A DNA stretch of 64,000 nt from Vicinamibacterales bacterium (GTDB lineage Bacteria > Acidobacteriota > Vicinamibacteria > Vicinamibacterales > CAVVIG01). Position 1 is the stretch's first letter. Every line of letters begins with the position of its first letter. Position numbers and translations under genes: made by a program. The notes under the pieces are model-generated. The model did not search any database, had not been told where the DNA came from, and saw only the letters and a list, made by a program, of their open reading frames with translations. The stretch covers positions 209 through 64,208 of the forward strand of contig DASXIR010000153.1 in assembly GCA_036497895.1 (NCBI GenBank). Direction: 5' to 3'. This document shows, piece after piece, positions 1 to 64,000 of the stretch.

Positions 1-59
1 AATTTGTCTGCAACTAAGACCTTCACGGGGAGCTCCGTTCGTCGTTGGTCGTTCTCGCG

Positions 60-1298
60 TCAGATGACGTGGATCAGCAGGCCGTCCCGCAGCTTGGGTT
101 CGAACCAGGTGGACTTAGGCGGCATGATCGCGCCGGCGTCGGAAACCGCCATTAGATCGGACACGCTCACCGGGAAGAGCGAGAACGCGACCGCGGCCTT
201 GCCCGAGTCGACCAGCCGTTCGAGTTCCGCGGTTCCGCGGGCGCCGCCGACAAAATCGATGCGCTTGTCGGTTCGTACGTCAGCGATGCCGAGCACCGGC
301 GCCAGCAGTCCGTCCTGCAGGACGCTCACGTCCAGCGACCCGATCGCATCGGCCGGGTCCGGCGTGACGCGTGGCCGCAGGGTACGCCAGCTGCCTTTGA
401 AATACATCGCGATGTCGCCACGGCGAGCCGGCGTCGCGGCACCGGTCGCGGTCTCGAAGCGGTCGCCGACGGCCTTCAGAAAATCATCGGGCGAGAGGCC
501 GTTCAGGTCCTTCACGATCCGGTTATAGGAAAGGATTTGGACCTGGTCATGCGGAAACGCGACCGCCAGCACGGTCGAGAAGTCGGCCGCGTCGCCAAGC
601 GACGTACCCGCACGTCCGTGGTCCTTGATTTCGGTACGCGCCCGTGCTGCGCTCGCCGCTCGATGATGACCATCCGCGATGTAGAGCGCAGGAATCCGTC
701 CGAACGCCGCCACCAGCGCATCGCGGTCGGCGCCGGTCACCTGCCAGATAGTGTGCTGCACCGCGTCGGGCGCTTCGAAATCGAACAGTGGCGCGCCGGC
801 GACGACGCGTTCGGCGATCCGGTTCACGTCAGCAGCGGCGCGATAGGTAAGAAACACGGGGCCGGTCTGCGCGCCAAGCGCGATCATGTGCCGAGTGCGA
901 TCGTCTTCCTTGTCCCGACGCGTCCGTTCGTGTTTCTTGATGACGTCGCGATCGTATTCGTCGATCGCAAAGCAGGCGGCGAGTCCGAGCTGCGCGTGGT
1001 CGCCCATGCGGAGTCGATAGAAATACAGGCTGGCCTGATCCTCGACCACCAGTGACGATCGCAGGGTCTTGAAATTGGCAACGGCACGATCGTAGACGCT
1101 GTCGGCGTGTGGATCGGTGTCGGCAGGAAGGTCGATTTCAGCGCGCGAGACGTGGAGAAAGCTGAGCGGGTTTCCCGCCGCCAGCGCACGCGCCTCGTCG
1201 GTGTTCACGACGTCGTAGGGCACGGCGGCAATTTTCGGGGCGGTTGCAGTGGTTGGTCGAAGAGCACGAAACGGAATGAGCGTAGCCATGGGGCTCAA
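60..1298 (-). CDS. DUF1015 family protein
   Basis: 412-aa ORF. The N-terminus MATLIPFRALRP..AAVPYDVV resembles the DUF1015 signature (family recalled from memory). Amino-acid composition is normal, whereas the overlapping + strand ORFs (4..528, 537..1055) are Arg/Ser/Pro-rich shadows. Met4 (1289) is an alternative start. Confidence 0.7.
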   Translation of the reverse strand: MSPMATLIPFRALRPTTATAPKIAAVPYDVVNTDEARALAAGNPLSFLHVSRAEIDLPADTDPHADSVYDRAVANFKTLRSSLVVEDQASLYFYRLRMGDHAQLGLAACFAIDEYDRDVIKKHERTRRDKEDDRTRHMIALGAQTGPVFLTYRAAADVNRIAERVVAGAPLFDFEAPDAVQHTIWQVTGADRDALVAAFGRIPALYIADGHHRAASAARARTEIKDHGRAGTSLGDAADFSTVLAVAFPHDQVQILSYNRIVKDLNGLSPDDFLKAVGDRFETATGAATPARRGDIAMYFKGSWRTLRPRVTPDPADAIGSLDVSVLQDGLLAPVLGIADVRTDKRIDFVGGARGTAELERLVDSGKAAVAFSLFPVSVSDLMAVSDAGAIMPPKSTWFEPKLRDGLLIHVI

Positions 1299-1340
1299 AT
1301 TATAACGTTCATTCCGATCCCGACCGGGAACGCCGAGGCG

Positions 1341-2594
1341 CTATTGCGCGACAGGACCGGCGTTGGCGGCGTGCGCGACATCCGCTGACAACTTCGCGAA
1401 CGCGGAATCGCGTGCGGCGGTAAACGCCGCCATCTGAGCAGCCGGGACCGGATCGGCTGGTGGCATCGCGCGATGCGCCGTGACCGGGTTGATGCAGACG
1501 CCGTGCTGCTTGAGCCTGTAGTCGAGATGCGGTCCGGTGGCGAGGCCGCTCGAACCGACCCTGCCAATCAACTCGCCCTGCCGCACGTGCGACCCAGCTC
1601 GAACCGCAATCGACGAGAGGTGGAGATATTGCGTTTCGAAGCCGTTGGCGTGGCGCAGGTGGACCATCCGTCCTGCCCCGCCGCTCGTTCCGGCCGACAC
1701 CACGACCCCGTCCGCGACCGCCTGCACCGGCGCACCCTCGGGCGCACGGTAATCGACGCCGAGGTGGGCGCGGACCTCGCGCAGAATCGGATGCAGACGG
1801 CTGGTCGTAAACGCCGACGTGATCACGGGTTGAAACTTCAGCGGCGAGGCGAGGAAAAACCGGCGCATCGACACGCCGCGGTCATCGAAATACGAGGCCT
1901 TTTCTCCGTCGGGAGCGAATCGCACCGCCCGGACATGGCGTCCGGCGTTGACGAACTCGGCGGCGAGAACCGGACCATAGCCGGCGAACACGTGGTTGTC
2001 GCGGTACTGCTTCTCGACGGTGAGCTCGACGCGATCGCCAGGCTGCACTTCGGTGCTGAAATCAATTTCGCCGCCGAAGATGTCGGCGATTGCGAGCGTG
2101 AGGTCGATGGTCTCGCCGGCAGCGCCGAGCGCGGCCACCAGCGACGTCGCCTGCCGATCGATCTGCGCCTGGACCACTTCGACGCTGCGGGTCTTCGGAA
2201 TCGGCACGATGGTGGCCACGAGCGCGTCGGCGGTCGATCGCATCACCTGGAGAAAGCGATCGCCGTCGATCTCGTACTCGAACTCCTTCAGCGAGCCCTC
2301 GAGGCTGGTCTGCAGCCGGTACGGCTGATCGGCGCGGACCTTCCGCAGATCGAACACCGCCGCGGCTTCAGCAATCAGCGCGGTGACATCGGCAGCGGCA
2401 AGCTTCTGCGCCCGCAGCATCGAGGCCAGGGTGGTGCCGCGCGCGATTCGCGCCGACACGACGTGGACTTCGGAGGCCAGGGAGAAGTCGTGCGCGGCCG
2501 GATTGGACGAGGGTTCGTCGCCAGCCTGCGGCCGTCTGGCGCATCCGGATACTGCGAATATCGCAACGAGAAGGAAGGAGAAAACGCGGTGCAA
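1341..2594 (-). CDS. M23/LytM family metallopeptidase, probable lipoprotein
   Basis: 417 aa. Lipobox-type signal MHRVFSFLLVAIFAVSGC. The C-terminal HLGVDYRAP (HxxxD) and GSSGLATGPHLDYRL blocks are typical of M23 peptidases. The usual HxH reads HLD here. Confidence 0.85.
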   Translation of the reverse strand: MHRVFSFLLVAIFAVSGCARRPQAGDEPSSNPAAHDFSLASEVHVVSARIARGTTLASMLRAQKLAAADVTALIAEAAAVFDLRKVRADQPYRLQTSLEGSLKEFEYEIDGDRFLQVMRSTADALVATIVPIPKTRSVEVVQAQIDRQATSLVAALGAAGETIDLTLAIADIFGGEIDFSTEVQPGDRVELTVEKQYRDNHVFAGYGPVLAAEFVNAGRHVRAVRFAPDGEKASYFDDRGVSMRRFFLASPLKFQPVITSAFTTSRLHPILREVRAHLGVDYRAPEGAPVQAVADGVVVSAGTSGGAGRMVHLRHANGFETQYLHLSSIAVRAGSHVRQGELIGRVGSSGLATGPHLDYRLKQHGVCINPVTAHRAMPPADPVPAAQMAAFTAARDSAFAKLSADVAHAANAGPVAQ

Positions 2595-2665
2595 GCGGCC
2601 GCCCTGATCGGAATGCTATCACGCGAATTCTGATAAAGTCCGTGGTTTCGGAGGTTTGCACGCTC

Positions 2666-4237
2666 ATGCATGTTCGCCGGACGTTCGCTCTTGCCCTTGT
2701 TGCCGCCCTCGTCGCGGGCCTGCCGGTCGCCGCGCAGTGGCAGGCCACCGAACACCTCGACCTCGATGCGATCTACCGCATCAAGGACGAAGGCCTGCAG
2801 CGCTCGAAGGTGATGGAAATCGAGAGCTACCTCACCGACGTCTACGGTCCGAGGCTCACCGGCTCCCCGAACATCAAGGAAGCGGCCGACTGGTCCATGA
2901 AGACGATGAAGGACTGGGGGCTGACCAACGTGCATCTGGAGACGTGGCCGTTCGGCCGCGGCTGGCAGAACCAGCGCTTCACCGCCAACGCCGTGACGCC
3001 ACGGTCGTATCCGCTGATCGCGTATCCCAAGGCGTGGACGCCCGGCACCAACGGTCCAGTCACCGGCGACGCGGTCATCGCGGTGATCGACACCGACAAG
3101 GACTTCGAGACGTTCCGCGGCAAACTGCGCGGGAAATTCGTGTTGTCGATGGCGATGCGCGAGGTGCCGGCGCATTTTGAGCCGCAGGGCACGCGCTACA
3201 CCGACGCGGAGTTGAAAGACCTTTCGAAGCAGCCCGACGCGGGCCGCGGCCGCGGCCGCGGCAACTTCAACGCCGCCGCCGACTTCAACCGCAGGAAGAC
3301 CCAGTTCTGGATCGACGAAGGCGTGGCTGCCGTGCTCGACTTCAGCCGCGGCGATGACGGCACCGTCTTCGTGCAGTCGCCGCAGGGCGTTTCGCGCGAT
3401 CCAAAAGGCCCGGCCCAACCGGCGCAGGTGACGCTGGCGACCGAACACTACGGCCGCATCTGGCGCACGCTCGAGAAGAACATCCCGGTCACCCTGCAGA
3501 TGGACATCGACAACAAGTTCTTCGACGCCGACCAGAACGCCTTCAACGTCATTGCCGAGTTGCCCGGTACCGACAAGGCAGACGAGGTGGTGATGATCGG
3601 CGGACACTTCGATTCGTGGCACACCGGCACCGGCGCCACCGACAACGCTGCCGGATCCGCGGTGATGATGGAAGCGATGCGCATCCTCAAGGTCAGCGGT
3701 GTCAAGCTGCGCCGCACGGTTCGCATCGGGCTGTGGGGCGGTGAGGAGGAAGGACTGCTCGGTTCGCGCGAATACGTGAAGGCGCACTACGGCGATCCCG
3801 AAACCATGCAGCTGAAGCCGGAGCATGCGAAGTTCGCGGGCTACTTCAACGTCGACAACGGCACCGGTTTGATTCGCGGCGTCTACCTGCAGGGGAACGA
3901 AGCGGTGGCGCCGATCTTCACCCAGTGGATGGAGCCGTTCAGGAATCTCGGGATGGAGACGCTGACGATCCGGAACACCGGGGGTACGGACCACTTGTCC
4001 TACGATGCGGTGGGCCTGCCCGGGTTTCAGTTCATCCAGGACGAGATCGAGTACAACTCGCGAACCCACCACTCGAACATGGACATGTACGAGCGCGTCC
4101 AGCCGAACGACATGATGCGCAACGCGGTCATCGTTGCCACGTTCGTGATGAACACGGCCAACCGCGACGACAAGCTGCCGAGAAAGCCGCTGCCGAAGGC
4201 ACAGCCGCGACCGGCACGCGGCACCGGCGCTCAGTAG
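2666..4237 (+). CDS. M28 family aminopeptidase (secreted)
   Basis: Signal peptide MHVRRTFALALVAALVAGLPVAAQ. M28 zinc-ligand block GGHFDSWHTGTGATDNAAGSAVMMEAMR and GLWGGEEEGLLGS. The ORF opens at GTG 2642, but ATG 2666 gives a cleaner signal peptide. Confidence 0.85.
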   Translation: MHVRRTFALALVAALVAGLPVAAQWQATEHLDLDAIYRIKDEGLQRSKVMEIESYLTDVYGPRLTGSPNIKEAADWSMKTMKDWGLTNVHLETWPFGRGWQNQRFTANAVTPRSYPLIAYPKAWTPGTNGPVTGDAVIAVIDTDKDFETFRGKLRGKFVLSMAMREVPAHFEPQGTRYTDAELKDLSKQPDAGRGRGRGNFNAAADFNRRKTQFWIDEGVAAVLDFSRGDDGTVFVQSPQGVSRDPKGPAQPAQVTLATEHYGRIWRTLEKNIPVTLQMDIDNKFFDADQNAFNVIAELPGTDKADEVVMIGGHFDSWHTGTGATDNAAGSAVMMEAMRILKVSGVKLRRTVRIGLWGGEEEGLLGSREYVKAHYGDPETMQLKPEHAKFAGYFNVDNGTGLIRGVYLQGNEAVAPIFTQWMEPFRNLGMETLTIRNTGGTDHLSYDAVGLPGFQFIQDEIEYNSRTHHSNMDMYERVQPNDMMRNAVIVATFVMNTANRDDKLPRKPLPKAQPRPARGTGAQ

Positions 4238-4276
4238 TGTTGATGGCGAAGGCGCGCGGAGGACGCGTCTTCGTGA

Positions 4277-5863
4277 TCAATTACGCCCGTAGCGCCCAGC
4301 CCAGCGGCGCAGAGTTTCCTGACGCTCGCGAGCTTCCGCGTGCTGGTCGAGCATATCCACCGGCCAGGGCAATCTGAACGTCCAGTTGTCGGACGTCACC
4401 ATGGCCGGCTGGTTGATACGATCGCGCCAGCCGAAAACGTCCTGCACCGGCAGCAGAACCAGCTCGGACGCCGACGCATAGACCGCTTCGAGCAGTGCGT
4501 CGCGCACCTGCGGATTGAACGGCGCCTGCGCGATATCGGCGCCGTCGGTCACCCGCCTCATGGTGGCCAGCGCGGCGACGCCGTTCCGTTCGTCGCTCGA
4601 TGCCTCTTCCCACCAGATCGCCATCGGCTCGGTGTCGTGGGTGCCGGTTGCGGCAACCGATACTCGTGGGTACTCCGAGGGATCGCGGAACGGGAATCCC
4701 GGCTCGTGCCATTTCCGTTCCCAGCGGAACACGCGGAAGCCCGGAATGTCGAGCCGCGCCAGCGATGCGCGAACGAAATCGGGCACGGTTCCGAGATCCT
4801 CGGCGATGATTTCCGCGCCAGGACTGCGAAGCACCGCCAGCACGCGTTCGCCGAGCGCCTCCTGCGACGGTTGGTCAGCGGGCGTGAAGAAGCCGTCGCC
4901 GCCGGAAACCGGACGTCCGTAGGTGCGGTAGAAGCCGACGAGGTGGTCCACCCGGTAGCCGTCGAAGAGATCCGCAGTCCGGCGGGCCCGCTCGTGCAGC
5001 CAGCGAAAATCCTCGCGCTCCATCGCGTCCCAGTCATACAGCGGCACGCCCCAGTTCTGGCCGGTCGCGCTGAACGCGTCGGGTGGCGCACCGACCGACA
5101 CGTCGAGGCGGAACTGATGCTGACGCACCCAGACGTCGGCGCTGTCGCCGTCAACCATGAACGGCAGGTCGCCGAACAGCTGGACACCGTGGGTTTCGAG
5201 CCGCGCGCGCCGCCACTGCATGCCGGCGATCCACTGGAGGTACTGGAAATAGAGCACCTCGTGGGCCAGTTCGCGGCGCAGCAGGTCGATCGCTGCAGGA
5301 TCGCGCCGCTGCAGCTCCGCTGGCCACGACGTCCATGCTCGTTCCTCTTCGCGCGCGTGCAGCGCGCGGAACAGGCTGTAGTCCTCGATCCACCACGCCT
5401 GCTCGCTCAGGTAGTGACGAAGCGAGCGTGCGCGTTCGGTGTCGCGGCGCCATTCGGCGTCGACGAATCGCTCGAAGGACGCGCGCAACGCCGACTGCTT
5501 GAGTCGCCGGACCGTGGCGTGCTCGATGCGGGGACTGACGCGAACGGCCGCGAGCGCGGCGCGATCCGCCGCCGCAAGCGCCGCCTCGCCTCCGAGCGCG
5601 GCAAAATCCGGAACCGCCGGGACACGGATGAAGATGGGATCGAGGGCCATTCCACTGATCGCCGAGTACGGCGACTGTTGACCGGGCGCCATCTCGTTCA
5701 GCGGCAGCATCTGCATGACGCGCACGCCGGCTTCGGCCAGCCAGGCCGTGATCGGCTCGAGGTCGCCGGTGTCGCCGATGCCCCAGCTCTCGCTCGACGG
5801 ACAAGAAAACAGCGGCACCAGCAGGCCTGCCCGTCGGTGGTCGTGCGGTTCGGCGTCGCTCAT
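4277..5863 (-). CDS. malQ: 4-alpha-glucanotransferase (GH77, amylomaltase)
   Basis: GIGDTGDL..MLPLNE..SPYSAISGMALDPIFI, and later VAATGTHDTEP, are GH77 signatures. ATG 5863 overlaps the upstream stop as ATGA (5860-5863), so I prefer it to 5884. Confidence 0.9.
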   Translation of the reverse strand: MSDAEPHDHRRAGLLVPLFSCPSSESWGIGDTGDLEPITAWLAEAGVRVMQMLPLNEMAPGQQSPYSAISGMALDPIFIRVPAVPDFAALGGEAALAAADRAALAAVRVSPRIEHATVRRLKQSALRASFERFVDAEWRRDTERARSLRHYLSEQAWWIEDYSLFRALHAREEERAWTSWPAELQRRDPAAIDLLRRELAHEVLYFQYLQWIAGMQWRRARLETHGVQLFGDLPFMVDGDSADVWVRQHQFRLDVSVGAPPDAFSATGQNWGVPLYDWDAMEREDFRWLHERARRTADLFDGYRVDHLVGFYRTYGRPVSGGDGFFTPADQPSQEALGERVLAVLRSPGAEIIAEDLGTVPDFVRASLARLDIPGFRVFRWERKWHEPGFPFRDPSEYPRVSVAATGTHDTEPMAIWWEEASSDERNGVAALATMRRVTDGADIAQAPFNPQVRDALLEAVYASASELVLLPVQDVFGWRDRINQPAMVTSDNWTFRLPWPVDMLDQHAEARERQETLRRWAGRYGRN

Positions 5864-7047
5864 GATCTCGCCGGTTCGGTGCAATCGAAATGCCGGAACA
5901 CACGCGCGATGCCATCTGCAAACGTCTCTGGTTGCGGCAATAAGCTGACCACCAGGTACGATTCGCGCGGGAAGTCGAAAAAGTATCCCGGATGCGTAAG
6001 AACTCCGTGTGACGTCAGCAACCGCACCACCAGATTTTCTTCAGATTCGAGGGTCGGCACCTGGATGATGGCATACCAGCCGCCGCCGCTGCGCAGAACG
6101 CGGCACGACGGCGTCGCGGCAATGGCGCCGAGCAGCCGCCGGTAGTTCGTCTGCACGCGCGCGACGATCTGACGCCGAACGCTGGCGCCGCGCTCCAGCA
6201 GGTCACTGACGGCGACCTGCACCGGCGTCGAAACCGACAGGTATGTGTCCGCGACGAGCTCCAGCCGTTCCATCGCTGCCGCAGCAAGAGGCGCGGGGCC
6301 GGCGACGGCGATCCAGCCCAGCTTGACCTGCGGCAACCCCACCGACTTCGAGAGTCCTCCCAACCCGAACGACAGCACGTCCGACCGCGACAACGGCTGC
6401 CCCGCCGACGCGGCATGGCCCGGTTCGAGTTCGTAGTCCGCAAACACTTCGTCGACGATGATGGCAATTCCGCGGGGAGTGCACAGCGCGGCCAGACGGT
6501 CCAGCTCGGCGTGCGTCGCCGAGGATCCGGTCGGGTTGTTCGGGCTCACCAGCAGCACGGCGCGCGTCCGCGTCGTCAGCGCACGTTCGATGCTTGCGAA
6601 ATCGATTGACCACGCACCGTCGATGTCGAGGTCGTAGGCAATTGCAGCGACCTGATCGAGCCGAGTCAGGTGATCGAACAGTGGGTAACTTGGACGCGGA
6701 ACGAGGACCTCGTCTCCCGAGTCGGTTAACAGCTTGAACAGCAATCCGTAGGCATCGCTGGTGCTCGCGGTCAGGACGATGCGTTCGGGAGCGACATCGA
6801 GGCTCCGGCGTGCGTAGTCCGCGGCGACCGCCATCCGTGCGTCCAGCGTGCCGGCCGGCTCCGGCTCGTAACGCAAGCCGCGAGGATCGGCCATCCTCGC
6901 AAGCAGATCCGCTGGATAGTCGAAGCCGGCGAGCGTCGGGTTCGCCAATGTGAGGTCGATGAACGGCCGACCCTGGCTGCGGCGCTGCCGAACCGCATCG
7001 GTCAAACGGTTCGAGGCAAGGCTGGCTGGAAGGCGGGAGGAGAACAC
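5860..7047 (-). CDS. PLP-dependent aminotransferase, class I/II fold
   Basis: 395 aa. LLVSPNNPTGS and GGLSKSVGLPQVKLGW (PLP-lysine SK motif). Confidence 0.85.
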   Translation of the reverse strand: MFSSRLPASLASNRLTDAVRQRRSQGRPFIDLTLANPTLAGFDYPADLLARMADPRGLRYEPEPAGTLDARMAVAADYARRSLDVAPERIVLTASTSDAYGLLFKLLTDSGDEVLVPRPSYPLFDHLTRLDQVAAIAYDLDIDGAWSIDFASIERALTTRTRAVLLVSPNNPTGSSATHAELDRLAALCTPRGIAIIVDEVFADYELEPGHAASAGQPLSRSDVLSFGLGGLSKSVGLPQVKLGWIAVAGPAPLAAAAMERLELVADTYLSVSTPVQVAVSDLLERGASVRRQIVARVQTNYRRLLGAIAATPSCRVLRSGGGWYAIIQVPTLESEENLVVRLLTSHGVLTHPGYFFDFPRESYLVVSLLPQPETFADGIARVFRHFDCTEPARS

Positions 7048-7054
7048 CGGGTGC

Positions 7055-9181
7055 CTATGGCCCGGGAACTATTTCGACCCGCTCAATCACGTCGCCTTCG
7101 AGCACCTGATCGATGATGCCGATGCCATTCAGAACCTGCGCGAAGACGGTGTACTCGTGATCGAGACGCGGGTTGTCGACGAGATCCACGAATATCTGGG
7201 CGTCGCCGGTGTCGCGCCCGCGCGTCGAGATACCGACTGAGCCGCGCACGTGAGGCCACAAGCCGACCTCGTCGCGCATGAACGGTGAATCGCCGATGTA
7301 TTCGCTCGCGCCGGGACTTCCGCCCTGGATCACGAAGTTTGGTACGACCCGATGAAATGTCAGGCCGTTGTAGTAGCCGGCCTCGGCGAGCCGCGCGAAA
7401 CGCAAGACGGTCGCCGATGCCTGTGCCGTCACCAATGCCAGCTCGAAGGTGCCGAGCCCTCGGATGGTGACACGAGCGCGAGCCGAGGCCAGCCGGCGGA
7501 GATCCTCAGCGTTCAAATCGGACGCCTGCGCCTGGGCCGGCATTTTGTGCGGCGGGGCGCCGAGCGCCGTGAGCGTCCTGGCGATCGCATCTCGGGCATC
7601 GTGCGAGTTGTCGCGGCCCGCTGCGACCAGCCGGTCCCACTCAGCCTTCAGCGCCGGGATCGCGAGCTCCGGGTGCGGCGTGTCGCCGAGCGCCAGCGCG
7701 GCGGCGCGCAAGATCTGGTTGCCCGGACGAGTGAGCTGGGCGAGGTACACCGCGTCCGCGTCGTGGCCGGCAATTTTCCGCAGTCCCTCGACCGCCGCCT
7801 CCCTCACGTTGTCGTCGTCATCACGGGCGAGCTGCTCGAGCGCCGCGCGATTCCCCAGTTGGGCGGCGGCGCGCGCCGCGTACATCCGGAGCTGCCAGAC
7901 TCCTGACGCGGTGAACGACGGCAGCGCCGCTGACGCTCGCTCGGGAGCGACGCTCGCGAGCGCGACGAGCGCATGCGCCGCCCGATGCCAGCCGCGCGGG
8001 ACAGACGCAGCCTGCGCATCGGCGACGGCCTGCTCCAGCGCGGTGACGACGCTGTCGTCTGCGGCGGGCGAATCGACAGGGGCGGCGGCAGGCCCGGCGT
8101 TTCCATCCTGAGCGCCGCCGGCAGACGCGACCGCGGACGGCGCCGCTGCGGACGAGGGAACCGCAGTCGGAGTTGGCGCACACGCGCCAAGCTGATCGAA
8201 GCCACTCAGTGCGACGTTGGTGTCGCGATCGCGCGTCGCGGTCAGCGAGGCGCTGCACGCGTCGGGATCGTTGCGCGCGCGCACATTTCTCAGCGCTTCG
8301 AGACGCACCGACGGCGAATCGTCCTTGAGTCCTGAAGCCAGGACCCGGTGGGCGAGATCGGCGGTCACACCGTTCCCGCCCGCGGCGGCGGCGTGCATGG
8401 CGATGCGGCGAACCTGCGCGTCGGGATCGGCCGCGGCTCTCTGAAGCACGTCATCGTCCACGGCGGCTGCGGTGATCAACGCCTCCATCGCGAGGCGACG
8501 CACCCTGGCGCCGGTGGCTGCCTCGCGCGGCACCAGCTCCGACAACCGGCGCAGCCGCGTCACGGCGTCTTCGCTCGGCGGACGCAGCTTGCGCTGGATT
8601 CTGACGAAGGCCTCGAGCCCCTTGGCGACGCCGAGCCGGCCGCTTACGTTCACCTCGTTCTCGGCCGCCTCGAGCAAGGCGCGCTCCGCGGTCTCGGCCT
8701 GCGCCGCGGTCGCGTACGGCAGGCGGCCGATGCTTTCGCAAATCGCGGCGCGCACGTCAGGGTCGGCTTCGACCTTGAGTCGCGTCGCTAGCGCGGCAAA
8801 CGCCGCATCCCGCGCCGTATCGCGCACCGATGCCGGCGCAGACGATTCGTGCTTCCAGCCCTGCGCCGCCTGGGCGATCGCGTCGGCTGCCTCGGAGCGG
8901 ATTTCCGGCAGCGCGTTTCGCAGCGCGAAGGTGATATCGGGAATCAGCGACGGACGCTCGAGGCGGCCAAGGGCGCGAATCGCGATCCGGACGGTCTGCG
9001 GATCGCCGCTGTGCGCGCCCGATCGAATGACGGAGAGATCGTGCGGCGTCGGCGCCCGGCGATCCTCTGCCTGTAACACTGCCAGCCGAGAAACCCGCGG
9101 GGACGGCGGCGGATCGTTCTGCGCAGCGGCGAGCGTCGGACCGCAGAGTCCGCACAGCACCAACAGGATCGGAACCCGCAT
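7055..9181 (-). CDS. HEAT-repeat protein fused to a cyclophilin-type peptidyl-prolyl isomerase
   Basis: 708 aa. Signal peptide MRVPILLVLCGLCGPTLAAAQ. About 500 aa of Ala/Arg-rich helical repeats (repeated D..VR..A..AL units). The C-terminus FHRVVPNFVIQGG...GSVGISTRGRDTGDAQIFV is a cyclophilin PPIase core. Confidence 0.8.
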   Translation of the reverse strand: MRVPILLVLCGLCGPTLAAAQNDPPPSPRVSRLAVLQAEDRRAPTPHDLSVIRSGAHSGDPQTVRIAIRALGRLERPSLIPDITFALRNALPEIRSEAADAIAQAAQGWKHESSAPASVRDTARDAAFAALATRLKVEADPDVRAAICESIGRLPYATAAQAETAERALLEAAENEVNVSGRLGVAKGLEAFVRIQRKLRPPSEDAVTRLRRLSELVPREAATGARVRRLAMEALITAAAVDDDVLQRAAADPDAQVRRIAMHAAAAGGNGVTADLAHRVLASGLKDDSPSVRLEALRNVRARNDPDACSASLTATRDRDTNVALSGFDQLGACAPTPTAVPSSAAAPSAVASAGGAQDGNAGPAAAPVDSPAADDSVVTALEQAVADAQAASVPRGWHRAAHALVALASVAPERASAALPSFTASGVWQLRMYAARAAAQLGNRAALEQLARDDDDNVREAAVEGLRKIAGHDADAVYLAQLTRPGNQILRAAALALGDTPHPELAIPALKAEWDRLVAAGRDNSHDARDAIARTLTALGAPPHKMPAQAQASDLNAEDLRRLASARARVTIRGLGTFELALVTAQASATVLRFARLAEAGYYNGLTFHRVVPNFVIQGGSPGASEYIGDSPFMRDEVGLWPHVRGSVGISTRGRDTGDAQIFVDLVDNPRLDHEYTVFAQVLNGIGIIDQVLEGDVIERVEIVPGP

Positions 9182-9186
9182 CGTGC

Positions 9187-11160
9187 TTACCCCCGCAGGC
9201 GGCGCGTCGCGGCCGAGTACTCGAGCATCTGGACCGTCAGGTCGAGCGGATAGGAGATCGCGACGTCGACGATGGCTCCCGACACATCACGCACCGGCTC
9301 GAGCCGTGGCATCACGAACGCGGTGTAGGACGGCAGCTGCAGGTGATCGACACGCGCGACGACTTCGTCCCGGAGCGCCGGATCGAAATGCACACCATAA
9401 GTATCGACCAGCGACAGCGCGGCGGCGTAATCGCCCTCGCCCTTGATCCGCTGGACCTCGGCGAGCAGGCGGCCGACGCCGTCGCGAAACGCGCCGGGAT
9501 CCACCATCACGAAGTAGGTTTTGCCGTCGCGCTTGCGCACCTCGATTGCCGACGTGTTCCCCATCAGCCAGCCGACGATCATCTGGCGGTTGCGCATGTG
9601 GTCTTCTTCGATTTCGGTGCCCTCACGCATCCGCCGCAGCTGCACCAGCGCGTTGCGGGTATAGGCCTCGTACTCGGCGCGGACGATCTCATCGTGATCG
9701 TCTTCGGACAACAGCTCGAACTCGACCAGCTGCCGATCGGGCAGGAAGTACAACGCCACCAGGTCGGCGCGCGATTCCTCGATCGCCGAGAACTGCTCCT
9801 TCAGCGCCGTCTGCGGGCTGCCGTTCAGCCGCTCGTCCACTTTTCCCGAGCCGTGGCCGATCACCTCGTGCATGTTGGTGGTCAGCTCGCTCGCGAATGC
9901 GCTCCACTTTCTGGCGCGTTCGGCCTCTTCCGGTGTCCACGAAAACTCGTGGCGAAATTCCGGCAGCGTGGACTTGTCGTAGGCCTCGCTGACGTTCGAC
10001 AGCGATACCGACTTGCTGCCGTACTTTTCCCTGATCGCCTGATCGTTGGGCAGGTTGATGCCGATCGGCGTAATCGGTCCCGACTCGCCGGTCTCGATCA
10101 CGATGTCGATGGCGTTGGCGGTGACGCCGTGCGCGCCCGCCTTCCGGAATCGGGCATCCCACGGCATCCGGTCCTCGAACCACTGCGCGTGCTCCGCGAT
10201 GGTTCGAATCTGTCGCGTCTTGTCGGCGTTGACGTAGAACACCAGCGCTTCCCACGCGCCCTTGATGCTGCGCGCATCGAGATACACCTCGACGAAGCCG
10301 TTGATGGTGTCCACGCTGGAGGCTTTGTCCTGCACCCACGCAATGTCGTAGGCCTCGCGATCCGTTGCCTCGCCGGTGCGGTAGAACGTGATCAGCGCGC
10401 GGAGCGCGTGCGCCATCGGCTCGGTCGCGAACGGAATCGCGGCTTCGAGGTGCTCGACGATCGCGGAAATCTGCCCGTCGTAACGGCCGCCGACGCGGTA
10501 GACCTCCTCGCAGAGCACGTCGTCGTCCAGCACCAGACGCGAGTTGAGGGCATAACGCTCTTTGAAGTTCTCGATCTCCGCCATCGTCACACCGACGTAC
10601 AGATTGTTGGCGCTGGCGGTGACGATGTCCTTGCCAGGGCGCGGCGTTTTGCTGGTCACCGTAGGATCGACGTCGGCGTCGAAGAACATCGGTTGCAGCC
10701 GGGCGAGGAGCTGATCGAGAGATTCGCCGGACCGCAGCGGAAATCGCGCTCCGTTGCGGTGCGCAACACGAGCCGCGGCCTCGAACGCGGATGGCGTGCA
10801 GGTCAGGACGAACTTCCGCGCGGTCAGGTTGTTGAAGCCGCCGCTGTTCATCCAGAACAGCTTGGTATACCGCTGGATCTCTTCGAGCGTCGACGCGTCG
10901 ATCTGGTTCGGGTGGGTGACGATGGCCTCGAGCACGTCCCGCATTTCAAGACTGTAGGCGTAGCGCTGGTCGTAGAAGATGTCGCGTCCGGCGATCGCGG
11001 CCTGCGTCAAATGCCAGACCAGCGTCTTCTCGCGCAGTGACAGCGCGCCGAAGCCGTCCGCGTACAGCTGAACCACCGCCGCTTCGCCGACGCGCTCGAG
11101 AAGATAGGTGCGCTCGGCCGACGCGAGAGGGGACGCAGCTGCGGGGTGCCCGGTGTTCAT
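9187..11160 (-). CDS. Peptidase M49 (dipeptidyl-peptidase III-like) family protein
   Basis: 657 aa. HEVIGH (the HExxGH zinc motif of M49) and the second motif EESRAD. Confidence 0.8.
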   Translation of the reverse strand: MNTGHPAAASPLASAERTYLLERVGEAAVVQLYADGFGALSLREKTLVWHLTQAAIAGRDIFYDQRYAYSLEMRDVLEAIVTHPNQIDASTLEEIQRYTKLFWMNSGGFNNLTARKFVLTCTPSAFEAAARVAHRNGARFPLRSGESLDQLLARLQPMFFDADVDPTVTSKTPRPGKDIVTASANNLYVGVTMAEIENFKERYALNSRLVLDDDVLCEEVYRVGGRYDGQISAIVEHLEAAIPFATEPMAHALRALITFYRTGEATDREAYDIAWVQDKASSVDTINGFVEVYLDARSIKGAWEALVFYVNADKTRQIRTIAEHAQWFEDRMPWDARFRKAGAHGVTANAIDIVIETGESGPITPIGINLPNDQAIREKYGSKSVSLSNVSEAYDKSTLPEFRHEFSWTPEEAERARKWSAFASELTTNMHEVIGHGSGKVDERLNGSPQTALKEQFSAIEESRADLVALYFLPDRQLVEFELLSEDDHDEIVRAEYEAYTRNALVQLRRMREGTEIEEDHMRNRQMIVGWLMGNTSAIEVRKRDGKTYFVMVDPGAFRDGVGRLLAEVQRIKGEGDYAAALSLVDTYGVHFDPALRDEVVARVDHLQLPSYTAFVMPRLEPVRDVSGAIVDVAISYPLDLTVQMLEYSAATRRLRG

Positions 11161-11177
11161 CTCATCCGTAGCCTACA

Positions 11178-12581
11178 TCACGGCAGGACGACGCGTTCAC
11201 GGTAACCGGCAATGTGAACAGGCCATTGGCGTTCGGCGGTGATTCTCGCCTCGAGCGCAGTCAGCGCGGCGGGGTCGCCGTGCACGAGATATGTCATGCG
11301 CGGCGCACGCGTGAATCCGGAAAGCCACCGCATGATCTCGCCGGCGTCCGCGTGCGCGGACATCGAGTCCATTCTTTCAATGCGCGCCGCCACCGGATAC
11401 ACGCGTCCGAGCAACTTGATCGCCTTCGCACCGTCACACAGCAGGCGTCCTCGCGTGCCCTGGGCCTGATAGCCGACAAACAGCACGGTGGTCTTCGGGT
11501 TTGAGACAGTGGCAGCGAGGTGGCGCAGTACGCGACCGCCCGTGGCCATTCCGCTCGATGCGATCACGATCGCGGGTTGACGCGACGCCACCAGCTCCGC
11601 TGACTGTCTCGGCGAGCTCACGATCGTCATTCGAGTCGTGCAGAAGGTACAAACACGCCGGCCGTGAATGCGGTGCGCGTCGGAGGTGGTGGTCAGCTCG
11701 GCGTCCAGCTCGTTCAAACGCGACTGGTAGAACTGCAGCGCGCCGCTCGCCATCGGACTGTCGAGATAGACCGGCAGGACAGGGATGCGCTGCTCGTCTT
11801 CGAGGCGCTTCAGCCAGTACAGGACCTCCTCAACGCGGCCGATGGCAAACGACGGGATGATCAGTTTGCCGCCGCGCTGTACGGCGTCGTTCACGATGGC
11901 CGCAACGCGCGCGCCGTTGTCATCCGCTTCGTGCAGACGATCACCGTAGGTGGACTCGAGCAGCAGCACGTCCGCCTCCGCGACCGGCGTCGGATCCGGG
12001 AGCACCGGACGGTTGTAACGGCCGAGGTCGCCGCCGAACAGCAACGTCCGATCGCCGACCCGGACGCGCGCGTACGCCGATCCGAGGAGGTGACCGGCGT
12101 TGATGAAATCGACCTCGACGCCGGGGACAACCGGTACGGCACGGTCGTAGCCCACCGGCTGCAGGCGGTCGAGGGCATGCGCGGCGTCGATTGAAGTGTA
12201 GAGCGGCAGCGCCGGGTTGTGTGCGCTGAAACCGTGCCGGTTGGCATCGCGGGCATCCTCTTCCTGGATATGCGCTGAATCCGGCAGCACCAGCGAGCAC
12301 AGCTCTTTGGTTCCGGGCGTACAGAAAATGCGACCCTTGAACCCGGCCGCGACCAGCCTCGGCAGATACCCGCAATGGTCCAGATGCGCGTGGGTCAGCA
12401 CCACGGCGTCGATGCTGACGGGATCAATCGGAAGGGGCTCCCAGTTCCGCAGGCGGAGCTCCTTGAGGCCTTGAAAGAGGCCGCAATCAACGAGGATCCG
12501 GTGTCCGTCAACCTCGAGCAGGTGCTTCGAGCCGGTCACAGTACCGGCCGCGCCCAGGAAGGTCAGCGTTGGGGGTGCCAT
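11178..12581 (-). CDS. MBL-fold / beta-CASP hydrolase (RNA-metabolising type)
   Basis: LTFLGAAGTVTGSKH, VLTHAHLDHCGYLP (HxHxDH), and a C-terminal HADAGE/LVHGD beta-CASP-type block. The ORF extends to 12653, but MAPPTLTFLGA (12581) matches the usual family N-terminus. Confidence 0.85.
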   Translation of the reverse strand: MAPPTLTFLGAAGTVTGSKHLLEVDGHRILVDCGLFQGLKELRLRNWEPLPIDPVSIDAVVLTHAHLDHCGYLPRLVAAGFKGRIFCTPGTKELCSLVLPDSAHIQEEDARDANRHGFSAHNPALPLYTSIDAAHALDRLQPVGYDRAVPVVPGVEVDFINAGHLLGSAYARVRVGDRTLLFGGDLGRYNRPVLPDPTPVAEADVLLLESTYGDRLHEADDNGARVAAIVNDAVQRGGKLIIPSFAIGRVEEVLYWLKRLEDEQRIPVLPVYLDSPMASGALQFYQSRLNELDAELTTTSDAHRIHGRRVCTFCTTRMTIVSSPRQSAELVASRQPAIVIASSGMATGGRVLRHLAATVSNPKTTVLFVGYQAQGTRGRLLCDGAKAIKLLGRVYPVAARIERMDSMSAHADAGEIMRWLSGFTRAPRMTYLVHGDPAALTALEARITAERQWPVHIAGYRERVVLP

Positions 12582-12734
12582 TGGTCCTGCAAGGATACCG
12601 AAAGCTGATGGGCCTCGCCGGTCGTGACATTTACAGACAAGCCATTCGTGCATCCGCCCGCGCGATTGTGATCGATAGTCGACTTGATACGACTTAAACT
12701 GCCTAGAAAAGTCGGATTAAATTATGCTTATACG

Positions 12735-12830
12735 TGAGCGCAAGAGCCCGGAAAGGCACCGTTCCATCCCGGCCGGGGACGGTTCGCGCTCCGCCGAAAG
12801 ACCGTTGAACGAAACCCGCGATCGGACTAT
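12735..12830 (+). promoter_or_regulatory. Structured 5' leader of the Mo-oxidoreductase operon (candidate riboswitch, class unassigned)
   Basis: Lower-GC 309-bp intergenic region. Nested stems: GAGCGC 12736-41 pairs with GCGCTC 12786-91 and encloses hairpins GCC-cggaaa-GGC (12746-57) and ACCGT..ACGGT (12758-83). Downstream, CCTCTCC (12849-55) could pair with the SD GAGGTGAG (12876-83). The class call is inference only. Confidence 0.25.
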
Positions 12831-12890
12831 TGTTTCACCGATATATTCCTCTCCATCCGGTCGCCGCCAACGCGACGAGGTGAGTCTGCA

Positions 12891-13526
12891 ATGGAAGACA
12901 TGAAGATGCTGGAAGAAACGGCCCAATCGGTCTCACGACGCGGTTTCATCAAGGGCGTCATCGCGGCGGGCGCGGTCGCCTCCTCGTCGGCCTATTTGTT
13001 CCGGGGCACGACCACGCTGCACGGGCAACCGTCAGCTCCCGGCGCAGTCGAGCGATTGATCACGCTGAACGTCAACGGACAGGACCGTCGCGTCGACGTG
13101 ATGAAGCAGGAAACGCTGGCCATGGTGCTGCGTTACAAGCTGGGGCTGACAGGCACCAAGCTTGGCTGCGACCGCGCCGAGTGCGGCGCCTGCACGGTGC
13201 TGATCGACGATGTGCCGCATTATTCGTGTTCGGTGCTTGCGCATACCACGCGCGGCCAGAAGATCACGACGATCGAAGGCCTCGCCGATCCGACCACCGG
13301 CAAGCTGAGTCCGGTGCAGCAGGGCGTCGTCGACGAACAGGGCTTCCAGTGCGCGTTCTGCATGCCCGGCTTCGTCATGGCGACTACCGGCTACCTGAAA
13401 ACCAACCCCAATCCGACGCGTCAGGAGCTCGCACACGGCGTGTCGGGCAATCTGTGCCGCTGCCAGGATTACGACAAGATTCTGACCGCGCTGATGCGCG
13501 GTGCCGAACATATGAGGAACGCGTGA
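12891..13526 (+). CDS. (2Fe-2S)-binding small subunit of a xanthine-dehydrogenase-family oxidoreductase, TAT-exported (PaoA-like)
   Basis: Twin-arginine signal SRRGFIKGVIAAGAVASS. CDRAECGACTV..YSC (plant-type cluster) and FQCAFCMPG...CRCQDY (second cluster). SD GAGGTGA lies 8 nt upstream. Confidence 0.9.
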   Translation: MEDMKMLEETAQSVSRRGFIKGVIAAGAVASSSAYLFRGTTTLHGQPSAPGAVERLITLNVNGQDRRVDVMKQETLAMVLRYKLGLTGTKLGCDRAECGACTVLIDDVPHYSCSVLAHTTRGQKITTIEGLADPTTGKLSPVQQGVVDEQGFQCAFCMPGFVMATTGYLKTNPNPTRQELAHGVSGNLCRCQDYDKILTALMRGAEHMRNA

Positions 13527-13528
13527 AA

Positions 13529-16255
13529 ATGGCTGACAACAAACTGATCGGCCAGAACTACACCACGCCCGACATCGTCGCCAAGGTCACTGGCAAGGCG
13601 AAGTACGCGGAGGACTACCGCATCGAAGGCATGCTGTTCGCGAAGCTGCTGGTCAGCCCGATGCCGCATGCGCGCATCAAACGGATCGACACGACCGCTG
13701 CGATGGCGATGCCCGGAGTCAAGGCGATCCTGAGAGCCGAGGACATGCCTGGCGCCGCCGTCGGCGCGACGCTTGGCGAGGGTGTGCAGGCGTCGGCGCA
13801 GGCGGAGCGCGGCCTGACCGACGAGCCGTTGTATCAGGGCGAGCCGATTCTCGCGATTGCCGCCGTTGACGAACTGACCGCGGCGCTGGCGATCGAAGCG
13901 ATCGACATCGAGTTCGAACCACTTCCATTCGTCGTGGATCCGGTCGAATCGCTGCGTCCGGGCAGTCCGAATGCCCGCCACCAAGGCAACGTCTGGACGC
14001 GCCCCGCGGCGCCACCTGCGGCCCCCGGTGCTCGGGGACCGGCGAACAGCGCGGCCGGTGCCAACGCCGCCACAGGTGCGGCAGCCGGTGCCGCTGCCGG
14101 GACAACCACTCCCGCCGCTGCGGCACCCCGTCCGGCGGCCGCAGCCGGCGCAGCCCCTGCAGGTGAAGCGCGTGCCTCCGCTCCTGGTGCAGCGCCCGTT
14201 GCAGGCGCGGCGCCTGCTGCTGCCGCGGCCGCTGGTCGTGGTCGCGGCGGTCGTGGCGCGGCTGCCGGCGCACCGGCGCCGCCAGTCATCGCCGAATGGA
14301 AATGGACCGCAGACGACTTCACGAAGGCGGAGCCCGGTCAACTGCCGCTCGGTAAGGCCACCGATGAGTGGGCTTACGGCAACATCGAAGACGGGTTCAA
14401 GAAGGCTGCCCTGGTTCTCGACGAAACCTTCATGACCCAGTCGACCGGTCACCAGCCGCTCGAAACGCGGACGGCGATGGCCTATTGGCAGAACGGCAAG
14501 TGCTATCTGCACGGCTCGACGCAGAGCACAGTGCAGACCGTGGCGGCGTTCGCGCGATGGGCCGGCATCACACCCGACAAGGTCGTGATGATTTCCGAGT
14601 TCACGGGCGGCGGCTTCGGCAGCAAGATTCCGGGCGCCATCTCGATGGCGATTCCGGCGCTGCTCTCGAAGAAAGCCAACGCGCCGGTGATGATGCGCAT
14701 CACCCGCGAGGACGAGCACTTCATCGGCCGCGCCCGTCCCGGCATTCTGGCGCGCGTGAAGATCGGTTTCACCAAAGAAGGCCGCATCACCGCGGTCGAC
14801 ATGTACGCGATCTGCGACAACGGCCCTTACGACGCGCAGGGTGACGGCCGCTCGGCCGGCACCACGTCGTCTCTGGCGTATCAGCCCGAAGCGATGCGGT
14901 GGCGCGGTCTCACGGTGTTGACCAACACGCCGCCGAAGACGTCACAGCGCGCTCCCGGCGGGATGCAGGGCGTCGGCATCTTCGAACCGATTCTGACCAA
15001 GGCGGCGACGAAACTCGGCATCGATCAGGTCGAGCTCCGCATGATCAACGCGCCGGCCGGCAAGGCGCCGTTCGGACCGGCGTTGCCAAACGGCAAGCAG
15101 GCCTACGTGACCAGCGCCTTCGTCAAGGAAGCGCTGACGAGGGGGCGTGAAGAGTTCAAGTGGGACGAGAAGAAGGCCGCCTACAGCGGCAAGCGCCAAG
15201 GTACTAAGGCACGCGGCATCGGTGTGGCGGTCAGCCCGTTCTCGGGCGGCTCGATCGGGTTCGACGGTCTCTTCATCATCAAGCCGGACGGCCGCATCCA
15301 GTTCCAGTCGGGCATCGGCAACCACGGCACCCACTCCGTCTTCGACGTCCATCGTCAGGCGGCGCAGATGCTCGGCCAGCCCTGGGAACTGTGCGATGTC
15401 GTCTTCGGCAACACCGGCAAGAATCTGCCGTGGACGTCGATTTCGGCCGGCAGCCAGACCGCGCACGCGATGACGCGGGCGGCGCACGCGGCCGCCACTG
15501 ACGCCATCAAGAAGCTGCAGGAAGTGGCGGCGAAGGCGCACGGCGGCAATCCCGACGCCTACAAAGTCGCGGGCGGCAAGGTCACCGGACCGGGCGGCAC
15601 CATGACCTTCGCGCAGGCAGCGCAGAAAGCCATCGAGTACGGCGGCAAATACGACGGTCACGAGCTGCCGGAAGACATCAACAACTTCACCAAGACCTCG
15701 GCGAAGAACCTGGTCGGCCTCGGGTTGATGGCGGTCGCCAAGGACGCCTATCCGCGCGACGGGCAGTCGCAGTCCTACGTCGCCGGCTTCGCCGAAGTCG
15801 AAGTGGACACGGAAACCGGCGTCGTGAAGGTGATCGACTACCTCGCGGTCGGTGACGTCGGCACGGTGGTGAACCCGCGCAGTCTCAAGGGCCAGCTGTT
15901 CGGCGGGTCGATGCTCGGGCTCGGTCACGCCAAGACGCAGCGCTGGGCCTACGACCAGGAGTACGGCGTCGCGCTGGCGCGGCGTTTCTACCAGAACAAG
16001 CCGCCGACCATTCTGGACGCACCGCTCAACTACAACGGCATGGGACTCGACATTCCGGATCCGGAGACGCCGACCGGCGTCCGCGGCGTCGGCGAGCCTC
16101 CGGTCGGTGCGGCGTACGGCGCGATCATGAACGCGATTGCCGACGCGGTCGGCGACGAGATCTTCCGTCGCTCGCCGGTGTCTGCGGACATCATCCTGAA
16201 CGCGCTCGAGAACGGCGGAAAGCGGACGCACGAGCCGCTGACAGCTCACATCTGA
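13529..16255 (+). CDS. Molybdopterin-binding large subunit of a xanthine-dehydrogenase-family oxidoreductase (PaoC-like)
   Basis: MADNKLIGQNYTTPDIVAKVTGKAKYAEDY N-terminus. Also GGGFGSK, TQSTGHQPLETR and VGEPPVGAAYGAI. The track ORF starts at 13181 but overlaps the small subunit. ATG 13529 lies 3 nt after the upstream stop. Confidence 0.9.
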   Translation: MADNKLIGQNYTTPDIVAKVTGKAKYAEDYRIEGMLFAKLLVSPMPHARIKRIDTTAAMAMPGVKAILRAEDMPGAAVGATLGEGVQASAQAERGLTDEPLYQGEPILAIAAVDELTAALAIEAIDIEFEPLPFVVDPVESLRPGSPNARHQGNVWTRPAAPPAAPGARGPANSAAGANAATGAAAGAAAGTTTPAAAAPRPAAAAGAAPAGEARASAPGAAPVAGAAPAAAAAAGRGRGGRGAAAGAPAPPVIAEWKWTADDFTKAEPGQLPLGKATDEWAYGNIEDGFKKAALVLDETFMTQSTGHQPLETRTAMAYWQNGKCYLHGSTQSTVQTVAAFARWAGITPDKVVMISEFTGGGFGSKIPGAISMAIPALLSKKANAPVMMRITREDEHFIGRARPGILARVKIGFTKEGRITAVDMYAICDNGPYDAQGDGRSAGTTSSLAYQPEAMRWRGLTVLTNTPPKTSQRAPGGMQGVGIFEPILTKAATKLGIDQVELRMINAPAGKAPFGPALPNGKQAYVTSAFVKEALTRGREEFKWDEKKAAYSGKRQGTKARGIGVAVSPFSGGSIGFDGLFIIKPDGRIQFQSGIGNHGTHSVFDVHRQAAQMLGQPWELCDVVFGNTGKNLPWTSISAGSQTAHAMTRAAHAAATDAIKKLQEVAAKAHGGNPDAYKVAGGKVTGPGGTMTFAQAAQKAIEYGGKYDGHELPEDINNFTKTSAKNLVGLGLMAVAKDAYPRDGQSQSYVAGFAEVEVDTETGVVKVIDYLAVGDVGTVVNPRSLKGQLFGGSMLGLGHAKTQRWAYDQEYGVALARRFYQNKPPTILDAPLNYNGMGLDIPDPETPTGVRGVGEPPVGAAYGAIMNAIADAVGDEIFRRSPVSADIILNALENGGKRTHEPLTAHI

Positions 16256-16259
16256 CGAC

Positions 16260-16347
16260 TGCAAAATGCCGAATGCAAAGTGCAAATTGCACGGCTCGGA
16301 AATTGTCCAATGCAAATCTGCAATTAGCAATTTGCAATCAGCAATTA
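16260..16347. repeat. AT-rich tandem heptamer/octamer array, (T/A)GCAA(A/T)N units
   Basis: Two blocks: tgcaaaatgccgaatgcaaagtgcaaattgcac and tgcaaatctgcaattagcaatttgcaatcagcaatta. The second block is 12/37 G+C. It lies inside the operon between the Moco and FAD subunit genes. Confidence 0.8.
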
Positions 16348-16360
16348 TGAGGGACGCAAC

Positions 16361-17377
16361 ATGGCCGTAATTCGCGACGTAATGCCGGTGTTCGAGCTGT
16401 ATCAGCCGGCGAGCATCGATGACGCGATCAAGCTGCTCGACAAGCACGGCGCCGACGCCCTGGTGCTGGCGGGCGGTCTCGACAGCATGGACTGGCTCAA
16501 GGATCGGCTGAAGAAGCCCAGCGTCGTGGTCGACCTGGGACAGATCGCCGAGCTCAAAGGCGTGAAGGAACTGAACGGCGGGATCGAGATCGGCGCGATG
16601 ACGCCGCTCACCCAGGTCGTCAAGAACCCGATCGTCCGCGAAAAGTTCAGCCTGTTGATGGAAGCGGCCGAGCTCGTCGCTTCGCCGCAGATTCGCAACC
16701 AGGGGACCATCGGCGGCAACGTGTCGCAGGACACCCGCTGCTGGTACTACCGCGGCGGCTGGAACTGCTACCGCGCCGGCGGCAACATCTGCTACGCCGA
16801 CACGCCGACGGCGGTGAACCGCGAGCACGCGATCTTCGACGCCAACCGTTGCGTCGCCGTCAACCCATCGGACACCGCACCCGCGCTGGTCGCGCTCGAC
16901 GCGTCGATGGTGATCCGCGGACCGAAGGGCGAGCGCGTCGTGCCGGCCGAGGAGTACTGGCTCGGACCCGGGATCGACATCACCAAGATGAACATTCTCC
17001 AGCCGAACGAACTGCTCGTCGCCATCCGCATTCCGGCGACGATGGCCGGGGCGCAGTTCTATTTCGAGAAGGTGCGCGACCGCCAGGTGTGGGACTTCCC
17101 GCTCGTCAACGTGGCGGCGGCCATCGTCTACAACGGCGGCAAGATTGAGAAGGCGCGTCTGGTCTGCAACGCGGTCGCGGCCACGCCGAAGCGGCTCACG
17201 GCGGTCGAGACGGCGATCATCGGCAAGCCTCGCAACGAGGAGACGGCCGACATGGCGGGCAAGCTCGCGGTCGAAGGCGCGCAGACGCTGCGCCACAACG
17301 GCTACAAGGTGCCGCTCATGCGCAACCTGGTCAAGCGTGCGATTCGTGGTTCGGAGGGCTCTACATGGACGTCCTAA
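16361..17377 (+). CDS. FAD-binding medium subunit of a xanthine-dehydrogenase-family oxidoreductase (PaoB/CoxM-like)
   Basis: 338 aa. LVLAGGLDSMDWLK and IRNQGTIGGNVSQ (FAD_binding_5-type motifs). SD GAGGGA lies upstream. Confidence 0.9.
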   Translation: MAVIRDVMPVFELYQPASIDDAIKLLDKHGADALVLAGGLDSMDWLKDRLKKPSVVVDLGQIAELKGVKELNGGIEIGAMTPLTQVVKNPIVREKFSLLMEAAELVASPQIRNQGTIGGNVSQDTRCWYYRGGWNCYRAGGNICYADTPTAVNREHAIFDANRCVAVNPSDTAPALVALDASMVIRGPKGERVVPAEEYWLGPGIDITKMNILQPNELLVAIRIPATMAGAQFYFEKVRDRQVWDFPLVNVAAAIVYNGGKIEKARLVCNAVAATPKRLTAVETAIIGKPRNEETADMAGKLAVEGAQTLRHNGYKVPLMRNLVKRAIRGSEGSTWTS

Positions 17378-18213
17378 GATGGGGACGGAATCCATGGGGG
17401 CAGTGGGTTCTCACCCACGTCTCGTGGAGTCTGTTCTGGGCAGCGTTGTTCGCCGGCGTGCTGTTCTTCGTCGCGCACGCCAGCTACATGCTGTTCTCCG
17501 CGCACCGCAAGCGCGCCTCGAGTGAGACCGACGCGCTTGAAGCGAAGTACAAGAACCTGCCGCCTAAAATCGAGCGGCATTCGCTGGTGGCGCGCCTGTT
17601 TCACTGGGTGATGGCCGCGTCGATGTTCACGCTGCTGTTCACGGCGTTTCTCCCGATCGCCGGCATCAGGTTCCCCTGGGTGCAGTGGCACTGGATCGCG
17701 GGCATCGTCCTGATCGCCTCGATCGTGTTCCACATCTTCCACGCCACGTTCTTCCTGGACTTCTGGTCGATCTGGATCGGTCCGAAGGACATTCCGGAGA
17801 TGAAGGCCGACCTGCTGCGCGAATTCGGTCAGGACGTGCCGGGACCGAAGTCGGGCAAGTATCCGATCGGCAACCGTCTCTATCACCTCGCGATCGTGTT
17901 TGCCGGCCTCGGCGCCTCGATCACCGGCGCGCTGATGATTCCGCGCATTCGCACCGGTATCGTCACGCGCAATCCGTACTATCTCAGCGACTTCGTGTGG
18001 GGCATCACCTACGTGACCCACGGCCTGGCCGGCGTCGGCCTGGTCGGCCTGGTCATCGCGCACGTGTACTTCGCGATCCGGCCGGAGAAGCTCTGGATCA
18101 CCAAAGCGATGATCTTCGGCTACATCACGCGCCGTCAGTATCTGGAGCACCACGAGCCGTCGCGCTGGGTGGTCGCGCCTGACGGCTCCAGCAAGTCCGC
18201 GGGCCCGGTGTGA
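17365..18213 (+). CDS. Membrane di-haem cytochrome b (FdnI / Ni-Fe hydrogenase cytochrome b type)
   Basis: 282 aa, 4-5 TM segments. ERHSLVARLFHWVMA start and conserved His residues in TM helices (FHIFHA, YHLAIV, THGLAG..IAHVYF). It overlaps the upstream gene by 13 nt. Confidence 0.8.
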   Translation: MDVLRWGRNPWGQWVLTHVSWSLFWAALFAGVLFFVAHASYMLFSAHRKRASSETDALEAKYKNLPPKIERHSLVARLFHWVMAASMFTLLFTAFLPIAGIRFPWVQWHWIAGIVLIASIVFHIFHATFFLDFWSIWIGPKDIPEMKADLLREFGQDVPGPKSGKYPIGNRLYHLAIVFAGLGASITGALMIPRIRTGIVTRNPYYLSDFVWGITYVTHGLAGVGLVGLVIAHVYFAIRPEKLWITKAMIFGYITRRQYLEHHEPSRWVVAPDGSSKSAGPV

Positions 18214-18617
18214 GCGCCGAGGTCACGACCACCGACCTCAGTAGTCGGATCAATACCATCGAAGAGGCGTACGAGTTCATGCTCGCCTACGCCGCCCAGG
18301 GGCTTTCCACCGATCAGGGGAGCGACGTCGGCAGTCAGGCGCGGCAATTCCTGCAGCGCTGCGACGCCGCGCTCGCTGGTCTCGGCTCGTTCCTCACCGG
18401 GTTCGTCGTCGAAAGCGCGCTCGAGCCGGCGGCGGCCTATCAGGCGTTCATCGCCGTCATCGATCGAGATGCCCGCGATGCGCAGGCGGCGGTGCAGCTG
18501 GTGCTGGCACAGCGGGCAATCAGCTCGGCGCTGGTCGACAACCTCAACGCGTCAATCCACCTGCGCGCGCTGCTCACCGACCTCTTCCTCATCGACGAAG
18601 TCCTCAAACATCGGTAA
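18210..18617 (+). CDS. Hypothetical helical protein, last gene of the Mo-oxidoreductase operon
   Basis: 135 aa. The GTG start overlaps the cytochrome b stop (GTGTGA). Alpha-helical composition and codon usage like its neighbours. No family recognised. Confidence 0.55.
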   Translation: MSAEVTTTDLSSRINTIEEAYEFMLAYAAQGLSTDQGSDVGSQARQFLQRCDAALAGLGSFLTGFVVESALEPAAAYQAFIAVIDRDARDAQAAVQLVLAQRAISSALVDNLNASIHLRALLTDLFLIDEVLKHR

Positions 18618-18628
18618 GTACCCCGTGG

Positions 18629-18648
18629 CGCAGGGCTTCACCCCTGCG
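18629..18648 (+). terminator. Stem-loop after the operon (no U-tract)
   Basis: CGCAGGG-cttcac-CCCTGCG, a 7-bp stem, 12 nt after the 18617 stop. No T-run follows, so the call is weak. Confidence 0.3.
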
Positions 18649-19612
18649 TCCGCGAGCATGAGTTCTCACTTGCGGCGCGTGCGCTGGTCAGCTCCCGCGA
18701 GCGTGATGCTGCGTCTGCGTCGCGACGATGGTGTCGCCGCCGGCCTCCACTTCGCGTGCCGGGAAGTTGGCCTCAGCTCGTACCCTTCGGCGGCGCGGCG
18801 ACTATCGGGTTATTCCCTCAACGGCCACTCACGCAAACATCGCTATAGCTTGCTTCAAAACCACGGATCGCGGAGGACGAAGTCGCCGCGATGAATCGCT
18901 GCGCCCAACTTCCTGCTTCGCACTGCCATCGGCACGCTCAGAGTCGGTCCGGCGACGACACCACGTCACGCCGCTGACAACGTCAATATCGACGCGAAAC
19001 TCGCGGATGTGCAGCGAAGTCGATTCGCTCAAACTTCGACGCGCGATCGACTTCCAGAACCACCTGAGACGAGCGCCGAATACATCGAAGGCAATCGAGT
19101 CTCTGCTGCAAACCGGAAGCGCGTCCGACCGGCCAGAACCGTCGTAAACTCCTCAGACCCAAACGGAGCCGCGGTCTGGGTTGAGGGATTCTGAAACGAT
19201 GCAGCGGGTCGACCATAACGTGAACACGTTGTTCCTACGACGATGAGCGATTCCTCTGACGGATCATTTGGACAACAGCTCGTGTCACTCAAAACGTCCT
19301 TCACAGACTCGAACGGGAATTCGCGAACTCTCACCTGCCAGCGACGATGGCTCGTGGGCGGCGCCACCGCCTCGACATCTTGAAGCGGCTCGGAAGCCGA
19401 CATCTTCGCTGGCCCTTCGAAGATCGAGTTCTTGTTTGGCTCCTTCCGAACATGGAGCGGAAATCACGAGAGTTTCACTCCTCCACAGGTGGCGACCTCT
19501 CCAGCGTTTTCGCAGAACATCAACTCGCTCATATAGACGAGGCTCTGACTGAAGAACTGTTGGCGCGCTTGGATTCATAGTTCTGGCATTCGCGCGACAC
19601 ACCGCCGCGCCG

Positions 19613-19771
19613 GGTGTCACGGGTCGTGACCGCAGCGACCCTCGGGCCTCGCGTATCGACGGACGAACCGTCATGGCTGATGGCTAACGGCTGATGGCTA
19701 TGGTCGAGCGCTGGCGAACGCACGCGGTGGGTGTCACGGGTCGTGACCGCAGCGACCTCGGGCTTCGCGTG
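19613..19771. repeat. 42/43-nt direct repeat pair flanking a heptamer array
   Basis: DR1 19613-19655 is gggtgtcacgggtcgtgaccgcagcgaccctcgggcctcgcgt. DR2 19730-19771 is identical except for a 1-nt deletion and one C>T. Each contains the palindrome GTCACG-ggt-CGTGAC. Between them, ATGGCTG ATGGCTA ACGGCTG ATGGCTA (19674-19701). Confidence 0.85.
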
Positions 19772-20033
19772 CGCGAGCGTCAGACGGCAAACGCATCCGC
19801 AAGCGTCACCTGGCGCGGCGCCGTTGATTCGCCACTGACGATCGGATCACCTGGTGGCCCAACTGATTGTCAGATGTCGTGCGGATCACGTCAGGCGACG
19901 CGTGGACCGTCAGGTCAGCGCTGGAGGATGCGTTTGCCACGCGAGCCGTCCGCGGGAGCAAGGGCACTCGCGACAGTCGGCGCGTGCAGGCGTGCGGTGA
20001 ACGTCGCTCGGCTGAAGCCTCGGCGCGTCGCAG

Positions 20034-21023
20034 CTAGTAGTTCTTCTCCCACGCCGCGAAGATCTTCGAACTGCCTTCCATCAGTGCCTGATGGACATGG
20101 GCGTGCTCGGTGGCCATCTGGCCATCGACGTAGTCGCGGAACAGTTTCGACTTGTAGATCCCGAGCGTCAGCGTTTCCATCATGTCCGACGTGCCGTAGA
20201 GCGGGTCGGGGACATTCGTTCCGAAGTCGAACACCTTCTTCGCTCGCGCGCCGGCCACGAACTCCATGTCGCAGCGAACCTCGTTGTTGTCGCGCAGCAG
20301 GAACGAGAACGTCTTGATCGCCCAGTCGAACTTGCCGGGACCGAATCCGAAGAAATTCGGGATCGGCGCGAAGTCGATGAACGGGTAGCCGATCGCGACC
20401 TCGAGCTTGTAACCCGGCTTCGGATTCGAGATGACGTGGACGAAGTCCGGATGCTGAACGACGGCGACCGCCTCCTTCAGCACCTTCTTCATCGGCCCGA
20501 GATAGATGACGAAGTCGTGGAGAAAGATCGTCAGCAGCGACCAGCGGTACTTGCTGCCGATCTCGCGCCAGTCGCGCGCGACCGCGACCTGATCGGCGGA
20601 GTACTTGCCGCAGGTGCCGTCCGCCTCGCAGTAGATCATCTGCTGCATGGTGAAGCCGCCCGGATCGCCATCCGGATAGACCCACGACGAGGTATTCAGA
20701 AAGTGCTTGAAGACATATTCCTTCAGGCGTTCCTCGGGATTCGAGCCTGAGATCTTGCCGAACTCCACCTCTTGAATGCAGCCCAGCGCAGACAACTTCT
20801 GGTCGCTGATCGTCACGTCGGCGAAGTAGCCCCAGGCCTTGTTCGCGAGTGCGTACGGCCGGTTCAACTCCAACGCGAATTTCTGGATGGTCCGCGATCG
20901 ATCGCGCGACCAGCGTTCGAGCTGGAGCCCCTTGACGATCGCGAGTTCTGATTTCTCGACCAGAAACCGGTCGTGCGCCGAAAAGCCGGCCGGAACGATG
21001 GGAGTTGAACGCGTGGCAGTCAT
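20034..21023 (-). CDS. Hypothetical protein, 'REIGSKY' domain (paralogous to the C-terminal half of 43467..45776)
   Basis: 329 aa with balanced composition. The alternative frame 19915..21066 is Arg-rich junk. It shares the blocks DWREIGSKYRW / DLREIGSKYDW, IGYPFIDFAP / YGYGFAFVP, TFSFLLRDNNEVRCDMEFV / TITFRLTADGEIRARTLFV and a C-terminal HxxxH..W with the 769-aa protein. It overlaps the upstream gene by 4 nt. Confidence 0.7.
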   Translation of the reverse strand: MTATRSTPIVPAGFSAHDRFLVEKSELAIVKGLQLERWSRDRSRTIQKFALELNRPYALANKAWGYFADVTISDQKLSALGCIQEVEFGKISGSNPEERLKEYVFKHFLNTSSWVYPDGDPGGFTMQQMIYCEADGTCGKYSADQVAVARDWREIGSKYRWSLLTIFLHDFVIYLGPMKKVLKEAVAVVQHPDFVHVISNPKPGYKLEVAIGYPFIDFAPIPNFFGFGPGKFDWAIKTFSFLLRDNNEVRCDMEFVAGARAKKVFDFGTNVPDPLYGTSDMMETLTLGIYKSKLFRDYVDGQMATEHAHVHQALMEGSSKIFAAWEKNY

Positions 21024-23374
21024 AGCGGGTTGGGGCCTCGTTTGAGGATAGTGTAACCCCCGTCACCCTCGGTGATGGTCACCGTTGCGTTGACCGGCAG
21101 GTGCTCGAAGGTTTGTCGCGCGCCGCCAGGCCACCAGACCTCGAGGCGTTCAGCTTTGCGCCCGAGGCCGAGGCCAAAATGCTGCTCGAACGGCAGGCAT
21201 CCGAACTGACTGCCGCCGTTGTTGACGAGATGTTGATCGCGGCCGCCCGCGGTCAGTTTGAGCCGGGCGCCGACGGCGTCGCGGTTACAGCTGACGCCTT
21301 TGAGCCGCACGTTGAGATAGTTTCCCGTCAGCGATTCGGGCCGGAAGACTGACGTCGTCAGGAGCTCGCCCGGATACATGCCGCCGGACGCCGCGATCAG
21401 GCTGATGCGGCCGTCGCCGTGCAGGTCGGCGGCATTGGCGCCGTGGGCCTTGCCAGCCGCCGGCAGGCCGGCCGCAAACGTGACGTTGCTGAACCGGTGG
21501 CCATCGTTGGCCAGAACCACCAGCGGATCGCTGCGGTCCATCTGGGGACCGCCGTTTCCGAGCAGCAGATCGATCCGGCCGTCGTTGTCGAGATCCGCGC
21601 CGTTGCCGCTCATCGAGCCCCAGCATTCGGTGATGCCGAGCTCGTCGTTCGCCAGCGTGAAGGTGCCGTCGCGGTTGTTGCGGTAGATGCGCAGCGGCTG
21701 ACCGTCCTCAGTGGCGCGCCCGTGGCGAAGGCTGTGGATCATGTCGTCGTTGCTGCACCACAGGTACTGCACGAGATCGAGCCAGCCGTCATTGTCCACA
21801 TCGCAGAAATACGCGACCATGCCGAAGCAGGGTCGATCGATGCCGGCAGCGACGCTGACGTCGGTGAAGGTGCCGTTGCCATTGTTGTGAAACAGCTGCG
21901 AGCGGCCGAAGGCGCTGCTGAGAAACAGATCCGGGTAACCGTCGTTGTCGTAGTCGCCCCAGGTCGCGCCGACCGCAGGCCCCCACGTGGTCAGACCGGC
22001 GTCGAGCGTGACGTCGGTGAAGGTGCCGTTGCCGTTGTTGTGAAACAGACGGTGACGCTTGCTGCGGTGAAAGACGCCGCCGAGGTTGCTCGGCACGAAG
22101 AGATCGAGTCGGCCGTCGAGATCGAAATCGACCCAGCCCGCAGTGAACCCCGGAGCCCAACTCTGCACGCCGGCGTCGCGGGTGACGTCGGTAAACGTGC
22201 CGTCGCCGTTGTTGTGAAACAGCGCCGCCTGGCCGTCGAAGAACCCGAGGCGTGTGACGACGAGATCCGAACGTCCGTCGTTGTCGTAGTCGCCGGCGCT
22301 GATGCCCCACGAGTTGACGCAGGCATCGAGCCCCGAGCCGACCGACGCATCGCGGAATGTCCCATCGCCGTTGTTGCGGTAGACGCTGATGCCGCCGCTG
22401 ACCGCCGAGATGATCACGTCCATCTCGCCGGTGCCGGTGATGTCGAAGATCGCAGTGCCGCGGCCGCCCGAGGTCTTGTCGAGCCCGATTTCCTGCGCGA
22501 CGTCGCGATAGCGCAGCCGCGTCGGCGCGTAGCCGGTCGCCATCTCGATTCGGCGTTCGACCGGCGTTTCCGGCGGATAGCCGCCGAGTTTCTGCGACGA
22601 CAGCCACATCCAGTGCTGACAACGCGCCTTGGAAGCGCCGGCGTCGATCGCCAGCGAGCCGTCGATGATCGCCTGGCGATACAACCCCGCGCGCGTACCC
22701 GCCACCGCGCGTTCATACAGCGCCTGGGCGCGGGTCGTCGGATGCCCGGCCGCCAGCGCCAGATGGTCGAGCGCCTGGAGATACAAGCCGCATTTGGTGT
22801 ACGACCGCCCGAGGTGCAGCCGCGCGGTGGCGTCATCGGGCGCATGGCGCAGCCGCTCGCGGTAACGATCGATCTCGTCCTTATATTGCAGCGCCTGGAA
22901 CACCGGATAGTCGAGGAAGGCCTCGACCAGCTCGATGAGGAAGGCCGGCGCCCTGGTCGTGCCGACAATTTCGAGCGCGTGCAATCCCCTGACGAGCTCC
23001 TGCGTCAGCAGCGAGCCGAACGACAACGGCAGCCGCATCGGAAACGTCAGCAGGCTGAGCGGATCCCGCGGCACCACGCCCGCAAAGCTGGCGCGAGCGG
23101 CATCGCCCAGTTCTTCGACCACGCCGCGGCCTTCAGCACTCTGAAGTGCGGCGTAGCGCAGGATCCGTGCGGCCCGGTTCGCGAAATCTGAGGTGGCGCG
23201 ATCGAGATCGTTCGGTCCCTCGAGGCCCGGCTCGACGGTGTCGTGGCTGATCGGGTGGCCGTCGATCGCGCCGAGCAGTGACTGCGCTGCCTGGCAGACC
23301 GCGCCGATGGACTGCAGGCTTTTTTCGAGGACGAACGGCGGCAGATTCCGCAGGTCGCTCAGAGAATCGGCCAT
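21020..23374 (-). CDS. CRTAC1-family protein: N-terminal helical/TPR-like domain, FG-GAP/VCBS repeats and an ASPIC/UnbV domain
   Basis: 784 aa. Repeated LFHNNG(D/N)GTFTDVT..GDYDNDG units (VCBS/FG-GAP). C-terminal NRDAVGARLKL..GGSQFGCLPFEQHFGLG (ASPIC/UnbV). No signal peptide seen. Confidence 0.85.
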   Translation of the reverse strand: MADSLSDLRNLPPFVLEKSLQSIGAVCQAAQSLLGAIDGHPISHDTVEPGLEGPNDLDRATSDFANRAARILRYAALQSAEGRGVVEELGDAARASFAGVVPRDPLSLLTFPMRLPLSFGSLLTQELVRGLHALEIVGTTRAPAFLIELVEAFLDYPVFQALQYKDEIDRYRERLRHAPDDATARLHLGRSYTKCGLYLQALDHLALAAGHPTTRAQALYERAVAGTRAGLYRQAIIDGSLAIDAGASKARCQHWMWLSSQKLGGYPPETPVERRIEMATGYAPTRLRYRDVAQEIGLDKTSGGRGTAIFDITGTGEMDVIISAVSGGISVYRNNGDGTFRDASVGSGLDACVNSWGISAGDYDNDGRSDLVVTRLGFFDGQAALFHNNGDGTFTDVTRDAGVQSWAPGFTAGWVDFDLDGRLDLFVPSNLGGVFHRSKRHRLFHNNGNGTFTDVTLDAGLTTWGPAVGATWGDYDNDGYPDLFLSSAFGRSQLFHNNGNGTFTDVSVAAGIDRPCFGMVAYFCDVDNDGWLDLVQYLWCSNDDMIHSLRHGRATEDGQPLRIYRNNRDGTFTLANDELGITECWGSMSGNGADLDNDGRIDLLLGNGGPQMDRSDPLVVLANDGHRFSNVTFAAGLPAAGKAHGANAADLHGDGRISLIAASGGMYPGELLTTSVFRPESLTGNYLNVRLKGVSCNRDAVGARLKLTAGGRDQHLVNNGGSQFGCLPFEQHFGLGLGRKAERLEVWWPGGARQTFEHLPVNATVTITEGDGGYTILKRGPNPL

Positions 23375-23931
23375 CAGTGCTGTCGTTCGATCATCAGAGG
23401 CAGCGAGTAATAAACCGACCGCACGGCGCAGCCGAAGCTGCCGGTCTCCTGTCGTTCGACCGGCTCACCGCGGAGGAAGCTGGCAATCGCCCGCTCCAGA
23501 TACGGCTGATACTCGGGATCCTCGGGATATTTGAAGTTGTCCAGCGCGCCTCGGTACACGAGCACGCGCTTCGCATCGAGGAGGTAAACACGCGGCGTCT
23601 GCTGCGCGAGATAGGTGGCGGCAGCCGCACCGTCGGGGCTGTGATACAGCGGGAAGCGCAAACCGCGATCGGCGGCCGCCTTTCGTACGTCATCGAGCGT
23701 TTCGCTGAAGCGTGTGGCGACTCCGTAAAACGCCAGCTCCGGGTGCGCCGCTTCGAACTGGTTGAAGTAGCCGTCGTAGCGGACGCAATGCGTGCACGCG
23801 CTCGACCAGAACACGACAATCGCGCCACGGCGACCAGCGAGCGCGGCTTCGAGCGAAGACGCGCAATTCCCCTTCGCCGGATCGACGGCCGGCAGCATCA
23901 GATTCTCGAGGATGTCGCCGATCGCCTGCAT
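23374..23931 (-). CDS. Thioredoxin-like (TlpA/redoxin-type) CxxC protein
   Basis: 185 aa. VVFWSSACTHCVRYD (CxxC), QQTPRVYLLD..LVYRGALDN, and a C-terminal SFGCAV. The stop overlaps the CRTAC1 start by 1 nt. Confidence 0.8.
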   Translation of the reverse strand: MQAIGDILENLMLPAVDPAKGNCASSLEAALAGRRGAIVVFWSSACTHCVRYDGYFNQFEAAHPELAFYGVATRFSETLDDVRKAAADRGLRFPLYHSPDGAAAATYLAQQTPRVYLLDAKRVLVYRGALDNFKYPEDPEYQPYLERAIASFLRGEPVERQETGSFGCAVRSVYYSLPLMIERQH

Positions 23932-24035
23932 CGCGCCGCCAGTCTAGCAGAGCGGAACGCCGCGTCCGACTAGTATGAAAATGTTAGCGTTCTTCGCGTG
24001 GCTGGGCCGATGAGGGTCTATGATAACGTTGCCGT

Positions 24036-25691
24036 TTGACCTCCATCGGCGCTCCTGTTTCAGCGGCTTCAGAAACATACAAACAGCCGGGTAAGGCGGC
24101 CTGGCTCGGGCGTCTGCGTCACGTGACGTCGGTGGTAACCCGTCACATCATTTCAGCGGGCGCCGACCGCATCGGATGGCGGTCGCTCTCCACCCGCTTC
24201 ACCACCGCCGGTCTCGCCGGCCCGATGCGATTCCGCGTGCTGCTCGAGGATCTCGGCGGCAGCTTCGTCAAGTTCGGACAGGTGCTTGCGGTCCAGCCCG
24301 ATCTTCTGCCGCCGGGTTACGCGACCGCGTTGCTCGATCTGCTCGACCGCGTCGCGCCGGTGCCGACCGACGTGTTCATGCGATCGCTGGCCGACGAACT
24401 CGGTCCGGCAGTCGGCCGTCTCGAAGGCATCGACCCGCAACCGCTGGCAACGGCGTCGATCGCGCAAGTGCACGTGGCGAATCTCGACGGCCGCAAGGTC
24501 GCGGTCAAAGTGCAGCGGCCGGGAATCGAGCAGGCCTTCCGCGCCGACGTCAGGATGATGATGATCCTGCTGCGGGTGGTGCGCCTGTTCCGGGTGCGCC
24601 CGCTTTACTGGCTCGACGAACCGATCCGCGAATTCGCGGGTTGGACCGACGAAGAGCTGGACTTCCGCCGCGAGGCTCGTCACCTCACGCTCGTTCGCCG
24701 CCAGTCGCTCGGCCGCAAGGGCGTACGGATGCCCGAGGTCATCATCGGGCTGACCACGCGCCGGGTGCTCGTCACCGAATACCTTGACGGCGTGCCGATG
24801 GCGACCTACATGCGCGCGGTCGAATCGGGCGATTTCACCATCGATCAGCGCCTCCGCGCCGAAGGCTTCGACCCGGGCGCGTTCGGCCGGCAGATCATTT
24901 TCAACTTCACCACCGACTCGTTCGGTCACGGCCTGTTTCACGCCGACCTGCATCCCGCCAACCTCCTGATTCTTCCCGGCAACGTGGTTGGCTACGTGGA
25001 CTTCGGGATCACCGGCAGTATTGGCCCGTACGCCCGCACCTGGCTGGCGGCGATGACGCTGGCCCTCGTCCGGCGGGATATCGACGACCTCCACCGCAGC
25101 TTTCTGAAACTGGTGGTTCCGCGGCGTGACGCGGATCCGGTGAAGTTTCGTGTCGGGCTGGAGGCGATGGCAGACAGCTGGTATGGCGGACCCGGCGGCA
25201 CGCGTCTGAAGAAGCCGGCGGCGCTGGTGATGGTGGAAATGCTCGGACTCTCGCGCGAGACGGCGATGCTGCCGGAACGCGAAGTGGTGAAATACATCCG
25301 CTCGGTCATGACACTCGACGGCGTCGTGCATCGTTTTGCGCCCGATCTGAACCTGGGCCACGAGATCGAGCAGGCGTCGATCGCCACGCTCGACGCGCAG
25401 TCGGGACGTCAGCTCGTGTTCGCGGCGTGGGCCGGCGGACTTCGCGCGATTGAGTCGAGCCGCTCCCTCGCCACTCGCGGCATGAGCGTCGTCAACATGC
25501 GCCGCCTCGGACTGGGGATGAGCACCACCGTCCTGCAGCTCGGTGCGGCAGCGCTCGCCTGCGCTATCTGCGTCAGCAGGGCGCCGCTTCCCCTGCGGGC
25601 CGGATTCAACCTCGGAACCGTGGAACTGGCGGTCGGATCCCTCGCTCTGATCGGCCTGGCGATCGAACTGCTGCGGCAAACCAATGAGTGA
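24036..25691 (+). CDS. ABC1/UbiB-family atypical kinase, C-terminal TM hairpin
   Basis: FVKFGQ, ATASIAQVH, VAVKVQRPG, EELDFRREARH, FHADLHPANLL and YVDFGITG. All canonical ABC1 motifs are present. The TTG start at 24036 is uncertain. Confidence 0.85.
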   Translation: MTSIGAPVSAASETYKQPGKAAWLGRLRHVTSVVTRHIISAGADRIGWRSLSTRFTTAGLAGPMRFRVLLEDLGGSFVKFGQVLAVQPDLLPPGYATALLDLLDRVAPVPTDVFMRSLADELGPAVGRLEGIDPQPLATASIAQVHVANLDGRKVAVKVQRPGIEQAFRADVRMMMILLRVVRLFRVRPLYWLDEPIREFAGWTDEELDFRREARHLTLVRRQSLGRKGVRMPEVIIGLTTRRVLVTEYLDGVPMATYMRAVESGDFTIDQRLRAEGFDPGAFGRQIIFNFTTDSFGHGLFHADLHPANLLILPGNVVGYVDFGITGSIGPYARTWLAAMTLALVRRDIDDLHRSFLKLVVPRRDADPVKFRVGLEAMADSWYGGPGGTRLKKPAALVMVEMLGLSRETAMLPEREVVKYIRSVMTLDGVVHRFAPDLNLGHEIEQASIATLDAQSGRQLVFAAWAGGLRAIESSRSLATRGMSVVNMRRLGLGMSTTVLQLGAAALACAICVSRAPLPLRAGFNLGTVELAVGSLALIGLAIELLRQTNE

Positions 25692-27216
25692 AGCGCTCGA
25701 CGTCGTCCGCACGCCGGCGCCATGGCCAGATAGCCCGCAGGACACGCAACAGCGCCTTGCCGCCGTCGCTCGCGACGTGCGCGAACTCGCCAGCGCCGAA
25801 GGCGCATCGGCGGAATTGCTGCAGATCCTGCCCGAGCTCGGCCCGGTGTTCTCTGGATTCGCGCGCTTCCTCTCGACGCGTGCGGATGTCGTGCCCGCCG
25901 GACTGCGTTCCGACCTCGCCACCGTCGCCGATCACGTCAACCCGGCGCCCTTCGCCGAAGTTCGCGAAGTGGTCGAAGCGGCGTGGCATCTCGGCGTCAA
26001 CGATGTCTGTTTCGGATTCGAGGAATCGCCGACCGAGACGCGTTTTCCGGCCCAGTCGCACCGCGCCTTCCTGACACCGACCGATTCGGTGATCGTGACG
26101 TGCGTGCCGCCGTCATTCGAAACACGCGCCGAGCGCGAGCTTCAACAGCTGCCGGTGTTGGCCCAAGCCCTGGCCGCAACCGTCGGCGGCACCGACAGCT
26201 TCAAGGCGCTGATCGACGACTACCGGGCGCTGATGCGCCGGTTTCTCGACCTTGCAGACGATGTGGCGGCGAGCGAGGCGCTGGTGGCGGACGCGCGGCG
26301 CTTTCCGCCGCTGCGTTCAAGGCGTCCGCATCCGGGATTGTCGTCGCGACGCGTGGCGGTATGGGACGACATCGCCTCCGTCACGCCCGATACGCCGGGA
26401 TTCGATCGCGAGGAAGCCGGACCAAGCGTCTGCCGCGCGTGGCTGCGCCAGGCGCTGCTCGGACGCACGTTTCCGGAAGAATCAATTCCGGCCGATTTCA
26501 TCATCTGCGGACGCCGGCAGGTCGCGATCGGCGGCCGGCTGTTCGCGACGCTCACCTCCGACGCGCAGGTGACCATTCAGGGATACCTTGTGGCCACCGC
26601 CGCCGGCGATCCCGATCTGGCGATCAAATACCTGACTCGAGAGCTCGTGCCCGGTCGCTCAGCCGATTCCGCCGGTTTCGGGCGACGGATGCGCCACGCC
26701 TGGAGCGTGGATTCGGACGCCGCCGGCGGCAGCGAGCTGATGGCGCAGCTGCTGCTCCACTGGCGCATCGCCGTCGAGCACGGCTATCAACCCAAGCCGC
26801 GACTGGTGTCGTTTTATCGCGGCTGTCTGGCAGCCGTCAGCGCGGCCACGGCGCTCGGCGGCGAAGCCGACATGCTGCGTGATGCGCTCGAAGCACTGCA
26901 GATTCGTCTGATGGCGTTTCAGCTGGAAACGCTGACCGGCATCACCTCCTCTGCCGCGCGCACCGTGCGCGAGGCCGGCTGGCGATTTCTGACCGCGATC
27001 TCGTCTGGTCCCATCAGTCCTGATCGTCCGATATTCGGCGGGTCAGGATTGTCGATGGCCGTCGCCGGTTCGTTGCTCCTTGCGTTGACCGCGATCGGTA
27101 TCGCTCTTCCGGCATTTGTGGCGTCGGGCTCCCAGTGGGCCGACCCGGCCGGCGCGCTGGTCTTTGCGGTGCTCGGTGCCGTCACCCTCTTTCTGATCCT
27201 TCGGAGGCGAAGCTGA
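25684..27216 (+). CDS. ABC1-derived pseudokinase-like protein, C-terminal TM hairpin
   Basis: 510 aa. The N-terminal ELGPVFSGFARFLSTRADVVP aligns with the ABC1 KxGQ region. However, KxGQ is replaced by SGFAR, VAVK by VIVT, HADLHPAN by ESIPADF, and DFG is absent. It overlaps the kinase gene by 8 nt. Confidence 0.6.
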   Translation: MSEALDVVRTPAPWPDSPQDTQQRLAAVARDVRELASAEGASAELLQILPELGPVFSGFARFLSTRADVVPAGLRSDLATVADHVNPAPFAEVREVVEAAWHLGVNDVCFGFEESPTETRFPAQSHRAFLTPTDSVIVTCVPPSFETRAERELQQLPVLAQALAATVGGTDSFKALIDDYRALMRRFLDLADDVAASEALVADARRFPPLRSRRPHPGLSSRRVAVWDDIASVTPDTPGFDREEAGPSVCRAWLRQALLGRTFPEESIPADFIICGRRQVAIGGRLFATLTSDAQVTIQGYLVATAAGDPDLAIKYLTRELVPGRSADSAGFGRRMRHAWSVDSDAAGGSELMAQLLLHWRIAVEHGYQPKPRLVSFYRGCLAAVSAATALGGEADMLRDALEALQIRLMAFQLETLTGITSSAARTVREAGWRFLTAISSGPISPDRPIFGGSGLSMAVAGSLLLALTAIGIALPAFVASGSQWADPAGALVFAVLGAVTLFLILRRRS

Positions 27217-27245
27217 CGGCGGAACCGCGATCGGTCATCGCGCTG

Positions 27246-28220
27246 GTGCGCACCCGCGGGTGGCACGCCTATGTCGTCCTGTGCCTCGTCGTCTGGGCGG
27301 TCATCGTGTCGATGCCAGGCAACTGGCTGCTTGCGATCGCCCACTGGCCGATGGCGCTGGTCATGATCGGCGGATCGCTCGTCGCCGGCTCGACGCCGAT
27401 GGGCGGCGGCACGATTGCGTTTCCGGCGCTGGTTCTGGGTTTTCACAGGACGCCGGTGATGGCGCGCGATTTCGGTCTGGCGATTCAATCCACCGGCATG
27501 ACCTCGGCGCTGTTGTTCATCGTGAAACGCGGGATTCCGGTCGAGAAACGTCTGCTGGTCTGGTCGTGCATCGGTGCCGTGATTGGTTTGACGTTCGGTA
27601 CCTTCGTCCTCGCGACACGTGTACCGGCCGATTGGGTGAAGCTGCTGTTTGCGACGCTCTGGCTGACGTTCGGCTCGTGGCTGGTCACCGGAACGGCAAA
27701 GGCCACGTCTGAGCCGCGTGGATCGACCGACGGACACAACGTTGTGCTCATCGGGCTGATCGTCGGGGCCCTCGGTGGCGCGGTGGCGGCGCTGATTGGT
27801 GTCGGCGTGGAGATGCTGGTCTACGCCACGCTGGTGCTGAGGTTCGGCTGGGGACCCAAGGCCGCCGTTCCGACCGCCGTGTGCACCACGGCGCTGGTGT
27901 CGCCGGTTGGTCTGCTGCTGCGCTACGTCACTTCCGGCATCAACCCGGGCGTGTTTCCGGACTGGATTGCCTGCGTGCCGATTGTGATCTTCGGCGCCCC
28001 GTTCGGCGCCTACATTTCGACCCGCATGCCGCGGTCGATGCTTCTGAAGCTGATCGGTGTGCTGGTCTTAGTACAATTCAGCGTCACCGTGAATCAGGTC
28101 CGGCCGTCGCTCGCGCTCTGGGGCGGAGTGGGGGCGCTGGCCGCGCTGGGTGGATTCGGACTCTGGCTGCTGGCACCGTCGGCGGCTCGACGGCCGGCGG
28201 CAGTGGTTTCGAGCATCTGA
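27246..28220 (+). CDS. TauE/SafE-type (DUF81) anion exporter family membrane protein
   Basis: Polytopic membrane protein. STPMGGGTIAFPALVLG matches the GGGxxxxPxL TauE motif. The start is uncertain: GTG 27246 is the first start after the upstream stop at 27216, and the track ORF opens at 27135. Confidence 0.7.
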   Translation: MRTRGWHAYVVLCLVVWAVIVSMPGNWLLAIAHWPMALVMIGGSLVAGSTPMGGGTIAFPALVLGFHRTPVMARDFGLAIQSTGMTSALLFIVKRGIPVEKRLLVWSCIGAVIGLTFGTFVLATRVPADWVKLLFATLWLTFGSWLVTGTAKATSEPRGSTDGHNVVLIGLIVGALGGAVAALIGVGVEMLVYATLVLRFGWGPKAAVPTAVCTTALVSPVGLLLRYVTSGINPGVFPDWIACVPIVIFGAPFGAYISTRMPRSMLLKLIGVLVLVQFSVTVNQVRPSLALWGGVGALAALGGFGLWLLAPSAARRPAAVVSSI

Positions 28221-28252
28221 ACTCGTTGGGCGCCCGGGAAGGAGATCGTCGG

Positions 28253-28822
28253 ATGGCTGCGGAAGAACGCGCTGAACAACGCATCGGAACCGTCCTGCCG
28301 GACGTGACGCTGGCGACAGTGACGCCACCCCACGACTCGTGGCGACTCCACGAGGCCGCAGGAAAGAGCCGCGGCGCGCTGCTCGTGATCTGGTCGAGCG
28401 TCTGTTCGCACTGCGCCCGCTACGACGAATACATGAACGCGTTCGCCTCGAACCATCCCGAAATCACCATGGTCGCCGTGGCATCGCGGCAAGGCGAAAC
28501 GGAGGACGAGGTCCGCAAGGCGATGGAGGCGCGTCGGTTGTCCTTTCCGGTCCTTTACGACACCGGGTCCGCGGTGGCGCGCCAGCTGTTCACGCAGCAG
28601 ACGCCGCGGGTGTTCCTCGTCGATGCCGACAGCCGGCTGGTATATCGTGGCGCCATCGACAATTTCAAGTACGCGGAAGACACCGAGTACGAGGCGTATC
28701 TGGAGCCGGCAATCAAGAGCTTGCTGGCGGGCGAACCGGTTGCCCGGCCGGACACACCCAGCTTCGGCTGCGCGATCGCGTCCGTCTACTACACGATTCC
28801 GCGACCCTTGAAGAAGGCCTGA
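28253..28822 (+). CDS. Thioredoxin-like (TlpA/redoxin-type) CxxC protein, paralogue of 23374..23931
   Basis: LVIWSSVCSHCARYD, QQTPRVFLVD..LVYRGAIDN, SFGCAI. SD GGAAGGAG lies upstream of ATG 28253. The track ORF 27881.. is an upstream extension overlapping the TauE-like gene. Confidence 0.8.
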   Translation: MAAEERAEQRIGTVLPDVTLATVTPPHDSWRLHEAAGKSRGALLVIWSSVCSHCARYDEYMNAFASNHPEITMVAVASRQGETEDEVRKAMEARRLSFPVLYDTGSAVARQLFTQQTPRVFLVDADSRLVYRGAIDNFKYAEDTEYEAYLEPAIKSLLAGEPVARPDTPSFGCAIASVYYTIPRPLKKA

Positions 28823-28829
28823 GGCGCCC

Positions 28830-31190
28830 ATGGCCAATCGATTCCAGACGACGATACGTGAATCCACCGACCTGATCGAAACAGGACTGCAGCTGATCGA
28901 CGGCCTGTTCCGGCAGGTGCGTTCCGCGTGGCGGCCAGAACCGGACAACGACGTCGCGGTGGACGCGTCCGGTCCGCGCAACGTCGACGGCGCGGTCTCG
29001 GAACTGAGCAATCGCATCACCCGCCTCAGCACGATGACCGCGCTCGAAGACGTGCCCTCGATGTGGCGCGAAGTGCTCGAGGACTCGCGCAGCTGCTTCA
29101 GCGAAGTCGAGGGTCCTCGCGGTCTCGGCTTTGGCGCCGAGGTGGCGCTGTCGAGTGGAATGCTGGCGACACAACAGGTGCTCCGCGGCCTCTCCAGCCA
29201 CTACACGTCGCCGGACGGCGCCTTCGGCACATTCGTCATCAACGTCCTCGAAGTGTTCGACGATGCCCATGTCTATGCGACGCTGCAGTATCGGGAACTG
29301 CTCGAGCGCTATCGTCAGCGGCTGGAAAGAAATCCCGGCGACGGCGCGGCGCGCATGGAACTGGCGCGAACGCTGATCAAGTGCGGGCTGTACCACGAGG
29401 CGATTCGCGAGCTCGAAATGGCACGCGGGGACGCGCGGATCCGTGCACAGGCGCTTCACGAGCTGTCGGTGGCGTCATTCCGGGCAGGACGGTTCACCGA
29501 CGCCGGCACCTACGCCCGCGAGGCCATGGAATTGAACGGCTCGCACGTCCGGACCCGGCTGCTGCTCTGGCTGGCGGCACAAAAGGGAAACGGCTACGCG
29601 CCCGACGTCCCGGCCGGGATGCGGATGCAGCTGCGTTCGGGTCAGCAGCCGACGCTGTTACGGCTCGAGGACATGGCGTCCAGGATCGGACTGGACAAGA
29701 CCAGCGGCGGGCGCGGCACGGCGGTATTCGATTACGACGGCGACGGCTACCTCGATGTGCTGGTCGCGGCGGCCCATGGCGGCTGCACGCTCTACAAGAA
29801 CAACGGTGACGGCACGTTCAGCGATGCGTCGATCTCTTCGGGCATGGACACCTGCCTGACAGCGTTCATCACCGCCATCGGCGACTACGACAACGACGGC
29901 AACCCGGACATCTTCGTCACCAGGAACGGCTTCTTCAGCGGCGGGTGCTCGCTCTACCGCAACAACGGCGACGGCACCTTCACTGATGTGACCGAGGGCT
30001 CCGGACTCGATGGCTGGGGCCCGGCGTTCACCGCATCGTGGGTGGACTACGATGGCGACGGCCGGCTGGATCTGTACGTGGCGTTCAACCTCGGCTCGCT
30101 GTTCGAGCGCAAAACCAAGAATCGCCTGTTCCACAACAACGGCGACGGGACCTTTACCGACGTCACCGATGCCGCGGGCCTCGTCACCAGCTGGCCGACC
30201 ATCGGCTCGTGCTGGGGCGACTACGACAACGACGGCCGTCCGGATCTGTTCGTCAGCAACTCGCTCGGCCGCTCGCAGCTCTTTCACAACAACGGCGACG
30301 GCACCTTCACCGAAGTCGGCCGCGAGGCCGGCATCGACATGTACGGCCTCGGCAGCATCTGCTACTTCATCGACTACGACAACGACGGCTGGCTCGACAT
30401 CGTGCAGAACGTCTGGTCCGATTCCGAAGACGTCATCCACACGATGCAGAACGGCGATGGTCCGCCCGACGGCCAGCCGATTCGGGTCTGGCGTAACAAC
30501 CGCGACGGCACGTTCTCGCAACGCAGCCGCGAGCTCGGGATCACTGGATGCTGGGGCAGCATGAGCGGCAACGCCGGCGACCTCAACAACGACGGCTACC
30601 AGGAAATCATCCTCGGCAACGGCAGCCCGCGCATGGAACGGGTCGAACCGCTCACCATTCTCGAGAGCGACGGCCGGAAATTCCATGACGTGACCTTCAC
30701 CGCCGGCTTGCCGATTACCGGCAAGTCGCACGGCGTCAACCTGGCGGACCTGCACGGCGATGGCCGCATGAGCCTGCTGGTCGCCAGCGGCGGCGCCTAT
30801 CCGGGCGACCTGTTGACCGTCGGCGCGTTCTGTCCAAAAGAGCGCGTCGGCCACTATCTGAACATCCGCCTGGTCGGCACCCGCAGCAACCGCAGCGCCA
30901 TCGGAGCGCGTGTCAAGATCGAAGCGGGCGGCCGCGATCAGCATCGCCTCGTCTCCGGCGGATCGCAGTTCGGCTGTCTGCCGTTCGAGCAGCATTTCGG
31001 CCTCGGCCCGGTGACGCAAAGCATCGACGCGATCGAGATCTGGTGGCCGAGCGGTCTGCGCCAGCGCATCGCCGGCCCGATCGCCGCCAACAACACGATT
31101 CGGATCACCGAAGGCGACGACCGGTTCGAGGACGTCTACAAACCGCGCGGAGTCAGGGTCGGCGGCGGGCGGCAACTGGAGCTGGCATAA
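28830..31190 (+). CDS. CRTAC1-family protein (helical/TPR-like N-domain, FG-GAP/VCBS repeats, ASPIC/UnbV), paralogue of 21020..23374
   Basis: 786 aa with the same architecture. By eye, well over half of the positions in the propeller/UnbV part are identical to the paralogue (e.g. GLDKTSGGRGTA, GRSQLFHNNG, GGSQFGCLPFEQHFGLG). No signal peptide. Confidence 0.85.
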   Translation: MANRFQTTIRESTDLIETGLQLIDGLFRQVRSAWRPEPDNDVAVDASGPRNVDGAVSELSNRITRLSTMTALEDVPSMWREVLEDSRSCFSEVEGPRGLGFGAEVALSSGMLATQQVLRGLSSHYTSPDGAFGTFVINVLEVFDDAHVYATLQYRELLERYRQRLERNPGDGAARMELARTLIKCGLYHEAIRELEMARGDARIRAQALHELSVASFRAGRFTDAGTYAREAMELNGSHVRTRLLLWLAAQKGNGYAPDVPAGMRMQLRSGQQPTLLRLEDMASRIGLDKTSGGRGTAVFDYDGDGYLDVLVAAAHGGCTLYKNNGDGTFSDASISSGMDTCLTAFITAIGDYDNDGNPDIFVTRNGFFSGGCSLYRNNGDGTFTDVTEGSGLDGWGPAFTASWVDYDGDGRLDLYVAFNLGSLFERKTKNRLFHNNGDGTFTDVTDAAGLVTSWPTIGSCWGDYDNDGRPDLFVSNSLGRSQLFHNNGDGTFTEVGREAGIDMYGLGSICYFIDYDNDGWLDIVQNVWSDSEDVIHTMQNGDGPPDGQPIRVWRNNRDGTFSQRSRELGITGCWGSMSGNAGDLNNDGYQEIILGNGSPRMERVEPLTILESDGRKFHDVTFTAGLPITGKSHGVNLADLHGDGRMSLLVASGGAYPGDLLTVGAFCPKERVGHYLNIRLVGTRSNRSAIGARVKIEAGGRDQHRLVSGGSQFGCLPFEQHFGLGPVTQSIDAIEIWWPSGLRQRIAGPIAANNTIRITEGDDRFEDVYKPRGVRVGGGRQLELA

Positions 31191-31238
31191 CCGGGCTCGT
31201 GGCTCGTAAAACGCCGAACTGTTCGTGATCCTCCAGCC

Positions 31239-32636
31239 ATGACCAACCCCGATCAGGCGCTCCAGGCACAACTGCGCGGCACCTTGCTCCGTCCTGGCGA
31301 CGGCGGCTACGACGATTCGCGCACCATCTGGAACGGAATGATCGATCGCCGTCCCGCGCTCGTCGCCCGATGCGTCGGTGTCGGCGACGTGGTCGCTTGC
31401 GTTCGCTTCGCGCGCGAGCAGCGGATGCCGCTGTCGATCAAGGGCGGCGGCCACAACATCGCAGGCCTCGCGGTCTGCGACGACGGGCTGATGATCGACA
31501 TGTCGCTGATGCGCGGCGTCTGGGTCGATCCGATCGGCCAGGTCGCGCGCGCCCAGGGCGGCTGCACACTCGGCGATCTCGATCGCGAGGCGCAGCTGCA
31601 TGGGCTCGCCGCGGTGCTGGGGTTCGTGTCGCAGACCGGCATCGGCGGCCTCACCCTGGGCGGTGGGTTCGGTTACCTGACCCGGCGCTTCGGCTGGGCT
31701 TGCGACAACATCCTCTCGGCCGAAGTCGTGACCGCCGACGGACGCGTCGTCAGAGCCAGCGAGCGCGAGAACGGCGAGCTGTTCTGGGGGCTCCGTGGCG
31801 GCGGCAGCAACTTCGGCATCGTCACCAGCATCGAATACCGGATGCATCGCGTCGGACCCGAGATTTACGGCGGCGTGATCGCGTGGCCGGCCGATCGGGC
31901 GGGGGCAGTCTTCGAGACGCTTCAGCGTGTTTTTGAGGACGCACCTGCCGAGTTGTCGTGCGTCCCGCTGATGCGAAACGCTCCGGCGGCGCCGTGGCTG
32001 AACCCGGACATCCACGGCAAAGCGATCGTGGCGTTGTTCGTCTGCTACTCCGGCGCAATCGCGGACGGGGAAAAGGTGCTCGCACCGCTCAAAGCGGTCG
32101 GCTCGCCGGCCGGCGACGTCGTTAAAAACCGGACCTATGTCTCGCAGCAGAGCCTGCTCGACGCGACGCAGCCCAGAGGCCGGCGCTATTACTGGAAGTC
32201 CGAGTATCTACCGGGCATCACACCCGAGATTCTCGGAAAGCTTCGCGAACACTCGGCGCGGGTGACGTCGCCGCATTCGGCGATCCTGATTTTCCCGATC
32301 GACGGCCGCCTGAACACACTGTCGACGAATCATTCGGCGGTCGGCAACCGCGACGCCAGGGCCGTGTTCAACATTCAGGGCTCGTGGGAACGGCCGGAAG
32401 ACGATGCGGTGAATATCGAGTGGGCGCGCAGCGCGTGGCGGGACATCAGGCCGTTCTCGACGGGCGGGACGTACGTCAACTTCCTGACCGAGGAAGAGGG
32501 CGACGATCGTACCCGCGCCGCCTACGGCGCGAACTACGATCGTCTCGTCGAGGTGAAGACCAAGTGGGATCCGGACAACCTGTTCACGAGCAACAAGAAC
32601 ATCGCGCCGGCACGACCTCCTCACAGTCGCATCTAG
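31239..32636 (+). CDS. FAD-linked oxidase with a berberine-bridge-enzyme (BBE) C-terminal domain
   Basis: 465 aa. LSIKGGGHNIAG (FAD_binding_4 with the His used for covalent FAD in this family). C-terminal YVNFL..YGANYDRLVEVKTKWDPDNLF (BBE domain). Confidence 0.85.
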   Translation: MTNPDQALQAQLRGTLLRPGDGGYDDSRTIWNGMIDRRPALVARCVGVGDVVACVRFAREQRMPLSIKGGGHNIAGLAVCDDGLMIDMSLMRGVWVDPIGQVARAQGGCTLGDLDREAQLHGLAAVLGFVSQTGIGGLTLGGGFGYLTRRFGWACDNILSAEVVTADGRVVRASERENGELFWGLRGGGSNFGIVTSIEYRMHRVGPEIYGGVIAWPADRAGAVFETLQRVFEDAPAELSCVPLMRNAPAAPWLNPDIHGKAIVALFVCYSGAIADGEKVLAPLKAVGSPAGDVVKNRTYVSQQSLLDATQPRGRRYYWKSEYLPGITPEILGKLREHSARVTSPHSAILIFPIDGRLNTLSTNHSAVGNRDARAVFNIQGSWERPEDDAVNIEWARSAWRDIRPFSTGGTYVNFLTEEEGDDRTRAAYGANYDRLVEVKTKWDPDNLFTSNKNIAPARPPHSRI

Positions 32637-32656
32637 CGCGGGCCTAAGGCCCGCGC
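32636..32656. terminator. Perfect hairpin between convergent genes
   Basis: GCGCGGGCC-taa-GGCCCGCGC, a 9-bp stem. It starts at the last base of the BBE-oxidase stop and ends 11 nt from the porin stop. There is no T-tract on either side. Confidence 0.45.
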
Positions 32657-32666
32657 CACTTGTCGA

Positions 32667-34187
32667 TCAGAACCTGATCAACCACTCCAAATACGCGAGA
32701 TGCCCGCCGCCACTGGTCGGAAAAATAGTGTGCGCGACGTCGCCGCTGTGGGCGTACGCGTAATAGAGCGTCAGCGCGACGTGTGGGTTGATGGTGATGT
32801 CGCCCTGAACGTCATAGAGTGTCGCCAGGCTGGTGTGTCCATTCGACGTCCGGCCGTTGAAGCCGAATGAGTTCGGCTGAAATGCACCGCCGCCCGAATA
32901 CCAGAGGTCGTGGCTGTCGGCGAGGCTCAGCGCGTGAACATCGCTGCGGATTGTGAAGCGGCTGACCGGCCGGACGATCAGCTCGCCGAACGCATCCACG
33001 TTGTTCATCATGTTGAAAAACGGCATGCGCGCGTAGATACGCGCCGTCGGCAGCACCTGGAAGTACGTGCCGTGCTTGCCGTCGGTAGGATTGCTGTCAC
33101 CAGACGAGTAGTCGTAGCCGGCGCGGATCCACGGCTTCAAGCTCGGAAGGCCCGAGGGCTGCCAGCCGATCTCCGCCGCCATTGCCCCGGCCCGATGTGA
33201 CAGCGTGCCCCACGAGCCGGTCTGCAGCACGCCCCAGAACATCAGGTCGACCGGGCCGGCCGGCGTGGCCGCCAGCTGCAGGAAATTTCCGCCGTAAGTG
33301 CCGATGTTGATGTTCTCGGTGTCTGCCGCCTTCGCCGCCGCCGGGCGGTTATCGGTCTTCACCAGGCCGCTGCCGTAGGCACGGTAGTCGTTGTAGCCGA
33401 GCGCGAAGACGCGCCACAGTGACGGATTTTTTTCGCTGCCGCCCTGACCGGTCAGCGCTCCGTAGAAGACGTTGATGTGCAGCTCGTTCCACCCGTTCAC
33501 CTGAAATACACCTTCGGTCGGGCGTGCTGCGACCGCGGTGAAATTCAGCTTGGGCGTGTTGAACACGTACTGTCCGCCGTCGAGACTGCGAAGCACGTCT
33601 GAGAAGCCGAAGTTTCCAAGCACGCGCTGGCTGATGCGGTCGCGATTGAGCGCCGCCAGTGTCCCGTTCTTCGGCGTGGTCTCCAGGCCGTCGTTGTACT
33701 CGAACCGTCCGACCTTCAGCGACTGCCCTGCGACACCACCGAGGCCCTTGAACCGAACGTAACCCTGCTTGAGGAAAATCGCCGCGGGGTTTTCGCTGTT
33801 GCTGTTCGCGGCGTAGTAGTTGGCGCCGAGGCCCAGTTGCCCCTGCGGCGGCGGCTGCACCGCGGTGGTGGGCAAATTGATCATGAACGGCACCTCGAAT
33901 TCGAGCTGCCAGTCATACGCCTTCTTTGTCTGCGTGACCCCGAAACGAATCTGTGTGCCCTGGTAGGTGTAGTTGCCGTCCGGTGTGTCGCCGAACCAAC
34001 CCCAGTCGTACGTGCGACTCCTGAGCGTGGTTGAGAACACGACATCGTTGCCTAGGTCGATCGCCGGCGGAGCCGGGGTCTGTGCCGATGCCGCAAGGCC
34101 TGAGCTAGCCAGCAACACGAGCGAAAGGGCAGATGTTCGAGAGCTACGTCGGAAGCGATTTGAGATCATGCTGGGGTTGTGACTCAT
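32667..34187 (-). CDS. Outer-membrane beta-barrel protein (alginate-export/AlgE-like porin candidate)
   Basis: Signal peptide ..SALSLVLLASSGLAASAQ. Alternating Gly/aromatic-rich strands and a C-terminal ..YLEWLIRF (terminal Phe). The track ORF runs to 35618, but that part is antisense to the ClC gene. The start is 34187 or 34169. Confidence 0.55.
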   Translation of the reverse strand: MSHNPSMISNRFRRSSRTSALSLVLLASSGLAASAQTPAPPAIDLGNDVVFSTTLRSRTYDWGWFGDTPDGNYTYQGTQIRFGVTQTKKAYDWQLEFEVPFMINLPTTAVQPPPQGQLGLGANYYAANSNSENPAAIFLKQGYVRFKGLGGVAGQSLKVGRFEYNDGLETTPKNGTLAALNRDRISQRVLGNFGFSDVLRSLDGGQYVFNTPKLNFTAVAARPTEGVFQVNGWNELHINVFYGALTGQGGSEKNPSLWRVFALGYNDYRAYGSGLVKTDNRPAAAKAADTENINIGTYGGNFLQLAATPAGPVDLMFWGVLQTGSWGTLSHRAGAMAAEIGWQPSGLPSLKPWIRAGYDYSSGDSNPTDGKHGTYFQVLPTARIYARMPFFNMMNNVDAFGELIVRPVSRFTIRSDVHALSLADSHDLWYSGGGAFQPNSFGFNGRTSNGHTSLATLYDVQGDITINPHVALTLYYAYAHSGDVAHTIFPTSGGGHLAYLEWLIRF

Positions 34188-34244
34188 TGCTAGTTTGAAA
34201 GCATTAAGGCGCGAGGGCGCCGCATCGGTCACAATAAGAGATCG

Positions 34245-35552
34245 ATGCCAATGACGCGCGTCCGGGGGTTTACGCGGCTGATGCTGGCCGCGATACTCGC
34301 CGGGCTGCTGTCGGGCCTGGGTTCGATCGCGTTCCACTACCTGGCTGACACGTTCGGCGACGAACTTTTTCACTGGGCCGAGACCAACGAGGTGCTGCAC
34401 CGGCTGCCCGTCGTGGTCATTGTTCCCACGCTCGGGCTGCTGCTGGTCGGGGCAGTCCTTCAGATGATTCCGGAAGCGCGCTTCGGTGGCGTGCCTGAGG
34501 TACTGGAAGCGATCGACCACAAGGGTGGCGTCGTTCGACCGATCCGACTGCTGAACATTTTCCTCAGCGGTCTGGTGCTGGCATTCGGCGGATCCGTCGG
34601 TCCGGAAGGCCCGATGGTTCAGCTCGGCGCTGTCGTCAGCAGTTGGGTTGGACAGCGATTTGGGCTGACGCGGGCCAACCTCCAAACCATCGTTCGAGCT
34701 GGAGCCGCCGCTGGCGTCGCGGCGGCGTTTCGGTCGCCGGCGGGCGGCGTGCTGTTGACGCTCGAGGTATTTGGCGCCCGGTTCAATCAGGATCTGACCG
34801 CGATCTCCGTCGCAGCCGGCATCGGTTATGTGACGCGCACTGCCATTCTCGGCGACGCGTACCCCTTCCGGCCAACGGTGCCGATGGAGAACGTGCCGCT
34901 CGCCGGACTGCTGCTCGTCGTCCCCGTGATGGGGTTGCTGGCAGCGCCCACCGGCCATCTCTTCATTCGGATGTTCGAACGTTTTCAGACGGTTTTTCCA
35001 AAACACTGGCCGCTGTCGATCAGGGTCGCCTTTGGCGGGCTTCTGGTCGGATTGATCGGCGTCTGGTTTCCTCAAGTGCTGTCGGCCGGATATCCGGTGA
35101 TCGACCGGGTCATTCACTCCGGCATGCCGTTCTACCTGCTGGTCACCCTGCTGCTGCTGAAGATGCTGGCGACGTCGATCACGTTTGGTTCGGGCGCGGT
35201 GGGCGGACTGTTCGCACCGACGTTGGTGATGGGCGCGCTCTATGGCGGAGCGATTGGCTACGGTGTTCACGCTCTGGCGCCGAACCTGGTGCCCCAGCCG
35301 GAATTGTTCGTGCTCCTCGGCATGGTGGTGATGTTCGGCTCCATCGTCAAAGGTTATTGGAGCGGCCTGCTGATGATCGCGGACCTCAGCGGCTGCTATC
35401 ACCAACTGCTGATGCCCGGCGTGATTGCCGGCGGCATCTCGTTCTTCTTCAGCTGGGAAATCTACGATCGTTCGATCTTCGGGCTCGCGATCGATCCCGC
35501 CAACTCCGGCAAGGCGCAGGAGGAGGAGGAGGAAGCGGTCGGCGTCGGCTGA
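34245..35552 (+). CDS. ClC-family chloride channel/transporter (short form, no CBS domains)
   Basis: 435 aa. GSVGPEGPMVQLGA (GxEGP selectivity motif with the gating Glu) and GAVGGLFAPTLVMGA (GxFxP). Confidence 0.85.
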   Translation: MPMTRVRGFTRLMLAAILAGLLSGLGSIAFHYLADTFGDELFHWAETNEVLHRLPVVVIVPTLGLLLVGAVLQMIPEARFGGVPEVLEAIDHKGGVVRPIRLLNIFLSGLVLAFGGSVGPEGPMVQLGAVVSSWVGQRFGLTRANLQTIVRAGAAAGVAAAFRSPAGGVLLTLEVFGARFNQDLTAISVAAGIGYVTRTAILGDAYPFRPTVPMENVPLAGLLLVVPVMGLLAAPTGHLFIRMFERFQTVFPKHWPLSIRVAFGGLLVGLIGVWFPQVLSAGYPVIDRVIHSGMPFYLLVTLLLLKMLATSITFGSGAVGGLFAPTLVMGALYGGAIGYGVHALAPNLVPQPELFVLLGMVVMFGSIVKGYWSGLLMIADLSGCYHQLLMPGVIAGGISFFFSWEIYDRSIFGLAIDPANSGKAQEEEEEAVGVG

Positions 35553-35707
35553 TCGGCGTCTACTCCGCAGACAATCCGCCAGGCTCGGACGTCCGCGGCT
35601 GGCTCTCTGACAGGTCACCGTTGAGGATCGCCGACCAGTTGACGTTGTCGCCGTTCACGTGGGAAACGACGCGGGTCCATCCGCGCGTCCCGAGCGGCGC
35701 TCGTCTG

Positions 35708-36499
35708 CTAGCGTCCATCGCGGAACCCCCATCGAACCGACGGCAGCCGCTCGGCCCGGCGGATCACGAAGTCCAGCGCCAGACCGATCAGGCCGATCAT
35801 GATCATCGCGGCGACGACCAGGTCGTAGCGCTTGCCGGAGTTACGGGCATCGATGACCAGGTAACCGAGCCCGGAGTTCGAGGCGATCATTTCCGCCGCC
35901 ACGACCACCAGCCACGCGATTCCGAGCGCGATTCTGAGACCGACCAGCATCTGCGGCAACGCCGCCGGCAGGACCACCCTCGTGAGAAGCTTCGCCGGCG
36001 ACAATCCGAAATTCCGCCCGGCGCGGCGATACATCGCCGGCACGTTACGGACGGCGTTCATGGCGGAAACGACGATCGGAAAAAACGCGGCCAGGAAAAT
36101 CAGGTAGACGGCCGCCGTGTCGGTGATGCCGAACATGATGATCGCGACCGGAATCCACGCAATCGGGCTGATCGGCCGCAGAATCTGAATCGCCGGATTG
36201 ACGACGGTTGCGGCCGCGGGATACCAGCCGAGCAACAGACCGCATGGAATGCCGATGAGGATGGCGCTGCCATAGCCAAAGGCGACGCGCCGCAGCGAGT
36301 CGCCGATGTATTGCCACAGCAAGCCGCCATTCATCAGCTGGGCGGTCCCGCGCTCGACCGCGAGCGGTGATGGGAAGACGTCCGTGTGGCTCCACTTGAC
36401 CGCATAGTTCCACATCAGCAGCAATGCGCCGGCGGTGAGGAGCGGCAGAACCAGCGGCTCCAGGCGCTCCTGCATCGGGGTCGATCCCGCGGTGCTCAT
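35708..36499 (-). CDS. ABC transporter permease (NitT/TauT nitrate-sulfonate-bicarbonate type)
   Basis: 263 aa, about 6 TM segments. AVRNVPAMYRRAGRNFGLSPAKLLTRVVLPAALP (EAA-loop region typical of SsuC/TauC-like permeases). It overlaps the ATPase gene by 4 nt. Confidence 0.85.
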   Translation of the reverse strand: MSTAGSTPMQERLEPLVLPLLTAGALLLMWNYAVKWSHTDVFPSPLAVERGTAQLMNGGLLWQYIGDSLRRVAFGYGSAILIGIPCGLLLGWYPAAATVVNPAIQILRPISPIAWIPVAIIMFGITDTAAVYLIFLAAFFPIVVSAMNAVRNVPAMYRRAGRNFGLSPAKLLTRVVLPAALPQMLVGLRIALGIAWLVVVAAEMIASNSGLGYLVIDARNSGKRYDLVVAAMIMIGLIGLALDFVIRRAERLPSVRWGFRDGR

Positions 36500-37302
36500 A
36501 CCTTGTGCGCCAGGCCAATGGCTTCGAGGATGCCGTCCCGCAGGGCCAGGTATCTGGACGAGCTGATGTCGCGCGGATGGGCGATGTCGATCGGCACGAC
36601 CTTCTGAATCTTCGCAGGACGAGCACTCATCACGATGACCCGATCGGCCAGCTGGACGGCCTCGTCGATGTCGTGAGTGACGAAGATGATCGTCTTGCGT
36701 GCGACGGCGCAGATCCGAAGAAGCTCGCCGCGCATGATCAGGCGGGTGATCGAGTCAAGGGCGCCGAACGGCTCGTCCAGAAACAGCATGTCCGGGTTCA
36801 CCGCCAGCGCGCGCGCGACCTCGACGCGTTGTTTCATGCCTCCCGAGAGTTCACGCGGGTAGGCTTTTTCGAAGCCCTTGAGCCCGACCAGTTCGACGTA
36901 GTGCGCGATCCGCTGCGTCCGCTCCGATTCAGACAGCGCGCTCAAGCCGAAGCCGATGTTGCCTTCGACCGTGAGCCACGGAAACACGCCGCGCTCCTGA
37001 AACACGAAGACGCGGCGGCGGTCCGGACGGTTGACGATCTCACCGTCGATCCGCACTTCCCCGTGGCTCGGCTTGAGAAAGCCGGCAACGACATTCAGCA
37101 GCGTGGACTTACCGCAGCCGGAGGGGCCGAGCAGGCAGACGAACTCGCCGTCGCCGACCTCGATGCTCACGTCATCGAGCACGTTAATCTCTTCACCGGT
37201 GCGGCCGAAGGTCATGCTGATGTGATCGGTGCGAAGCTTCGCCCTGAGCCCGGCCGGCCTGGCGTGGGCGATTTCCTGCAACACGGCCGTAGTGCTAATC
37301 AT
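36496..37302 (-). CDS. ABC transporter ATP-binding protein (NitT/TauT type)
   Basis: Walker A LLGPSGCGKSTLLN, signature LSGGMKQRV, Walker B MLFLDEPFGALD. ATG 37302 overlaps the upstream permease stop by 8 nt. The track ORF start 37380 is rejected. Confidence 0.9.
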   Translation of the reverse strand: MISTTAVLQEIAHARPAGLRAKLRTDHISMTFGRTGEEINVLDDVSIEVGDGEFVCLLGPSGCGKSTLLNVVAGFLKPSHGEVRIDGEIVNRPDRRRVFVFQERGVFPWLTVEGNIGFGLSALSESERTQRIAHYVELVGLKGFEKAYPRELSGGMKQRVEVARALAVNPDMLFLDEPFGALDSITRLIMRGELLRICAVARKTIIFVTHDIDEAVQLADRVIVMSARPAKIQKVVPIDIAHPRDISSSRYLALRDGILEAIGLAHKV

Positions 37303-38077
37303 CCGAATATCCCCAACTGATGGACGGAACTTTCTCCAGCGACTTGACGCCGATATCGAGCAGCAGCCCGATGACCCCAATCATCACCATGCCGGCGACG
37401 ACCAGGTCGTAGCGGTTGCCGGCGTTACGGGCGTCGACGATCAGGAAGCCGAGGCCGGAGTTGACGGCGATCATTTCCGCCGCGACCACAACCAGCCAGG
37501 CAATGCCGAGCGTGATGCGGAGCCCGAGGATCAACTGCGGCGTCACGGCCGGATACAGCACCCGAAAGACGATCTGCGAACGCTTCAGGCCGAAGTTGCG
37601 ACCGGCGTTCAGATAGACATCGGGAATGCTGGCAACGGCGTTCATCGCGGTGACGGTCAGCGGCAGGAACGAAGCGAGGAAGATCAGGAAAATCGCCGCG
37701 ATGTCGCCGACGCCGAACCACAGGATCGAGATCGGAATCCACGCCAGGGGAGAAATCGGGCGCAGCAACTGAATGATCGGGTTGAAGGCATACTCCGCCC
37801 GGCGGTAGAGGCCGAGGGTCAGGCCGATCGGAATGGCCAGGATGGCAGCGAGCGCGAAGCCCCAGGTCACGCGAAACAGCGAGGCGACCACGTATCGCAT
37901 CAAGCGGCCGCTGACCGCCAGTTCGACCAGCGCTTTGGCGACCAGCCACGGTGTCGGCAGAATCGGCGCCCGCTGAACTCCGATTGCAACTTGCCAGACC
38001 AGCAGCAGCACCGCGATGAACGCAATCGGACCGTATCGGGCGATGGCTGTCGAGGATGTTCGAACCGGTGGTTTCAC
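37295..38077 (-). CDS. ABC transporter permease (NitT/TauT type), second copy
   Basis: 260 aa, GTG start. VASIPDVYLNAGRNFGLKRSQIVFRVLYPAVTP. Paralogue of 35708..36499. Confidence 0.85.
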   Translation of the reverse strand: MKPPVRTSSTAIARYGPIAFIAVLLLVWQVAIGVQRAPILPTPWLVAKALVELAVSGRLMRYVVASLFRVTWGFALAAILAIPIGLTLGLYRRAEYAFNPIIQLLRPISPLAWIPISILWFGVGDIAAIFLIFLASFLPLTVTAMNAVASIPDVYLNAGRNFGLKRSQIVFRVLYPAVTPQLILGLRITLGIAWLVVVAAEMIAVNSGLGFLIVDARNAGNRYDLVVAGMVMIGVIGLLLDIGVKSLEKVPSISWGYSDD

Positions 38078-38253
38078 GCGAGTGCCAGCCGATCAGCGCG
38101 CTGCAGCAGCAGAAATAGCGGCCGGTGAAAGTTGAAGCAAGCTGGGATTCTACGTCAGCAATCCCATCCACGACACGAAGGTTGGAGCTCAAACCATCGT
38201 GCCGGCAAAGGCACTAATGCCTTTGCACTACTCGCGCGTGGCCGAGGGAGAGG

Positions 38254-39501
38254 TCAGGTGCGGGGGTTTTCGAGACGCATCGCGAGCGGGTAGCCGCGCT
38301 TTCGCGAACCCGCCGCTTCGTCGCGCGCGTGCTCGATCAGTTCGGCTTCGAGTGCGCCCTTGGGCTGCCAGTCCTCGAGCAGGCCCGGAAGATACCAGTC
38401 GAAGAACACCTGGCTGTAAATCAGCCCGTTCTGGAACGCGGCGCGGATCGATCGCTCGAACGGAATGGCGCTCTGCTCCAGCACGTTCGGCATGTCCTCG
38501 CTGTTCATCATCGCGAACGCGAAGGCCGCGCCGTGCACCGCCGGTTCAACGCGATCGGCAGGATACGTGGTCGCTTCTTCGATCGCCTTGTAGATGCTCA
38601 TGTTGCTGAACGCGACCAGCCGGCCGTAGCCATGCACGATCAGCCGCTGCAGATCCGGCGGATATTGCTTGAGGTAATCGCCGAACAGATTGGCGGCGTT
38701 GGGACCGTCCGGTGCGTCGAGACGAATCAGCCCGAGCGATCCGCTCATCAGCTTGAAGAAGCCGCGTTCGTAAATCCGCAGGATCGCGCCGATACCCTCG
38801 TAGGCGAAACCCAGATAGTCCGGCGCGCAGGTGCTGGCAAACAACGCGTTCAACCTCGCGACGTCGAACACCATCTCTTCGGTCGAACCGGAGCCGAAGC
38901 CGACGTGCGCGATCGGCAGCACCTCGCGCGGCAGCTTGGGATCGGCCAGCGAATTTTCAGGAAGAAGATGCTTGCCGATCGAGGTGGCCAACCCTTCGGA
39001 CTTCCACAGGCCGGTGACCGCCTTGGCGCGCTCGACCGGACGTCCGAGCGAGTCGTGTTGATAACCGGTCAGCCGCTGGACGAGATCTTCCTGCAGCACG
39101 CCATGATCGACGGCGCCGGACGCAACGGTCTTGACGCCTGCCACCCGGCGCGGAACGCTCGTCATCAGCGGGATGGTGAGCGCGGAGGTGGATCCAGCCG
39201 GCGCCTGACCTTTCGGCACCATGCCGACCGCATGAAACGCGGCATCGACGATTCCGCTCTGCACGTTGGCGCCGACCGCGAACGCGGTACGCACGGCGCC
39301 CGACAACTGACCGCCCGCGGCTTTGGTGACTTCGTCCAGCGACGGCGTGCCTGGTTTCGGCCGCGATACCAGCGACGTCACCTGACGCGCGGCCAGCAGC
39401 GACATCGCGAGGGAAAATTTGCCGACTGACTTCATGAAGTCGCCGGTGCTCTGCATCATGTCGGTCAAGAGGCCACTCCTCGAACCAGGCTGATCCGCCA
39501 C
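38254..39501 (-). CDS. Hypothetical protein, DUF1702/UnbL-like (tentative)
   Basis: 415 aa. The blocks YLGFAYEGIGAIL, IAHVGFGSG, LIVHGYGRLVAF and AVHGAAFAFAMMN resemble, from memory, the GFAYEGxxM / GxGFAxAR / DGYGF / GxGRxLWF blocks of DUF1702. It is a distant paralogue of 47383..48759. Confidence 0.5.
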   Translation of the reverse strand: MADQPGSRSGLLTDMMQSTGDFMKSVGKFSLAMSLLAARQVTSLVSRPKPGTPSLDEVTKAAGGQLSGAVRTAFAVGANVQSGIVDAAFHAVGMVPKGQAPAGSTSALTIPLMTSVPRRVAGVKTVASGAVDHGVLQEDLVQRLTGYQHDSLGRPVERAKAVTGLWKSEGLATSIGKHLLPENSLADPKLPREVLPIAHVGFGSGSTEEMVFDVARLNALFASTCAPDYLGFAYEGIGAILRIYERGFFKLMSGSLGLIRLDAPDGPNAANLFGDYLKQYPPDLQRLIVHGYGRLVAFSNMSIYKAIEEATTYPADRVEPAVHGAAFAFAMMNSEDMPNVLEQSAIPFERSIRAAFQNGLIYSQVFFDWYLPGLLEDWQPKGALEAELIEHARDEAAGSRKRGYPLAMRLENPRT

Positions 39502-39555
39502 GGGGATTCTCCGCGCCGATTATAAGCTGAATCGTCGAGTCAGCCGGGACGCGGA

Positions 39556-40194
39556 CTAGGCTCGCGGAAAGCGCGATTCCGACCGGACCGCGGCGATCTG
39601 GCTCTGATGGCGGCGCTCGTGACGAGCGAGAAACATCAGCATGTGCGGGACGTCGTTGGCGCCCATGAGCGGGTGTTCGGACACCATCGTGCTGAAGTCG
39701 AGGTCGCGGTTGCCATGGATGAGCTCGCGCGTCTCCGCGAACGCCGCACGCAGGTCACCTGTCAATTCTGCCGCGGGCCGGTGTCCCCGAGGCGTGGCGG
39801 CGTCGGGATTGCGCGTCGGCAGAATCGGAAACTCCGTGATCATCCCGATCACCGCGTCCGGTACGAATCGATTCACGAAGCCAAGCGGCGTCTCGAGCAT
39901 CGACAGCACAACGGTCGGGATGTGCAACGGCGACACGTTCACTTCGGCAAACGAACGTCTCAACCGAGCCGGCTTGCCGGCGCGCTGAAGTTCGACCAGA
40001 CGGCGGATTTCGTCGCGCCACAGCAACTCGGACAACCGCAGATGATCCACGATCTCGCCGATCGACCAGCGGCCCTGCCGCGGCGAGAAATCAAACTGCG
40101 CCTGCGACAGCGGCGCAATCGTCGCCAGTGTCTGCGCTCGAACGCCGCCGAAGGCCTGCAGACGTTCCTCGAGCGCCGCAGCTGCCGGCGTCAT
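39556..40194 (-). CDS. DinB-superfamily (DinB_2-type) protein
   Basis: 212 aa. WSIGEIVDHL (first metal-binding His region) and a C-terminal HMLMFLARHERRHQSQI four-helix-bundle His triad pattern. ATGA overlap with the upstream oxygenase stop. Confidence 0.75.
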   Translation of the reverse strand: MTPAAAALEERLQAFGGVRAQTLATIAPLSQAQFDFSPRQGRWSIGEIVDHLRLSELLWRDEIRRLVELQRAGKPARLRRSFAEVNVSPLHIPTVVLSMLETPLGFVNRFVPDAVIGMITEFPILPTRNPDAATPRGHRPAAELTGDLRAAFAETRELIHGNRDLDFSTMVSEHPLMGANDVPHMLMFLARHERRHQSQIAAVRSESRFPRA

Positions 40195-41612
40195 CCCTGG
40201 TGCTTCGAAAACGAGGAGTGAAACAGCGGCGGCAGAGCTGACGGCACGCGCAGCGTCGCCACCGGCCCGGCTGACAGGCGGAACGCATCGAACAGGACGA
40301 ACGACGACCGGCAGTGCTCCGCGTCGAAGAGCTGACAGAGGATCGTCCCCTGATTCGATCGCGACGGATCCGGCACGAACAGCGGCTCACCGCCGAAATA
40401 ATGTCGCGGCGGCGCGCCGAACACTTCGGCCGACCGGGTCGGCCAGTCGATGCGGACCACCTCGTCGAAGAACTTGCGGCCCGCATTCCCGGCGCGGCTC
40501 ATTCCCAGCATCCAGAAGTGATCGTAGGGCAGCCCGGTCAGATCGGGATCGTGCGCCGGAAAGTCCGGCGAGTTCGAGTACCCGACTTCTGCCCGCTCGA
40601 TCACCGAACCGGCAGCAAGGTCGACCGTCAACCGCAGCGGCCGTCCCCGGAAGCTGTCCGAGAACAGGTTGGGAATCGTCTGGTACTCGGGATACAGCGG
40701 CTTGTCGTAGTCGACAATGTCCACGATCAAGTGGCCGTCGCGCTCGAAGGCGTTGATCATGTGCAGGCAATAATGATCGCCGACCTCCAGCCGCGCCACC
40801 TCCTCACCGGTGTCGCGGGATGCGACGATCAACTGGCTGCCAAGCTCCGGCTGCCACGACAAGGCGTCCATCACGGTCGCGCCGTCCTGAATCAACGCCT
40901 CCATCCGCAATATGAGCGGGCTGACGTAGATGACGATGAAGCGCTCGCTGATCGCGAAATCGTGGGTGGACGCCGGATAGGGCAGCTTGAGCCGCTTGCG
41001 ATATTTCAGTGCGCCATCGGCGCCGAACCGGAACAGGTTGATGATCGGGTTCGCCGCAGCAAACGCGACGCAGAAGTTGAACAGCTCGCCGGTTCGATGA
41101 TCGACCTTCGGATGCGCGCTGAACGGCGTCACCTCGTTCAATTGCTGATCGAACGTGTAGAGGCCACGGGTCTCGCAGGTGCGCGCATCAATTTCCCACG
41201 GCAGCCCCTGTTCGCCGAACGCCAGGAGCCTGCTGCCGAACGGGTAGACGCTGACATTGACCGGCGACTCCAGGCCGACGCCTCGCTTCAATTGATCGCC
41301 TTCGAACGCGGTCCCGAACGTGCGGAACAGCGGCTTGCCCGCGGCGTCTTCGCGGACGAACTTCTCACTGCGCACGAAACGGTTGCTCACGCGGACGCCA
41401 TCCGGCCCGAAATCGACCGCGCAGACCATGCCGTCGCCGTCGAGCCAGTGCTTGTATTTCAGGCCGGCCCGTTCGAAGCGCGCCGGTCCATTGAAATACG
41501 CGGTACCACGGAGATACGACGGAATCGTGCCCTCAACGTCGAGCGCAATCTGCGCATGCTCGATCACCTCGATGCTGAACGCACGTTCGACGAAGGGCGC
41601 CAGGTCTTCCAC
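40191..41612 (-). CDS. Carotenoid/stilbene cleavage oxygenase (RPE65/CCO family)
   Basis: FNGPARFERAGLKYKHWLDGDGMVCAV, with His-containing blades (FSAHPKVD, STHDFAISE, CLHMINAF). The ORF opens at 41717, but that would overlap the halogenase by 106 nt. GTG 41612 overlaps the halogenase stop by 1 nt (TAGTG). Confidence 0.85.
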   Translation of the reverse strand: MEDLAPFVERAFSIEVIEHAQIALDVEGTIPSYLRGTAYFNGPARFERAGLKYKHWLDGDGMVCAVDFGPDGVRVSNRFVRSEKFVREDAAGKPLFRTFGTAFEGDQLKRGVGLESPVNVSVYPFGSRLLAFGEQGLPWEIDARTCETRGLYTFDQQLNEVTPFSAHPKVDHRTGELFNFCVAFAAANPIINLFRFGADGALKYRKRLKLPYPASTHDFAISERFIVIYVSPLILRMEALIQDGATVMDALSWQPELGSQLIVASRDTGEEVARLEVGDHYCLHMINAFERDGHLIVDIVDYDKPLYPEYQTIPNLFSDSFRGRPLRLTVDLAAGSVIERAEVGYSNSPDFPAHDPDLTGLPYDHFWMLGMSRAGNAGRKFFDEVVRIDWPTRSAEVFGAPPRHYFGGEPLFVPDPSRSNQGTILCQLFDAEHCRSSFVLFDAFRLSAGPVATLRVPSALPPLFHSSFSKHQG

Positions 41613-43402
41613 TACGCCCCCGATCCGCCGGCGGCCGCGCCGGTCAGCTCCGTTGCCTGGGTCCTGCGCGGCGTCCTGAACCCGAAGGCCGCCTCCGGAT
41701 TCCATCCCATCGGCCACATGTAGCGTTCCGAACAGGCCGCGTGCGCCGCGTAGTCCGCGGCCATTCGTGCCGGATCGAATGACAGCTTCTCGAGGTCGAG
41801 GCTGGACACGAACGATTGATTCCAGACAATTGCCGGTTCGTCGAGCACCATCGCGTAGACGTGTGCGGCGATGTAGCGCGCCAGCGTCATCGTGTTCGCG
41901 AACTGCTGGTCGAGAACGGCGCGCGCCTCGTCTATGGACACACCGACTTTATAGAAGGTCAGCTCGGCGACGCTGAGCGCGTGGATGTCGAAGAAGTCGA
42001 AGAAGACCGGGACGGTATTGGGTTCCCGGTTGATCTTTTTCCAGTGGTAGTACTGCTGCAGCAGCGTCAACAGACCGAGATTGACGCGACCGAGCCTGGT
42101 GAAGGTCCGCAGGAAGGCGACGATGAAACGGCGGTCGGTGAAGAGATCGTTGATGAACGGGAAGACGTAGAACGCGAAGTAGATGGTCAGCTCCCACACG
42201 TACTTCAGCGAATGCGCTTCCTGGTCGCCGAGGCAGTCGTATCCAATCTGAAAACTCGGCAGATACGCTGCATAGACTGCGCGCTCCAGTTCTTCGAACA
42301 GCGGTACCTTCGCGTCGAGCTCGGCCTGATCCGTGGTCAGGATCGACTCGACCACCAGCGTGTTGTAAATCGAGATCACGTCACCGCCGGGGCTGTACAG
42401 CGGATCCGACCAGCGGCCGGCTTCCCCGACCATCGCCCAATGACGGCGATCGATCGTCTGCACCGCGTCGAACGAATAGTCGCGGAAGCTGCCGGAATGG
42501 AGAACCGTCCGCTTCGGCAAGTCGCGTTCGAACGCCGGAAAATGCTCGCAAATCCACTTGACCAGCAGCTTTGGATCGTTGACCGCCTCGGGCTTGAGCA
42601 CCCGCGTGTCGTAGACCAGACCGAGGCTGGTGATTCCCGGCAGCGGAATCACCCACAACCACAGCCCCTCTTCGACGAAATGGTTGGTGGCCAGCCAGAA
42701 TGGCAGATGACCGAGCTGCGCGCGCTGCGGGTTGAGACGAATCTGTTTCGGCGTAGAGTCGGTCAGATTCTCGTAATTGAGAAGACCCTCCACCCACAGG
42801 AACGACGCGCCGTGACGGATGTTGTTCGACTTCTGAAGGTTGAGTTTCTTCTGCAGCACGTGGGCGCGGCCGGCGCAGTCGACGACCCAGCGCGCGGTGG
42901 CGGTCTTGCGCTCGCCGTCCACCACGTACGACACGGTGTGCGGGCCGCCTTGTTCGTCGAGATCGATCGAGAGATCGAGCGCGTGGCGATCGAAGGTGTA
43001 GCGATCGCCGGCCGCGAGATTGCGGCCGAGCAGCTCGCGTTCGAGCTCGTTGCGATTCAGCTGATAGCTGGCGACGTTGGACATCCGACGGATGTACGAC
43101 TGGCTGTAGTTCTCGATGCGGGTCGGGTCCAGGCCCTCGGTCTTCCAGATGAAGCGGAGGTTGTACTTCATGTAGTGCTCGCGAATGAGGTATTCCTCGA
43201 GCTCGAGCACCTTGGACCAGTAGTAGCCACTCACCTGAACCGTGGCTTCGCCAACTTTCTGTGCGGCCGGAGGCACCTGCAGTCGCTTGTCCACAGCCAG
43301 GATCCTGACCCCGGCGTCGGCCAGCAGCAGCTGTCGCGCCAGCGACAAGCCCGCCAGCCCCGCCCCGACGATCACCACATCAAATTTGGACGGCTCGCTC
43401 AT
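41612..43402 (-). CDS. Flavin-dependent halogenase-like protein (tryptophan-halogenase family)
   Basis: 596 aa. N-terminal FDVVIVGAGLAGLSLA (GxGxxG), KVGEATVQ, GLWLWVIPLPG (the WxWxIP motif that distinguishes halogenases from monooxygenases), and DPLYSPGGD. A candidate catalytic Lys lies in HYMKYNLRF. There is a long C-terminal extension. Confidence 0.7.
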   Translation of the reverse strand: MSEPSKFDVVIVGAGLAGLSLARQLLLADAGVRILAVDKRLQVPPAAQKVGEATVQVSGYYWSKVLELEEYLIREHYMKYNLRFIWKTEGLDPTRIENYSQSYIRRMSNVASYQLNRNELERELLGRNLAAGDRYTFDRHALDLSIDLDEQGGPHTVSYVVDGERKTATARWVVDCAGRAHVLQKKLNLQKSNNIRHGASFLWVEGLLNYENLTDSTPKQIRLNPQRAQLGHLPFWLATNHFVEEGLWLWVIPLPGITSLGLVYDTRVLKPEAVNDPKLLVKWICEHFPAFERDLPKRTVLHSGSFRDYSFDAVQTIDRRHWAMVGEAGRWSDPLYSPGGDVISIYNTLVVESILTTDQAELDAKVPLFEELERAVYAAYLPSFQIGYDCLGDQEAHSLKYVWELTIYFAFYVFPFINDLFTDRRFIVAFLRTFTRLGRVNLGLLTLLQQYYHWKKINREPNTVPVFFDFFDIHALSVAELTFYKVGVSIDEARAVLDQQFANTMTLARYIAAHVYAMVLDEPAIVWNQSFVSSLDLEKLSFDPARMAADYAAHAACSERYMWPMGWNPEAAFGFRTPRRTQATELTGAAAGGSGA

Positions 43403-43435
43403 TCCACGGTCTCGCCAAGATCCGAAAGATTTAGA

Positions 43436-43487
43436 TAAATCCTCAGATCCTTAAATCCTCAAATCCTCAAATCTTCAAATCTTCAGA
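43436..43487 (-). repeat. Tandem octamer array TGA(A/G)GATT (gene-sense strand), SD-like
   Basis: On the minus strand it reads TGAAGATT TGAAGATT TGAGGATT TGAGGATT TAAGGATC TGAGGATT. The first two units encode the last residues (..EDLKI) of the 769-aa protein. The third unit supplies its TGA stop (43469-43467). The rest fills the gap before the halogenase start. Confidence 0.85.
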
Positions 43488-45776
43488 GGTCCAATCGGGC
43501 ACCATGCGCCAGACCTGCAGCAAGCGGTGCAGCATGTCCTCGTGCTGTTTGAAGTGCGCTAACAGCATACGCTTCTCGAGCACCGCCTTCGACAGGCCGA
43601 GATGCTTCTCCGCCAGGCCACCGGTCATCGCGTTGGCCATCCACAGGTAGGCCGCGACCGGATCGACCCGGCTGGCCTTGAGCGGCAGGCGTTCGGTCAT
43701 CGCGAGCACCGGGCTCACGATCCGCGAGGCCATCCGGAACGTGACGCGGTCGGCGACCTGCAGGCCCCAGCCGATCGGATCCACGTCAACGGCCGCGATC
43801 CGGTCCGGCCGGTTGACCACGAAAAGCGTCCGCGCGCGAATCTCACCGTCGGCGGTCAACCTGAACGTGATCGTCTGCACGCCGCAGTGCACATATCCCG
43901 ATCGGTTGGCGAGCATGCCCGTCTTGCCGGCCGGGTTTGGGACAAAGGCGAAACCGTACCCGTACTCCGCAAGATCGATCGATCCAGGACCGTCCGTGTC
44001 CGTCACGAGACCAGGGCCGATCATCACGTACCCCGAATCGGTCGAGGCCTCGGCCTTCAAGACGATCCAGTCGTATTTCGAGCCGATCTCGCGCAAGTCC
44101 ACGATCTGCGCGCGCTCCTGGTTGACGAACTTGCCGATCTGACCGGTCGCCGCCAGCTTGAAGTACAGCTGCTGATACGACGTGCCCGCCATCCCGCTGA
44201 CGCGAAGCAGATAACGCAGGACGAATTCTCTGAGCTGCGCACGGATCGTTTCGGGATCGCCAACCTTCTGGCGATCGAAAAACAGGTCCTGCGCGAAACC
44301 CATGACCCCCAACCGGCTGCCGCCGACCGCGGCCTCGTCGAAAAACCCGAAGCCCTCGTCTGCCGGACCGTACTCCGAGGAGACGGGCAGCCGTTCGGCG
44401 TAATCCTCGTTGCGTTGCTTCCGTTGAAACCAGCGCTGGATTTCCCCGCCATCCGCGAGCGCGCGCTCGGCGAGGTCCAGCACTTCGAGATCGGCGGGCA
44501 GCATCGAGAGCGCCGTGCTCTCCACCAGCTGGAAATCCCGGGCCGAGATCAGCCGCACGTCAGCGCCGGACGTCGCGGCGATTCGCGGCCCGCCTGGAGC
44601 ACGGAACCGTCCGCGTTCGTCCACCAACCACAGGGTGTAGATGGTGGACGCGGCGCCATCAGGCATCACTGCAGTGTCCATCGACAATAGTCCGGACGCG
44701 CTGCTGAGAGCCCCGGTCCCGGACGACAGCTGGCCGTAGGCAATAACCCGCGACGCCTGGTCGCCGGCATGCCCGTCGCGATAGGTTGTGCCTTCGAGCG
44801 CATCCGCGACAATGGTCGCGACCGCACGGCCGGCGACGTCGCTGAGGATCAGTTCACGGCGTCCGTCGATCAGCCGGACCGCACATCGTCTGTCGGACGG
44901 GTCGAACCGGAGCGGGCCTCTGGCGTAACCGATCCGCTCGCCCTCTCGAAACAGGCTGCGGGGCCGACTGGCGTGCGCCAGATCGTTCTCGACGCGCGCC
45001 AACCGGATGTGCTCGTCAACCAGTCCGGCGCCGGCTCCCCCGTCGGACTCGCCGGCGAGGGTGAACACTCTCGTGTCCCGGTCAACGTTCAGGTTGTCGA
45101 GAATCGGTCCCAGCGTCTCAGCCGCTTCGAACGGTCCGTCATCGTCGAATCGTCCGGTCACCACGAGCGACGCCAGCGAACGCGACGCGATCTCGCCCAT
45201 CAGCGTGATGCTGCCACGCAGTCCCTTCAAGCTTCCCAGACCATCGACGACCACCGCCGCACCGGCAAACAGCAGGCGCGACACGCCATCCACCGATGAT
45301 GACGGATAGGTGCGGCCGGCGCCAAAAAAGCGGAGGCCGCTGCGGGTGCGATCCTCGAACCGCAGCACGCCACTCTGGATCACGAAGCGCTGCGACTGCG
45401 ACGCGTCGAGCTCAGTCGGAGGAGGCGGCATCGACGGTGTGGCTTCGAAGCCGTCGGGGGCGACCAGCCACCGCAGCGTCAGCGTCGCGAGCCGCTCGCC
45501 GATGCGGTTGGCACTCGTGATGCCGCTCTCCGACGTCGGAAGGCGTGCGTCGGCATCGAGGCGGTGCAGCGTTTCGCGAACGTCGAGGCCGCAGACCTGG
45601 ACCGGAAGCAACGGTGCGATCGACGCCGCCGTCGGTCCCGCCAGCGACATCAGGCCGGTCGAGAGCAGCGCCTCGCCGACCGGATTGCTGCCGACCAGGA
45701 TCGGCACCGACGCCCCGAGACCGGCCGTCGTCAACGAGAGATAGCCTGCTGATGGCGCGGGCGGCCGGACGATCAT
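43467..45776 (-). CDS. Large hypothetical protein: unknown N-terminal ~440 aa plus a C-terminal 'REIGSKY' domain
   Basis: 769 aa with GC3-rich codons. 4-nt gap to the upstream gene. The C-terminal ~320 aa aligns with 20034..21023 (see that entry). No family recognised. Confidence 0.7.
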   Translation of the reverse strand: MIVRPPAPSAGYLSLTTAGLGASVPILVGSNPVGEALLSTGLMSLAGPTAASIAPLLPVQVCGLDVRETLHRLDADARLPTSESGITSANRIGERLATLTLRWLVAPDGFEATPSMPPPPTELDASQSQRFVIQSGVLRFEDRTRSGLRFFGAGRTYPSSSVDGVSRLLFAGAAVVVDGLGSLKGLRGSITLMGEIASRSLASLVVTGRFDDDGPFEAAETLGPILDNLNVDRDTRVFTLAGESDGGAGAGLVDEHIRLARVENDLAHASRPRSLFREGERIGYARGPLRFDPSDRRCAVRLIDGRRELILSDVAGRAVATIVADALEGTTYRDGHAGDQASRVIAYGQLSSGTGALSSASGLLSMDTAVMPDGAASTIYTLWLVDERGRFRAPGGPRIAATSGADVRLISARDFQLVESTALSMLPADLEVLDLAERALADGGEIQRWFQRKQRNEDYAERLPVSSEYGPADEGFGFFDEAAVGGSRLGVMGFAQDLFFDRQKVGDPETIRAQLREFVLRYLLRVSGMAGTSYQQLYFKLAATGQIGKFVNQERAQIVDLREIGSKYDWIVLKAEASTDSGYVMIGPGLVTDTDGPGSIDLAEYGYGFAFVPNPAGKTGMLANRSGYVHCGVQTITFRLTADGEIRARTLFVVNRPDRIAAVDVDPIGWGLQVADRVTFRMASRIVSPVLAMTERLPLKASRVDPVAAYLWMANAMTGGLAEKHLGLSKAVLEKRMLLAHFKQHEDMLHRLLQVWRMVPDWTSEDLKI

Positions 45777-45780
45777 CGCG

Positions 45781-47364
45781 TCACAGCCGCGCCGCGGCGA
45801 TCAACAGCCATCCGCCGACGATCAGCAGCACCACGGCACCAACACGTTCGGCGCCGAGTCCCAGCACCGGCACCAGATGGCGCAGCATCGACGCCAGGCC
45901 GGCGAAGGCGACCAGGGTCGTTACCATCAGCACGGTCCGGTTCCGGACGTGCTCGGTTTCGTCCGCTTCCGGCACCTGCAGATTCAACCGCAGGCGTCCC
46001 TCCGACGCCATGGTCAGGACATCATCGAGCTTCTGAGGCAGTTCGACGAGCTCCTGAACCGCGCGCTCGATGGTGATCGCCAGGTGCTGCGGATCGAGCA
46101 GGTGACCGGCCTGGCCGGCGCCGATTCGAAGGCGCTCGTCTTCGAAGGCGCCGAGCAGCGTGTCGGTGTTTGGCGCGAGTTCGTCGGCGATGCGCGCAAC
46201 AGTCTGGAGTCCGTTGTAGAGATGCTGGTGGTGGGGCGAGATGCTCCAGCCCATCTCGCTGGCAACCCGCCACTGCACGAGCATGTGTTCGGCGAGTCGA
46301 TCGTCGCCGCTCCACTCGCCATCGCGGAACGGCACCGCCTGACGCAACCGGCGCCGCAACTCGCCTTCGACACGAGCCGATGCGTCCGCGCCTTCGATCA
46401 GCCAGCTCGCCGCGGCATCGGGATCGTCGGCGGCCACGGCACCCACATAGCTCGCGAAGTGGGCTCGCGCCGCCGATGGATTCGGTTCGAAGGCCGCACC
46501 GGTCAGTAACAGCCGATCGTCGGTGACCACGACGTCGCGAGCGTCGAAATCGTAGGGAACAAGATTGCAGCAGAGCGCCTGCCACAGCCACGCGCTGGTC
46601 AGGCGGCCGGCGATCCCCTCACCGGTTTCGGACTGTTGTTCGAGAGTTTCGCCGAGAACCTGTTCAACCGTCAGGATGCCCGAAGCGCAGTGGTCGCGGT
46701 AGCAGGCCGGAGCGCTGAATCCGCGGCCGTTCCGCGCTTCCGCGGCCACGGTCGCGAGCGACGACGCCTGCTGCCGTTGATCGAGCCGGCGCCGCAGGGT
46801 CGCCTGGTAGTCGTCAACCGCTTCAACGAGCGCGCTTTCGGTGACGTCGATCCACGGCGCAAGCAGCCGCAGCAGCGGAGCGTCCGTATCGATCTGCTGC
46901 GACGCATCGGGGCGCACGATCGTGACCATCGCCGGAACACCAGGCGCGAGCCAGGCCAGATGGCGCTCCGTCCAGGTTGTCACCGCGAAGGGCGTTTCGT
47001 GAAACTCGAAGAACAAGCGATCGACCGGCGCGCCGAGTTGATCGCGGACGAGCGTCTTGACTGCCGTGAATGGCAGCGGCCGGCCTTCGTCCGGAATGAC
47101 GCTCATCTCGGTTCGAAAACGCCGGGGCAGGAGGTCAAAACGTGCGGCCAGGTAGCGGCCGAAGCCGCCAAACACCGGGCCCAGCTCGATCAGTGTCGTT
47201 CGTAATCGGTGGCCGTCGTCTTCGCCGGATCCGAGGCGGCCTTCAGGCGGCGGCGAGCGCCGCGCGGATGCCGGCCGGCCGAGGGCGCGGATGACGGCTT
47301 CCACCTGCTTGCGCCGGCCGTGCTTGTCGATGCCGGTGTGGTTCGCCGCGGTGGGCGTGGCCAT
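45781..47364 (-). CDS. ABC1-derived pseudokinase-like protein, C-terminal TM hairpin (paralogue of 25684..27216)
   Basis: 527 aa. ELGPVFGGFGRYLAARFDLLP. VAVK is replaced by MVTIVRPD, HADLHPAN by PYDFDARD, and DFG is absent. C-terminal hydrophobic pair VLMVTTLVAFAGLA / VVLLIVGGWLLIAAA. Confidence 0.6.
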   Translation of the reverse strand: MATPTAANHTGIDKHGRRKQVEAVIRALGRPASARRSPPPEGRLGSGEDDGHRLRTTLIELGPVFGGFGRYLAARFDLLPRRFRTEMSVIPDEGRPLPFTAVKTLVRDQLGAPVDRLFFEFHETPFAVTTWTERHLAWLAPGVPAMVTIVRPDASQQIDTDAPLLRLLAPWIDVTESALVEAVDDYQATLRRRLDQRQQASSLATVAAEARNGRGFSAPACYRDHCASGILTVEQVLGETLEQQSETGEGIAGRLTSAWLWQALCCNLVPYDFDARDVVVTDDRLLLTGAAFEPNPSAARAHFASYVGAVAADDPDAAASWLIEGADASARVEGELRRRLRQAVPFRDGEWSGDDRLAEHMLVQWRVASEMGWSISPHHQHLYNGLQTVARIADELAPNTDTLLGAFEDERLRIGAGQAGHLLDPQHLAITIERAVQELVELPQKLDDVLTMASEGRLRLNLQVPEADETEHVRNRTVLMVTTLVAFAGLASMLRHLVPVLGLGAERVGAVVLLIVGGWLLIAAARL

Positions 47365-47382
47365 CGTGTTCGGACGCCGGTG

Positions 47383-48759
47383 CTAGCCCGCCATCGGGCG
47401 ATAGTGGAAGACCTGTTCGAGCGACGAGGTGCGCGTCAGTTCACCGTAGGTGTCGCGCAGGGCGGTTTCGCATGGCACCGTGATGAGGTCGTGCCAGGCA
47501 GACGCGATCTCCGGATCCGATGGCTCGTAGTGGATGTACGGCGCGATGTGCGAATCGTCGCGCGTCGTGTCGTAACGCATCAACAGCGACGAGACCAGGC
47601 CGTTGGTGATGGCGTCGTTCTCGCGCGCCAACCCCGAGTGATGGCGCATGAACGATTCCATCACGATCGGATGCCGCATGTTGACCACCGACAGCGCCCA
47701 GCCGACGCCCGCGAGGATGTTGCGCCGCGCGAGCTCGTGCGGCGCCTCGATGTCCAGTCGGCGGATGACCCGCCACGGCGCGTTGACCGACGGCAGCATG
47801 CCCATCGGCTCGAAGTACATCGCGCGGCCGGCGCCGTGCCAGTAGTAGCCGTGCAGATCCGGGTCGACGTTCGGGATTTCGCGATCGAGGACGCGCAGCA
47901 TGTTCGGATAGAGCGTCCGGGTGGCGAGGCCGAGCGACTCGAGCGCCGCACCGGTATGACCGCGACGCGACGAGTCGCGGCACAACTTCACGAAGCGGGC
48001 GATCGCCGTGCGGAGCACCTCGGGCGAACTGGTTGGCTCGAGCCTGACGAGGATCGCTTTCGCGAACGACATGCCGATGCCGGCGTGCAGCATGCTCATG
48101 CTCCACGGCGGCAGGGACGCATACTGCGGATCCGTGAGCAGGCCGGTCGGATCGGAACCACCCGCCGCTTTCTCGATCGCGACGTCGCCGAACCAGTTGC
48201 CGAGACCTTCAGTCGCCCACACACGTGGGAACGTCGGCATCGCCGCCACTTTGTCGACCAGCGTCTGGAGCGAATCGACGGTGTTGGCGTCGAGACCGAG
48301 CTCGGCGTGCACGTGCGTGACGAGCATGATGATCTGGAGCTTGTTGGCGAACTCCTGACTGACCGCCGGCGCGTCAATGCGCGAGACCAGAAGCGAGTCG
48401 AGCCAGCCGATTGGCGGCAGGCCGTACTTCACGACCGCCCCGAATACCGGGCCATCCTGCATCTCGGCGGCCATGTGCATCAGCATGCTCTGGTCGAATT
48501 CAGGAGCGCGGCCCATCATCAGATCGACGAGCGCGCGCTGAAAGCCGGTGCCCAGTTTGTAGGCCTGCTTCAGCCAGCCGTCGAGCTGCTGCTCGGCGAC
48601 ATTGCTCACCGAATCGAGTGCAGCGGTCGCACCGGCGAGACGTTCAGCCGACGGCGGCGCCATCAGGTTGCTGACCTGCTGGGCGCCGAACATCGAGATC
48701 GCCCACGGCAGCGTCATCGAAGACTTGACCAGTTCGCGCATCGTCGGTGTCTGGCTCAT
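47383..48759 (-). CDS. Hypothetical protein, DUF1702/UnbL-like (tentative)
   Basis: 458 aa. MLHAGIGMSFAKA, ALESLGLATRTL, HGYYWHGAGRAMYF and ILAGVGWALSVVN are Gly-aromatic blocks recalling DUF1702. SD GGAGGA lies upstream of ATG 48759. Confidence 0.5.
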   Translation of the reverse strand: MSQTPTMRELVKSSMTLPWAISMFGAQQVSNLMAPPSAERLAGATAALDSVSNVAEQQLDGWLKQAYKLGTGFQRALVDLMMGRAPEFDQSMLMHMAAEMQDGPVFGAVVKYGLPPIGWLDSLLVSRIDAPAVSQEFANKLQIIMLVTHVHAELGLDANTVDSLQTLVDKVAAMPTFPRVWATEGLGNWFGDVAIEKAAGGSDPTGLLTDPQYASLPPWSMSMLHAGIGMSFAKAILVRLEPTSSPEVLRTAIARFVKLCRDSSRRGHTGAALESLGLATRTLYPNMLRVLDREIPNVDPDLHGYYWHGAGRAMYFEPMGMLPSVNAPWRVIRRLDIEAPHELARRNILAGVGWALSVVNMRHPIVMESFMRHHSGLARENDAITNGLVSSLLMRYDTTRDDSHIAPYIHYEPSDPEIASAWHDLITVPCETALRDTYGELTRTSSLEQVFHYRPMAG

Positions 48760-48778
48760 GGGATCCTCCGGGCTGGCC

Positions 48779-50455
48779 TCAGTCGATAAGCGCTAGTTTT
48801 CGCAATGAGTCGCCGAGGACGAGTAGCGCGCCGGCGACCAGCGCGGCTTCGGCGGTAAACAAATTGAGGCCCAGCGTCGGCGCCGACGCCGTCAACTCCA
48901 ACAAAGCTGCAAACGCGACCACCACGCCCGCAAGTCGAATCGTGCGTCGCCGCAGTCGCACTTCCGGTCGTGCCAGCGTCCGGACGTCGGCGCGGCCGAG
49001 CGGCTCGCCATCGGCGACACGCCTCAACACCTTGGCGGCGCGTCCGGGGCCGTCCTCCAGCAGCCGGCCGCCGGTGGCTGCCAGAGCGGTCAACGTGCTG
49101 TAGCGGAATGTCCTCCGGCGCGCTTCCACCGCGACCCAGCGCTCGCAGACTTCCTCGAGGTGACGTCCGACGCTGAAGCCCGGCGCGAACCGCGTAATCA
49201 GACCATCCGCGGCGATCGCAGACCGGATGTATTTAATCACATCCCGCTCGGGCCCGATACCGGCCTTGCGGGAGAGCGTCAGGAAGTCGAGCATCACCAG
49301 CGTGAAGTTCTTCTTGAACACCGTCTCGCCGCCCTCGCCTTCATACCAGTCCTGCGAGGTTTCGGCGAGCATGCGACGGAACTTGTCGGGATCGGCGTCG
49401 TCGCGGAAAATCACCAGCTTCATGTAGTGATCCGCCATGGTCGACACATCGGCCCGGGTGTAGGCCAGCGTCATCTCGACCAGGTGACGCCGGGAGTAGC
49501 GGCTCAGCACACCGGTAATGCCGAAATCCACGTAGCCGACGACGTTGCGCGGCAGGATGAGCAGGTTGGCCGGGTGCAGGTCGGCGTGAAACACGCCGTA
49601 TTGGAAGGCATCGCCGAGGAAGTTGTCGATGATGTGCCGCGCGAACGTGTTGGGCTCGAATCCGGTCGCGCGCATCCGGTGCATGGTCCATTCGTCGCCG
49701 CTCTGCAGCGCGCGAATGTAGTCCATGACGGTGATGCCCGACATGAATTCCATCACCAGGGTGCGGCGCGTGGTCAGACTCCAGACGATTTCCGGCGCTC
49801 GCTCGTGCGGGTTGGTTTCGGCGTTGCGGCGCAGGCGATCGGCGTATCGCGCCTCGCGCCGGTAGTCGAGTTCCTCGTGGGTCCAGTCCACGAACTCTCC
49901 GCCTGGATCGAGCACCCAGACTAGCGACTTGATCTGGAAGCGCTTGATGATCCGCATCGCCACGATCAACAGCCGGATGTCCCCGGTGAAGTCGGCCTCG
50001 ACCGTTGGCCGCTGCACTTTCACCGCGACCTTTCGTCCGTGCAGGACGGCGGCGTAGACCTGGCCGATCGACGCGGTCGCCAGCGGCACCTGATCGAATT
50101 GATCGAAGATCTCACCCGGTGACTGCCCCAGCTCGGCCTGGAATGTCTGCTCGACGAAACGATAGGGAAACGGTTCGATGCGATCGAGCAGATTGAAAAG
50201 CTCGTCGCAGTATTCGAGCGAAACGATGTCAGGCTGGAGCGCCAGCATCTGACCGAACTTGATGAAGCTGCCGCCGAGATCCTCGAACAGGCGACGGAAG
50301 CGCTTCGGACCAGGCAACTGCGCCAGCGGCACCCAGCGGGTCAGGAACGGAAAGCGAGCGGCGTAGAGCGACGCGAGATAGGCAATGCCGTGGCGGAGCA
50401 GCACCCACAGGATGTGGGGCAAGCGGCGCAGCAGCGGACTGGCGTTCACAGGCAA
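48779..50455 (-). CDS. ABC1/UbiB-family atypical kinase, C-terminal TM hairpin (paralogue of 24036..25691)
   Basis: FIKFGQ, ATASIGQVY, VAVKVQRPT, EELDYRREARY, FHADLHPANLL and YVDFGITG. TTG start at 50455. Confidence 0.85.
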   Translation of the reverse strand: MPVNASPLLRRLPHILWVLLRHGIAYLASLYAARFPFLTRWVPLAQLPGPKRFRRLFEDLGGSFIKFGQMLALQPDIVSLEYCDELFNLLDRIEPFPYRFVEQTFQAELGQSPGEIFDQFDQVPLATASIGQVYAAVLHGRKVAVKVQRPTVEADFTGDIRLLIVAMRIIKRFQIKSLVWVLDPGGEFVDWTHEELDYRREARYADRLRRNAETNPHERAPEIVWSLTTRRTLVMEFMSGITVMDYIRALQSGDEWTMHRMRATGFEPNTFARHIIDNFLGDAFQYGVFHADLHPANLLILPRNVVGYVDFGITGVLSRYSRRHLVEMTLAYTRADVSTMADHYMKLVIFRDDADPDKFRRMLAETSQDWYEGEGGETVFKKNFTLVMLDFLTLSRKAGIGPERDVIKYIRSAIAADGLITRFAPGFSVGRHLEEVCERWVAVEARRRTFRYSTLTALAATGGRLLEDGPGRAAKVLRRVADGEPLGRADVRTLARPEVRLRRRTIRLAGVVVAFAALLELTASAPTLGLNLFTAEAALVAGALLVLGDSLRKLALID

Positions 50456-50505
50456 ATACTATATCGGTGACGCCGACAGTTCCTGATCCGAAAACGGCGA
50501 GGAGC

Positions 50506-50520
50506 GGCCCCACCGGGGCC
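50506..50520 (-). terminator. Short GC hairpin after the desulfhydrase-family gene
   Basis: GGCCCC-ggt-GGGGCC on the minus strand, 12 nt after the stop at 50532. A GTTTTC run follows only after 11 nt. Weak call. Confidence 0.3.
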
Positions 50521-50531
50521 ATGTTCATGGC

Positions 50532-51512
50532 TCACGCGAACAGTCCGACCTGTCCGCCGGTGTGCCAGAACAGCACCGTCTGCCCGGGTGCGAATTTCTG
50601 CTCGCGCACATACGCGATCAGGCCGGCCATCGCCTTGGCGGTGTAGGTCGGATCGAGAAAGACGGCTTCGGTTCGAGCCGTCAATTCGAGCGCTTCGCGC
50701 GACGCGTCGGTCGGGATGCCGTAGCCGTCGCCGACGAAGCGATCGTCGACCTCGATCGCAGTGCCCTGCGACAGATCCCTCGGCTCGATCCCCATCAGGC
50801 TCGCCACGCCGGTGACGATCGATCGCACCGTCAAAGACAAGGTGCCCGCATTCTCGTCGGCGCTGATGCCGACGACCCTGGTCGGCAGTCCAAGGAGCCG
50901 GCAACCGGCAACCAGTCCCGCCTGCGTGCCGCCGGACGAACTCGCGTGAACGATGACGTCAGGCGGCGGCATCTGCTCGACCAGTTCAGCGACCGCGAGC
51001 GCGAAGCCAAGCGCGCCAAGCGGCGTCGATGCGCCGATCGGAATCACGAACGGCCGGCGTCCTTCTGACCGCAGTCGCTCTTCGGCGGCGAGCATCGCCG
51101 GCGCGCGCTCCGGACGAGTCGCGACGTACACGACTTCCGCTCCGAGCAGCCGATCGAGGAGTGCGTTCGCGGACGGCCGATCCGGCGGCGCGCCATTGGC
51201 CACCAGGACCGCGTGCATCCCGAGCCTGGCGGCGGTCGCCGCGGTGGCCCGGGCGTGATTCGACTGAATGCCGCCTGCGGTGATGAGCGTATCGGCGCCG
51301 TCGGCGTGCGCTCGCGCCCCGACCAGCGCCAGCTTGCGGACCTTGTTGCCGCCGAATCCAAATGGAATGGCGTCGTCTCGCTTGATGAACAGGCGCGGAC
51401 CGTGACCGAGGCGCGCCGCGAGCGCCGGCATCGGCTCGACGATCGGCGCCGCGCCCACGAGCGGAAGCGAAGGAAAATGCGCGAGCGCTTCGCGCAACGC
51501 CCCAGGGGTCAC
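50532..51512 (-). CDS. PLP-dependent D-cysteine desulfhydrase / ACC deaminase family protein
   Basis: FIKRDDAIPFGFGGNKVRKLALV (PLP Lys) and TAGGIQSNHARATA. GTG 51512 gives the usual family N-terminal length and avoids overlap with the divergent gene at 51535. The ORF extends to 51626. Confidence 0.8.
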   Translation of the reverse strand: MTPGALREALAHFPSLPLVGAAPIVEPMPALAARLGHGPRLFIKRDDAIPFGFGGNKVRKLALVGARAHADGADTLITAGGIQSNHARATAATAARLGMHAVLVANGAPPDRPSANALLDRLLGAEVVYVATRPERAPAMLAAEERLRSEGRRPFVIPIGASTPLGALGFALAVAELVEQMPPPDVIVHASSSGGTQAGLVAGCRLLGLPTRVVGISADENAGTLSLTVRSIVTGVASLMGIEPRDLSQGTAIEVDDRFVGDGYGIPTDASREALELTARTEAVFLDPTYTAKAMAGLIAYVREQKFAPGQTVLFWHTGGQVGLFA

Positions 51513-51534
51513 GAACTGTATAGTAGAGGATTCG

Positions 51535-52386
51535 ATGGATCTGATCGCAGCTCTTCGTTCCGGCGCGCCCGTCATCGCGGCCGAACTGCGGCCGCCTCGC
51601 GCAGAGCTGGCCGCGGCCGAGGGCATGGATGCGTGGATCGATACCTATCACGCGGTGCAGCGTCTGACCCGGCAGGGCACGTTCGTGTTCCTCACCGACA
51701 GCGCGGTCGGCGCCCAGGAGGAGGACAATCTCCGGCACCTGGTCACCAACCTCGGCAACGACGTTCCTCGCGATCGCATCGTTCCGTTCCTGACCTCGAA
51801 ACACTCGCTCGAGTACTGTCTGTCGTATTCGGACCGCGCTCACCAGAACGGATTTCCTGCGCTGGTCGTACTCGGTGGCGATAAGTCCGTGGGGATGCCG
51901 CGGTCGGTGGAGCACGCCTGGCAGCTGCGGGAGTTGCTTCGGACCCGCGACCGCTCGCTGGGTCTTGGCGGCTGGGCCAACCCGCACGCCGATCCCGAAC
52001 GGCAAGTGGATTACCTCGTCGCCGAGAACTTTCATGCCGAGTTCTATCTGACCCAGGTGGTCAGCCATCATCATGCTGAACGGGTCGGAACCTTCATCGC
52101 CGCCGCCGAGCGCCGCGGGCTGACGCTGCCTGGTCTGTTCGGCGTGTTCTTCTATCGCAGCGCCAATCCGCGAACCCTGGACGCGTTGAACGCGTTCCTG
52201 CCTGTGCCGGTCGATGGCCTGACTCGCGATTTCGCGGAAGGGCTCAGCGCCGAAGAGGTCTGCGCGCGGACGATCCGGTCGCTGATGGACGTCGGCGCCA
52301 GGCATTTCTACATCAGCAATCTGCCGGCCACGCGCGCACAGCGCGTGCTGACCGACATCCTCACGAAAGTCGGGGTCACGGCATGA
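51535..52386 (+). CDS. Methylenetetrahydrofolate reductase-like (MetF family) protein
   Basis: 283 aa. AAELRPPR, FLTDSAVG, ALVVLGGDK, GWANPHAD, YLTQVV and ARHFYISNL parallel the MetF blocks FFPPK / TYGA / LRGD / YPE.H / TQ..FD / HFYTLN. SD AGAGGA lies upstream. Confidence 0.55.
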   Translation: MDLIAALRSGAPVIAAELRPPRAELAAAEGMDAWIDTYHAVQRLTRQGTFVFLTDSAVGAQEEDNLRHLVTNLGNDVPRDRIVPFLTSKHSLEYCLSYSDRAHQNGFPALVVLGGDKSVGMPRSVEHAWQLRELLRTRDRSLGLGGWANPHADPERQVDYLVAENFHAEFYLTQVVSHHHAERVGTFIAAAERRGLTLPGLFGVFFYRSANPRTLDALNAFLPVPVDGLTRDFAEGLSAEEVCARTIRSLMDVGARHFYISNLPATRAQRVLTDILTKVGVTA

Positions 52387-53369
52387 CACCTGCAGCGAGT
52401 CGGCAACGCTGGCCGGGTTTGACCGCCCTTGTCGCGCTGGCCTTGATCGCGAGCTACGGCGAACTCGGTCTCGGCTACGCAGGAAACGGTCTTCCATCAC
52501 ACGCGGCCGCACAGCAATCGTCTGCAACGACACCGCTGCAACGACTGCGCGCCTCGATCGAACGTACCACTCGCAGCATCAATGCGACGTGGGGCATTTA
52601 CGTGAAATCGATCGAGAGCGGCGACGAGATCGCCATTGACGCCGATCGTCAGATGGAGACGATGAGCACGATCAAGATTCCGTTGATGATCGAAGCGTTC
52701 GAACAGATCAAAGCGGGCCGATTCAAGCTCACCGACAAGTACACGCTGGTTCAATCCGATGTCCAGCCGGGTACGGGCACCATTCAGCGCCTGGATCCAG
52801 GCGCCGTGATGACCGTCAAGGACTTGATCACGCTGATGATCATCGTCTCAGACAACACCGCGACTGAGGTGCTGTACCGGATGGTCGGCGGTCCCGCAGC
52901 CGTCAATGCGCGGATGGAAAAGCTCGGCCTGACCACGACGCGGGCGATGAATGTGCCGTCGACCTGGTTTCCGGTCCAGCGCTCGGCGCCAACGACCGAA
53001 CAGTTCTACCGCGACGGCAAGTATCCGTTCGGATTCTCCACCGCGCGCGAAATGGGACGCCTCCTCGAAATGCTGGAGCGGGGCACGCTGGTGGACAAGG
53101 ACTCGTCTGCGTTGATGCTGCGCATCATGCGCGGTCAGCTGTACCGCACCCGCATTCCGCGCTACGTCACCGGCTATACCATTCCGCACAAGACCGGCGA
53201 CTTCCTGCCGTATGTAGGCGATGACGTCGGCGTGCTCGAGGCACCGGGTCGCACGATCGTGTTGTCGATTTTTACCGGCGATCACTTCGGATCAGGCGAG
53301 ATGCTGGAGAACGCCATCGGCCTCGTCGCACGAGACGTCGCGGATTACTTCACCTATCGCCAACAGTAG
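52383..53369 (+). CDS. Class A beta-lactamase-related serine hydrolase
   Basis: 328 aa with a signal-like N-terminus. MSTIKIPL (SxxK), VSDNTATE (SDN), HKTGD (KTG). ATGA overlap with the upstream gene. Confidence 0.75.
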   Translation: MTPAASRQRWPGLTALVALALIASYGELGLGYAGNGLPSHAAAQQSSATTPLQRLRASIERTTRSINATWGIYVKSIESGDEIAIDADRQMETMSTIKIPLMIEAFEQIKAGRFKLTDKYTLVQSDVQPGTGTIQRLDPGAVMTVKDLITLMIIVSDNTATEVLYRMVGGPAAVNARMEKLGLTTTRAMNVPSTWFPVQRSAPTTEQFYRDGKYPFGFSTAREMGRLLEMLERGTLVDKDSSALMLRIMRGQLYRTRIPRYVTGYTIPHKTGDFLPYVGDDVGVLEAPGRTIVLSIFTGDHFGSGEMLENAIGLVARDVADYFTYRQQ

Positions 53370-53370
53370 T

Positions 53371-53430
53371 GCACGCCGCACGTCGGACCTCGCCCCTCGC
53401 ACCTCGCCACCTCGCACCTCGCACCTGAGG
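53371..53430 (+). repeat. Tandem heptamer array GCACCTC-type in the 5' leader of the aminotransferase gene
   Basis: GCACGCC GCACGTC GGACCTC GCCCCTC GCACCTC GCCACCTC GCACCTC GCACCTG-AGG. It ends 16 nt before ATG 53446. Confidence 0.85.
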
Positions 53431-53445
53431 TAGTCTGATCAAAGA

Positions 53446-54639
53446 ATGTCCGCCTACCTCGACTCCGTACCGCTCTCGGGCATCACGCGCATCCGCGACA
53501 TGATGTATTCGATCCAGGATCCGTACCGGCTCGATCAAGGCGACGTCAGTTTCGATGCGCCCGACACGGTGAAGACGGCGATGAACCGCGCGATCGCCGA
53601 AAACAGGTCGCACTATGTCCAGACCACCGGCGTGCCGCGGCTGCGCGAGTTGATCGCGGCCAAGCTGGGCGACAGGAACGGCATCCCGATCGAAACCGAC
53701 GAGGACGTGCTCGTCACCAACGGCGGCATCCACGGCCTCTACATGATCTGCCTGGCCATGCTCGAAGCCGGCGACGAAGTATTGCTGCCGGACCCGGCCT
53801 GGCCACCGGCCGCCGGCAACGTCGTGGCGGCGCGTGGCGTGCCAGTCGGTTACACACTGCACGAAGCGAACGGCTGGCGTCCCGACTTCGACGAGATCGA
53901 AGCAAAGATCACGGCGAGGACTCGCGTCCTCTATCTCAACTCACCGAGCAACCCGACCGGCGGCGTGCTGACGCGCGCGGATATCGAACGCCTGGCGTCG
54001 ATCGCCCAGCGCCATGACTTGTGGGTAATCTCCGACGAGGCGTACGAGGACGTGGTGTTCGAAGGCGAGCAGGTCAGCATCGCCTCGTTGCCGGACATGT
54101 ACGCGCGGACGATTCCGCTGTACACGTTCAGCAAGTCGTACGCGATGACCGGCCTGCGTCTGGGCTACGTCGCGATTCGCGACCAGGCGATCCGCGAGAG
54201 GGCGAAGAAAGTGCTGTTCTACAGCGCCAGCAACATCGCCTCGGTCGTCCAGTTCGGGGGCATCGGTGCGCTCGAGGGATCGCAGGAGTGCATCACCGCG
54301 TTCCGCGCAGAACTTCGCGCGCGGCGCGATCTCTTCTACCGCGGTATCGGCAAATCGGCTGCTGGAGTTTTGTCAGGCGCGCCTCCGGCCGGCGCGTTCT
54401 ACGCCTTCCTGAAGATCAATCCCCGCTGGAACGGCCCGGCTGCGAGCTCGACGCAAACCGCGGACTCGCTCTCGTGGCGGATGGTCGAACACCTCGTGAA
54501 GGACGGTCGAATCGGCTGCATCCCGGGCGTCGACTTCGGCCGCAACGGAGAAGGCTACGTCAGGTTCTGCTTCGCGCGCGATCGACAGGAGCTCACCGGC
54601 GCGCTGGAATCGATGCAGCGGATTTTCTCGGCGGCGTAG
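53446..54639 (+). CDS. PLP-dependent aminotransferase, class I/II (AspC-like)
   Basis: 397 aa. YLNSPSNPTGGVLT and YTFSKSYAMTGLRLGY. Confidence 0.85.
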   Translation: MSAYLDSVPLSGITRIRDMMYSIQDPYRLDQGDVSFDAPDTVKTAMNRAIAENRSHYVQTTGVPRLRELIAAKLGDRNGIPIETDEDVLVTNGGIHGLYMICLAMLEAGDEVLLPDPAWPPAAGNVVAARGVPVGYTLHEANGWRPDFDEIEAKITARTRVLYLNSPSNPTGGVLTRADIERLASIAQRHDLWVISDEAYEDVVFEGEQVSIASLPDMYARTIPLYTFSKSYAMTGLRLGYVAIRDQAIRERAKKVLFYSASNIASVVQFGGIGALEGSQECITAFRAELRARRDLFYRGIGKSAAGVLSGAPPAGAFYAFLKINPRWNGPAASSTQTADSLSWRMVEHLVKDGRIGCIPGVDFGRNGEGYVRFCFARDRQELTGALESMQRIFSAA

Positions 54640-54641
54640 AC

Positions 54642-55382
54642 CTACTTCACGTGCCGGCCGCCGTCGATGCGGATCGTCTCTCCGGTCATGAAATCGCTGT
54701 CGAGCAGCGCCAGCACGCCTTTGGCGATTTCGATCTCGCCGCCCCAGCGGCCGAGCGGCGTGGCATCCTCCACCGCCTTCGATTCGGCGTCGGTCGTGGT
54801 CGGCGGCGCCAGAATCGGCCCGGGTGCGATGGCGTTGACGAGAATCTGGTCTGGCGCGAGTTCGAGAGCGAGCGCCTCGGTCAACGCGATGATCCCGGCC
54901 TTGGCGACGTAGTACGGGAGGAAACCGGGATAACGCGGACGGCCGCTCCTGGCGATCCAGTCGCTGAAGTTGACGATACGTCCGCCGCCCTGCGCGCGCA
55001 TGTAAGGCGCAGCCGCGTGCGCACAGAGGAACGCCGCGCGCAGATCGACGTTCAGCGAGGCGTCCCAGTCAGCCACGGTCGTCTCCGCAAACGGACGCTG
55101 GGCATAGACCGAGGCCATGTTGATCAGGATGTCGAGACGGCCGAACGCGGCCGCGACCGCCTGCACCAACGCAGCTGCCGCCGGCGGTTGCGACAGGTCG
55201 GCCTGGAAGATCTCGGCGCGGCGATTCGCCGCGCGCACCGTCGCCGCCGCCTGCTCGGCTTCGGACTTCGAGCGCGCGTAAGCGATGGCCACGTCGACGC
55301 CGCGCGCCGCCAGCTCGCGGGCCACCACAAGACCAATCCGTTTTCCGCCGGTGATGAGCGCGACTTTGTTGGTAAGTGTCAA
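54642..55382 (-). CDS. SDR-family oxidoreductase
   Basis: 246 aa. VALITGGKRIGL (TGxxxxG-type NAD(P) site) and YYVAKAG (YxxxK). Confidence 0.85.
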   Translation of the reverse strand: MTLTNKVALITGGKRIGLVVARELAARGVDVAIAYARSKSEAEQAAATVRAANRRAEIFQADLSQPPAAAALVQAVAAAFGRLDILINMASVYAQRPFAETTVADWDASLNVDLRAAFLCAHAAAPYMRAQGGGRIVNFSDWIARSGRPRYPGFLPYYVAKAGIIALTEALALELAPDQILVNAIAPGPILAPPTTTDAESKAVEDATPLGRWGGEIEIAKGVLALLDSDFMTGETIRIDGGRHVK

Positions 55383-55418
55383 CAGACTTCCTTCGCGTCG
55401 ATCGCATTAGGATTATAT

Positions 55419-56303
55419 ATGGCTGAACACATCGGATTCATCGGTCTCGGCGTCATGGGAAAGCCCATGGCGAAGCATCTCGTTGCGGCCGGCCACAAGC
55501 TGACCGTCCACAACCGCAGCCAGCCCGCCGTGGACGAGCTCGTGAGTGCCGGAGCGAACGCCGCCGCGTCGCCCGCCGCGGTCGCGCGCGCGTCCACGGT
55601 CGTCATCACCATGCTCCCCGACACGGGTGACGTCGAGCGCGTGCTCACGGGATCCGACGGTGTGCTCGCCGGACTCCAGAAGGGCGCGGTCGTGATCGAC
55701 ATGAGCAGTATTTCGCCGACAGTGACCGAACAGCTGGCGCGGCTGGTTCACGAGAAAGGCGGCTCCATGATCGACGCGCCTGTCAGCGGCGGCGAGATTG
55801 GCGCCATCAACGCGGCGCTGTCGATCATGGCCGGCGGCGACGAAGCGACGTTCAACCGCGTACGGCCGATCCTTGAAGCGATGGGCAACAAGGAACGCAT
55901 CGTCCTCATCGGACGCTCGGGAGCAGGCCAGATTTGCAAGGTGTGCAATCAGATTGCGATCGGCGGCGCGCTGGCCGGTGTCAGCGAGGCCTTCGCGCTG
56001 GCAAAAAAAGCCGGCGTGGACGCGGCACGGGTGCGCCAGGCGCTGCTCGGCGGCTTCGCGGCGAGCCGCGTGCTCGAAGTCCATGGCGAGCGGATGCTGG
56101 TGGACAACTACAAGCCGGGTTTCCGCGCGCGCCTGTATCAGAAGGATCTGCGGATCGCGAACGAGGCCGCAGCGGCAAATGCGGTCGCGATACCTGCGAC
56201 CGCGATCGTGACCCAGCTGATCAACGCACTGGTCGCATCAGGCGGCGCCGATCTCGACTATGCCGCGCTCGGCACGGTGCTGGTCAAGATGGCGAACGGG
56301 TAG
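55419..56303 (+). CDS. NAD(P)-dependent 3-hydroxyisobutyrate / 2-hydroxy-3-oxopropionate reductase family dehydrogenase
   Basis: MAEHIGFIGLGVMGKPMAKHL, DAPVSGG and GAGQICKVCNQ. The track ORF 54021..56303 is an in-frame read-through of the upstream antisense region. Confidence 0.85.
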   Translation: MAEHIGFIGLGVMGKPMAKHLVAAGHKLTVHNRSQPAVDELVSAGANAAASPAAVARASTVVITMLPDTGDVERVLTGSDGVLAGLQKGAVVIDMSSISPTVTEQLARLVHEKGGSMIDAPVSGGEIGAINAALSIMAGGDEATFNRVRPILEAMGNKERIVLIGRSGAGQICKVCNQIAIGGALAGVSEAFALAKKAGVDAARVRQALLGGFAASRVLEVHGERMLVDNYKPGFRARLYQKDLRIANEAAAANAVAIPATAIVTQLINALVASGGADLDYAALGTVLVKMANG

Positions 56304-56411
56304 GGCGGCGTTGTTCCGCACCTGGCGGCCCTCGTACGAGCCGCGCAAATTCCTGCGCGTCGGGCTCGCCGGCGGGTGAATAATAGCGGCTCGGGACAGG
56401 CGGCGCTGGTG

Positions 56412-57728
56412 ATGGAGGCTGACATGCGTGCGAGACGTGACTTCCTGCGGCAAGTCGTGCCGGCGGGCGTGCTGGGAGTGGTCGGGGCCCGGATGAATGC
56501 CGGCTGGTTCGATCGGGTGGTCTCGGCCAGTGCGGATGTCGCGCATCGAAGCGCGGCGGACGTGGCGGCCGACGAGGACTACTGGCGCGAAATCCAGCAG
56601 GCCTTCACGCTCGACCGCACCATCATCAACCTGAACAACGGCTACACGTGTCCCAGTCCGCGCGTCGTGCACGAGGCGCTGAAGCGCTACCTCGACGAGT
56701 CCAACCAGGCGCCGATTCATTTCATGTGGGGTCAGCTCGAACCGAACGTCGAGCAGGTGCGCCGCAAGCTCGCGCTCGAAGTGGGCTGCGACATGGAGGA
56801 GCTGGCGATCACCCGCAACGCCAGCGAAGGACTGCAGATCGTGCAGCTCGGTATCGACCTCAAGCCGGGCGATCACGTCGTCACCACCGATCAGGACTAC
56901 GGCCGGATGCTGGACACCTGGGATCAGCGCGTGCGCCGCGACAAGATCGCGGTCACCAAGATCAAGTTTCCGGTGCCGACGACCGACTTGTCTCAACTGA
57001 CCGATGCGATTTCCCGCGCGATCACCCCGAAGACCAAAGTCATCCACATCTGCCACATCACCAACCTGACCGGTCAGCTGTTTCCCGTGCGCGATATCGC
57101 GCGCATGGCGCGCGCTCGCGGCATCCAGACGATCGTGGACGGCGCGCACGCGTTCGCGCATTTCCCGTTCAAGGTGTCCGACCTCGAGTGCGACTACTAC
57201 GGCTGCTCACTGCACAAGTGGATGCTGGCGCCGGTCGGCACCGGCTTTCTCTACATGCGCCGGGAGAACATCGAGAAGGTGTGGCCGCTCACGCCGGCCG
57301 CGGCCAGCCGTGCCGACAACATCCGCAAGTTCGAGGAGATCGGCACGCATCCGGCCGCGAACCACAACGCGATTGCCGAGGCACTGGTGTTCCATCAGGC
57401 CATCGGCACCGAGCGGAAGGCGGCGCGCCTGCGGTACCTGAACGAGCGCTGGGCGGCGAGGGTGGACAAGCTGCCCGGCGTGAAGATCCTGAACAGCCGC
57501 GAGCCGAATCAGGCGTGGGGACTTTTCAACGTCAGCCTCGCGAGCGTCGATGCACCGAAGGCCTACAACTATCTCTGGACCAAGTACCGCATCATCACCG
57601 CGTCGATCAAACGCGACGACTACCAGGGTCTGCGGGTGACGCCGAACGTCTACACCACGCTCGGCGAGGTCGATACGTTCGCCGAGGCGATTCAGGACCT
57701 GGTGAAGAACCCGTCCGCGACCGCCTAA
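56412..57728 (+). CDS. Class V aminotransferase-fold PLP enzyme with a twin-arginine signal
   Basis: MRARRDFLRQVVPAGVLGVVGA (TAT motif RRDFL), CHITNLTGQ and SLHKWMLAP (PLP Lys). The start is 56412 or 56424. Confidence 0.8.
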   Translation: MEADMRARRDFLRQVVPAGVLGVVGARMNAGWFDRVVSASADVAHRSAADVAADEDYWREIQQAFTLDRTIINLNNGYTCPSPRVVHEALKRYLDESNQAPIHFMWGQLEPNVEQVRRKLALEVGCDMEELAITRNASEGLQIVQLGIDLKPGDHVVTTDQDYGRMLDTWDQRVRRDKIAVTKIKFPVPTTDLSQLTDAISRAITPKTKVIHICHITNLTGQLFPVRDIARMARARGIQTIVDGAHAFAHFPFKVSDLECDYYGCSLHKWMLAPVGTGFLYMRRENIEKVWPLTPAAASRADNIRKFEEIGTHPAANHNAIAEALVFHQAIGTERKAARLRYLNERWAARVDKLPGVKILNSREPNQAWGLFNVSLASVDAPKAYNYLWTKYRIITASIKRDDYQGLRVTPNVYTTLGEVDTFAEAIQDLVKNPSATA

Positions 57729-59362
57729 GGATAGGCGACACGGTAGACGCTGATTTCGGAGTGCTTGTCCTCGATCTGCCACGGATGGCGTGAGATCAGG
57801 GTCAGGTCGGGCCGGCGATCCAGTTCGGCCGCGAGCAGCTCGTAGCGCGCGCCGTAGAGAAACTCGCCGTGCACCACCAGGTACCGCGTGTGGTGCTCGC
57901 GCATCGAACCGATCGAACCGTCATCGGGAAACGTCTGCATCGCGTTGAACACCGACCGATACGACGGCGGCGAAAAACCGCTGTAGCCGTTGACCAGATA
58001 CTGCCAGTGAAATGTCGAGTAATAGAGGTAGACCGGATCCTCGAGTGAACCAGTGGGGAACTCGAACAGCACCGACGTCGGCGCGTCCTCCCCACCGGCG
58101 TCTCGCATGATGTCGGCATATGCCTGTGGCGGCACCCGCGGCGCCGACCACAGCTTGAGCGGCTTCGATGCGTACTCGGCAAGCAGCAACGCGCCGATCA
58201 GGCCGAGCGCCGCGACCCGCGCCCGCGGCGCGCGAATCCAGCCGGCGATGCGGGCGGCAGCGTAGCCGACCAGGACGGCCAGGGAAAACGAGACCATGAT
58301 CCCCATTCGCGCCGGGATCCGAAGCGCGCGGAACGGCAGCGCGTGTTCGTATAGAACGCCGTACAGCAGACCGTTCAAGCCGAGCGACAGGTCGAACGCC
58401 AGCAACAGGCCCAACCCATAGGCCAGACGCGGAACCGAGATCGGTGGCCACAGCGCCACGACAGCAAGTGCGACCGCGACGAACCCCGGGAACAGCCGGC
58501 GTTCGGGGTCCATGAACGGCGCGAACACGACGCCGTAGAGCGCGTTGTCCTCCGACGGTGCCAGGTAGTTTCGCCAGGTCGCACTGCCGGCCGCCACTTC
58601 GCCGATACCACGTTCGCCGACGACTTTCCGCGCCGACAGATACGCCCGGGCGATCGGCAGCGTCGCCACCAGCACAATCGCCGCCGCCGTCGCCAACGCC
58701 GCCAGCCGCTGTGGCGCCACCCTCCACCGGGCGATGAACATCGTGCCGCACACCACCATCAAGTACGGAATCAGAAACAGACCGTAGTACAGACACGTCA
58801 CGAGCTGACCGGTCACCAACGCGCCGAACAGGGCGCCGTCACGAATGGTTCCGCGATCGAGCAGCCGGTGAAACGCCCAGAGTGCGAGCGGGATGAACTG
58901 CGTCTGCTGCAGCTGCAGGTGCGCGTAGTGATCGATGCGGTAGGGCGCGAAGGCGAACACGATGCCGCCGAGAATCGCCGCCCCGTTGTGACCGGTCAGC
59001 CGCCGCACCAGCAACGCGACGCCGACGCCGGACAGCGCGAAGCCCGACAGAAACACCAGGTTGTAGATCAGAATCGGCGCGGCACCGATCCAGAACAGCG
59101 GCGCCATCACGATTCCCGGGACCAGGAGCAGCTCCGAATACGCCAGGGTGTTGCGCTCGGGGTAGAACATGTTGGTGTCGAACAACCGCGCCGGCGCGTG
59201 CGGCAGTTGATGCGCGATCCAGCTGAGTACCCAGGTGTTGAGCAGTGGATCCCCGGGATCGTGGATACCGTCCATCATCCGGAAGACCTGTGGGTAGGTC
59301 ATCACCGCGGTCAGAACCGTGAAAAGGACCAGGGTCCCGGCGAGAAAGCGCTTCGTGCTCAC
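57725..59362 (-). CDS. Polytopic membrane protein (GT-C-type glycosyltransferase-like, tentative)
   Basis: 545 aa. About 11 hydrophobic segments, then a ~150-aa soluble C-terminus. The N-terminal YPQVF..DPGDPLLNTWVLSW is typical of uncharacterised GT-C-like membrane proteins (from memory). GTG start. Confidence 0.55.
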   Translation of the reverse strand: MSTKRFLAGTLVLFTVLTAVMTYPQVFRMMDGIHDPGDPLLNTWVLSWIAHQLPHAPARLFDTNMFYPERNTLAYSELLLVPGIVMAPLFWIGAAPILIYNLVFLSGFALSGVGVALLVRRLTGHNGAAILGGIVFAFAPYRIDHYAHLQLQQTQFIPLALWAFHRLLDRGTIRDGALFGALVTGQLVTCLYYGLFLIPYLMVVCGTMFIARWRVAPQRLAALATAAAIVLVATLPIARAYLSARKVVGERGIGEVAAGSATWRNYLAPSEDNALYGVVFAPFMDPERRLFPGFVAVALAVVALWPPISVPRLAYGLGLLLAFDLSLGLNGLLYGVLYEHALPFRALRIPARMGIMVSFSLAVLVGYAAARIAGWIRAPRARVAALGLIGALLLAEYASKPLKLWSAPRVPPQAYADIMRDAGGEDAPTSVLFEFPTGSLEDPVYLYYSTFHWQYLVNGYSGFSPPSYRSVFNAMQTFPDDGSIGSMREHHTRYLVVHGEFLYGARYELLAAELDRRPDLTLISRHPWQIEDKHSEISVYRVAYP

Positions 59363-59538
59363 GCCTGCAGGATGTCGATCAGCTCGTTGAGCTCTTCGAC
59401 CGCGTCAGTGGCCGCGTGGAGGATGGCGCGGCGCTCCTGTAACGACGGCGAGGACCAGTCTTCGTTCTCGAGACGCACGCGGCCGTCAGCCGCGACTTCG
59501 ACCACGACCGCATCCATCGTCTCGACGTACAACCGCAC
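59359..59538 (-). CDS. Small hypothetical protein (52-59 aa), not in the ORF track
   Basis: Hand translation: (V)VRLYVETMDAVVVEVAADGRVRLENEDWSSPSLQERRAILHAATDAVEELNELIDILQA*. GC3-rich. GTG 59538 overlaps the ACT-gene stop (TAGTG), and its own stop overlaps the next start (GTGA). ATG 59517 is an alternative start. Confidence 0.45.
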   Translation of the reverse strand: MRLYVETMDAVVVEVAADGRVRLENEDWSSPSLQERRAILHAATDAVEELNELIDILQA

Positions 59539-59918
59539 TACACCCCCGCCGCGGCCGCCGCGCGTTGTGCATCATCGACGCCGAGCACGATGGCCGCTGT
59601 CAGACTGCCGTCTGACCCGCCGCCGTAGGCGTACTCCACGTTGATGCGCGCATCGCTGACCAGCTTCAGTGTCGGTGCGAGCGCGCCGGGCGCATTGGGC
59701 ACCATGGTGACGATCACCTCGCGCTCGGTCACCTGGTGGTGATGGTCGCGCAGCGTCGCCGCCGCGTGTACGTGGTTGTCCACCACCATCCGCACCTGGC
59801 CGCCAGACTCGAGCGCCATTGCCAGGACGTTCACGCGCTGGTCCGACAGAAGCCGGCAGACGCCGGCGAGAGCGCCAGGGCTGTTCGCCAGGCGGAAAGA
59901 GAGCTCGGTTCGGATCAT
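59538..59918 (-). CDS. ACT-domain protein (tandem ACT)
   Basis: 126 aa. Two repeats of the ..NSPGALAGVCRLLSDQRVNV.. / ..NAPGALAPTLKLVSDARINV.. ACT-type motif. Confidence 0.75.
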   Translation of the reverse strand: MIRTELSFRLANSPGALAGVCRLLSDQRVNVLAMALESGGQVRMVVDNHVHAAATLRDHHHQVTEREVIVTMVPNAPGALAPTLKLVSDARINVEYAYGGGSDGSLTAAIVLGVDDAQRAAAAAGV

Positions 59919-59947
59919 GGGAAGAGGTTAGCAGAATTGGGACTTAC

Positions 59948-60051
59948 TGGTGCAGGTGCTACGTGCGGGGTTGCGAGGTTCAGTGCGAGGTGCGGGGTGC
60001 GGGGTGCGAGGTGCGGGTGCGAGGTGCGAGGTGCGTTGTGCGTTGTGCGTT
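59948..60051 (-). repeat. Tandem heptamer array, about 15 units (gene-sense CTCGCAC / AACGCAC), in the upstream region of the ACT gene
   Basis: The + strand reads GGTGCAG GTGCTAC GTGCGGG .. GTGCGAG GTGCGAG GTGCGTT GTGCGTT GTGCGTT. This is the reverse complement of the unit family at 53371-53430, so both arrays have the same sense relative to their downstream gene. Confidence 0.85.
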
Positions 60052-60096
60052 GACCGCGTAGGAGCCGAGCTTGCTCGGCCAAGTACGACTCGACAG

Positions 60097-60136
60097 AAAA
60101 AGGGCCTGCAATCGGATTTCCCCCGACTGCAGGCCC
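60097..60136 (-). terminator. Rho-independent terminator of the OmpA-family gene
   Basis: The minus strand reads GGGCCTGCAGTCGGGGGAAATCCGATTGCAGGCCC followed by TTTTT, about 50 nt after the stop at 60186. Confidence 0.75.
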
Positions 60137-60185
60137 TCGACGCTTGACGATCGATTCGCGACTACTGGCTCGTCGCGATTCGAGA

Positions 60186-60866
60186 TTACGCCAGAACCTT
60201 GATCACGACGCGGCGGTTCTGCGCGCGGCCGGCCTTGGTCTTGTTCGGCGCGACCGGGTTTTCCATTCCGTAGCTGATGACGTTCATCTTGTGCAGCGGA
60301 ATCTGGTACTGCTCGTAGAGGTAGCGCTTCACCGACTCGGCGCGCTCGAGACCGACCTTCTGGTTGGTCGTCTTGTCGCCGACGTTGTCCGTGTAGCCCG
60401 CGATTTCGAGATAGATGTTCTTCGGATCCTGCTTCAGTTGCGAGACCATCTCGTCGATCTTCGCCTTGGCCTCGTCCGGCAAAATGGTCTTGCCGAACTT
60501 GAAGTTGCCCTGGTCTTCGCTCAGCACCACTTCGTAGACCAGCCGCTTGCTGGTCTTGTCGATGGTGTCGAACTTCGAATTGGCGTCGGCGCCAACCGCG
60601 TCAGCCGCGGAGTGGGCAGACGCAGCCGCCGAGTTGGCCGCCTGGGCGGACTGAGCCGCCGCCTGCGCCTTCTGGTCGACATCGTTGATGCGGCCCTCGT
60701 TCTTGCGGGTCCGCTCCTGCGTCTCTTCGATGGCGCGACCCTGTGAATCGACCTTGTCGTTCACCTCGCCCACACTGGTGCGGACGAATTTCTTGGTGGC
60801 GCAAGCGGTCGATCCACCGATGGCGAAAATGGCGATGGGAACAGCGATGAGAAACTTACGGAACAT
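60186..60866 (-). CDS. OmpA-family (peptidoglycan-associated) lipoprotein with a coiled-coil linker
   Basis: Lipobox AIGGSTAC. An Ala/Gln-rich helical segment. C-terminal LEIAGYTDNVGDKTTNQKVGLERAESVKRYL..NRRVVIKV (OmpA_C). Confidence 0.85.
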   Translation of the reverse strand: MFRKFLIAVPIAIFAIGGSTACATKKFVRTSVGEVNDKVDSQGRAIEETQERTRKNEGRINDVDQKAQAAAQSAQAANSAAASAHSAADAVGADANSKFDTIDKTSKRLVYEVVLSEDQGNFKFGKTILPDEAKAKIDEMVSQLKQDPKNIYLEIAGYTDNVGDKTTNQKVGLERAESVKRYLYEQYQIPLHKMNVISYGMENPVAPNKTKAGRAQNRRVVIKVLA

Positions 60867-60878
60867 GGTGCGATCCTC

Positions 60879-61862
60879 CTAAGGCAGAGTCGGGCTTGAT
60901 TGCCCCGCGATATACCCACTCCGGGCGCGAACAGTGAGGTCTTTGTTGCGCGCCCGAACGACGAGCGAATGCCAGCCCGGATGGCCGCTCGATTCGAACG
61001 CGATGAGGTACTGATGCCGCAGCTCGTCGATGATTTGCCGCGCCGCGGCGCTGCGTTGCCCCGGCGTGCTCGCCACGAACACGTGACCGCCGGTCCAGGC
61101 GGCGAGATCCGAAAGCGGACCGGCGAATGCTGAACGCTCGATCGAACTGGTAGCGGTATCGGCGGACGGATTGTCAATCGATGGAACGATGCCGAAGATG
61201 TAGACCGGCACGTCGATCTCGCTGGCGATGGCCGACACTTCGGATGGCTTCAGACGGCTCGAGTTGTCGGCTCCGTCGGTGAGCACGACCACCGCGCGGC
61301 GGCGTCCTTCGCGCTTGCCGGCCATACGCGCGGTAGCCGCAATCGCGTCGTGCAGAGAGGTTTCGCCGAACGGCACGACGCTGGTGAGCGCATCCGGCAG
61401 CGTGCGCAGGCCGGTGGTGAACGGCACGCGTTCATCGAGATGCGTGTCGAAGGTGAAGACGGCAGCCTCGTCCCTCGCTGGATCCGTCCAGCTCAGAACG
61501 TGGTTCGCTGCCTCGCGGGCGTTCGGCAGATGCCCTTCCATACTGCCGCTGACGTCGAATAACAGCGCGACGCTGACGCCGACCTGATCGGCACGGAAGT
61601 CAGTGATGGCGCGCGGGCTCCCGGAATCGAGAATTTCGAAGTCGCGCATCGTCAGGTCCTGAACGAAACGCCCCTTGTGGTCGCGCACGATGGCGGCAAC
61701 CCGCACCATGTCGACGCCACCCTTGAACACCGGGGCGGGATCCTGCGGGACGCGGTCCCGTGCCTCGAGCCCGTTTAGGCCGAATGCTGCCGTCAGCAGC
61801 GTTGCGCCGATGATGAGCTTGCCGCGCGCCATCGGCATCCTTAGGTCCAAGTTCCTTGCCAT
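60879..61862 (-). CDS. VWA-domain protein (acidobacterial VWFA-related type)
   Basis: VSVALLFDVSGSM (the MIDAS DxSxS motif) and VVVLTDGADNSS. The overall layout is like the 'VWFA-related Acidobacterial domain' family (from memory). Alternative starts lie at 61838 and 61832. Confidence 0.8.
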   Translation of the reverse strand: MARNLDLRMPMARGKLIIGATLLTAAFGLNGLEARDRVPQDPAPVFKGGVDMVRVAAIVRDHKGRFVQDLTMRDFEILDSGSPRAITDFRADQVGVSVALLFDVSGSMEGHLPNAREAANHVLSWTDPARDEAAVFTFDTHLDERVPFTTGLRTLPDALTSVVPFGETSLHDAIAATARMAGKREGRRRAVVVLTDGADNSSRLKPSEVSAIASEIDVPVYIFGIVPSIDNPSADTATSSIERSAFAGPLSDLAAWTGGHVFVASTPGQRSAAARQIIDELRHQYLIAFESSGHPGWHSLVVRARNKDLTVRARSGYIAGQSSPTLP

Positions 61863-62023
61863 ATAGGTTAAGTCTCTGTCTTCTAGGTGTTTATCGGAAC
61901 GGACTCAGCTTTAGCACGGACGCGCTGAGCCGTTAGTCGAGTAATAGTTACTCAAATTAGTGGTTAACAGCCGGGTAGCCAGTGCGTAAGATCTACCGAC
62001 GCGCGCTCGGGTAAGATCCGGCA

Positions 62024-63238
62024 GTGAGCTCCACGAAATCCGCCGCACCCATCCAGACCGCCGGTCGCGTTGACCGATTTACTTACGCCATCCGCAATAT
62101 CGTCGCGGAAGCCCAAAAGGTTGAGGCTGCCGGCACCAAGGTTCGATACCTCAATATCGGCGACCCGGTCGCGTTCGGGTTCAAAACCCCGCCGCACCTG
62201 GTCGAGGCGGTGGCGAACGCGCTCCGCGATGGGATCAGTAATTATGGACCATCCGCCGGCATTCCAGCCGCGCGCGAAGCTGTCGCCAGGGAATACACGG
62301 CGAACGGTTTCCCGGTCTCGGCGGATCGCGTGTTCGTCACTGCCGGCACATCAGAAGGTATCGAGCTCGCGCTCAGCGCCATCCTCGATGCCGGCAGCGA
62401 AGTGCTGCTGCCGATGCCGACTTACCCGTTGTATCCGGCGGTCCTCGCCAAACTCGACGCCAAAGCGCAGTACTACCGGCTCGACCCCTCGGCCGGATGG
62501 ATGCCGGATCTCGATCATCTGAAACAGCTGGTGACGCCGGCTACCCGCGCACTGGTGGTGATCGATCCGAACAACCCTACCGGCGCCGTCTACCCGGCGG
62601 CCACGCGTCGCGCGCTGCTCGAGTTCGCCGAGCAACACGGACTGCTCGTCCTCGCCGACGAGGTTTATGGCGATCTGGGCTTCGCCGGCGCCATCCCGCC
62701 CTACGGTCTGCTCGACCCGGACGCGCCGATCATTTCGTTCTCCAGCCTGTCGAAGGCGTATCTCGCGCCCGGGTGGCGCACCGGCTGGATGGCGATCGGC
62801 CGCTCGCCCCGACTGGATGCCGTCGTGACGGCAGTGAGGAAGCTGACTGACGGCCGGCTCTGCAGCGTCGTGCCGATGCAGTACGCGATCGCGCCGGCAA
62901 TCGACGGCGACCGATCGCATCAGGTCTCCTTCCGGCAAGCGCTGAAAGCACGCGCCGACCTCACCGTCTCGCGGCTCTGCGCGATGCCAGGCGTCAGCTG
63001 CGTTGCACCAACGGCGGCGTTCTACGCCATGCCGCAAGTGACGCTGCCGAAAGGCAGGACCGACGAGGATTACGTCAGGGGCTTGTTACACGCGACCGGC
63101 GTGCTGTGCGTGTACGGCTCCGGCTTCGGCCTTCCTGCCGATCAGGGATTCCTGCGGATCGTGTTCCTGGCGTCGCTCGACGAGCTGAACACGATTTACG
63201 ATCTGATGGCCCAGTTCACGGCACAGTATCTGCAATAG
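62024..63238 (+). CDS. PLP-dependent aminotransferase (AlaA/alanine transaminase-like)
   Basis: 404 aa, GTG start. YLNIGDP, VVIDPNNPTGAVY and SFSSLSKAYLAPGWRTGW. Confidence 0.85.
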   Translation: MSSTKSAAPIQTAGRVDRFTYAIRNIVAEAQKVEAAGTKVRYLNIGDPVAFGFKTPPHLVEAVANALRDGISNYGPSAGIPAAREAVAREYTANGFPVSADRVFVTAGTSEGIELALSAILDAGSEVLLPMPTYPLYPAVLAKLDAKAQYYRLDPSAGWMPDLDHLKQLVTPATRALVVIDPNNPTGAVYPAATRRALLEFAEQHGLLVLADEVYGDLGFAGAIPPYGLLDPDAPIISFSSLSKAYLAPGWRTGWMAIGRSPRLDAVVTAVRKLTDGRLCSVVPMQYAIAPAIDGDRSHQVSFRQALKARADLTVSRLCAMPGVSCVAPTAAFYAMPQVTLPKGRTDEDYVRGLLHATGVLCVYGSGFGLPADQGFLRIVFLASLDELNTIYDLMAQFTAQYLQ

Positions 63239-63252
63239 CGGGTAGTCAGCCC

Positions 63253-64000
63253 GTGTCCGAACATCGTGACTTCTCGCGGCGCATGTTCCAGACCGTGCTC
63301 ACGGTCGCCGGCGCCGCGATCCTGATCGCGGTTCTGTGGGTGGCCCGCGACGCGCTGCTGCTGATTTACGTCAGCGCGCTGCTCGCGATGGGCATCTCGC
63401 CGCTGGTGCGGCTGCTCGAGCGTCCATCGCGCGGGAGTCGCAGACGCTTCCGGCTGCCACGCTGGCTGGCCATCCTCGCCATCTATCTCGGCGTCATCGG
63501 CGTCATGACCGTTCTCGGTCTGCTGATCGTTCCACCCCTGGTCACGCAAGCCAGCGCCTTGTGGCGAAAGCTGCCTGACGAATTGAACCGCCTCCAGGGA
63601 TTCCTGATCGAACACGGACTCATGGCGCGCAGCATTACCCTTGCGGAGGCTGTATCGCAGGCGCCATCCGGGGCGGGATCGGACGCGGTCGGCACCGTGC
63701 TGATCGCGGTATCGAGCGTCATCAGCAGCGTGTTCGCGCTGATCACAATCCTGATCCTCAGCTTCTATCTGTCGGTTGAATCGGAGGCCATGTTCGAATA
63801 CCTGGCACGGTTCATTCCAGCCGGGCGCCGCGGCGACGTCGCCACCGCGGCAAAGGAAGCGGTGCAGAAGGTCAGCGCATGGCTGGGCGCGCAGTTGCTG
63901 CTGGCGGGCGTCATGGGCACGTTCGCCGCCATCGGCCTGGGATTGATGAAGGTCCCGTACTTCTACGTCATCGCCCTGATCGCGGCGATCGGCGAGACCA
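63253..64000 (+). CDS. AI-2E (PerM/YhhT) family transporter, 5' partial (runs off the window)
   Basis: Hand translation from GTG 63253: VSEHRDFSRRMFQTVLTVAGAAILIAVLWVARDALLLIYVSALLAMGISPLV..AWLGAQLLLAGVMG. This is the typical AI-2E N-terminal TM pattern. It is absent from the track because there is no stop in the window. Confidence 0.65.
   Translation, partial: MSEHRDFSRRMFQTVLTVAGAAILIAVLWVARDALLLIYVSALLAMGISPLVRLLERPSRGSRRRFRLPRWLAILAIYLGVIGVMTVLGLLIVPPLVTQASALWRKLPDELNRLQGFLIEHGLMARSITLAEAVSQAPSGAGSDAVGTVLIAVSSVISSVFALITILILSFYLSVESEAMFEYLARFIPAGRRGDVATAAKEAVQKVSAWLGAQLLLAGVMGTFAAIGLGLMKVPYFYVIALIAAIGET

Follow-up and report, generated by a model that had tools for sequence, protein, structure and literature searches.

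The two genes considered here, A and B, are genuine, if distant, paralogs; the large family to which they belong is unnamed and lacks a Pfam model. Each encodes a two-domain cytosolic protein, in which a small N-terminal domain (the tag) precedes an all-alpha core built of six repeats, and both lie in a conserved gene cluster centred on UbiB-family (ABC1) kinase-like proteins, within a 64,000-nucleotide stretch of DNA from a Vicinamibacterales bacterium (hereafter the window). We consider it probable, from conservation, gene order and predicted fold, that the tag serves as a docking module and the core as a ligand-binding domain. A sequence-only reading of the same DNA had taken A and B for divergent members of DUF1702, the family of the enediyne protein UnbL, and had inferred a general UnbL/UnbV partnership outside enediyne biosynthesis; as laid out below, the sequence pattern behind that idea is real and the family assignment did not hold.

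Both ORFs are present in the window's ORF list at exactly the coordinates that had been reported, on the minus strand (Table 1). Shadow ORFs, typical of high GC, lie opposite them (38329..39429 and 47209..48789), and the minus-strand frames are taken as the real ones because they have hundreds of conserved homologs and a confident fold. A has 259 homologs, every one of them labelled 'hypothetical' and without a Pfam domain, and B has 175, likewise without Pfam. The AF2 model of A (pLDDT 84.4, pTM 0.81) consists of helices only; that of B has a pLDDT of 80.1 and a pTM of 0.77. Neither protein has a transmembrane segment or an evident signal peptide. Compared directly by BLASTP, the two share 23% identity over 335 columns (E 9e-10), and alignment of A-family against B-family ortholog profiles with hhalign gives a probability of 98% (E 2.8e-13, 319 columns). 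The four Gly-aromatic block pairs that had originally drawn attention to the two proteins all fall in matching alignment columns: HVGFGSG of A with HAGIGMS of B (aligned residues H199 and H225), GFAYEGIGA with LESLGLA (E235 and E274), HGYGRLVAF with HGAGRAMYF (H290 and H308), and HGAAFAFAMM with AGVGWALSVV (G324 and G351). A search for a third paralog within the window found none, leaving the copy number at two; the ORF at 27135..28220, behind the second ABC1 pair, was considered as a degenerate relative and rejected, being a TauE/SafE membrane protein.

Table 1. Features of the window discussed in the text (positions are counted from the first nucleotide of the window).
Feature	Position	Strand	Description
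Gene A	38254..39501	-	415 aa (NCBI version 404 aa); N-terminal tag domain and six-repeat all-alpha core
A tag domain	39226..39450	-	Residues ~18-92
A core	38257..39039	-	Residues ~155-415; six helix-pair repeats; motifs W166/E169/G170, H199/G201/G203, E235/G236/G238/R242, H290/G291/G293/R294, G324, G359, W378
Gene B	47383..48759	-	458 aa; paralog of A with identical two-domain build
B tag domain	48514..48744	-	Residues ~6-82
B core	47386..48267	-	Residues ~165-458; six repeats, helices from the AF2 model; motifs W181/E184/G185, H225/G227/G229, E274/G277, W307/H308/G309/G311/R312, G351/W354, G387, W422
ABC1a	48779..50455	-	UbiB/ABC1 atypical kinase-like, two C-terminal TM helices; PF03109 E 1.4e-58
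ABC1b	45781..47364	-	Divergent ABC1/UbiB paralog, C-terminal TM helices; PF03109 E 3.9e-17
769-aa protein	43467..45776	-	No Pfam match; fusion of two unrelated domains without known family (~residues 60-393 and 420-765)
FAD-dependent monooxygenase/reductase-like	41612..43402	-	596 aa; FAD_binding_3 and Lycopene_cycl matches; weak geranylgeranyl-reductase superfamily match
RPE65-family carotenoid/stilbene cleavage oxygenase	40191..41717	-	PF03055 E 1.3e-101
DinB_2 superfamily protein	39556..40194	-	PF12867 E 5e-15; immediately upstream of A
255-aa protein without known family	37425..38192	-	Downstream of A, co-directional
ABC ATPase	36496..37380	-	Downstream of A, co-directional
BPD_transp_1 permease	35708..36499	-	Downstream of A, co-directional
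Alginate_exp-like outer-membrane protein	32667..35618	-	983 aa; downstream of A, co-directional
ABC1c	24036..25691	+	Second, plus-strand unit (24036..32636)
ABC1d	25684..27216	+	Second, plus-strand unit
TauE/SafE membrane protein	27135..28220	+	Second, plus-strand unit
Redoxin	27881..28822	+	Second, plus-strand unit
FG-GAP/UnbV_ASPIC protein	28830..31190	+	Second, plus-strand unit
BBE/FAD_binding_4 oxidase	31239..32636	+	Second, plus-strand unit
Second FG-GAP/UnbV_ASPIC (CRTAC1-type) protein	21020..23374	-	PF13517 E 4.7e-47; PF07593 E 2.1e-11

The family comprises 1505 representative clusters (50% identity) at E<=1e-3, 431 of them at E<=1e-30, and 205 of its loci were collected from genomes; its hosts are Acidobacteriota, Planctomycetota, Latescibacterota, Zixibacteria and Nitrospinota. 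A and B match nothing in Pfam, NCBIfam or PADLOC, the Pfam repeat families match neither them nor their relatives, and a tblastn search of plasmids with B found no match. The PADLOC defence models are also without a match for ABC1b, the 769-aa protein, one tag-only protein and one class I cargo protein, and ABC1a shows generic kinase-domain similarity only. In the PDB, the core and tag profiles find no credible match by sequence. ThreeFoil, which scored E 5e-5 with the tag profile, is a designed repeat protein of which no stretch passes alone, and was set aside as a compositional artefact. By fold, a Foldseek search with both AF2 models finds nothing below E 0.09, and the squalene-synthase and ARM/TPR matches (TM <=0.27, rmsd >15 Å) were dismissed as meaningless.

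The tag is a separable helical domain of about 75 amino acids. Besides its place in front of the core, it is found in related genomes by itself and as the first domain of other, unrelated cluster proteins. Its pattern is KS..FSWAMSLFG.QQ ... D.VT ... QL ... GD..QRG.VD, and both A and B match the tag HMM; in A it takes the form K-S-x5-[FW]-[SA]-x-S-[LM]-[LF] ... D-x-V ... Q-L-x-G ... G-x-x-x-Q-x-G-x-V-D, in a region that has low pLDDT in the monomer model and aligns by BLASTP to residues 9-68 of B. The linear motif GWGPMP is tag-specific. In the related loci the tag HMM identifies 135 ORFs, 67 with a core and 68 without, while 45 further ORFs carry the core only. Tag-only proteins of other phyla match the N-terminus of B at BLASTP E values of 1e-9 to 1e-18, and the tag's cargo in related genomes includes, besides the core, alpha/beta-hydrolases and proteins of some 1100 aa without a Pfam match.

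The core, about 300 aa long and all-alpha, is made of repeats with a 'polar residue + G-x-G' motif in mid-helix, in the series W..EG, HxGxG, E[GS]xG, (W)HGxGR, G...A and G; the E, HxGxG, ExxG and HGxGR motifs stand on successive helices in both A and B. The motif columns listed for A are invariant in both the A and B families, and each lies inside a predicted helix of the AF2 model (residues 158-177, 192-209, 227-244, 282-299, 315-332 and 350-370). Among 100 diverse representatives, E184, G227, G229, G277, G311 and R312 of B are invariant, and H225, E274 and H308 are at least 90% conserved.

Genes A and B belong to one minus-strand array that runs from 51626 down to 32667 with gaps of at most 89 nt or overlaps, so that, judged from the ORF coordinates, its spacing is operon-like. 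B is flanked on both sides by ABC1 genes, ABC1a immediately upstream (gap 19 nt) and ABC1b immediately downstream (gap 18 nt); A, eight genes downstream of B in the same array, is not so flanked and follows the DinB gene instead. The ABC1 proteins stay far under the equivalog cut-off for UbiB (255 bits against 488), ABC1a matching the UbiB model TIGR01982 at E 8e-76. Likewise, the RPE65-family oxygenase matches lignostilbene-dioxygenase models at E 7e-51, also under the cut-off. The two halves of the 769-aa protein are encoded elsewhere as separate genes of about 420 aa; kinship of the halves with each other, with A/B or with DUF1702 was rejected (hhalign <=0.6%). A second unit with two more ABC1 genes runs on the plus strand, and all four ABC1 proteins are predicted to be membrane-anchored. 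A synthase for isoprenoids or carotenoids was not found among the cluster's genes, and the remainder of the window holds housekeeping genes.

Much of this arrangement recurs. Among 77 related loci, 50 have ABC1a, 52 have ABC1b, 53 have homologs of the 769-aa protein's domains, 22 have the FAD enzyme, 22 the RPE65 oxygenase and 16 DinB, counts that shared descent inflates, many of the loci coming from related MAG lineages. The strict order from ABC1a through tag and core to ABC1b is kept in 21 of 66 distant loci, and a core-bearing ORF is followed directly by ABC1b in 24 of the 66. Across at least five phyla the array combines the ABC1 pair with tag-bearing proteins, another two unnamed domains, the FAD enzyme, the RPE65 oxygenase and DinB, often joined by TauE, by Redoxin together with UnbV/CRTAC1, and by an ABC exporter that an outer-membrane protein accompanies. 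The DinB-then-A order is repeated in L002, L011 and L080, and in L082 an ABC1 gene and a family gene overlap by 4 nt. In five loci of the Terriglobia and Bryobacterales (L054, L058, L062, L065 and L073), the gene set found downstream of A (255-aa protein, ABC ATPase, permease, outer-membrane protein) lies beside family genes and UnbV, and the Redoxin-UnbV pair with TauE lies beside family genes in L024, L054, L062, L065 and L073. The link of the family to ABC1 is frequent and not obligatory, since genes with tag and core stand without any ABC1 gene within 8 kb in L013, L016, L056 and L069. Such solitary genes, together with the shared descent of the MAG lineages, fit a reading in which the neighbourhood has no functional meaning, A and B being conserved hypotheticals in a syntenic block and UnbV near them by chance. 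We hold this to be very unlikely: the ABC1a-tag/core-ABC1b order is kept in the classes of Acidobacteriota and in Planctomycetota, Latescibacterota, Zixibacteria and Nitrospinota, and, within a cluster, different proteins carry the tag as a fused domain.

As to DUF1702 (PF08012; enediyne UnbL / E2 / E3, e.g. SgcE3-type), neither A nor B matches the model at E<=1, and the 100 diverse representatives have no match at E<=0.01, nor do A, B and these relatives have one even at E<=10; by sequence profile, A and B are not detectable members, and the assignment made in the sequence-only reading falls by the test which that reading had itself set. The model itself performs well: two proteins of the enediyne cassette of Streptomyces sp. 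Mg1 score 442 and 419 bits against a gathering score of 25 bits. (This genuine cassette was reached through a tblastn search with the window's UnbV protein.) In the reverse direction, the family HMMs score at most 1.2 bits with genuine DUF1702 proteins, and no HMM-versus-sequence score between the two families, in either direction, exceeds 8 bits. The block pattern attributed to DUF1702 was nevertheless accurate. Genuine members carry six blocks about 37 aa apart, GFAYEG, YIGIGFA, DGYGF, DQGIGRALWF, SGVGLAATFAG and QGSVFA, invariant at residues 74-79, 113-119, 150-154, 188-197, 224-233 and 256-261; the corresponding blocks lie at residues 166-170, 199-203, 235-238, 290-294, 324-328 and 359 in A and at 181-187, 225-229, 274-278, 307-312, 351-355 and 387 in B. 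Six ordered, colinear 'polar-G-x-G-aromatic/Ala' blocks with a spacing of about 35-40 aa, in a domain of about 320 aa (roughly the length of the tag-less family members), are thus common to both as far as sequence patterns go, a likeness that is no proof of homology.

Profile comparison leaves a faint signal. The hhalign alignment of the family with DUF1702 has a probability of 10.9% (E 0.0028, 183 columns), or 8.2% (E 0.0042) when 255 core sequences are used, and pairs the blocks in colinear order (WAxEGLG with FAYEGAT, LHAGxG with YIGIG, WHGVGRAxYF with DQGIGRALWF, AGLAWA with SGVGLAA, and a C-terminal W with ELWR). The real score of 31.6 lies above that of the reversed profile (22.6) and of 29 of 30 shuffles (12.6-23.7), but one shuffle reached 33.5. 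Core-bearing ORFs, which make up 3% of 3796 ORFs, supply 20 of the top 50 DUF1702 HMM scores, an enrichment of about 13-fold (Mann-Whitney p 5e-39), though these are all scores of at most 8 bits, from non-independent sequences and many spurious decoy ORFs. The comparison of profile A1 with profile A5 falls into a different block register, as chance matches between repeat proteins would. The families have in common that members come in paralog pairs and that some of their loci have an FG-GAP/UnbV_ASPIC (CRTAC1-type) gene next to them. They differ in that DUF1702 lacks the tag, in the polar residues of the blocks (E/H/E/H-R in A/B, E/-/D/Q-R in DUF1702), in the partners (UbiB/ABC1 kinases), in the absence of PKSE, UnbU and thioesterase and in the hosts (Acidobacteriota and Planctomycetota as against Actinomycetota). 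No solved DUF1702 structure was found; in the literature found the term serves as an annotation label only, and nothing on function was found for UnbL/SgcE3-5, diiodotetrayne or UbiB clusters in Acidobacteria. A distant relationship to DUF1702 with UnbV as common partner is plausible, and that the core is an ancient relative of DUF1702/UnbL is a real possibility, toward which we incline slightly less than away from it.

That A and B stand next to UnbV-domain proteins is true insofar as the window has UnbV genes, but adjacency was overstated: even the nearer one belongs to another transcription unit, at a distance of 7.1 kb (from A) and 16.2 kb (from B). The absence of PksE was borne out: the window's ORFs are all 1024 aa or shorter, no homolog of PKSE, UnbU or a thioesterase is encoded, and tblastn with the PKSE, UnbU and TE of L001 gave no match in the window and no more than partial KS-like ones in 7 of 78 loci. 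In 17 of the 77 loci, from several acidobacterial classes and Planctomycetota and subject to the same shared descent, a UnbV/CRTAC1 gene lies within 8 kb of a family gene; in three Terriglobia loci (L054, L062 and L065) it directly abuts one on the same strand, and in L080 four UnbV genes follow the A ortholog. Acidobacteria carry an expanded, multi-copy family of UnbV-domain (ASPIC) paralogs (PMC3174227), and chance alone would place some of them nearby; on the other hand, the flanks contain 42 UnbV-like ORF pieces in 1.13 Mb, and for random placement to yield such a density, about one per 27-45 kb, a genome would need well over 100 copies. Of the proposed general UnbL/UnbV module, the proximity to UnbV has found some support of its own, and the UnbL membership of A and B has not.

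A fuller form of that proposal would make A and B highly divergent UnbL/DUF1702 proteins, and the pairing of a DUF1702-like protein with UnbV (CRTAC1) a general two-component module that enediyne cassettes would have borrowed, for example for processing conjugated polyenes. CRTAC1 adjacency in both settings (DUF1702-DUF1702-CRTAC1 in L001, and the abutting Terriglobia genes) and the polyene-cleaving RPE65 oxygenase within the cluster speak for it, as do the colinear blocks; the lack of any PF08012 match, the weak profile scores, the different register of one comparison and the distance of UnbV in the window speak against it, and we regard it as rather doubtful.

We return to the docking and ligand-binding model. 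The tag would be a docking or assembly module that brings the various cargo domains together on the ABC1a/ABC1b pair in the membrane, by analogy with the UbiJ and UbiK accessory factors of UbiB in the ubiquinone metabolon of E. coli. There, too, the gene for a UbiB-family protein with a membrane anchor has as neighbours genes for flavin monooxygenases and for small accessory proteins that are helical or handle lipids, and in both systems a hydrophobic substrate may be delivered to a soluble enzyme assembly. The analogy has limits: A and B lack the SCP2 domain of UbiJ and have no detectable similarity to UbiJ or UbiK, the cluster has two ABC1 paralogs per unit, and it contains no ubiquinone methyltransferases and no UbiA, UbiD or UbiX. 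In the core, the ladder of Glu, His, Glu and His-Arg on successive motif helices would bind a metal and/or a hydrophobic substrate of polyene or isoprenoid type, the repeat geometry suggesting that these residues may cluster in space. The UbiB-like ATPases would pass this substrate from the membrane to the core, after which its modification would fall to the oxygenases, flavoprotein and hydrolases encoded nearby; its polyene or isoprenoid nature is suggested by the RPE65 oxygenase, the lycopene-cyclase-like flavoprotein and UbiB only.

Helical-repeat proteins are scaffolds more often than enzymes, which counts against a ligand-binding core, and plant ABC1 kinases phosphorylate partner proteins. 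A and B might on those grounds be non-catalytic helical-repeat adaptors, regulatory subunits or substrates of the ABC1/UbiB kinases, without ligand or metal chemistry of their own. Their all-alpha build of six helix pairs resembles ARM, HEAT and TPR solenoids, which with designed repeats are the best Foldseek neighbours, none significant (best E 0.09, TM <=0.27), and B sits between two ABC1 genes in many phyla. Yet A and B match no Pfam repeat family, their mid-helix G-x-G motif is not the HEAT consensus, many family genes have no adjacent ABC1, and at equivalent places in mid-helix the polar series Glu, His, Glu, His, Arg stays invariant or nearly so among 100 representatives that share about 30% identity, as one would sooner expect of an active or ligand-binding site than of a scaffold surface; we judge the scaffold explanation unlikely. 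Deoxyhypusine hydroxylase (DOHH), a HEAT-repeat metalloenzyme with His-Glu motifs, may offer a parallel: there, as in A and B, conserved His and Glu recur from one repeat to the next at corresponding positions.

A still bolder combination, to which we give little credence, would be an undescribed multi-phylum machine in which the tag assembles six-repeat proteins, alpha/beta-hydrolases and ~1100-aa proteins on a membrane-anchored pair of UbiB-family ATPases. The six-repeat domain would be the non-enediyne ancestor of UnbL, acting with its CRTAC1/UnbV partner on a membrane-derived conjugated lipid, and a module for polyene processing would already have existed when the enediyne 'warhead cassette' took it up.

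Two old questions meet in this cluster, the role of UnbL and UnbV in enediyne core biosynthesis and the mechanism of UbiB/ABC1 proteins. If the DUF1702 link is true, hundreds of non-enediyne loci with UnbL-like and UnbV proteins would provide a comparative handle on both. Whatever becomes of that link, the ABC1a - tag/core - ABC1b unit, with its tag on varied cargo, is a compact, testable system for partner recruitment by the UbiB family, and it adds no fewer than four sizeable domains without a Pfam model, from abundant and poorly studied soil phyla, that are worth modelling: the six-repeat core, the tag, and each half of the 769-aa protein.

The genes A and B, whose products are 415 and 458 amino acids long, occupy exactly the coordinates that the sequence-only reading had given them, on DNA of about 65% GC whose best protein matches are to Vicinamibacterales (Acidobacteriota) MAGs. 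Their proposed relatedness is well past chance: BLASTP aligns the two proteins over 335 columns at 23% identity (E 9e-10), hhalign of 53 A orthologs against 55 B orthologs gives a probability of 98% (E 2.8e-13, 319 columns), and all four of the block pairs originally quoted fall in the same columns of the joint alignment. Twenty-one columns are invariant in both families (in A numbering K24, G77, D86, W166, E169, H199, G201, G203, E235, G238, R242, H290, G291, G293, R294, F298, P314, G324, G359, W378 and A392). HMMs of either family recover A and B and no third paralog in the window. Each has hundreds of close homologs, all labelled "hypothetical" and free of Pfam domains, and homologs of both occur together on several contigs, including L002 and L011 of the related loci fetched for comparison; contigs of 528099, 38343, 23906 and 81801 nt are common to the hit lists of the two proteins. 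Searched exhaustively with HMMER, the joint profile matches 1505 representative clusters (50% identity) at E<=1e-3, 431 of them at E<=1e-30, and scanning a single genome for each species yields 205 family loci, from all Acidobacteriota classes, Planctomycetota (Pirellulaceae, Gemmataceae), Latescibacterota, Zixibacteria and Nitrospinota. Single family representatives are fused to a Radical_SAM, Endoribonuclease L-PSP or HTH domain; in L082 (P0322) an ABC1 gene and a 614-aa family gene overlap by 4 nt.

This is one family of two-domain build, with a shared N-terminal tag and a core carrying a conserved polar ladder. The AlphaFold2 models of A (pLDDT 84.4, pTM 0.81) and B (pLDDT 80.1, pTM 0.77) are confident and all helical, with low pLDDT in the tag region (first 75-90 residues) of these monomer models. 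The conserved motifs of A lie inside six successive predicted helices (H158-177, H192-209, H227-244, H282-299, H315-332 and H350-370), which alternate with partner helices to form six helix-pair repeats. In a set of 100 representatives that are about 30% identical, E184, G227, G229, G277, G311 and R312 (B numbering) are invariant, and conservation reaches 90% or more at W181, H225, E274, W307, H308, G351, W354, N360, G387 and W422. Foldseek gives neither model a PDB match at E below 0.09, the top, non-significant ones being ARM, HEAT, TPR and designed repeats (TM <=0.27), and PDB sequence searches with the family are empty.

Membership of both proteins in DUF1702 (PF08012), the family of the enediyne protein UnbL, had been suggested. 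Judged by sequence profiles, A and B lie outside DUF1702 as defined: Pfam-A hmmscan gives no match to it even at E<=1, an NCBIfam search of the two no match, and none of the 100 diverse family representatives matches PF08012, whether the limit is set to E<=0.01 or to E<=10. A plasmid search with the window's UnbV protein reached an enediyne cassette that served as comparison set and positive control, a compact, minimal enediyne-type cassette on the linear plasmid pSMg1-3 of Streptomyces sp. Mg1 (L001, NZ_CP011667.1), in the order DUF1702, DUF1702, CRTAC1(UnbV), RnfD-like membrane protein, 1965-aa type I PKS, thioesterase, then flavin reductase and P450. Its DUF1702 proteins score 442 and 419 bits against PF08012, and at most 1.2 bits with the A, B and combined family HMMs.

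The DUF1702 pattern invoked by the sequence-only reading was itself right (GFAYEG, YIGIGFA, DGYGF, DQGIGRALWF, SGVGLAATFAG and QGSVFA, spaced by about 37 aa), and hhalign places its blocks colinear with the W-x-x-EG, HAGxG, WHGxGRAxYF, AGxxWA and C-terminal Trp of the A/B family. Against a 36-sequence DUF1702 alignment the A/B profile scores 31.6 over 183 columns (probability 10.9%, E 0.0028), and a 255-sequence core alignment reaches 8.2% (E 0.0042) against the DUF1702 profile; the reversed DUF1702 profile scores 22.6 and 30 column shuffles 12.6-23.7, save one at 33.5, so that the empirical p is about 0.03-0.06. When all 3796 ORFs of the fetched loci are ranked by the DUF1702 HMM, the core-bearing ones (3%) take nine of the first 20 places and 20 of the first 50, none above 8 bits. 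A very distant relationship is plausible but unproven, with the chances slightly against it.

The window is indeed without PksE: its longest ORF is 1024 aa, and it holds no PKSE, UnbU or thioesterase homolog. Ketosynthase-like partial tblastn matches, 24-32% identical to the ketosynthase part of the PKS in L001, were seen near family genes in seven loci and are probably stand-alone KAS/FabF-type genes, not PKSE.

The UnbV-domain genes described as neighbours are so only loosely: A and B are separated by 7-16 kb or more from the two FG-GAP/UnbV_ASPIC genes of the window. UnbV homologs occur in 17 of 77 related loci. In Blastocatellia/Pyrinomonadaceae-type loci two tandem copies lie upstream of ABC1a (one of the two UbiB/ABC1 kinase-like paralogs that flank B); in Pirellulaceae copies lie near tag-only genes, and in one Thermoanaerobaculia locus on the opposite strand. 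The Terriglobia loci L054, L062 and L065 have UnbV immediately upstream of the family gene and in the same direction, with a gap that the ORF calls put at -94 to +29 nt. On a contig of 1.96 Mb (L080) four UnbV_ASPIC genes follow an A ortholog within 10 kb, and a Redoxin-UnbV pair recurs beside family genes in other lineages. This association is to be read with the caveats that many of the compared loci share descent and that at least one acidobacterium has an expanded set of ASPIC/UnbV paralogs (PMC3174227). The UnbL/UnbV interpretation stands in part, through the block pattern and the recurrence of UnbV, and fails on DUF1702 membership. A and B resemble DUF1702/UnbL in block pattern, length, pairing of paralogs and a putative UnbV partner, and differ from it in membership, gene context and the extra tag; that they are true divergent UnbL proteins working with UnbV is a rival reading, which overlaps our own and is less likely than not.

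Both genes belong to an array of 13 minus-strand genes that extends from 51626 to 32667; by the ORF coordinates, neighbouring genes overlap or are no more than 89 nt apart (see table). In its listed form the RPE65 ORF shares 106 nt with the end of the FAD gene. Its Pfam match begins at residue 55, and translation probably starts farther downstream than the first GTG. The divergent plus-strand unit comprises a second UbiB/ABC1 pair, with overlapping stop and start, TauE/SafE, Redoxin, a UnbV_ASPIC protein that includes a TPR segment, and an FAD oxidase of BBE type. The 769-aa protein fuses two unrelated Pfam-less domains (about residues 60-393 and 420-765), which in other phyla are separate genes of about 420 aa, often in tandem copies (e.g. 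L040, L055, L058, L072). Conservation of the 255-aa and 283-aa ORFs is limited to the closest Vicinamibacterales loci. An unrelated molybdenum hydroxylase set encodes a MoCoBD large subunit (1024 aa), a FAD_binding_5/CO_deh_flav_C subunit and a cytochrome b561-like membrane protein.

Features of the window and of related loci, with the number of 77 related loci that hold a homolog (tblastn with window proteins)
Feature	Position	Strand	Loci
1, PALP enzyme		-	
2, ABC1a		-	50
3, B	47383..48759	-	
B, N-terminal tag	48514..48744	-	
4, ABC1b		-	52
5, 769-aa protein, Pfam-less	43467..45776	-	53
6, FAD enzyme	41612..43402	-	22
7, RPE65 oxygenase	40191..41717	-	22
8, DinB_2		-	16
9, A	38254..39501	-	
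A, N-terminal tag	39226..39450	-	
10, 255-aa protein, Pfam-less	37425..38192	-	
11, ABC ATPase		-	
12, permease		-	
13, Alginate_exp-like outer-membrane protein		-	
FG-GAP/UnbV_ASPIC	21020..23374	-	
FG-GAP/UnbV_ASPIC	28830..31190	+	
Divergent unit	24036..32636	+	
Molybdenum hydroxylase set	13181..18213	+	
Further Pfam-less ORFs (255-545 aa, with gene 10)	57725..59362	-	
	19915..21066	-	
	51535..52386	+	
Enediyne-type cassette	L001:12583..24043		
Tag-bearing ORFs (examples, loci L017-L077)	L018:8001-8477; L034:12136-13470; L044:8824-12198; L036:14723-17290		
GWG[PA][MVLI]P (examples)	L018:8001-8477 (…STGWGPMPS…); L036:8004-8423; L034:12136-13470		
KS-like matches	L019:7135-7953; L047, L052, L068 near 1-655; L007/L008 about 320-1470		

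The domains of the 769-aa protein are the most frequent neighbours of the family. The order ABC1a-(tag)-core-ABC1b is kept in distant phyla, strictly so in 21 of 66 non-close loci, and this cross-phylum synteny extends to oxygenase, flavoprotein and hydrolase genes; that it is without meaning appears very improbable. The ABC1 neighbours are membrane-anchored, with two C-terminal TM helices in each of the four ABC1 proteins and none in A or B. PADLOC found no defence-system signature.

The tag forms the first 75 or so residues, conserved and, unexpectedly, separable. Its HMM finds 135 ORFs in the fetched loci, 67 with the core and 68 without, and in a further 45 ORFs the core is present but no tag. 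Some of the core-less ones are stand-alone proteins 100-240 aa long, usually encoded between ABC1a and the core gene, and in the same clusters the tag is also N-terminal on an Abhydrolase_1 alpha/beta-hydrolase class and on a Pfam-less class of about 1030-1135 aa; in Pirellulaceae the hydrolase also carries, as a further fusion, the N-domain of the 769-aa neighbour. Downstream of the tag, after a low-complexity linker, 20 proteins carry the motif GWG[PA][MVLI]P. It occurs 21 times in 3434 locus ORFs, 20 times in a tag protein and never in a tag-core protein. No credible PDB or Pfam relative of the tag profile was found. The tag behaves like a common docking or targeting tag.

We suggest that the tag would act as a docking or assembly domain, gathering different enzymes at the ABC1a/ABC1b pair, and that the six-repeat core may bind metal and/or a hydrophobic substrate through its Glu/His/Glu/His-Arg ladder. 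The substrate could be a membrane-derived conjugated or isoprenoid lipid, an idea prompted by the cleavage oxygenase of the RPE65 family, the lycopene-cyclase/geranylgeranyl-reductase-like flavoprotein and the biology of UbiB. With UbiB-UbiJ/UbiK the parallel is one of function only, and HEAT-type repeat metalloenzymes too are no more than an analogy. This specific assignment of substrate and metal is doubtful, and it is unlikely that A and B are instead a pure scaffold or kinase substrate; the description given here, taken together with A and B as partners of the ABC1 pair, is rather probable. The family has no name and its UbiB-centred gene cluster is undescribed, which makes the two an interesting lead, not a solved case.
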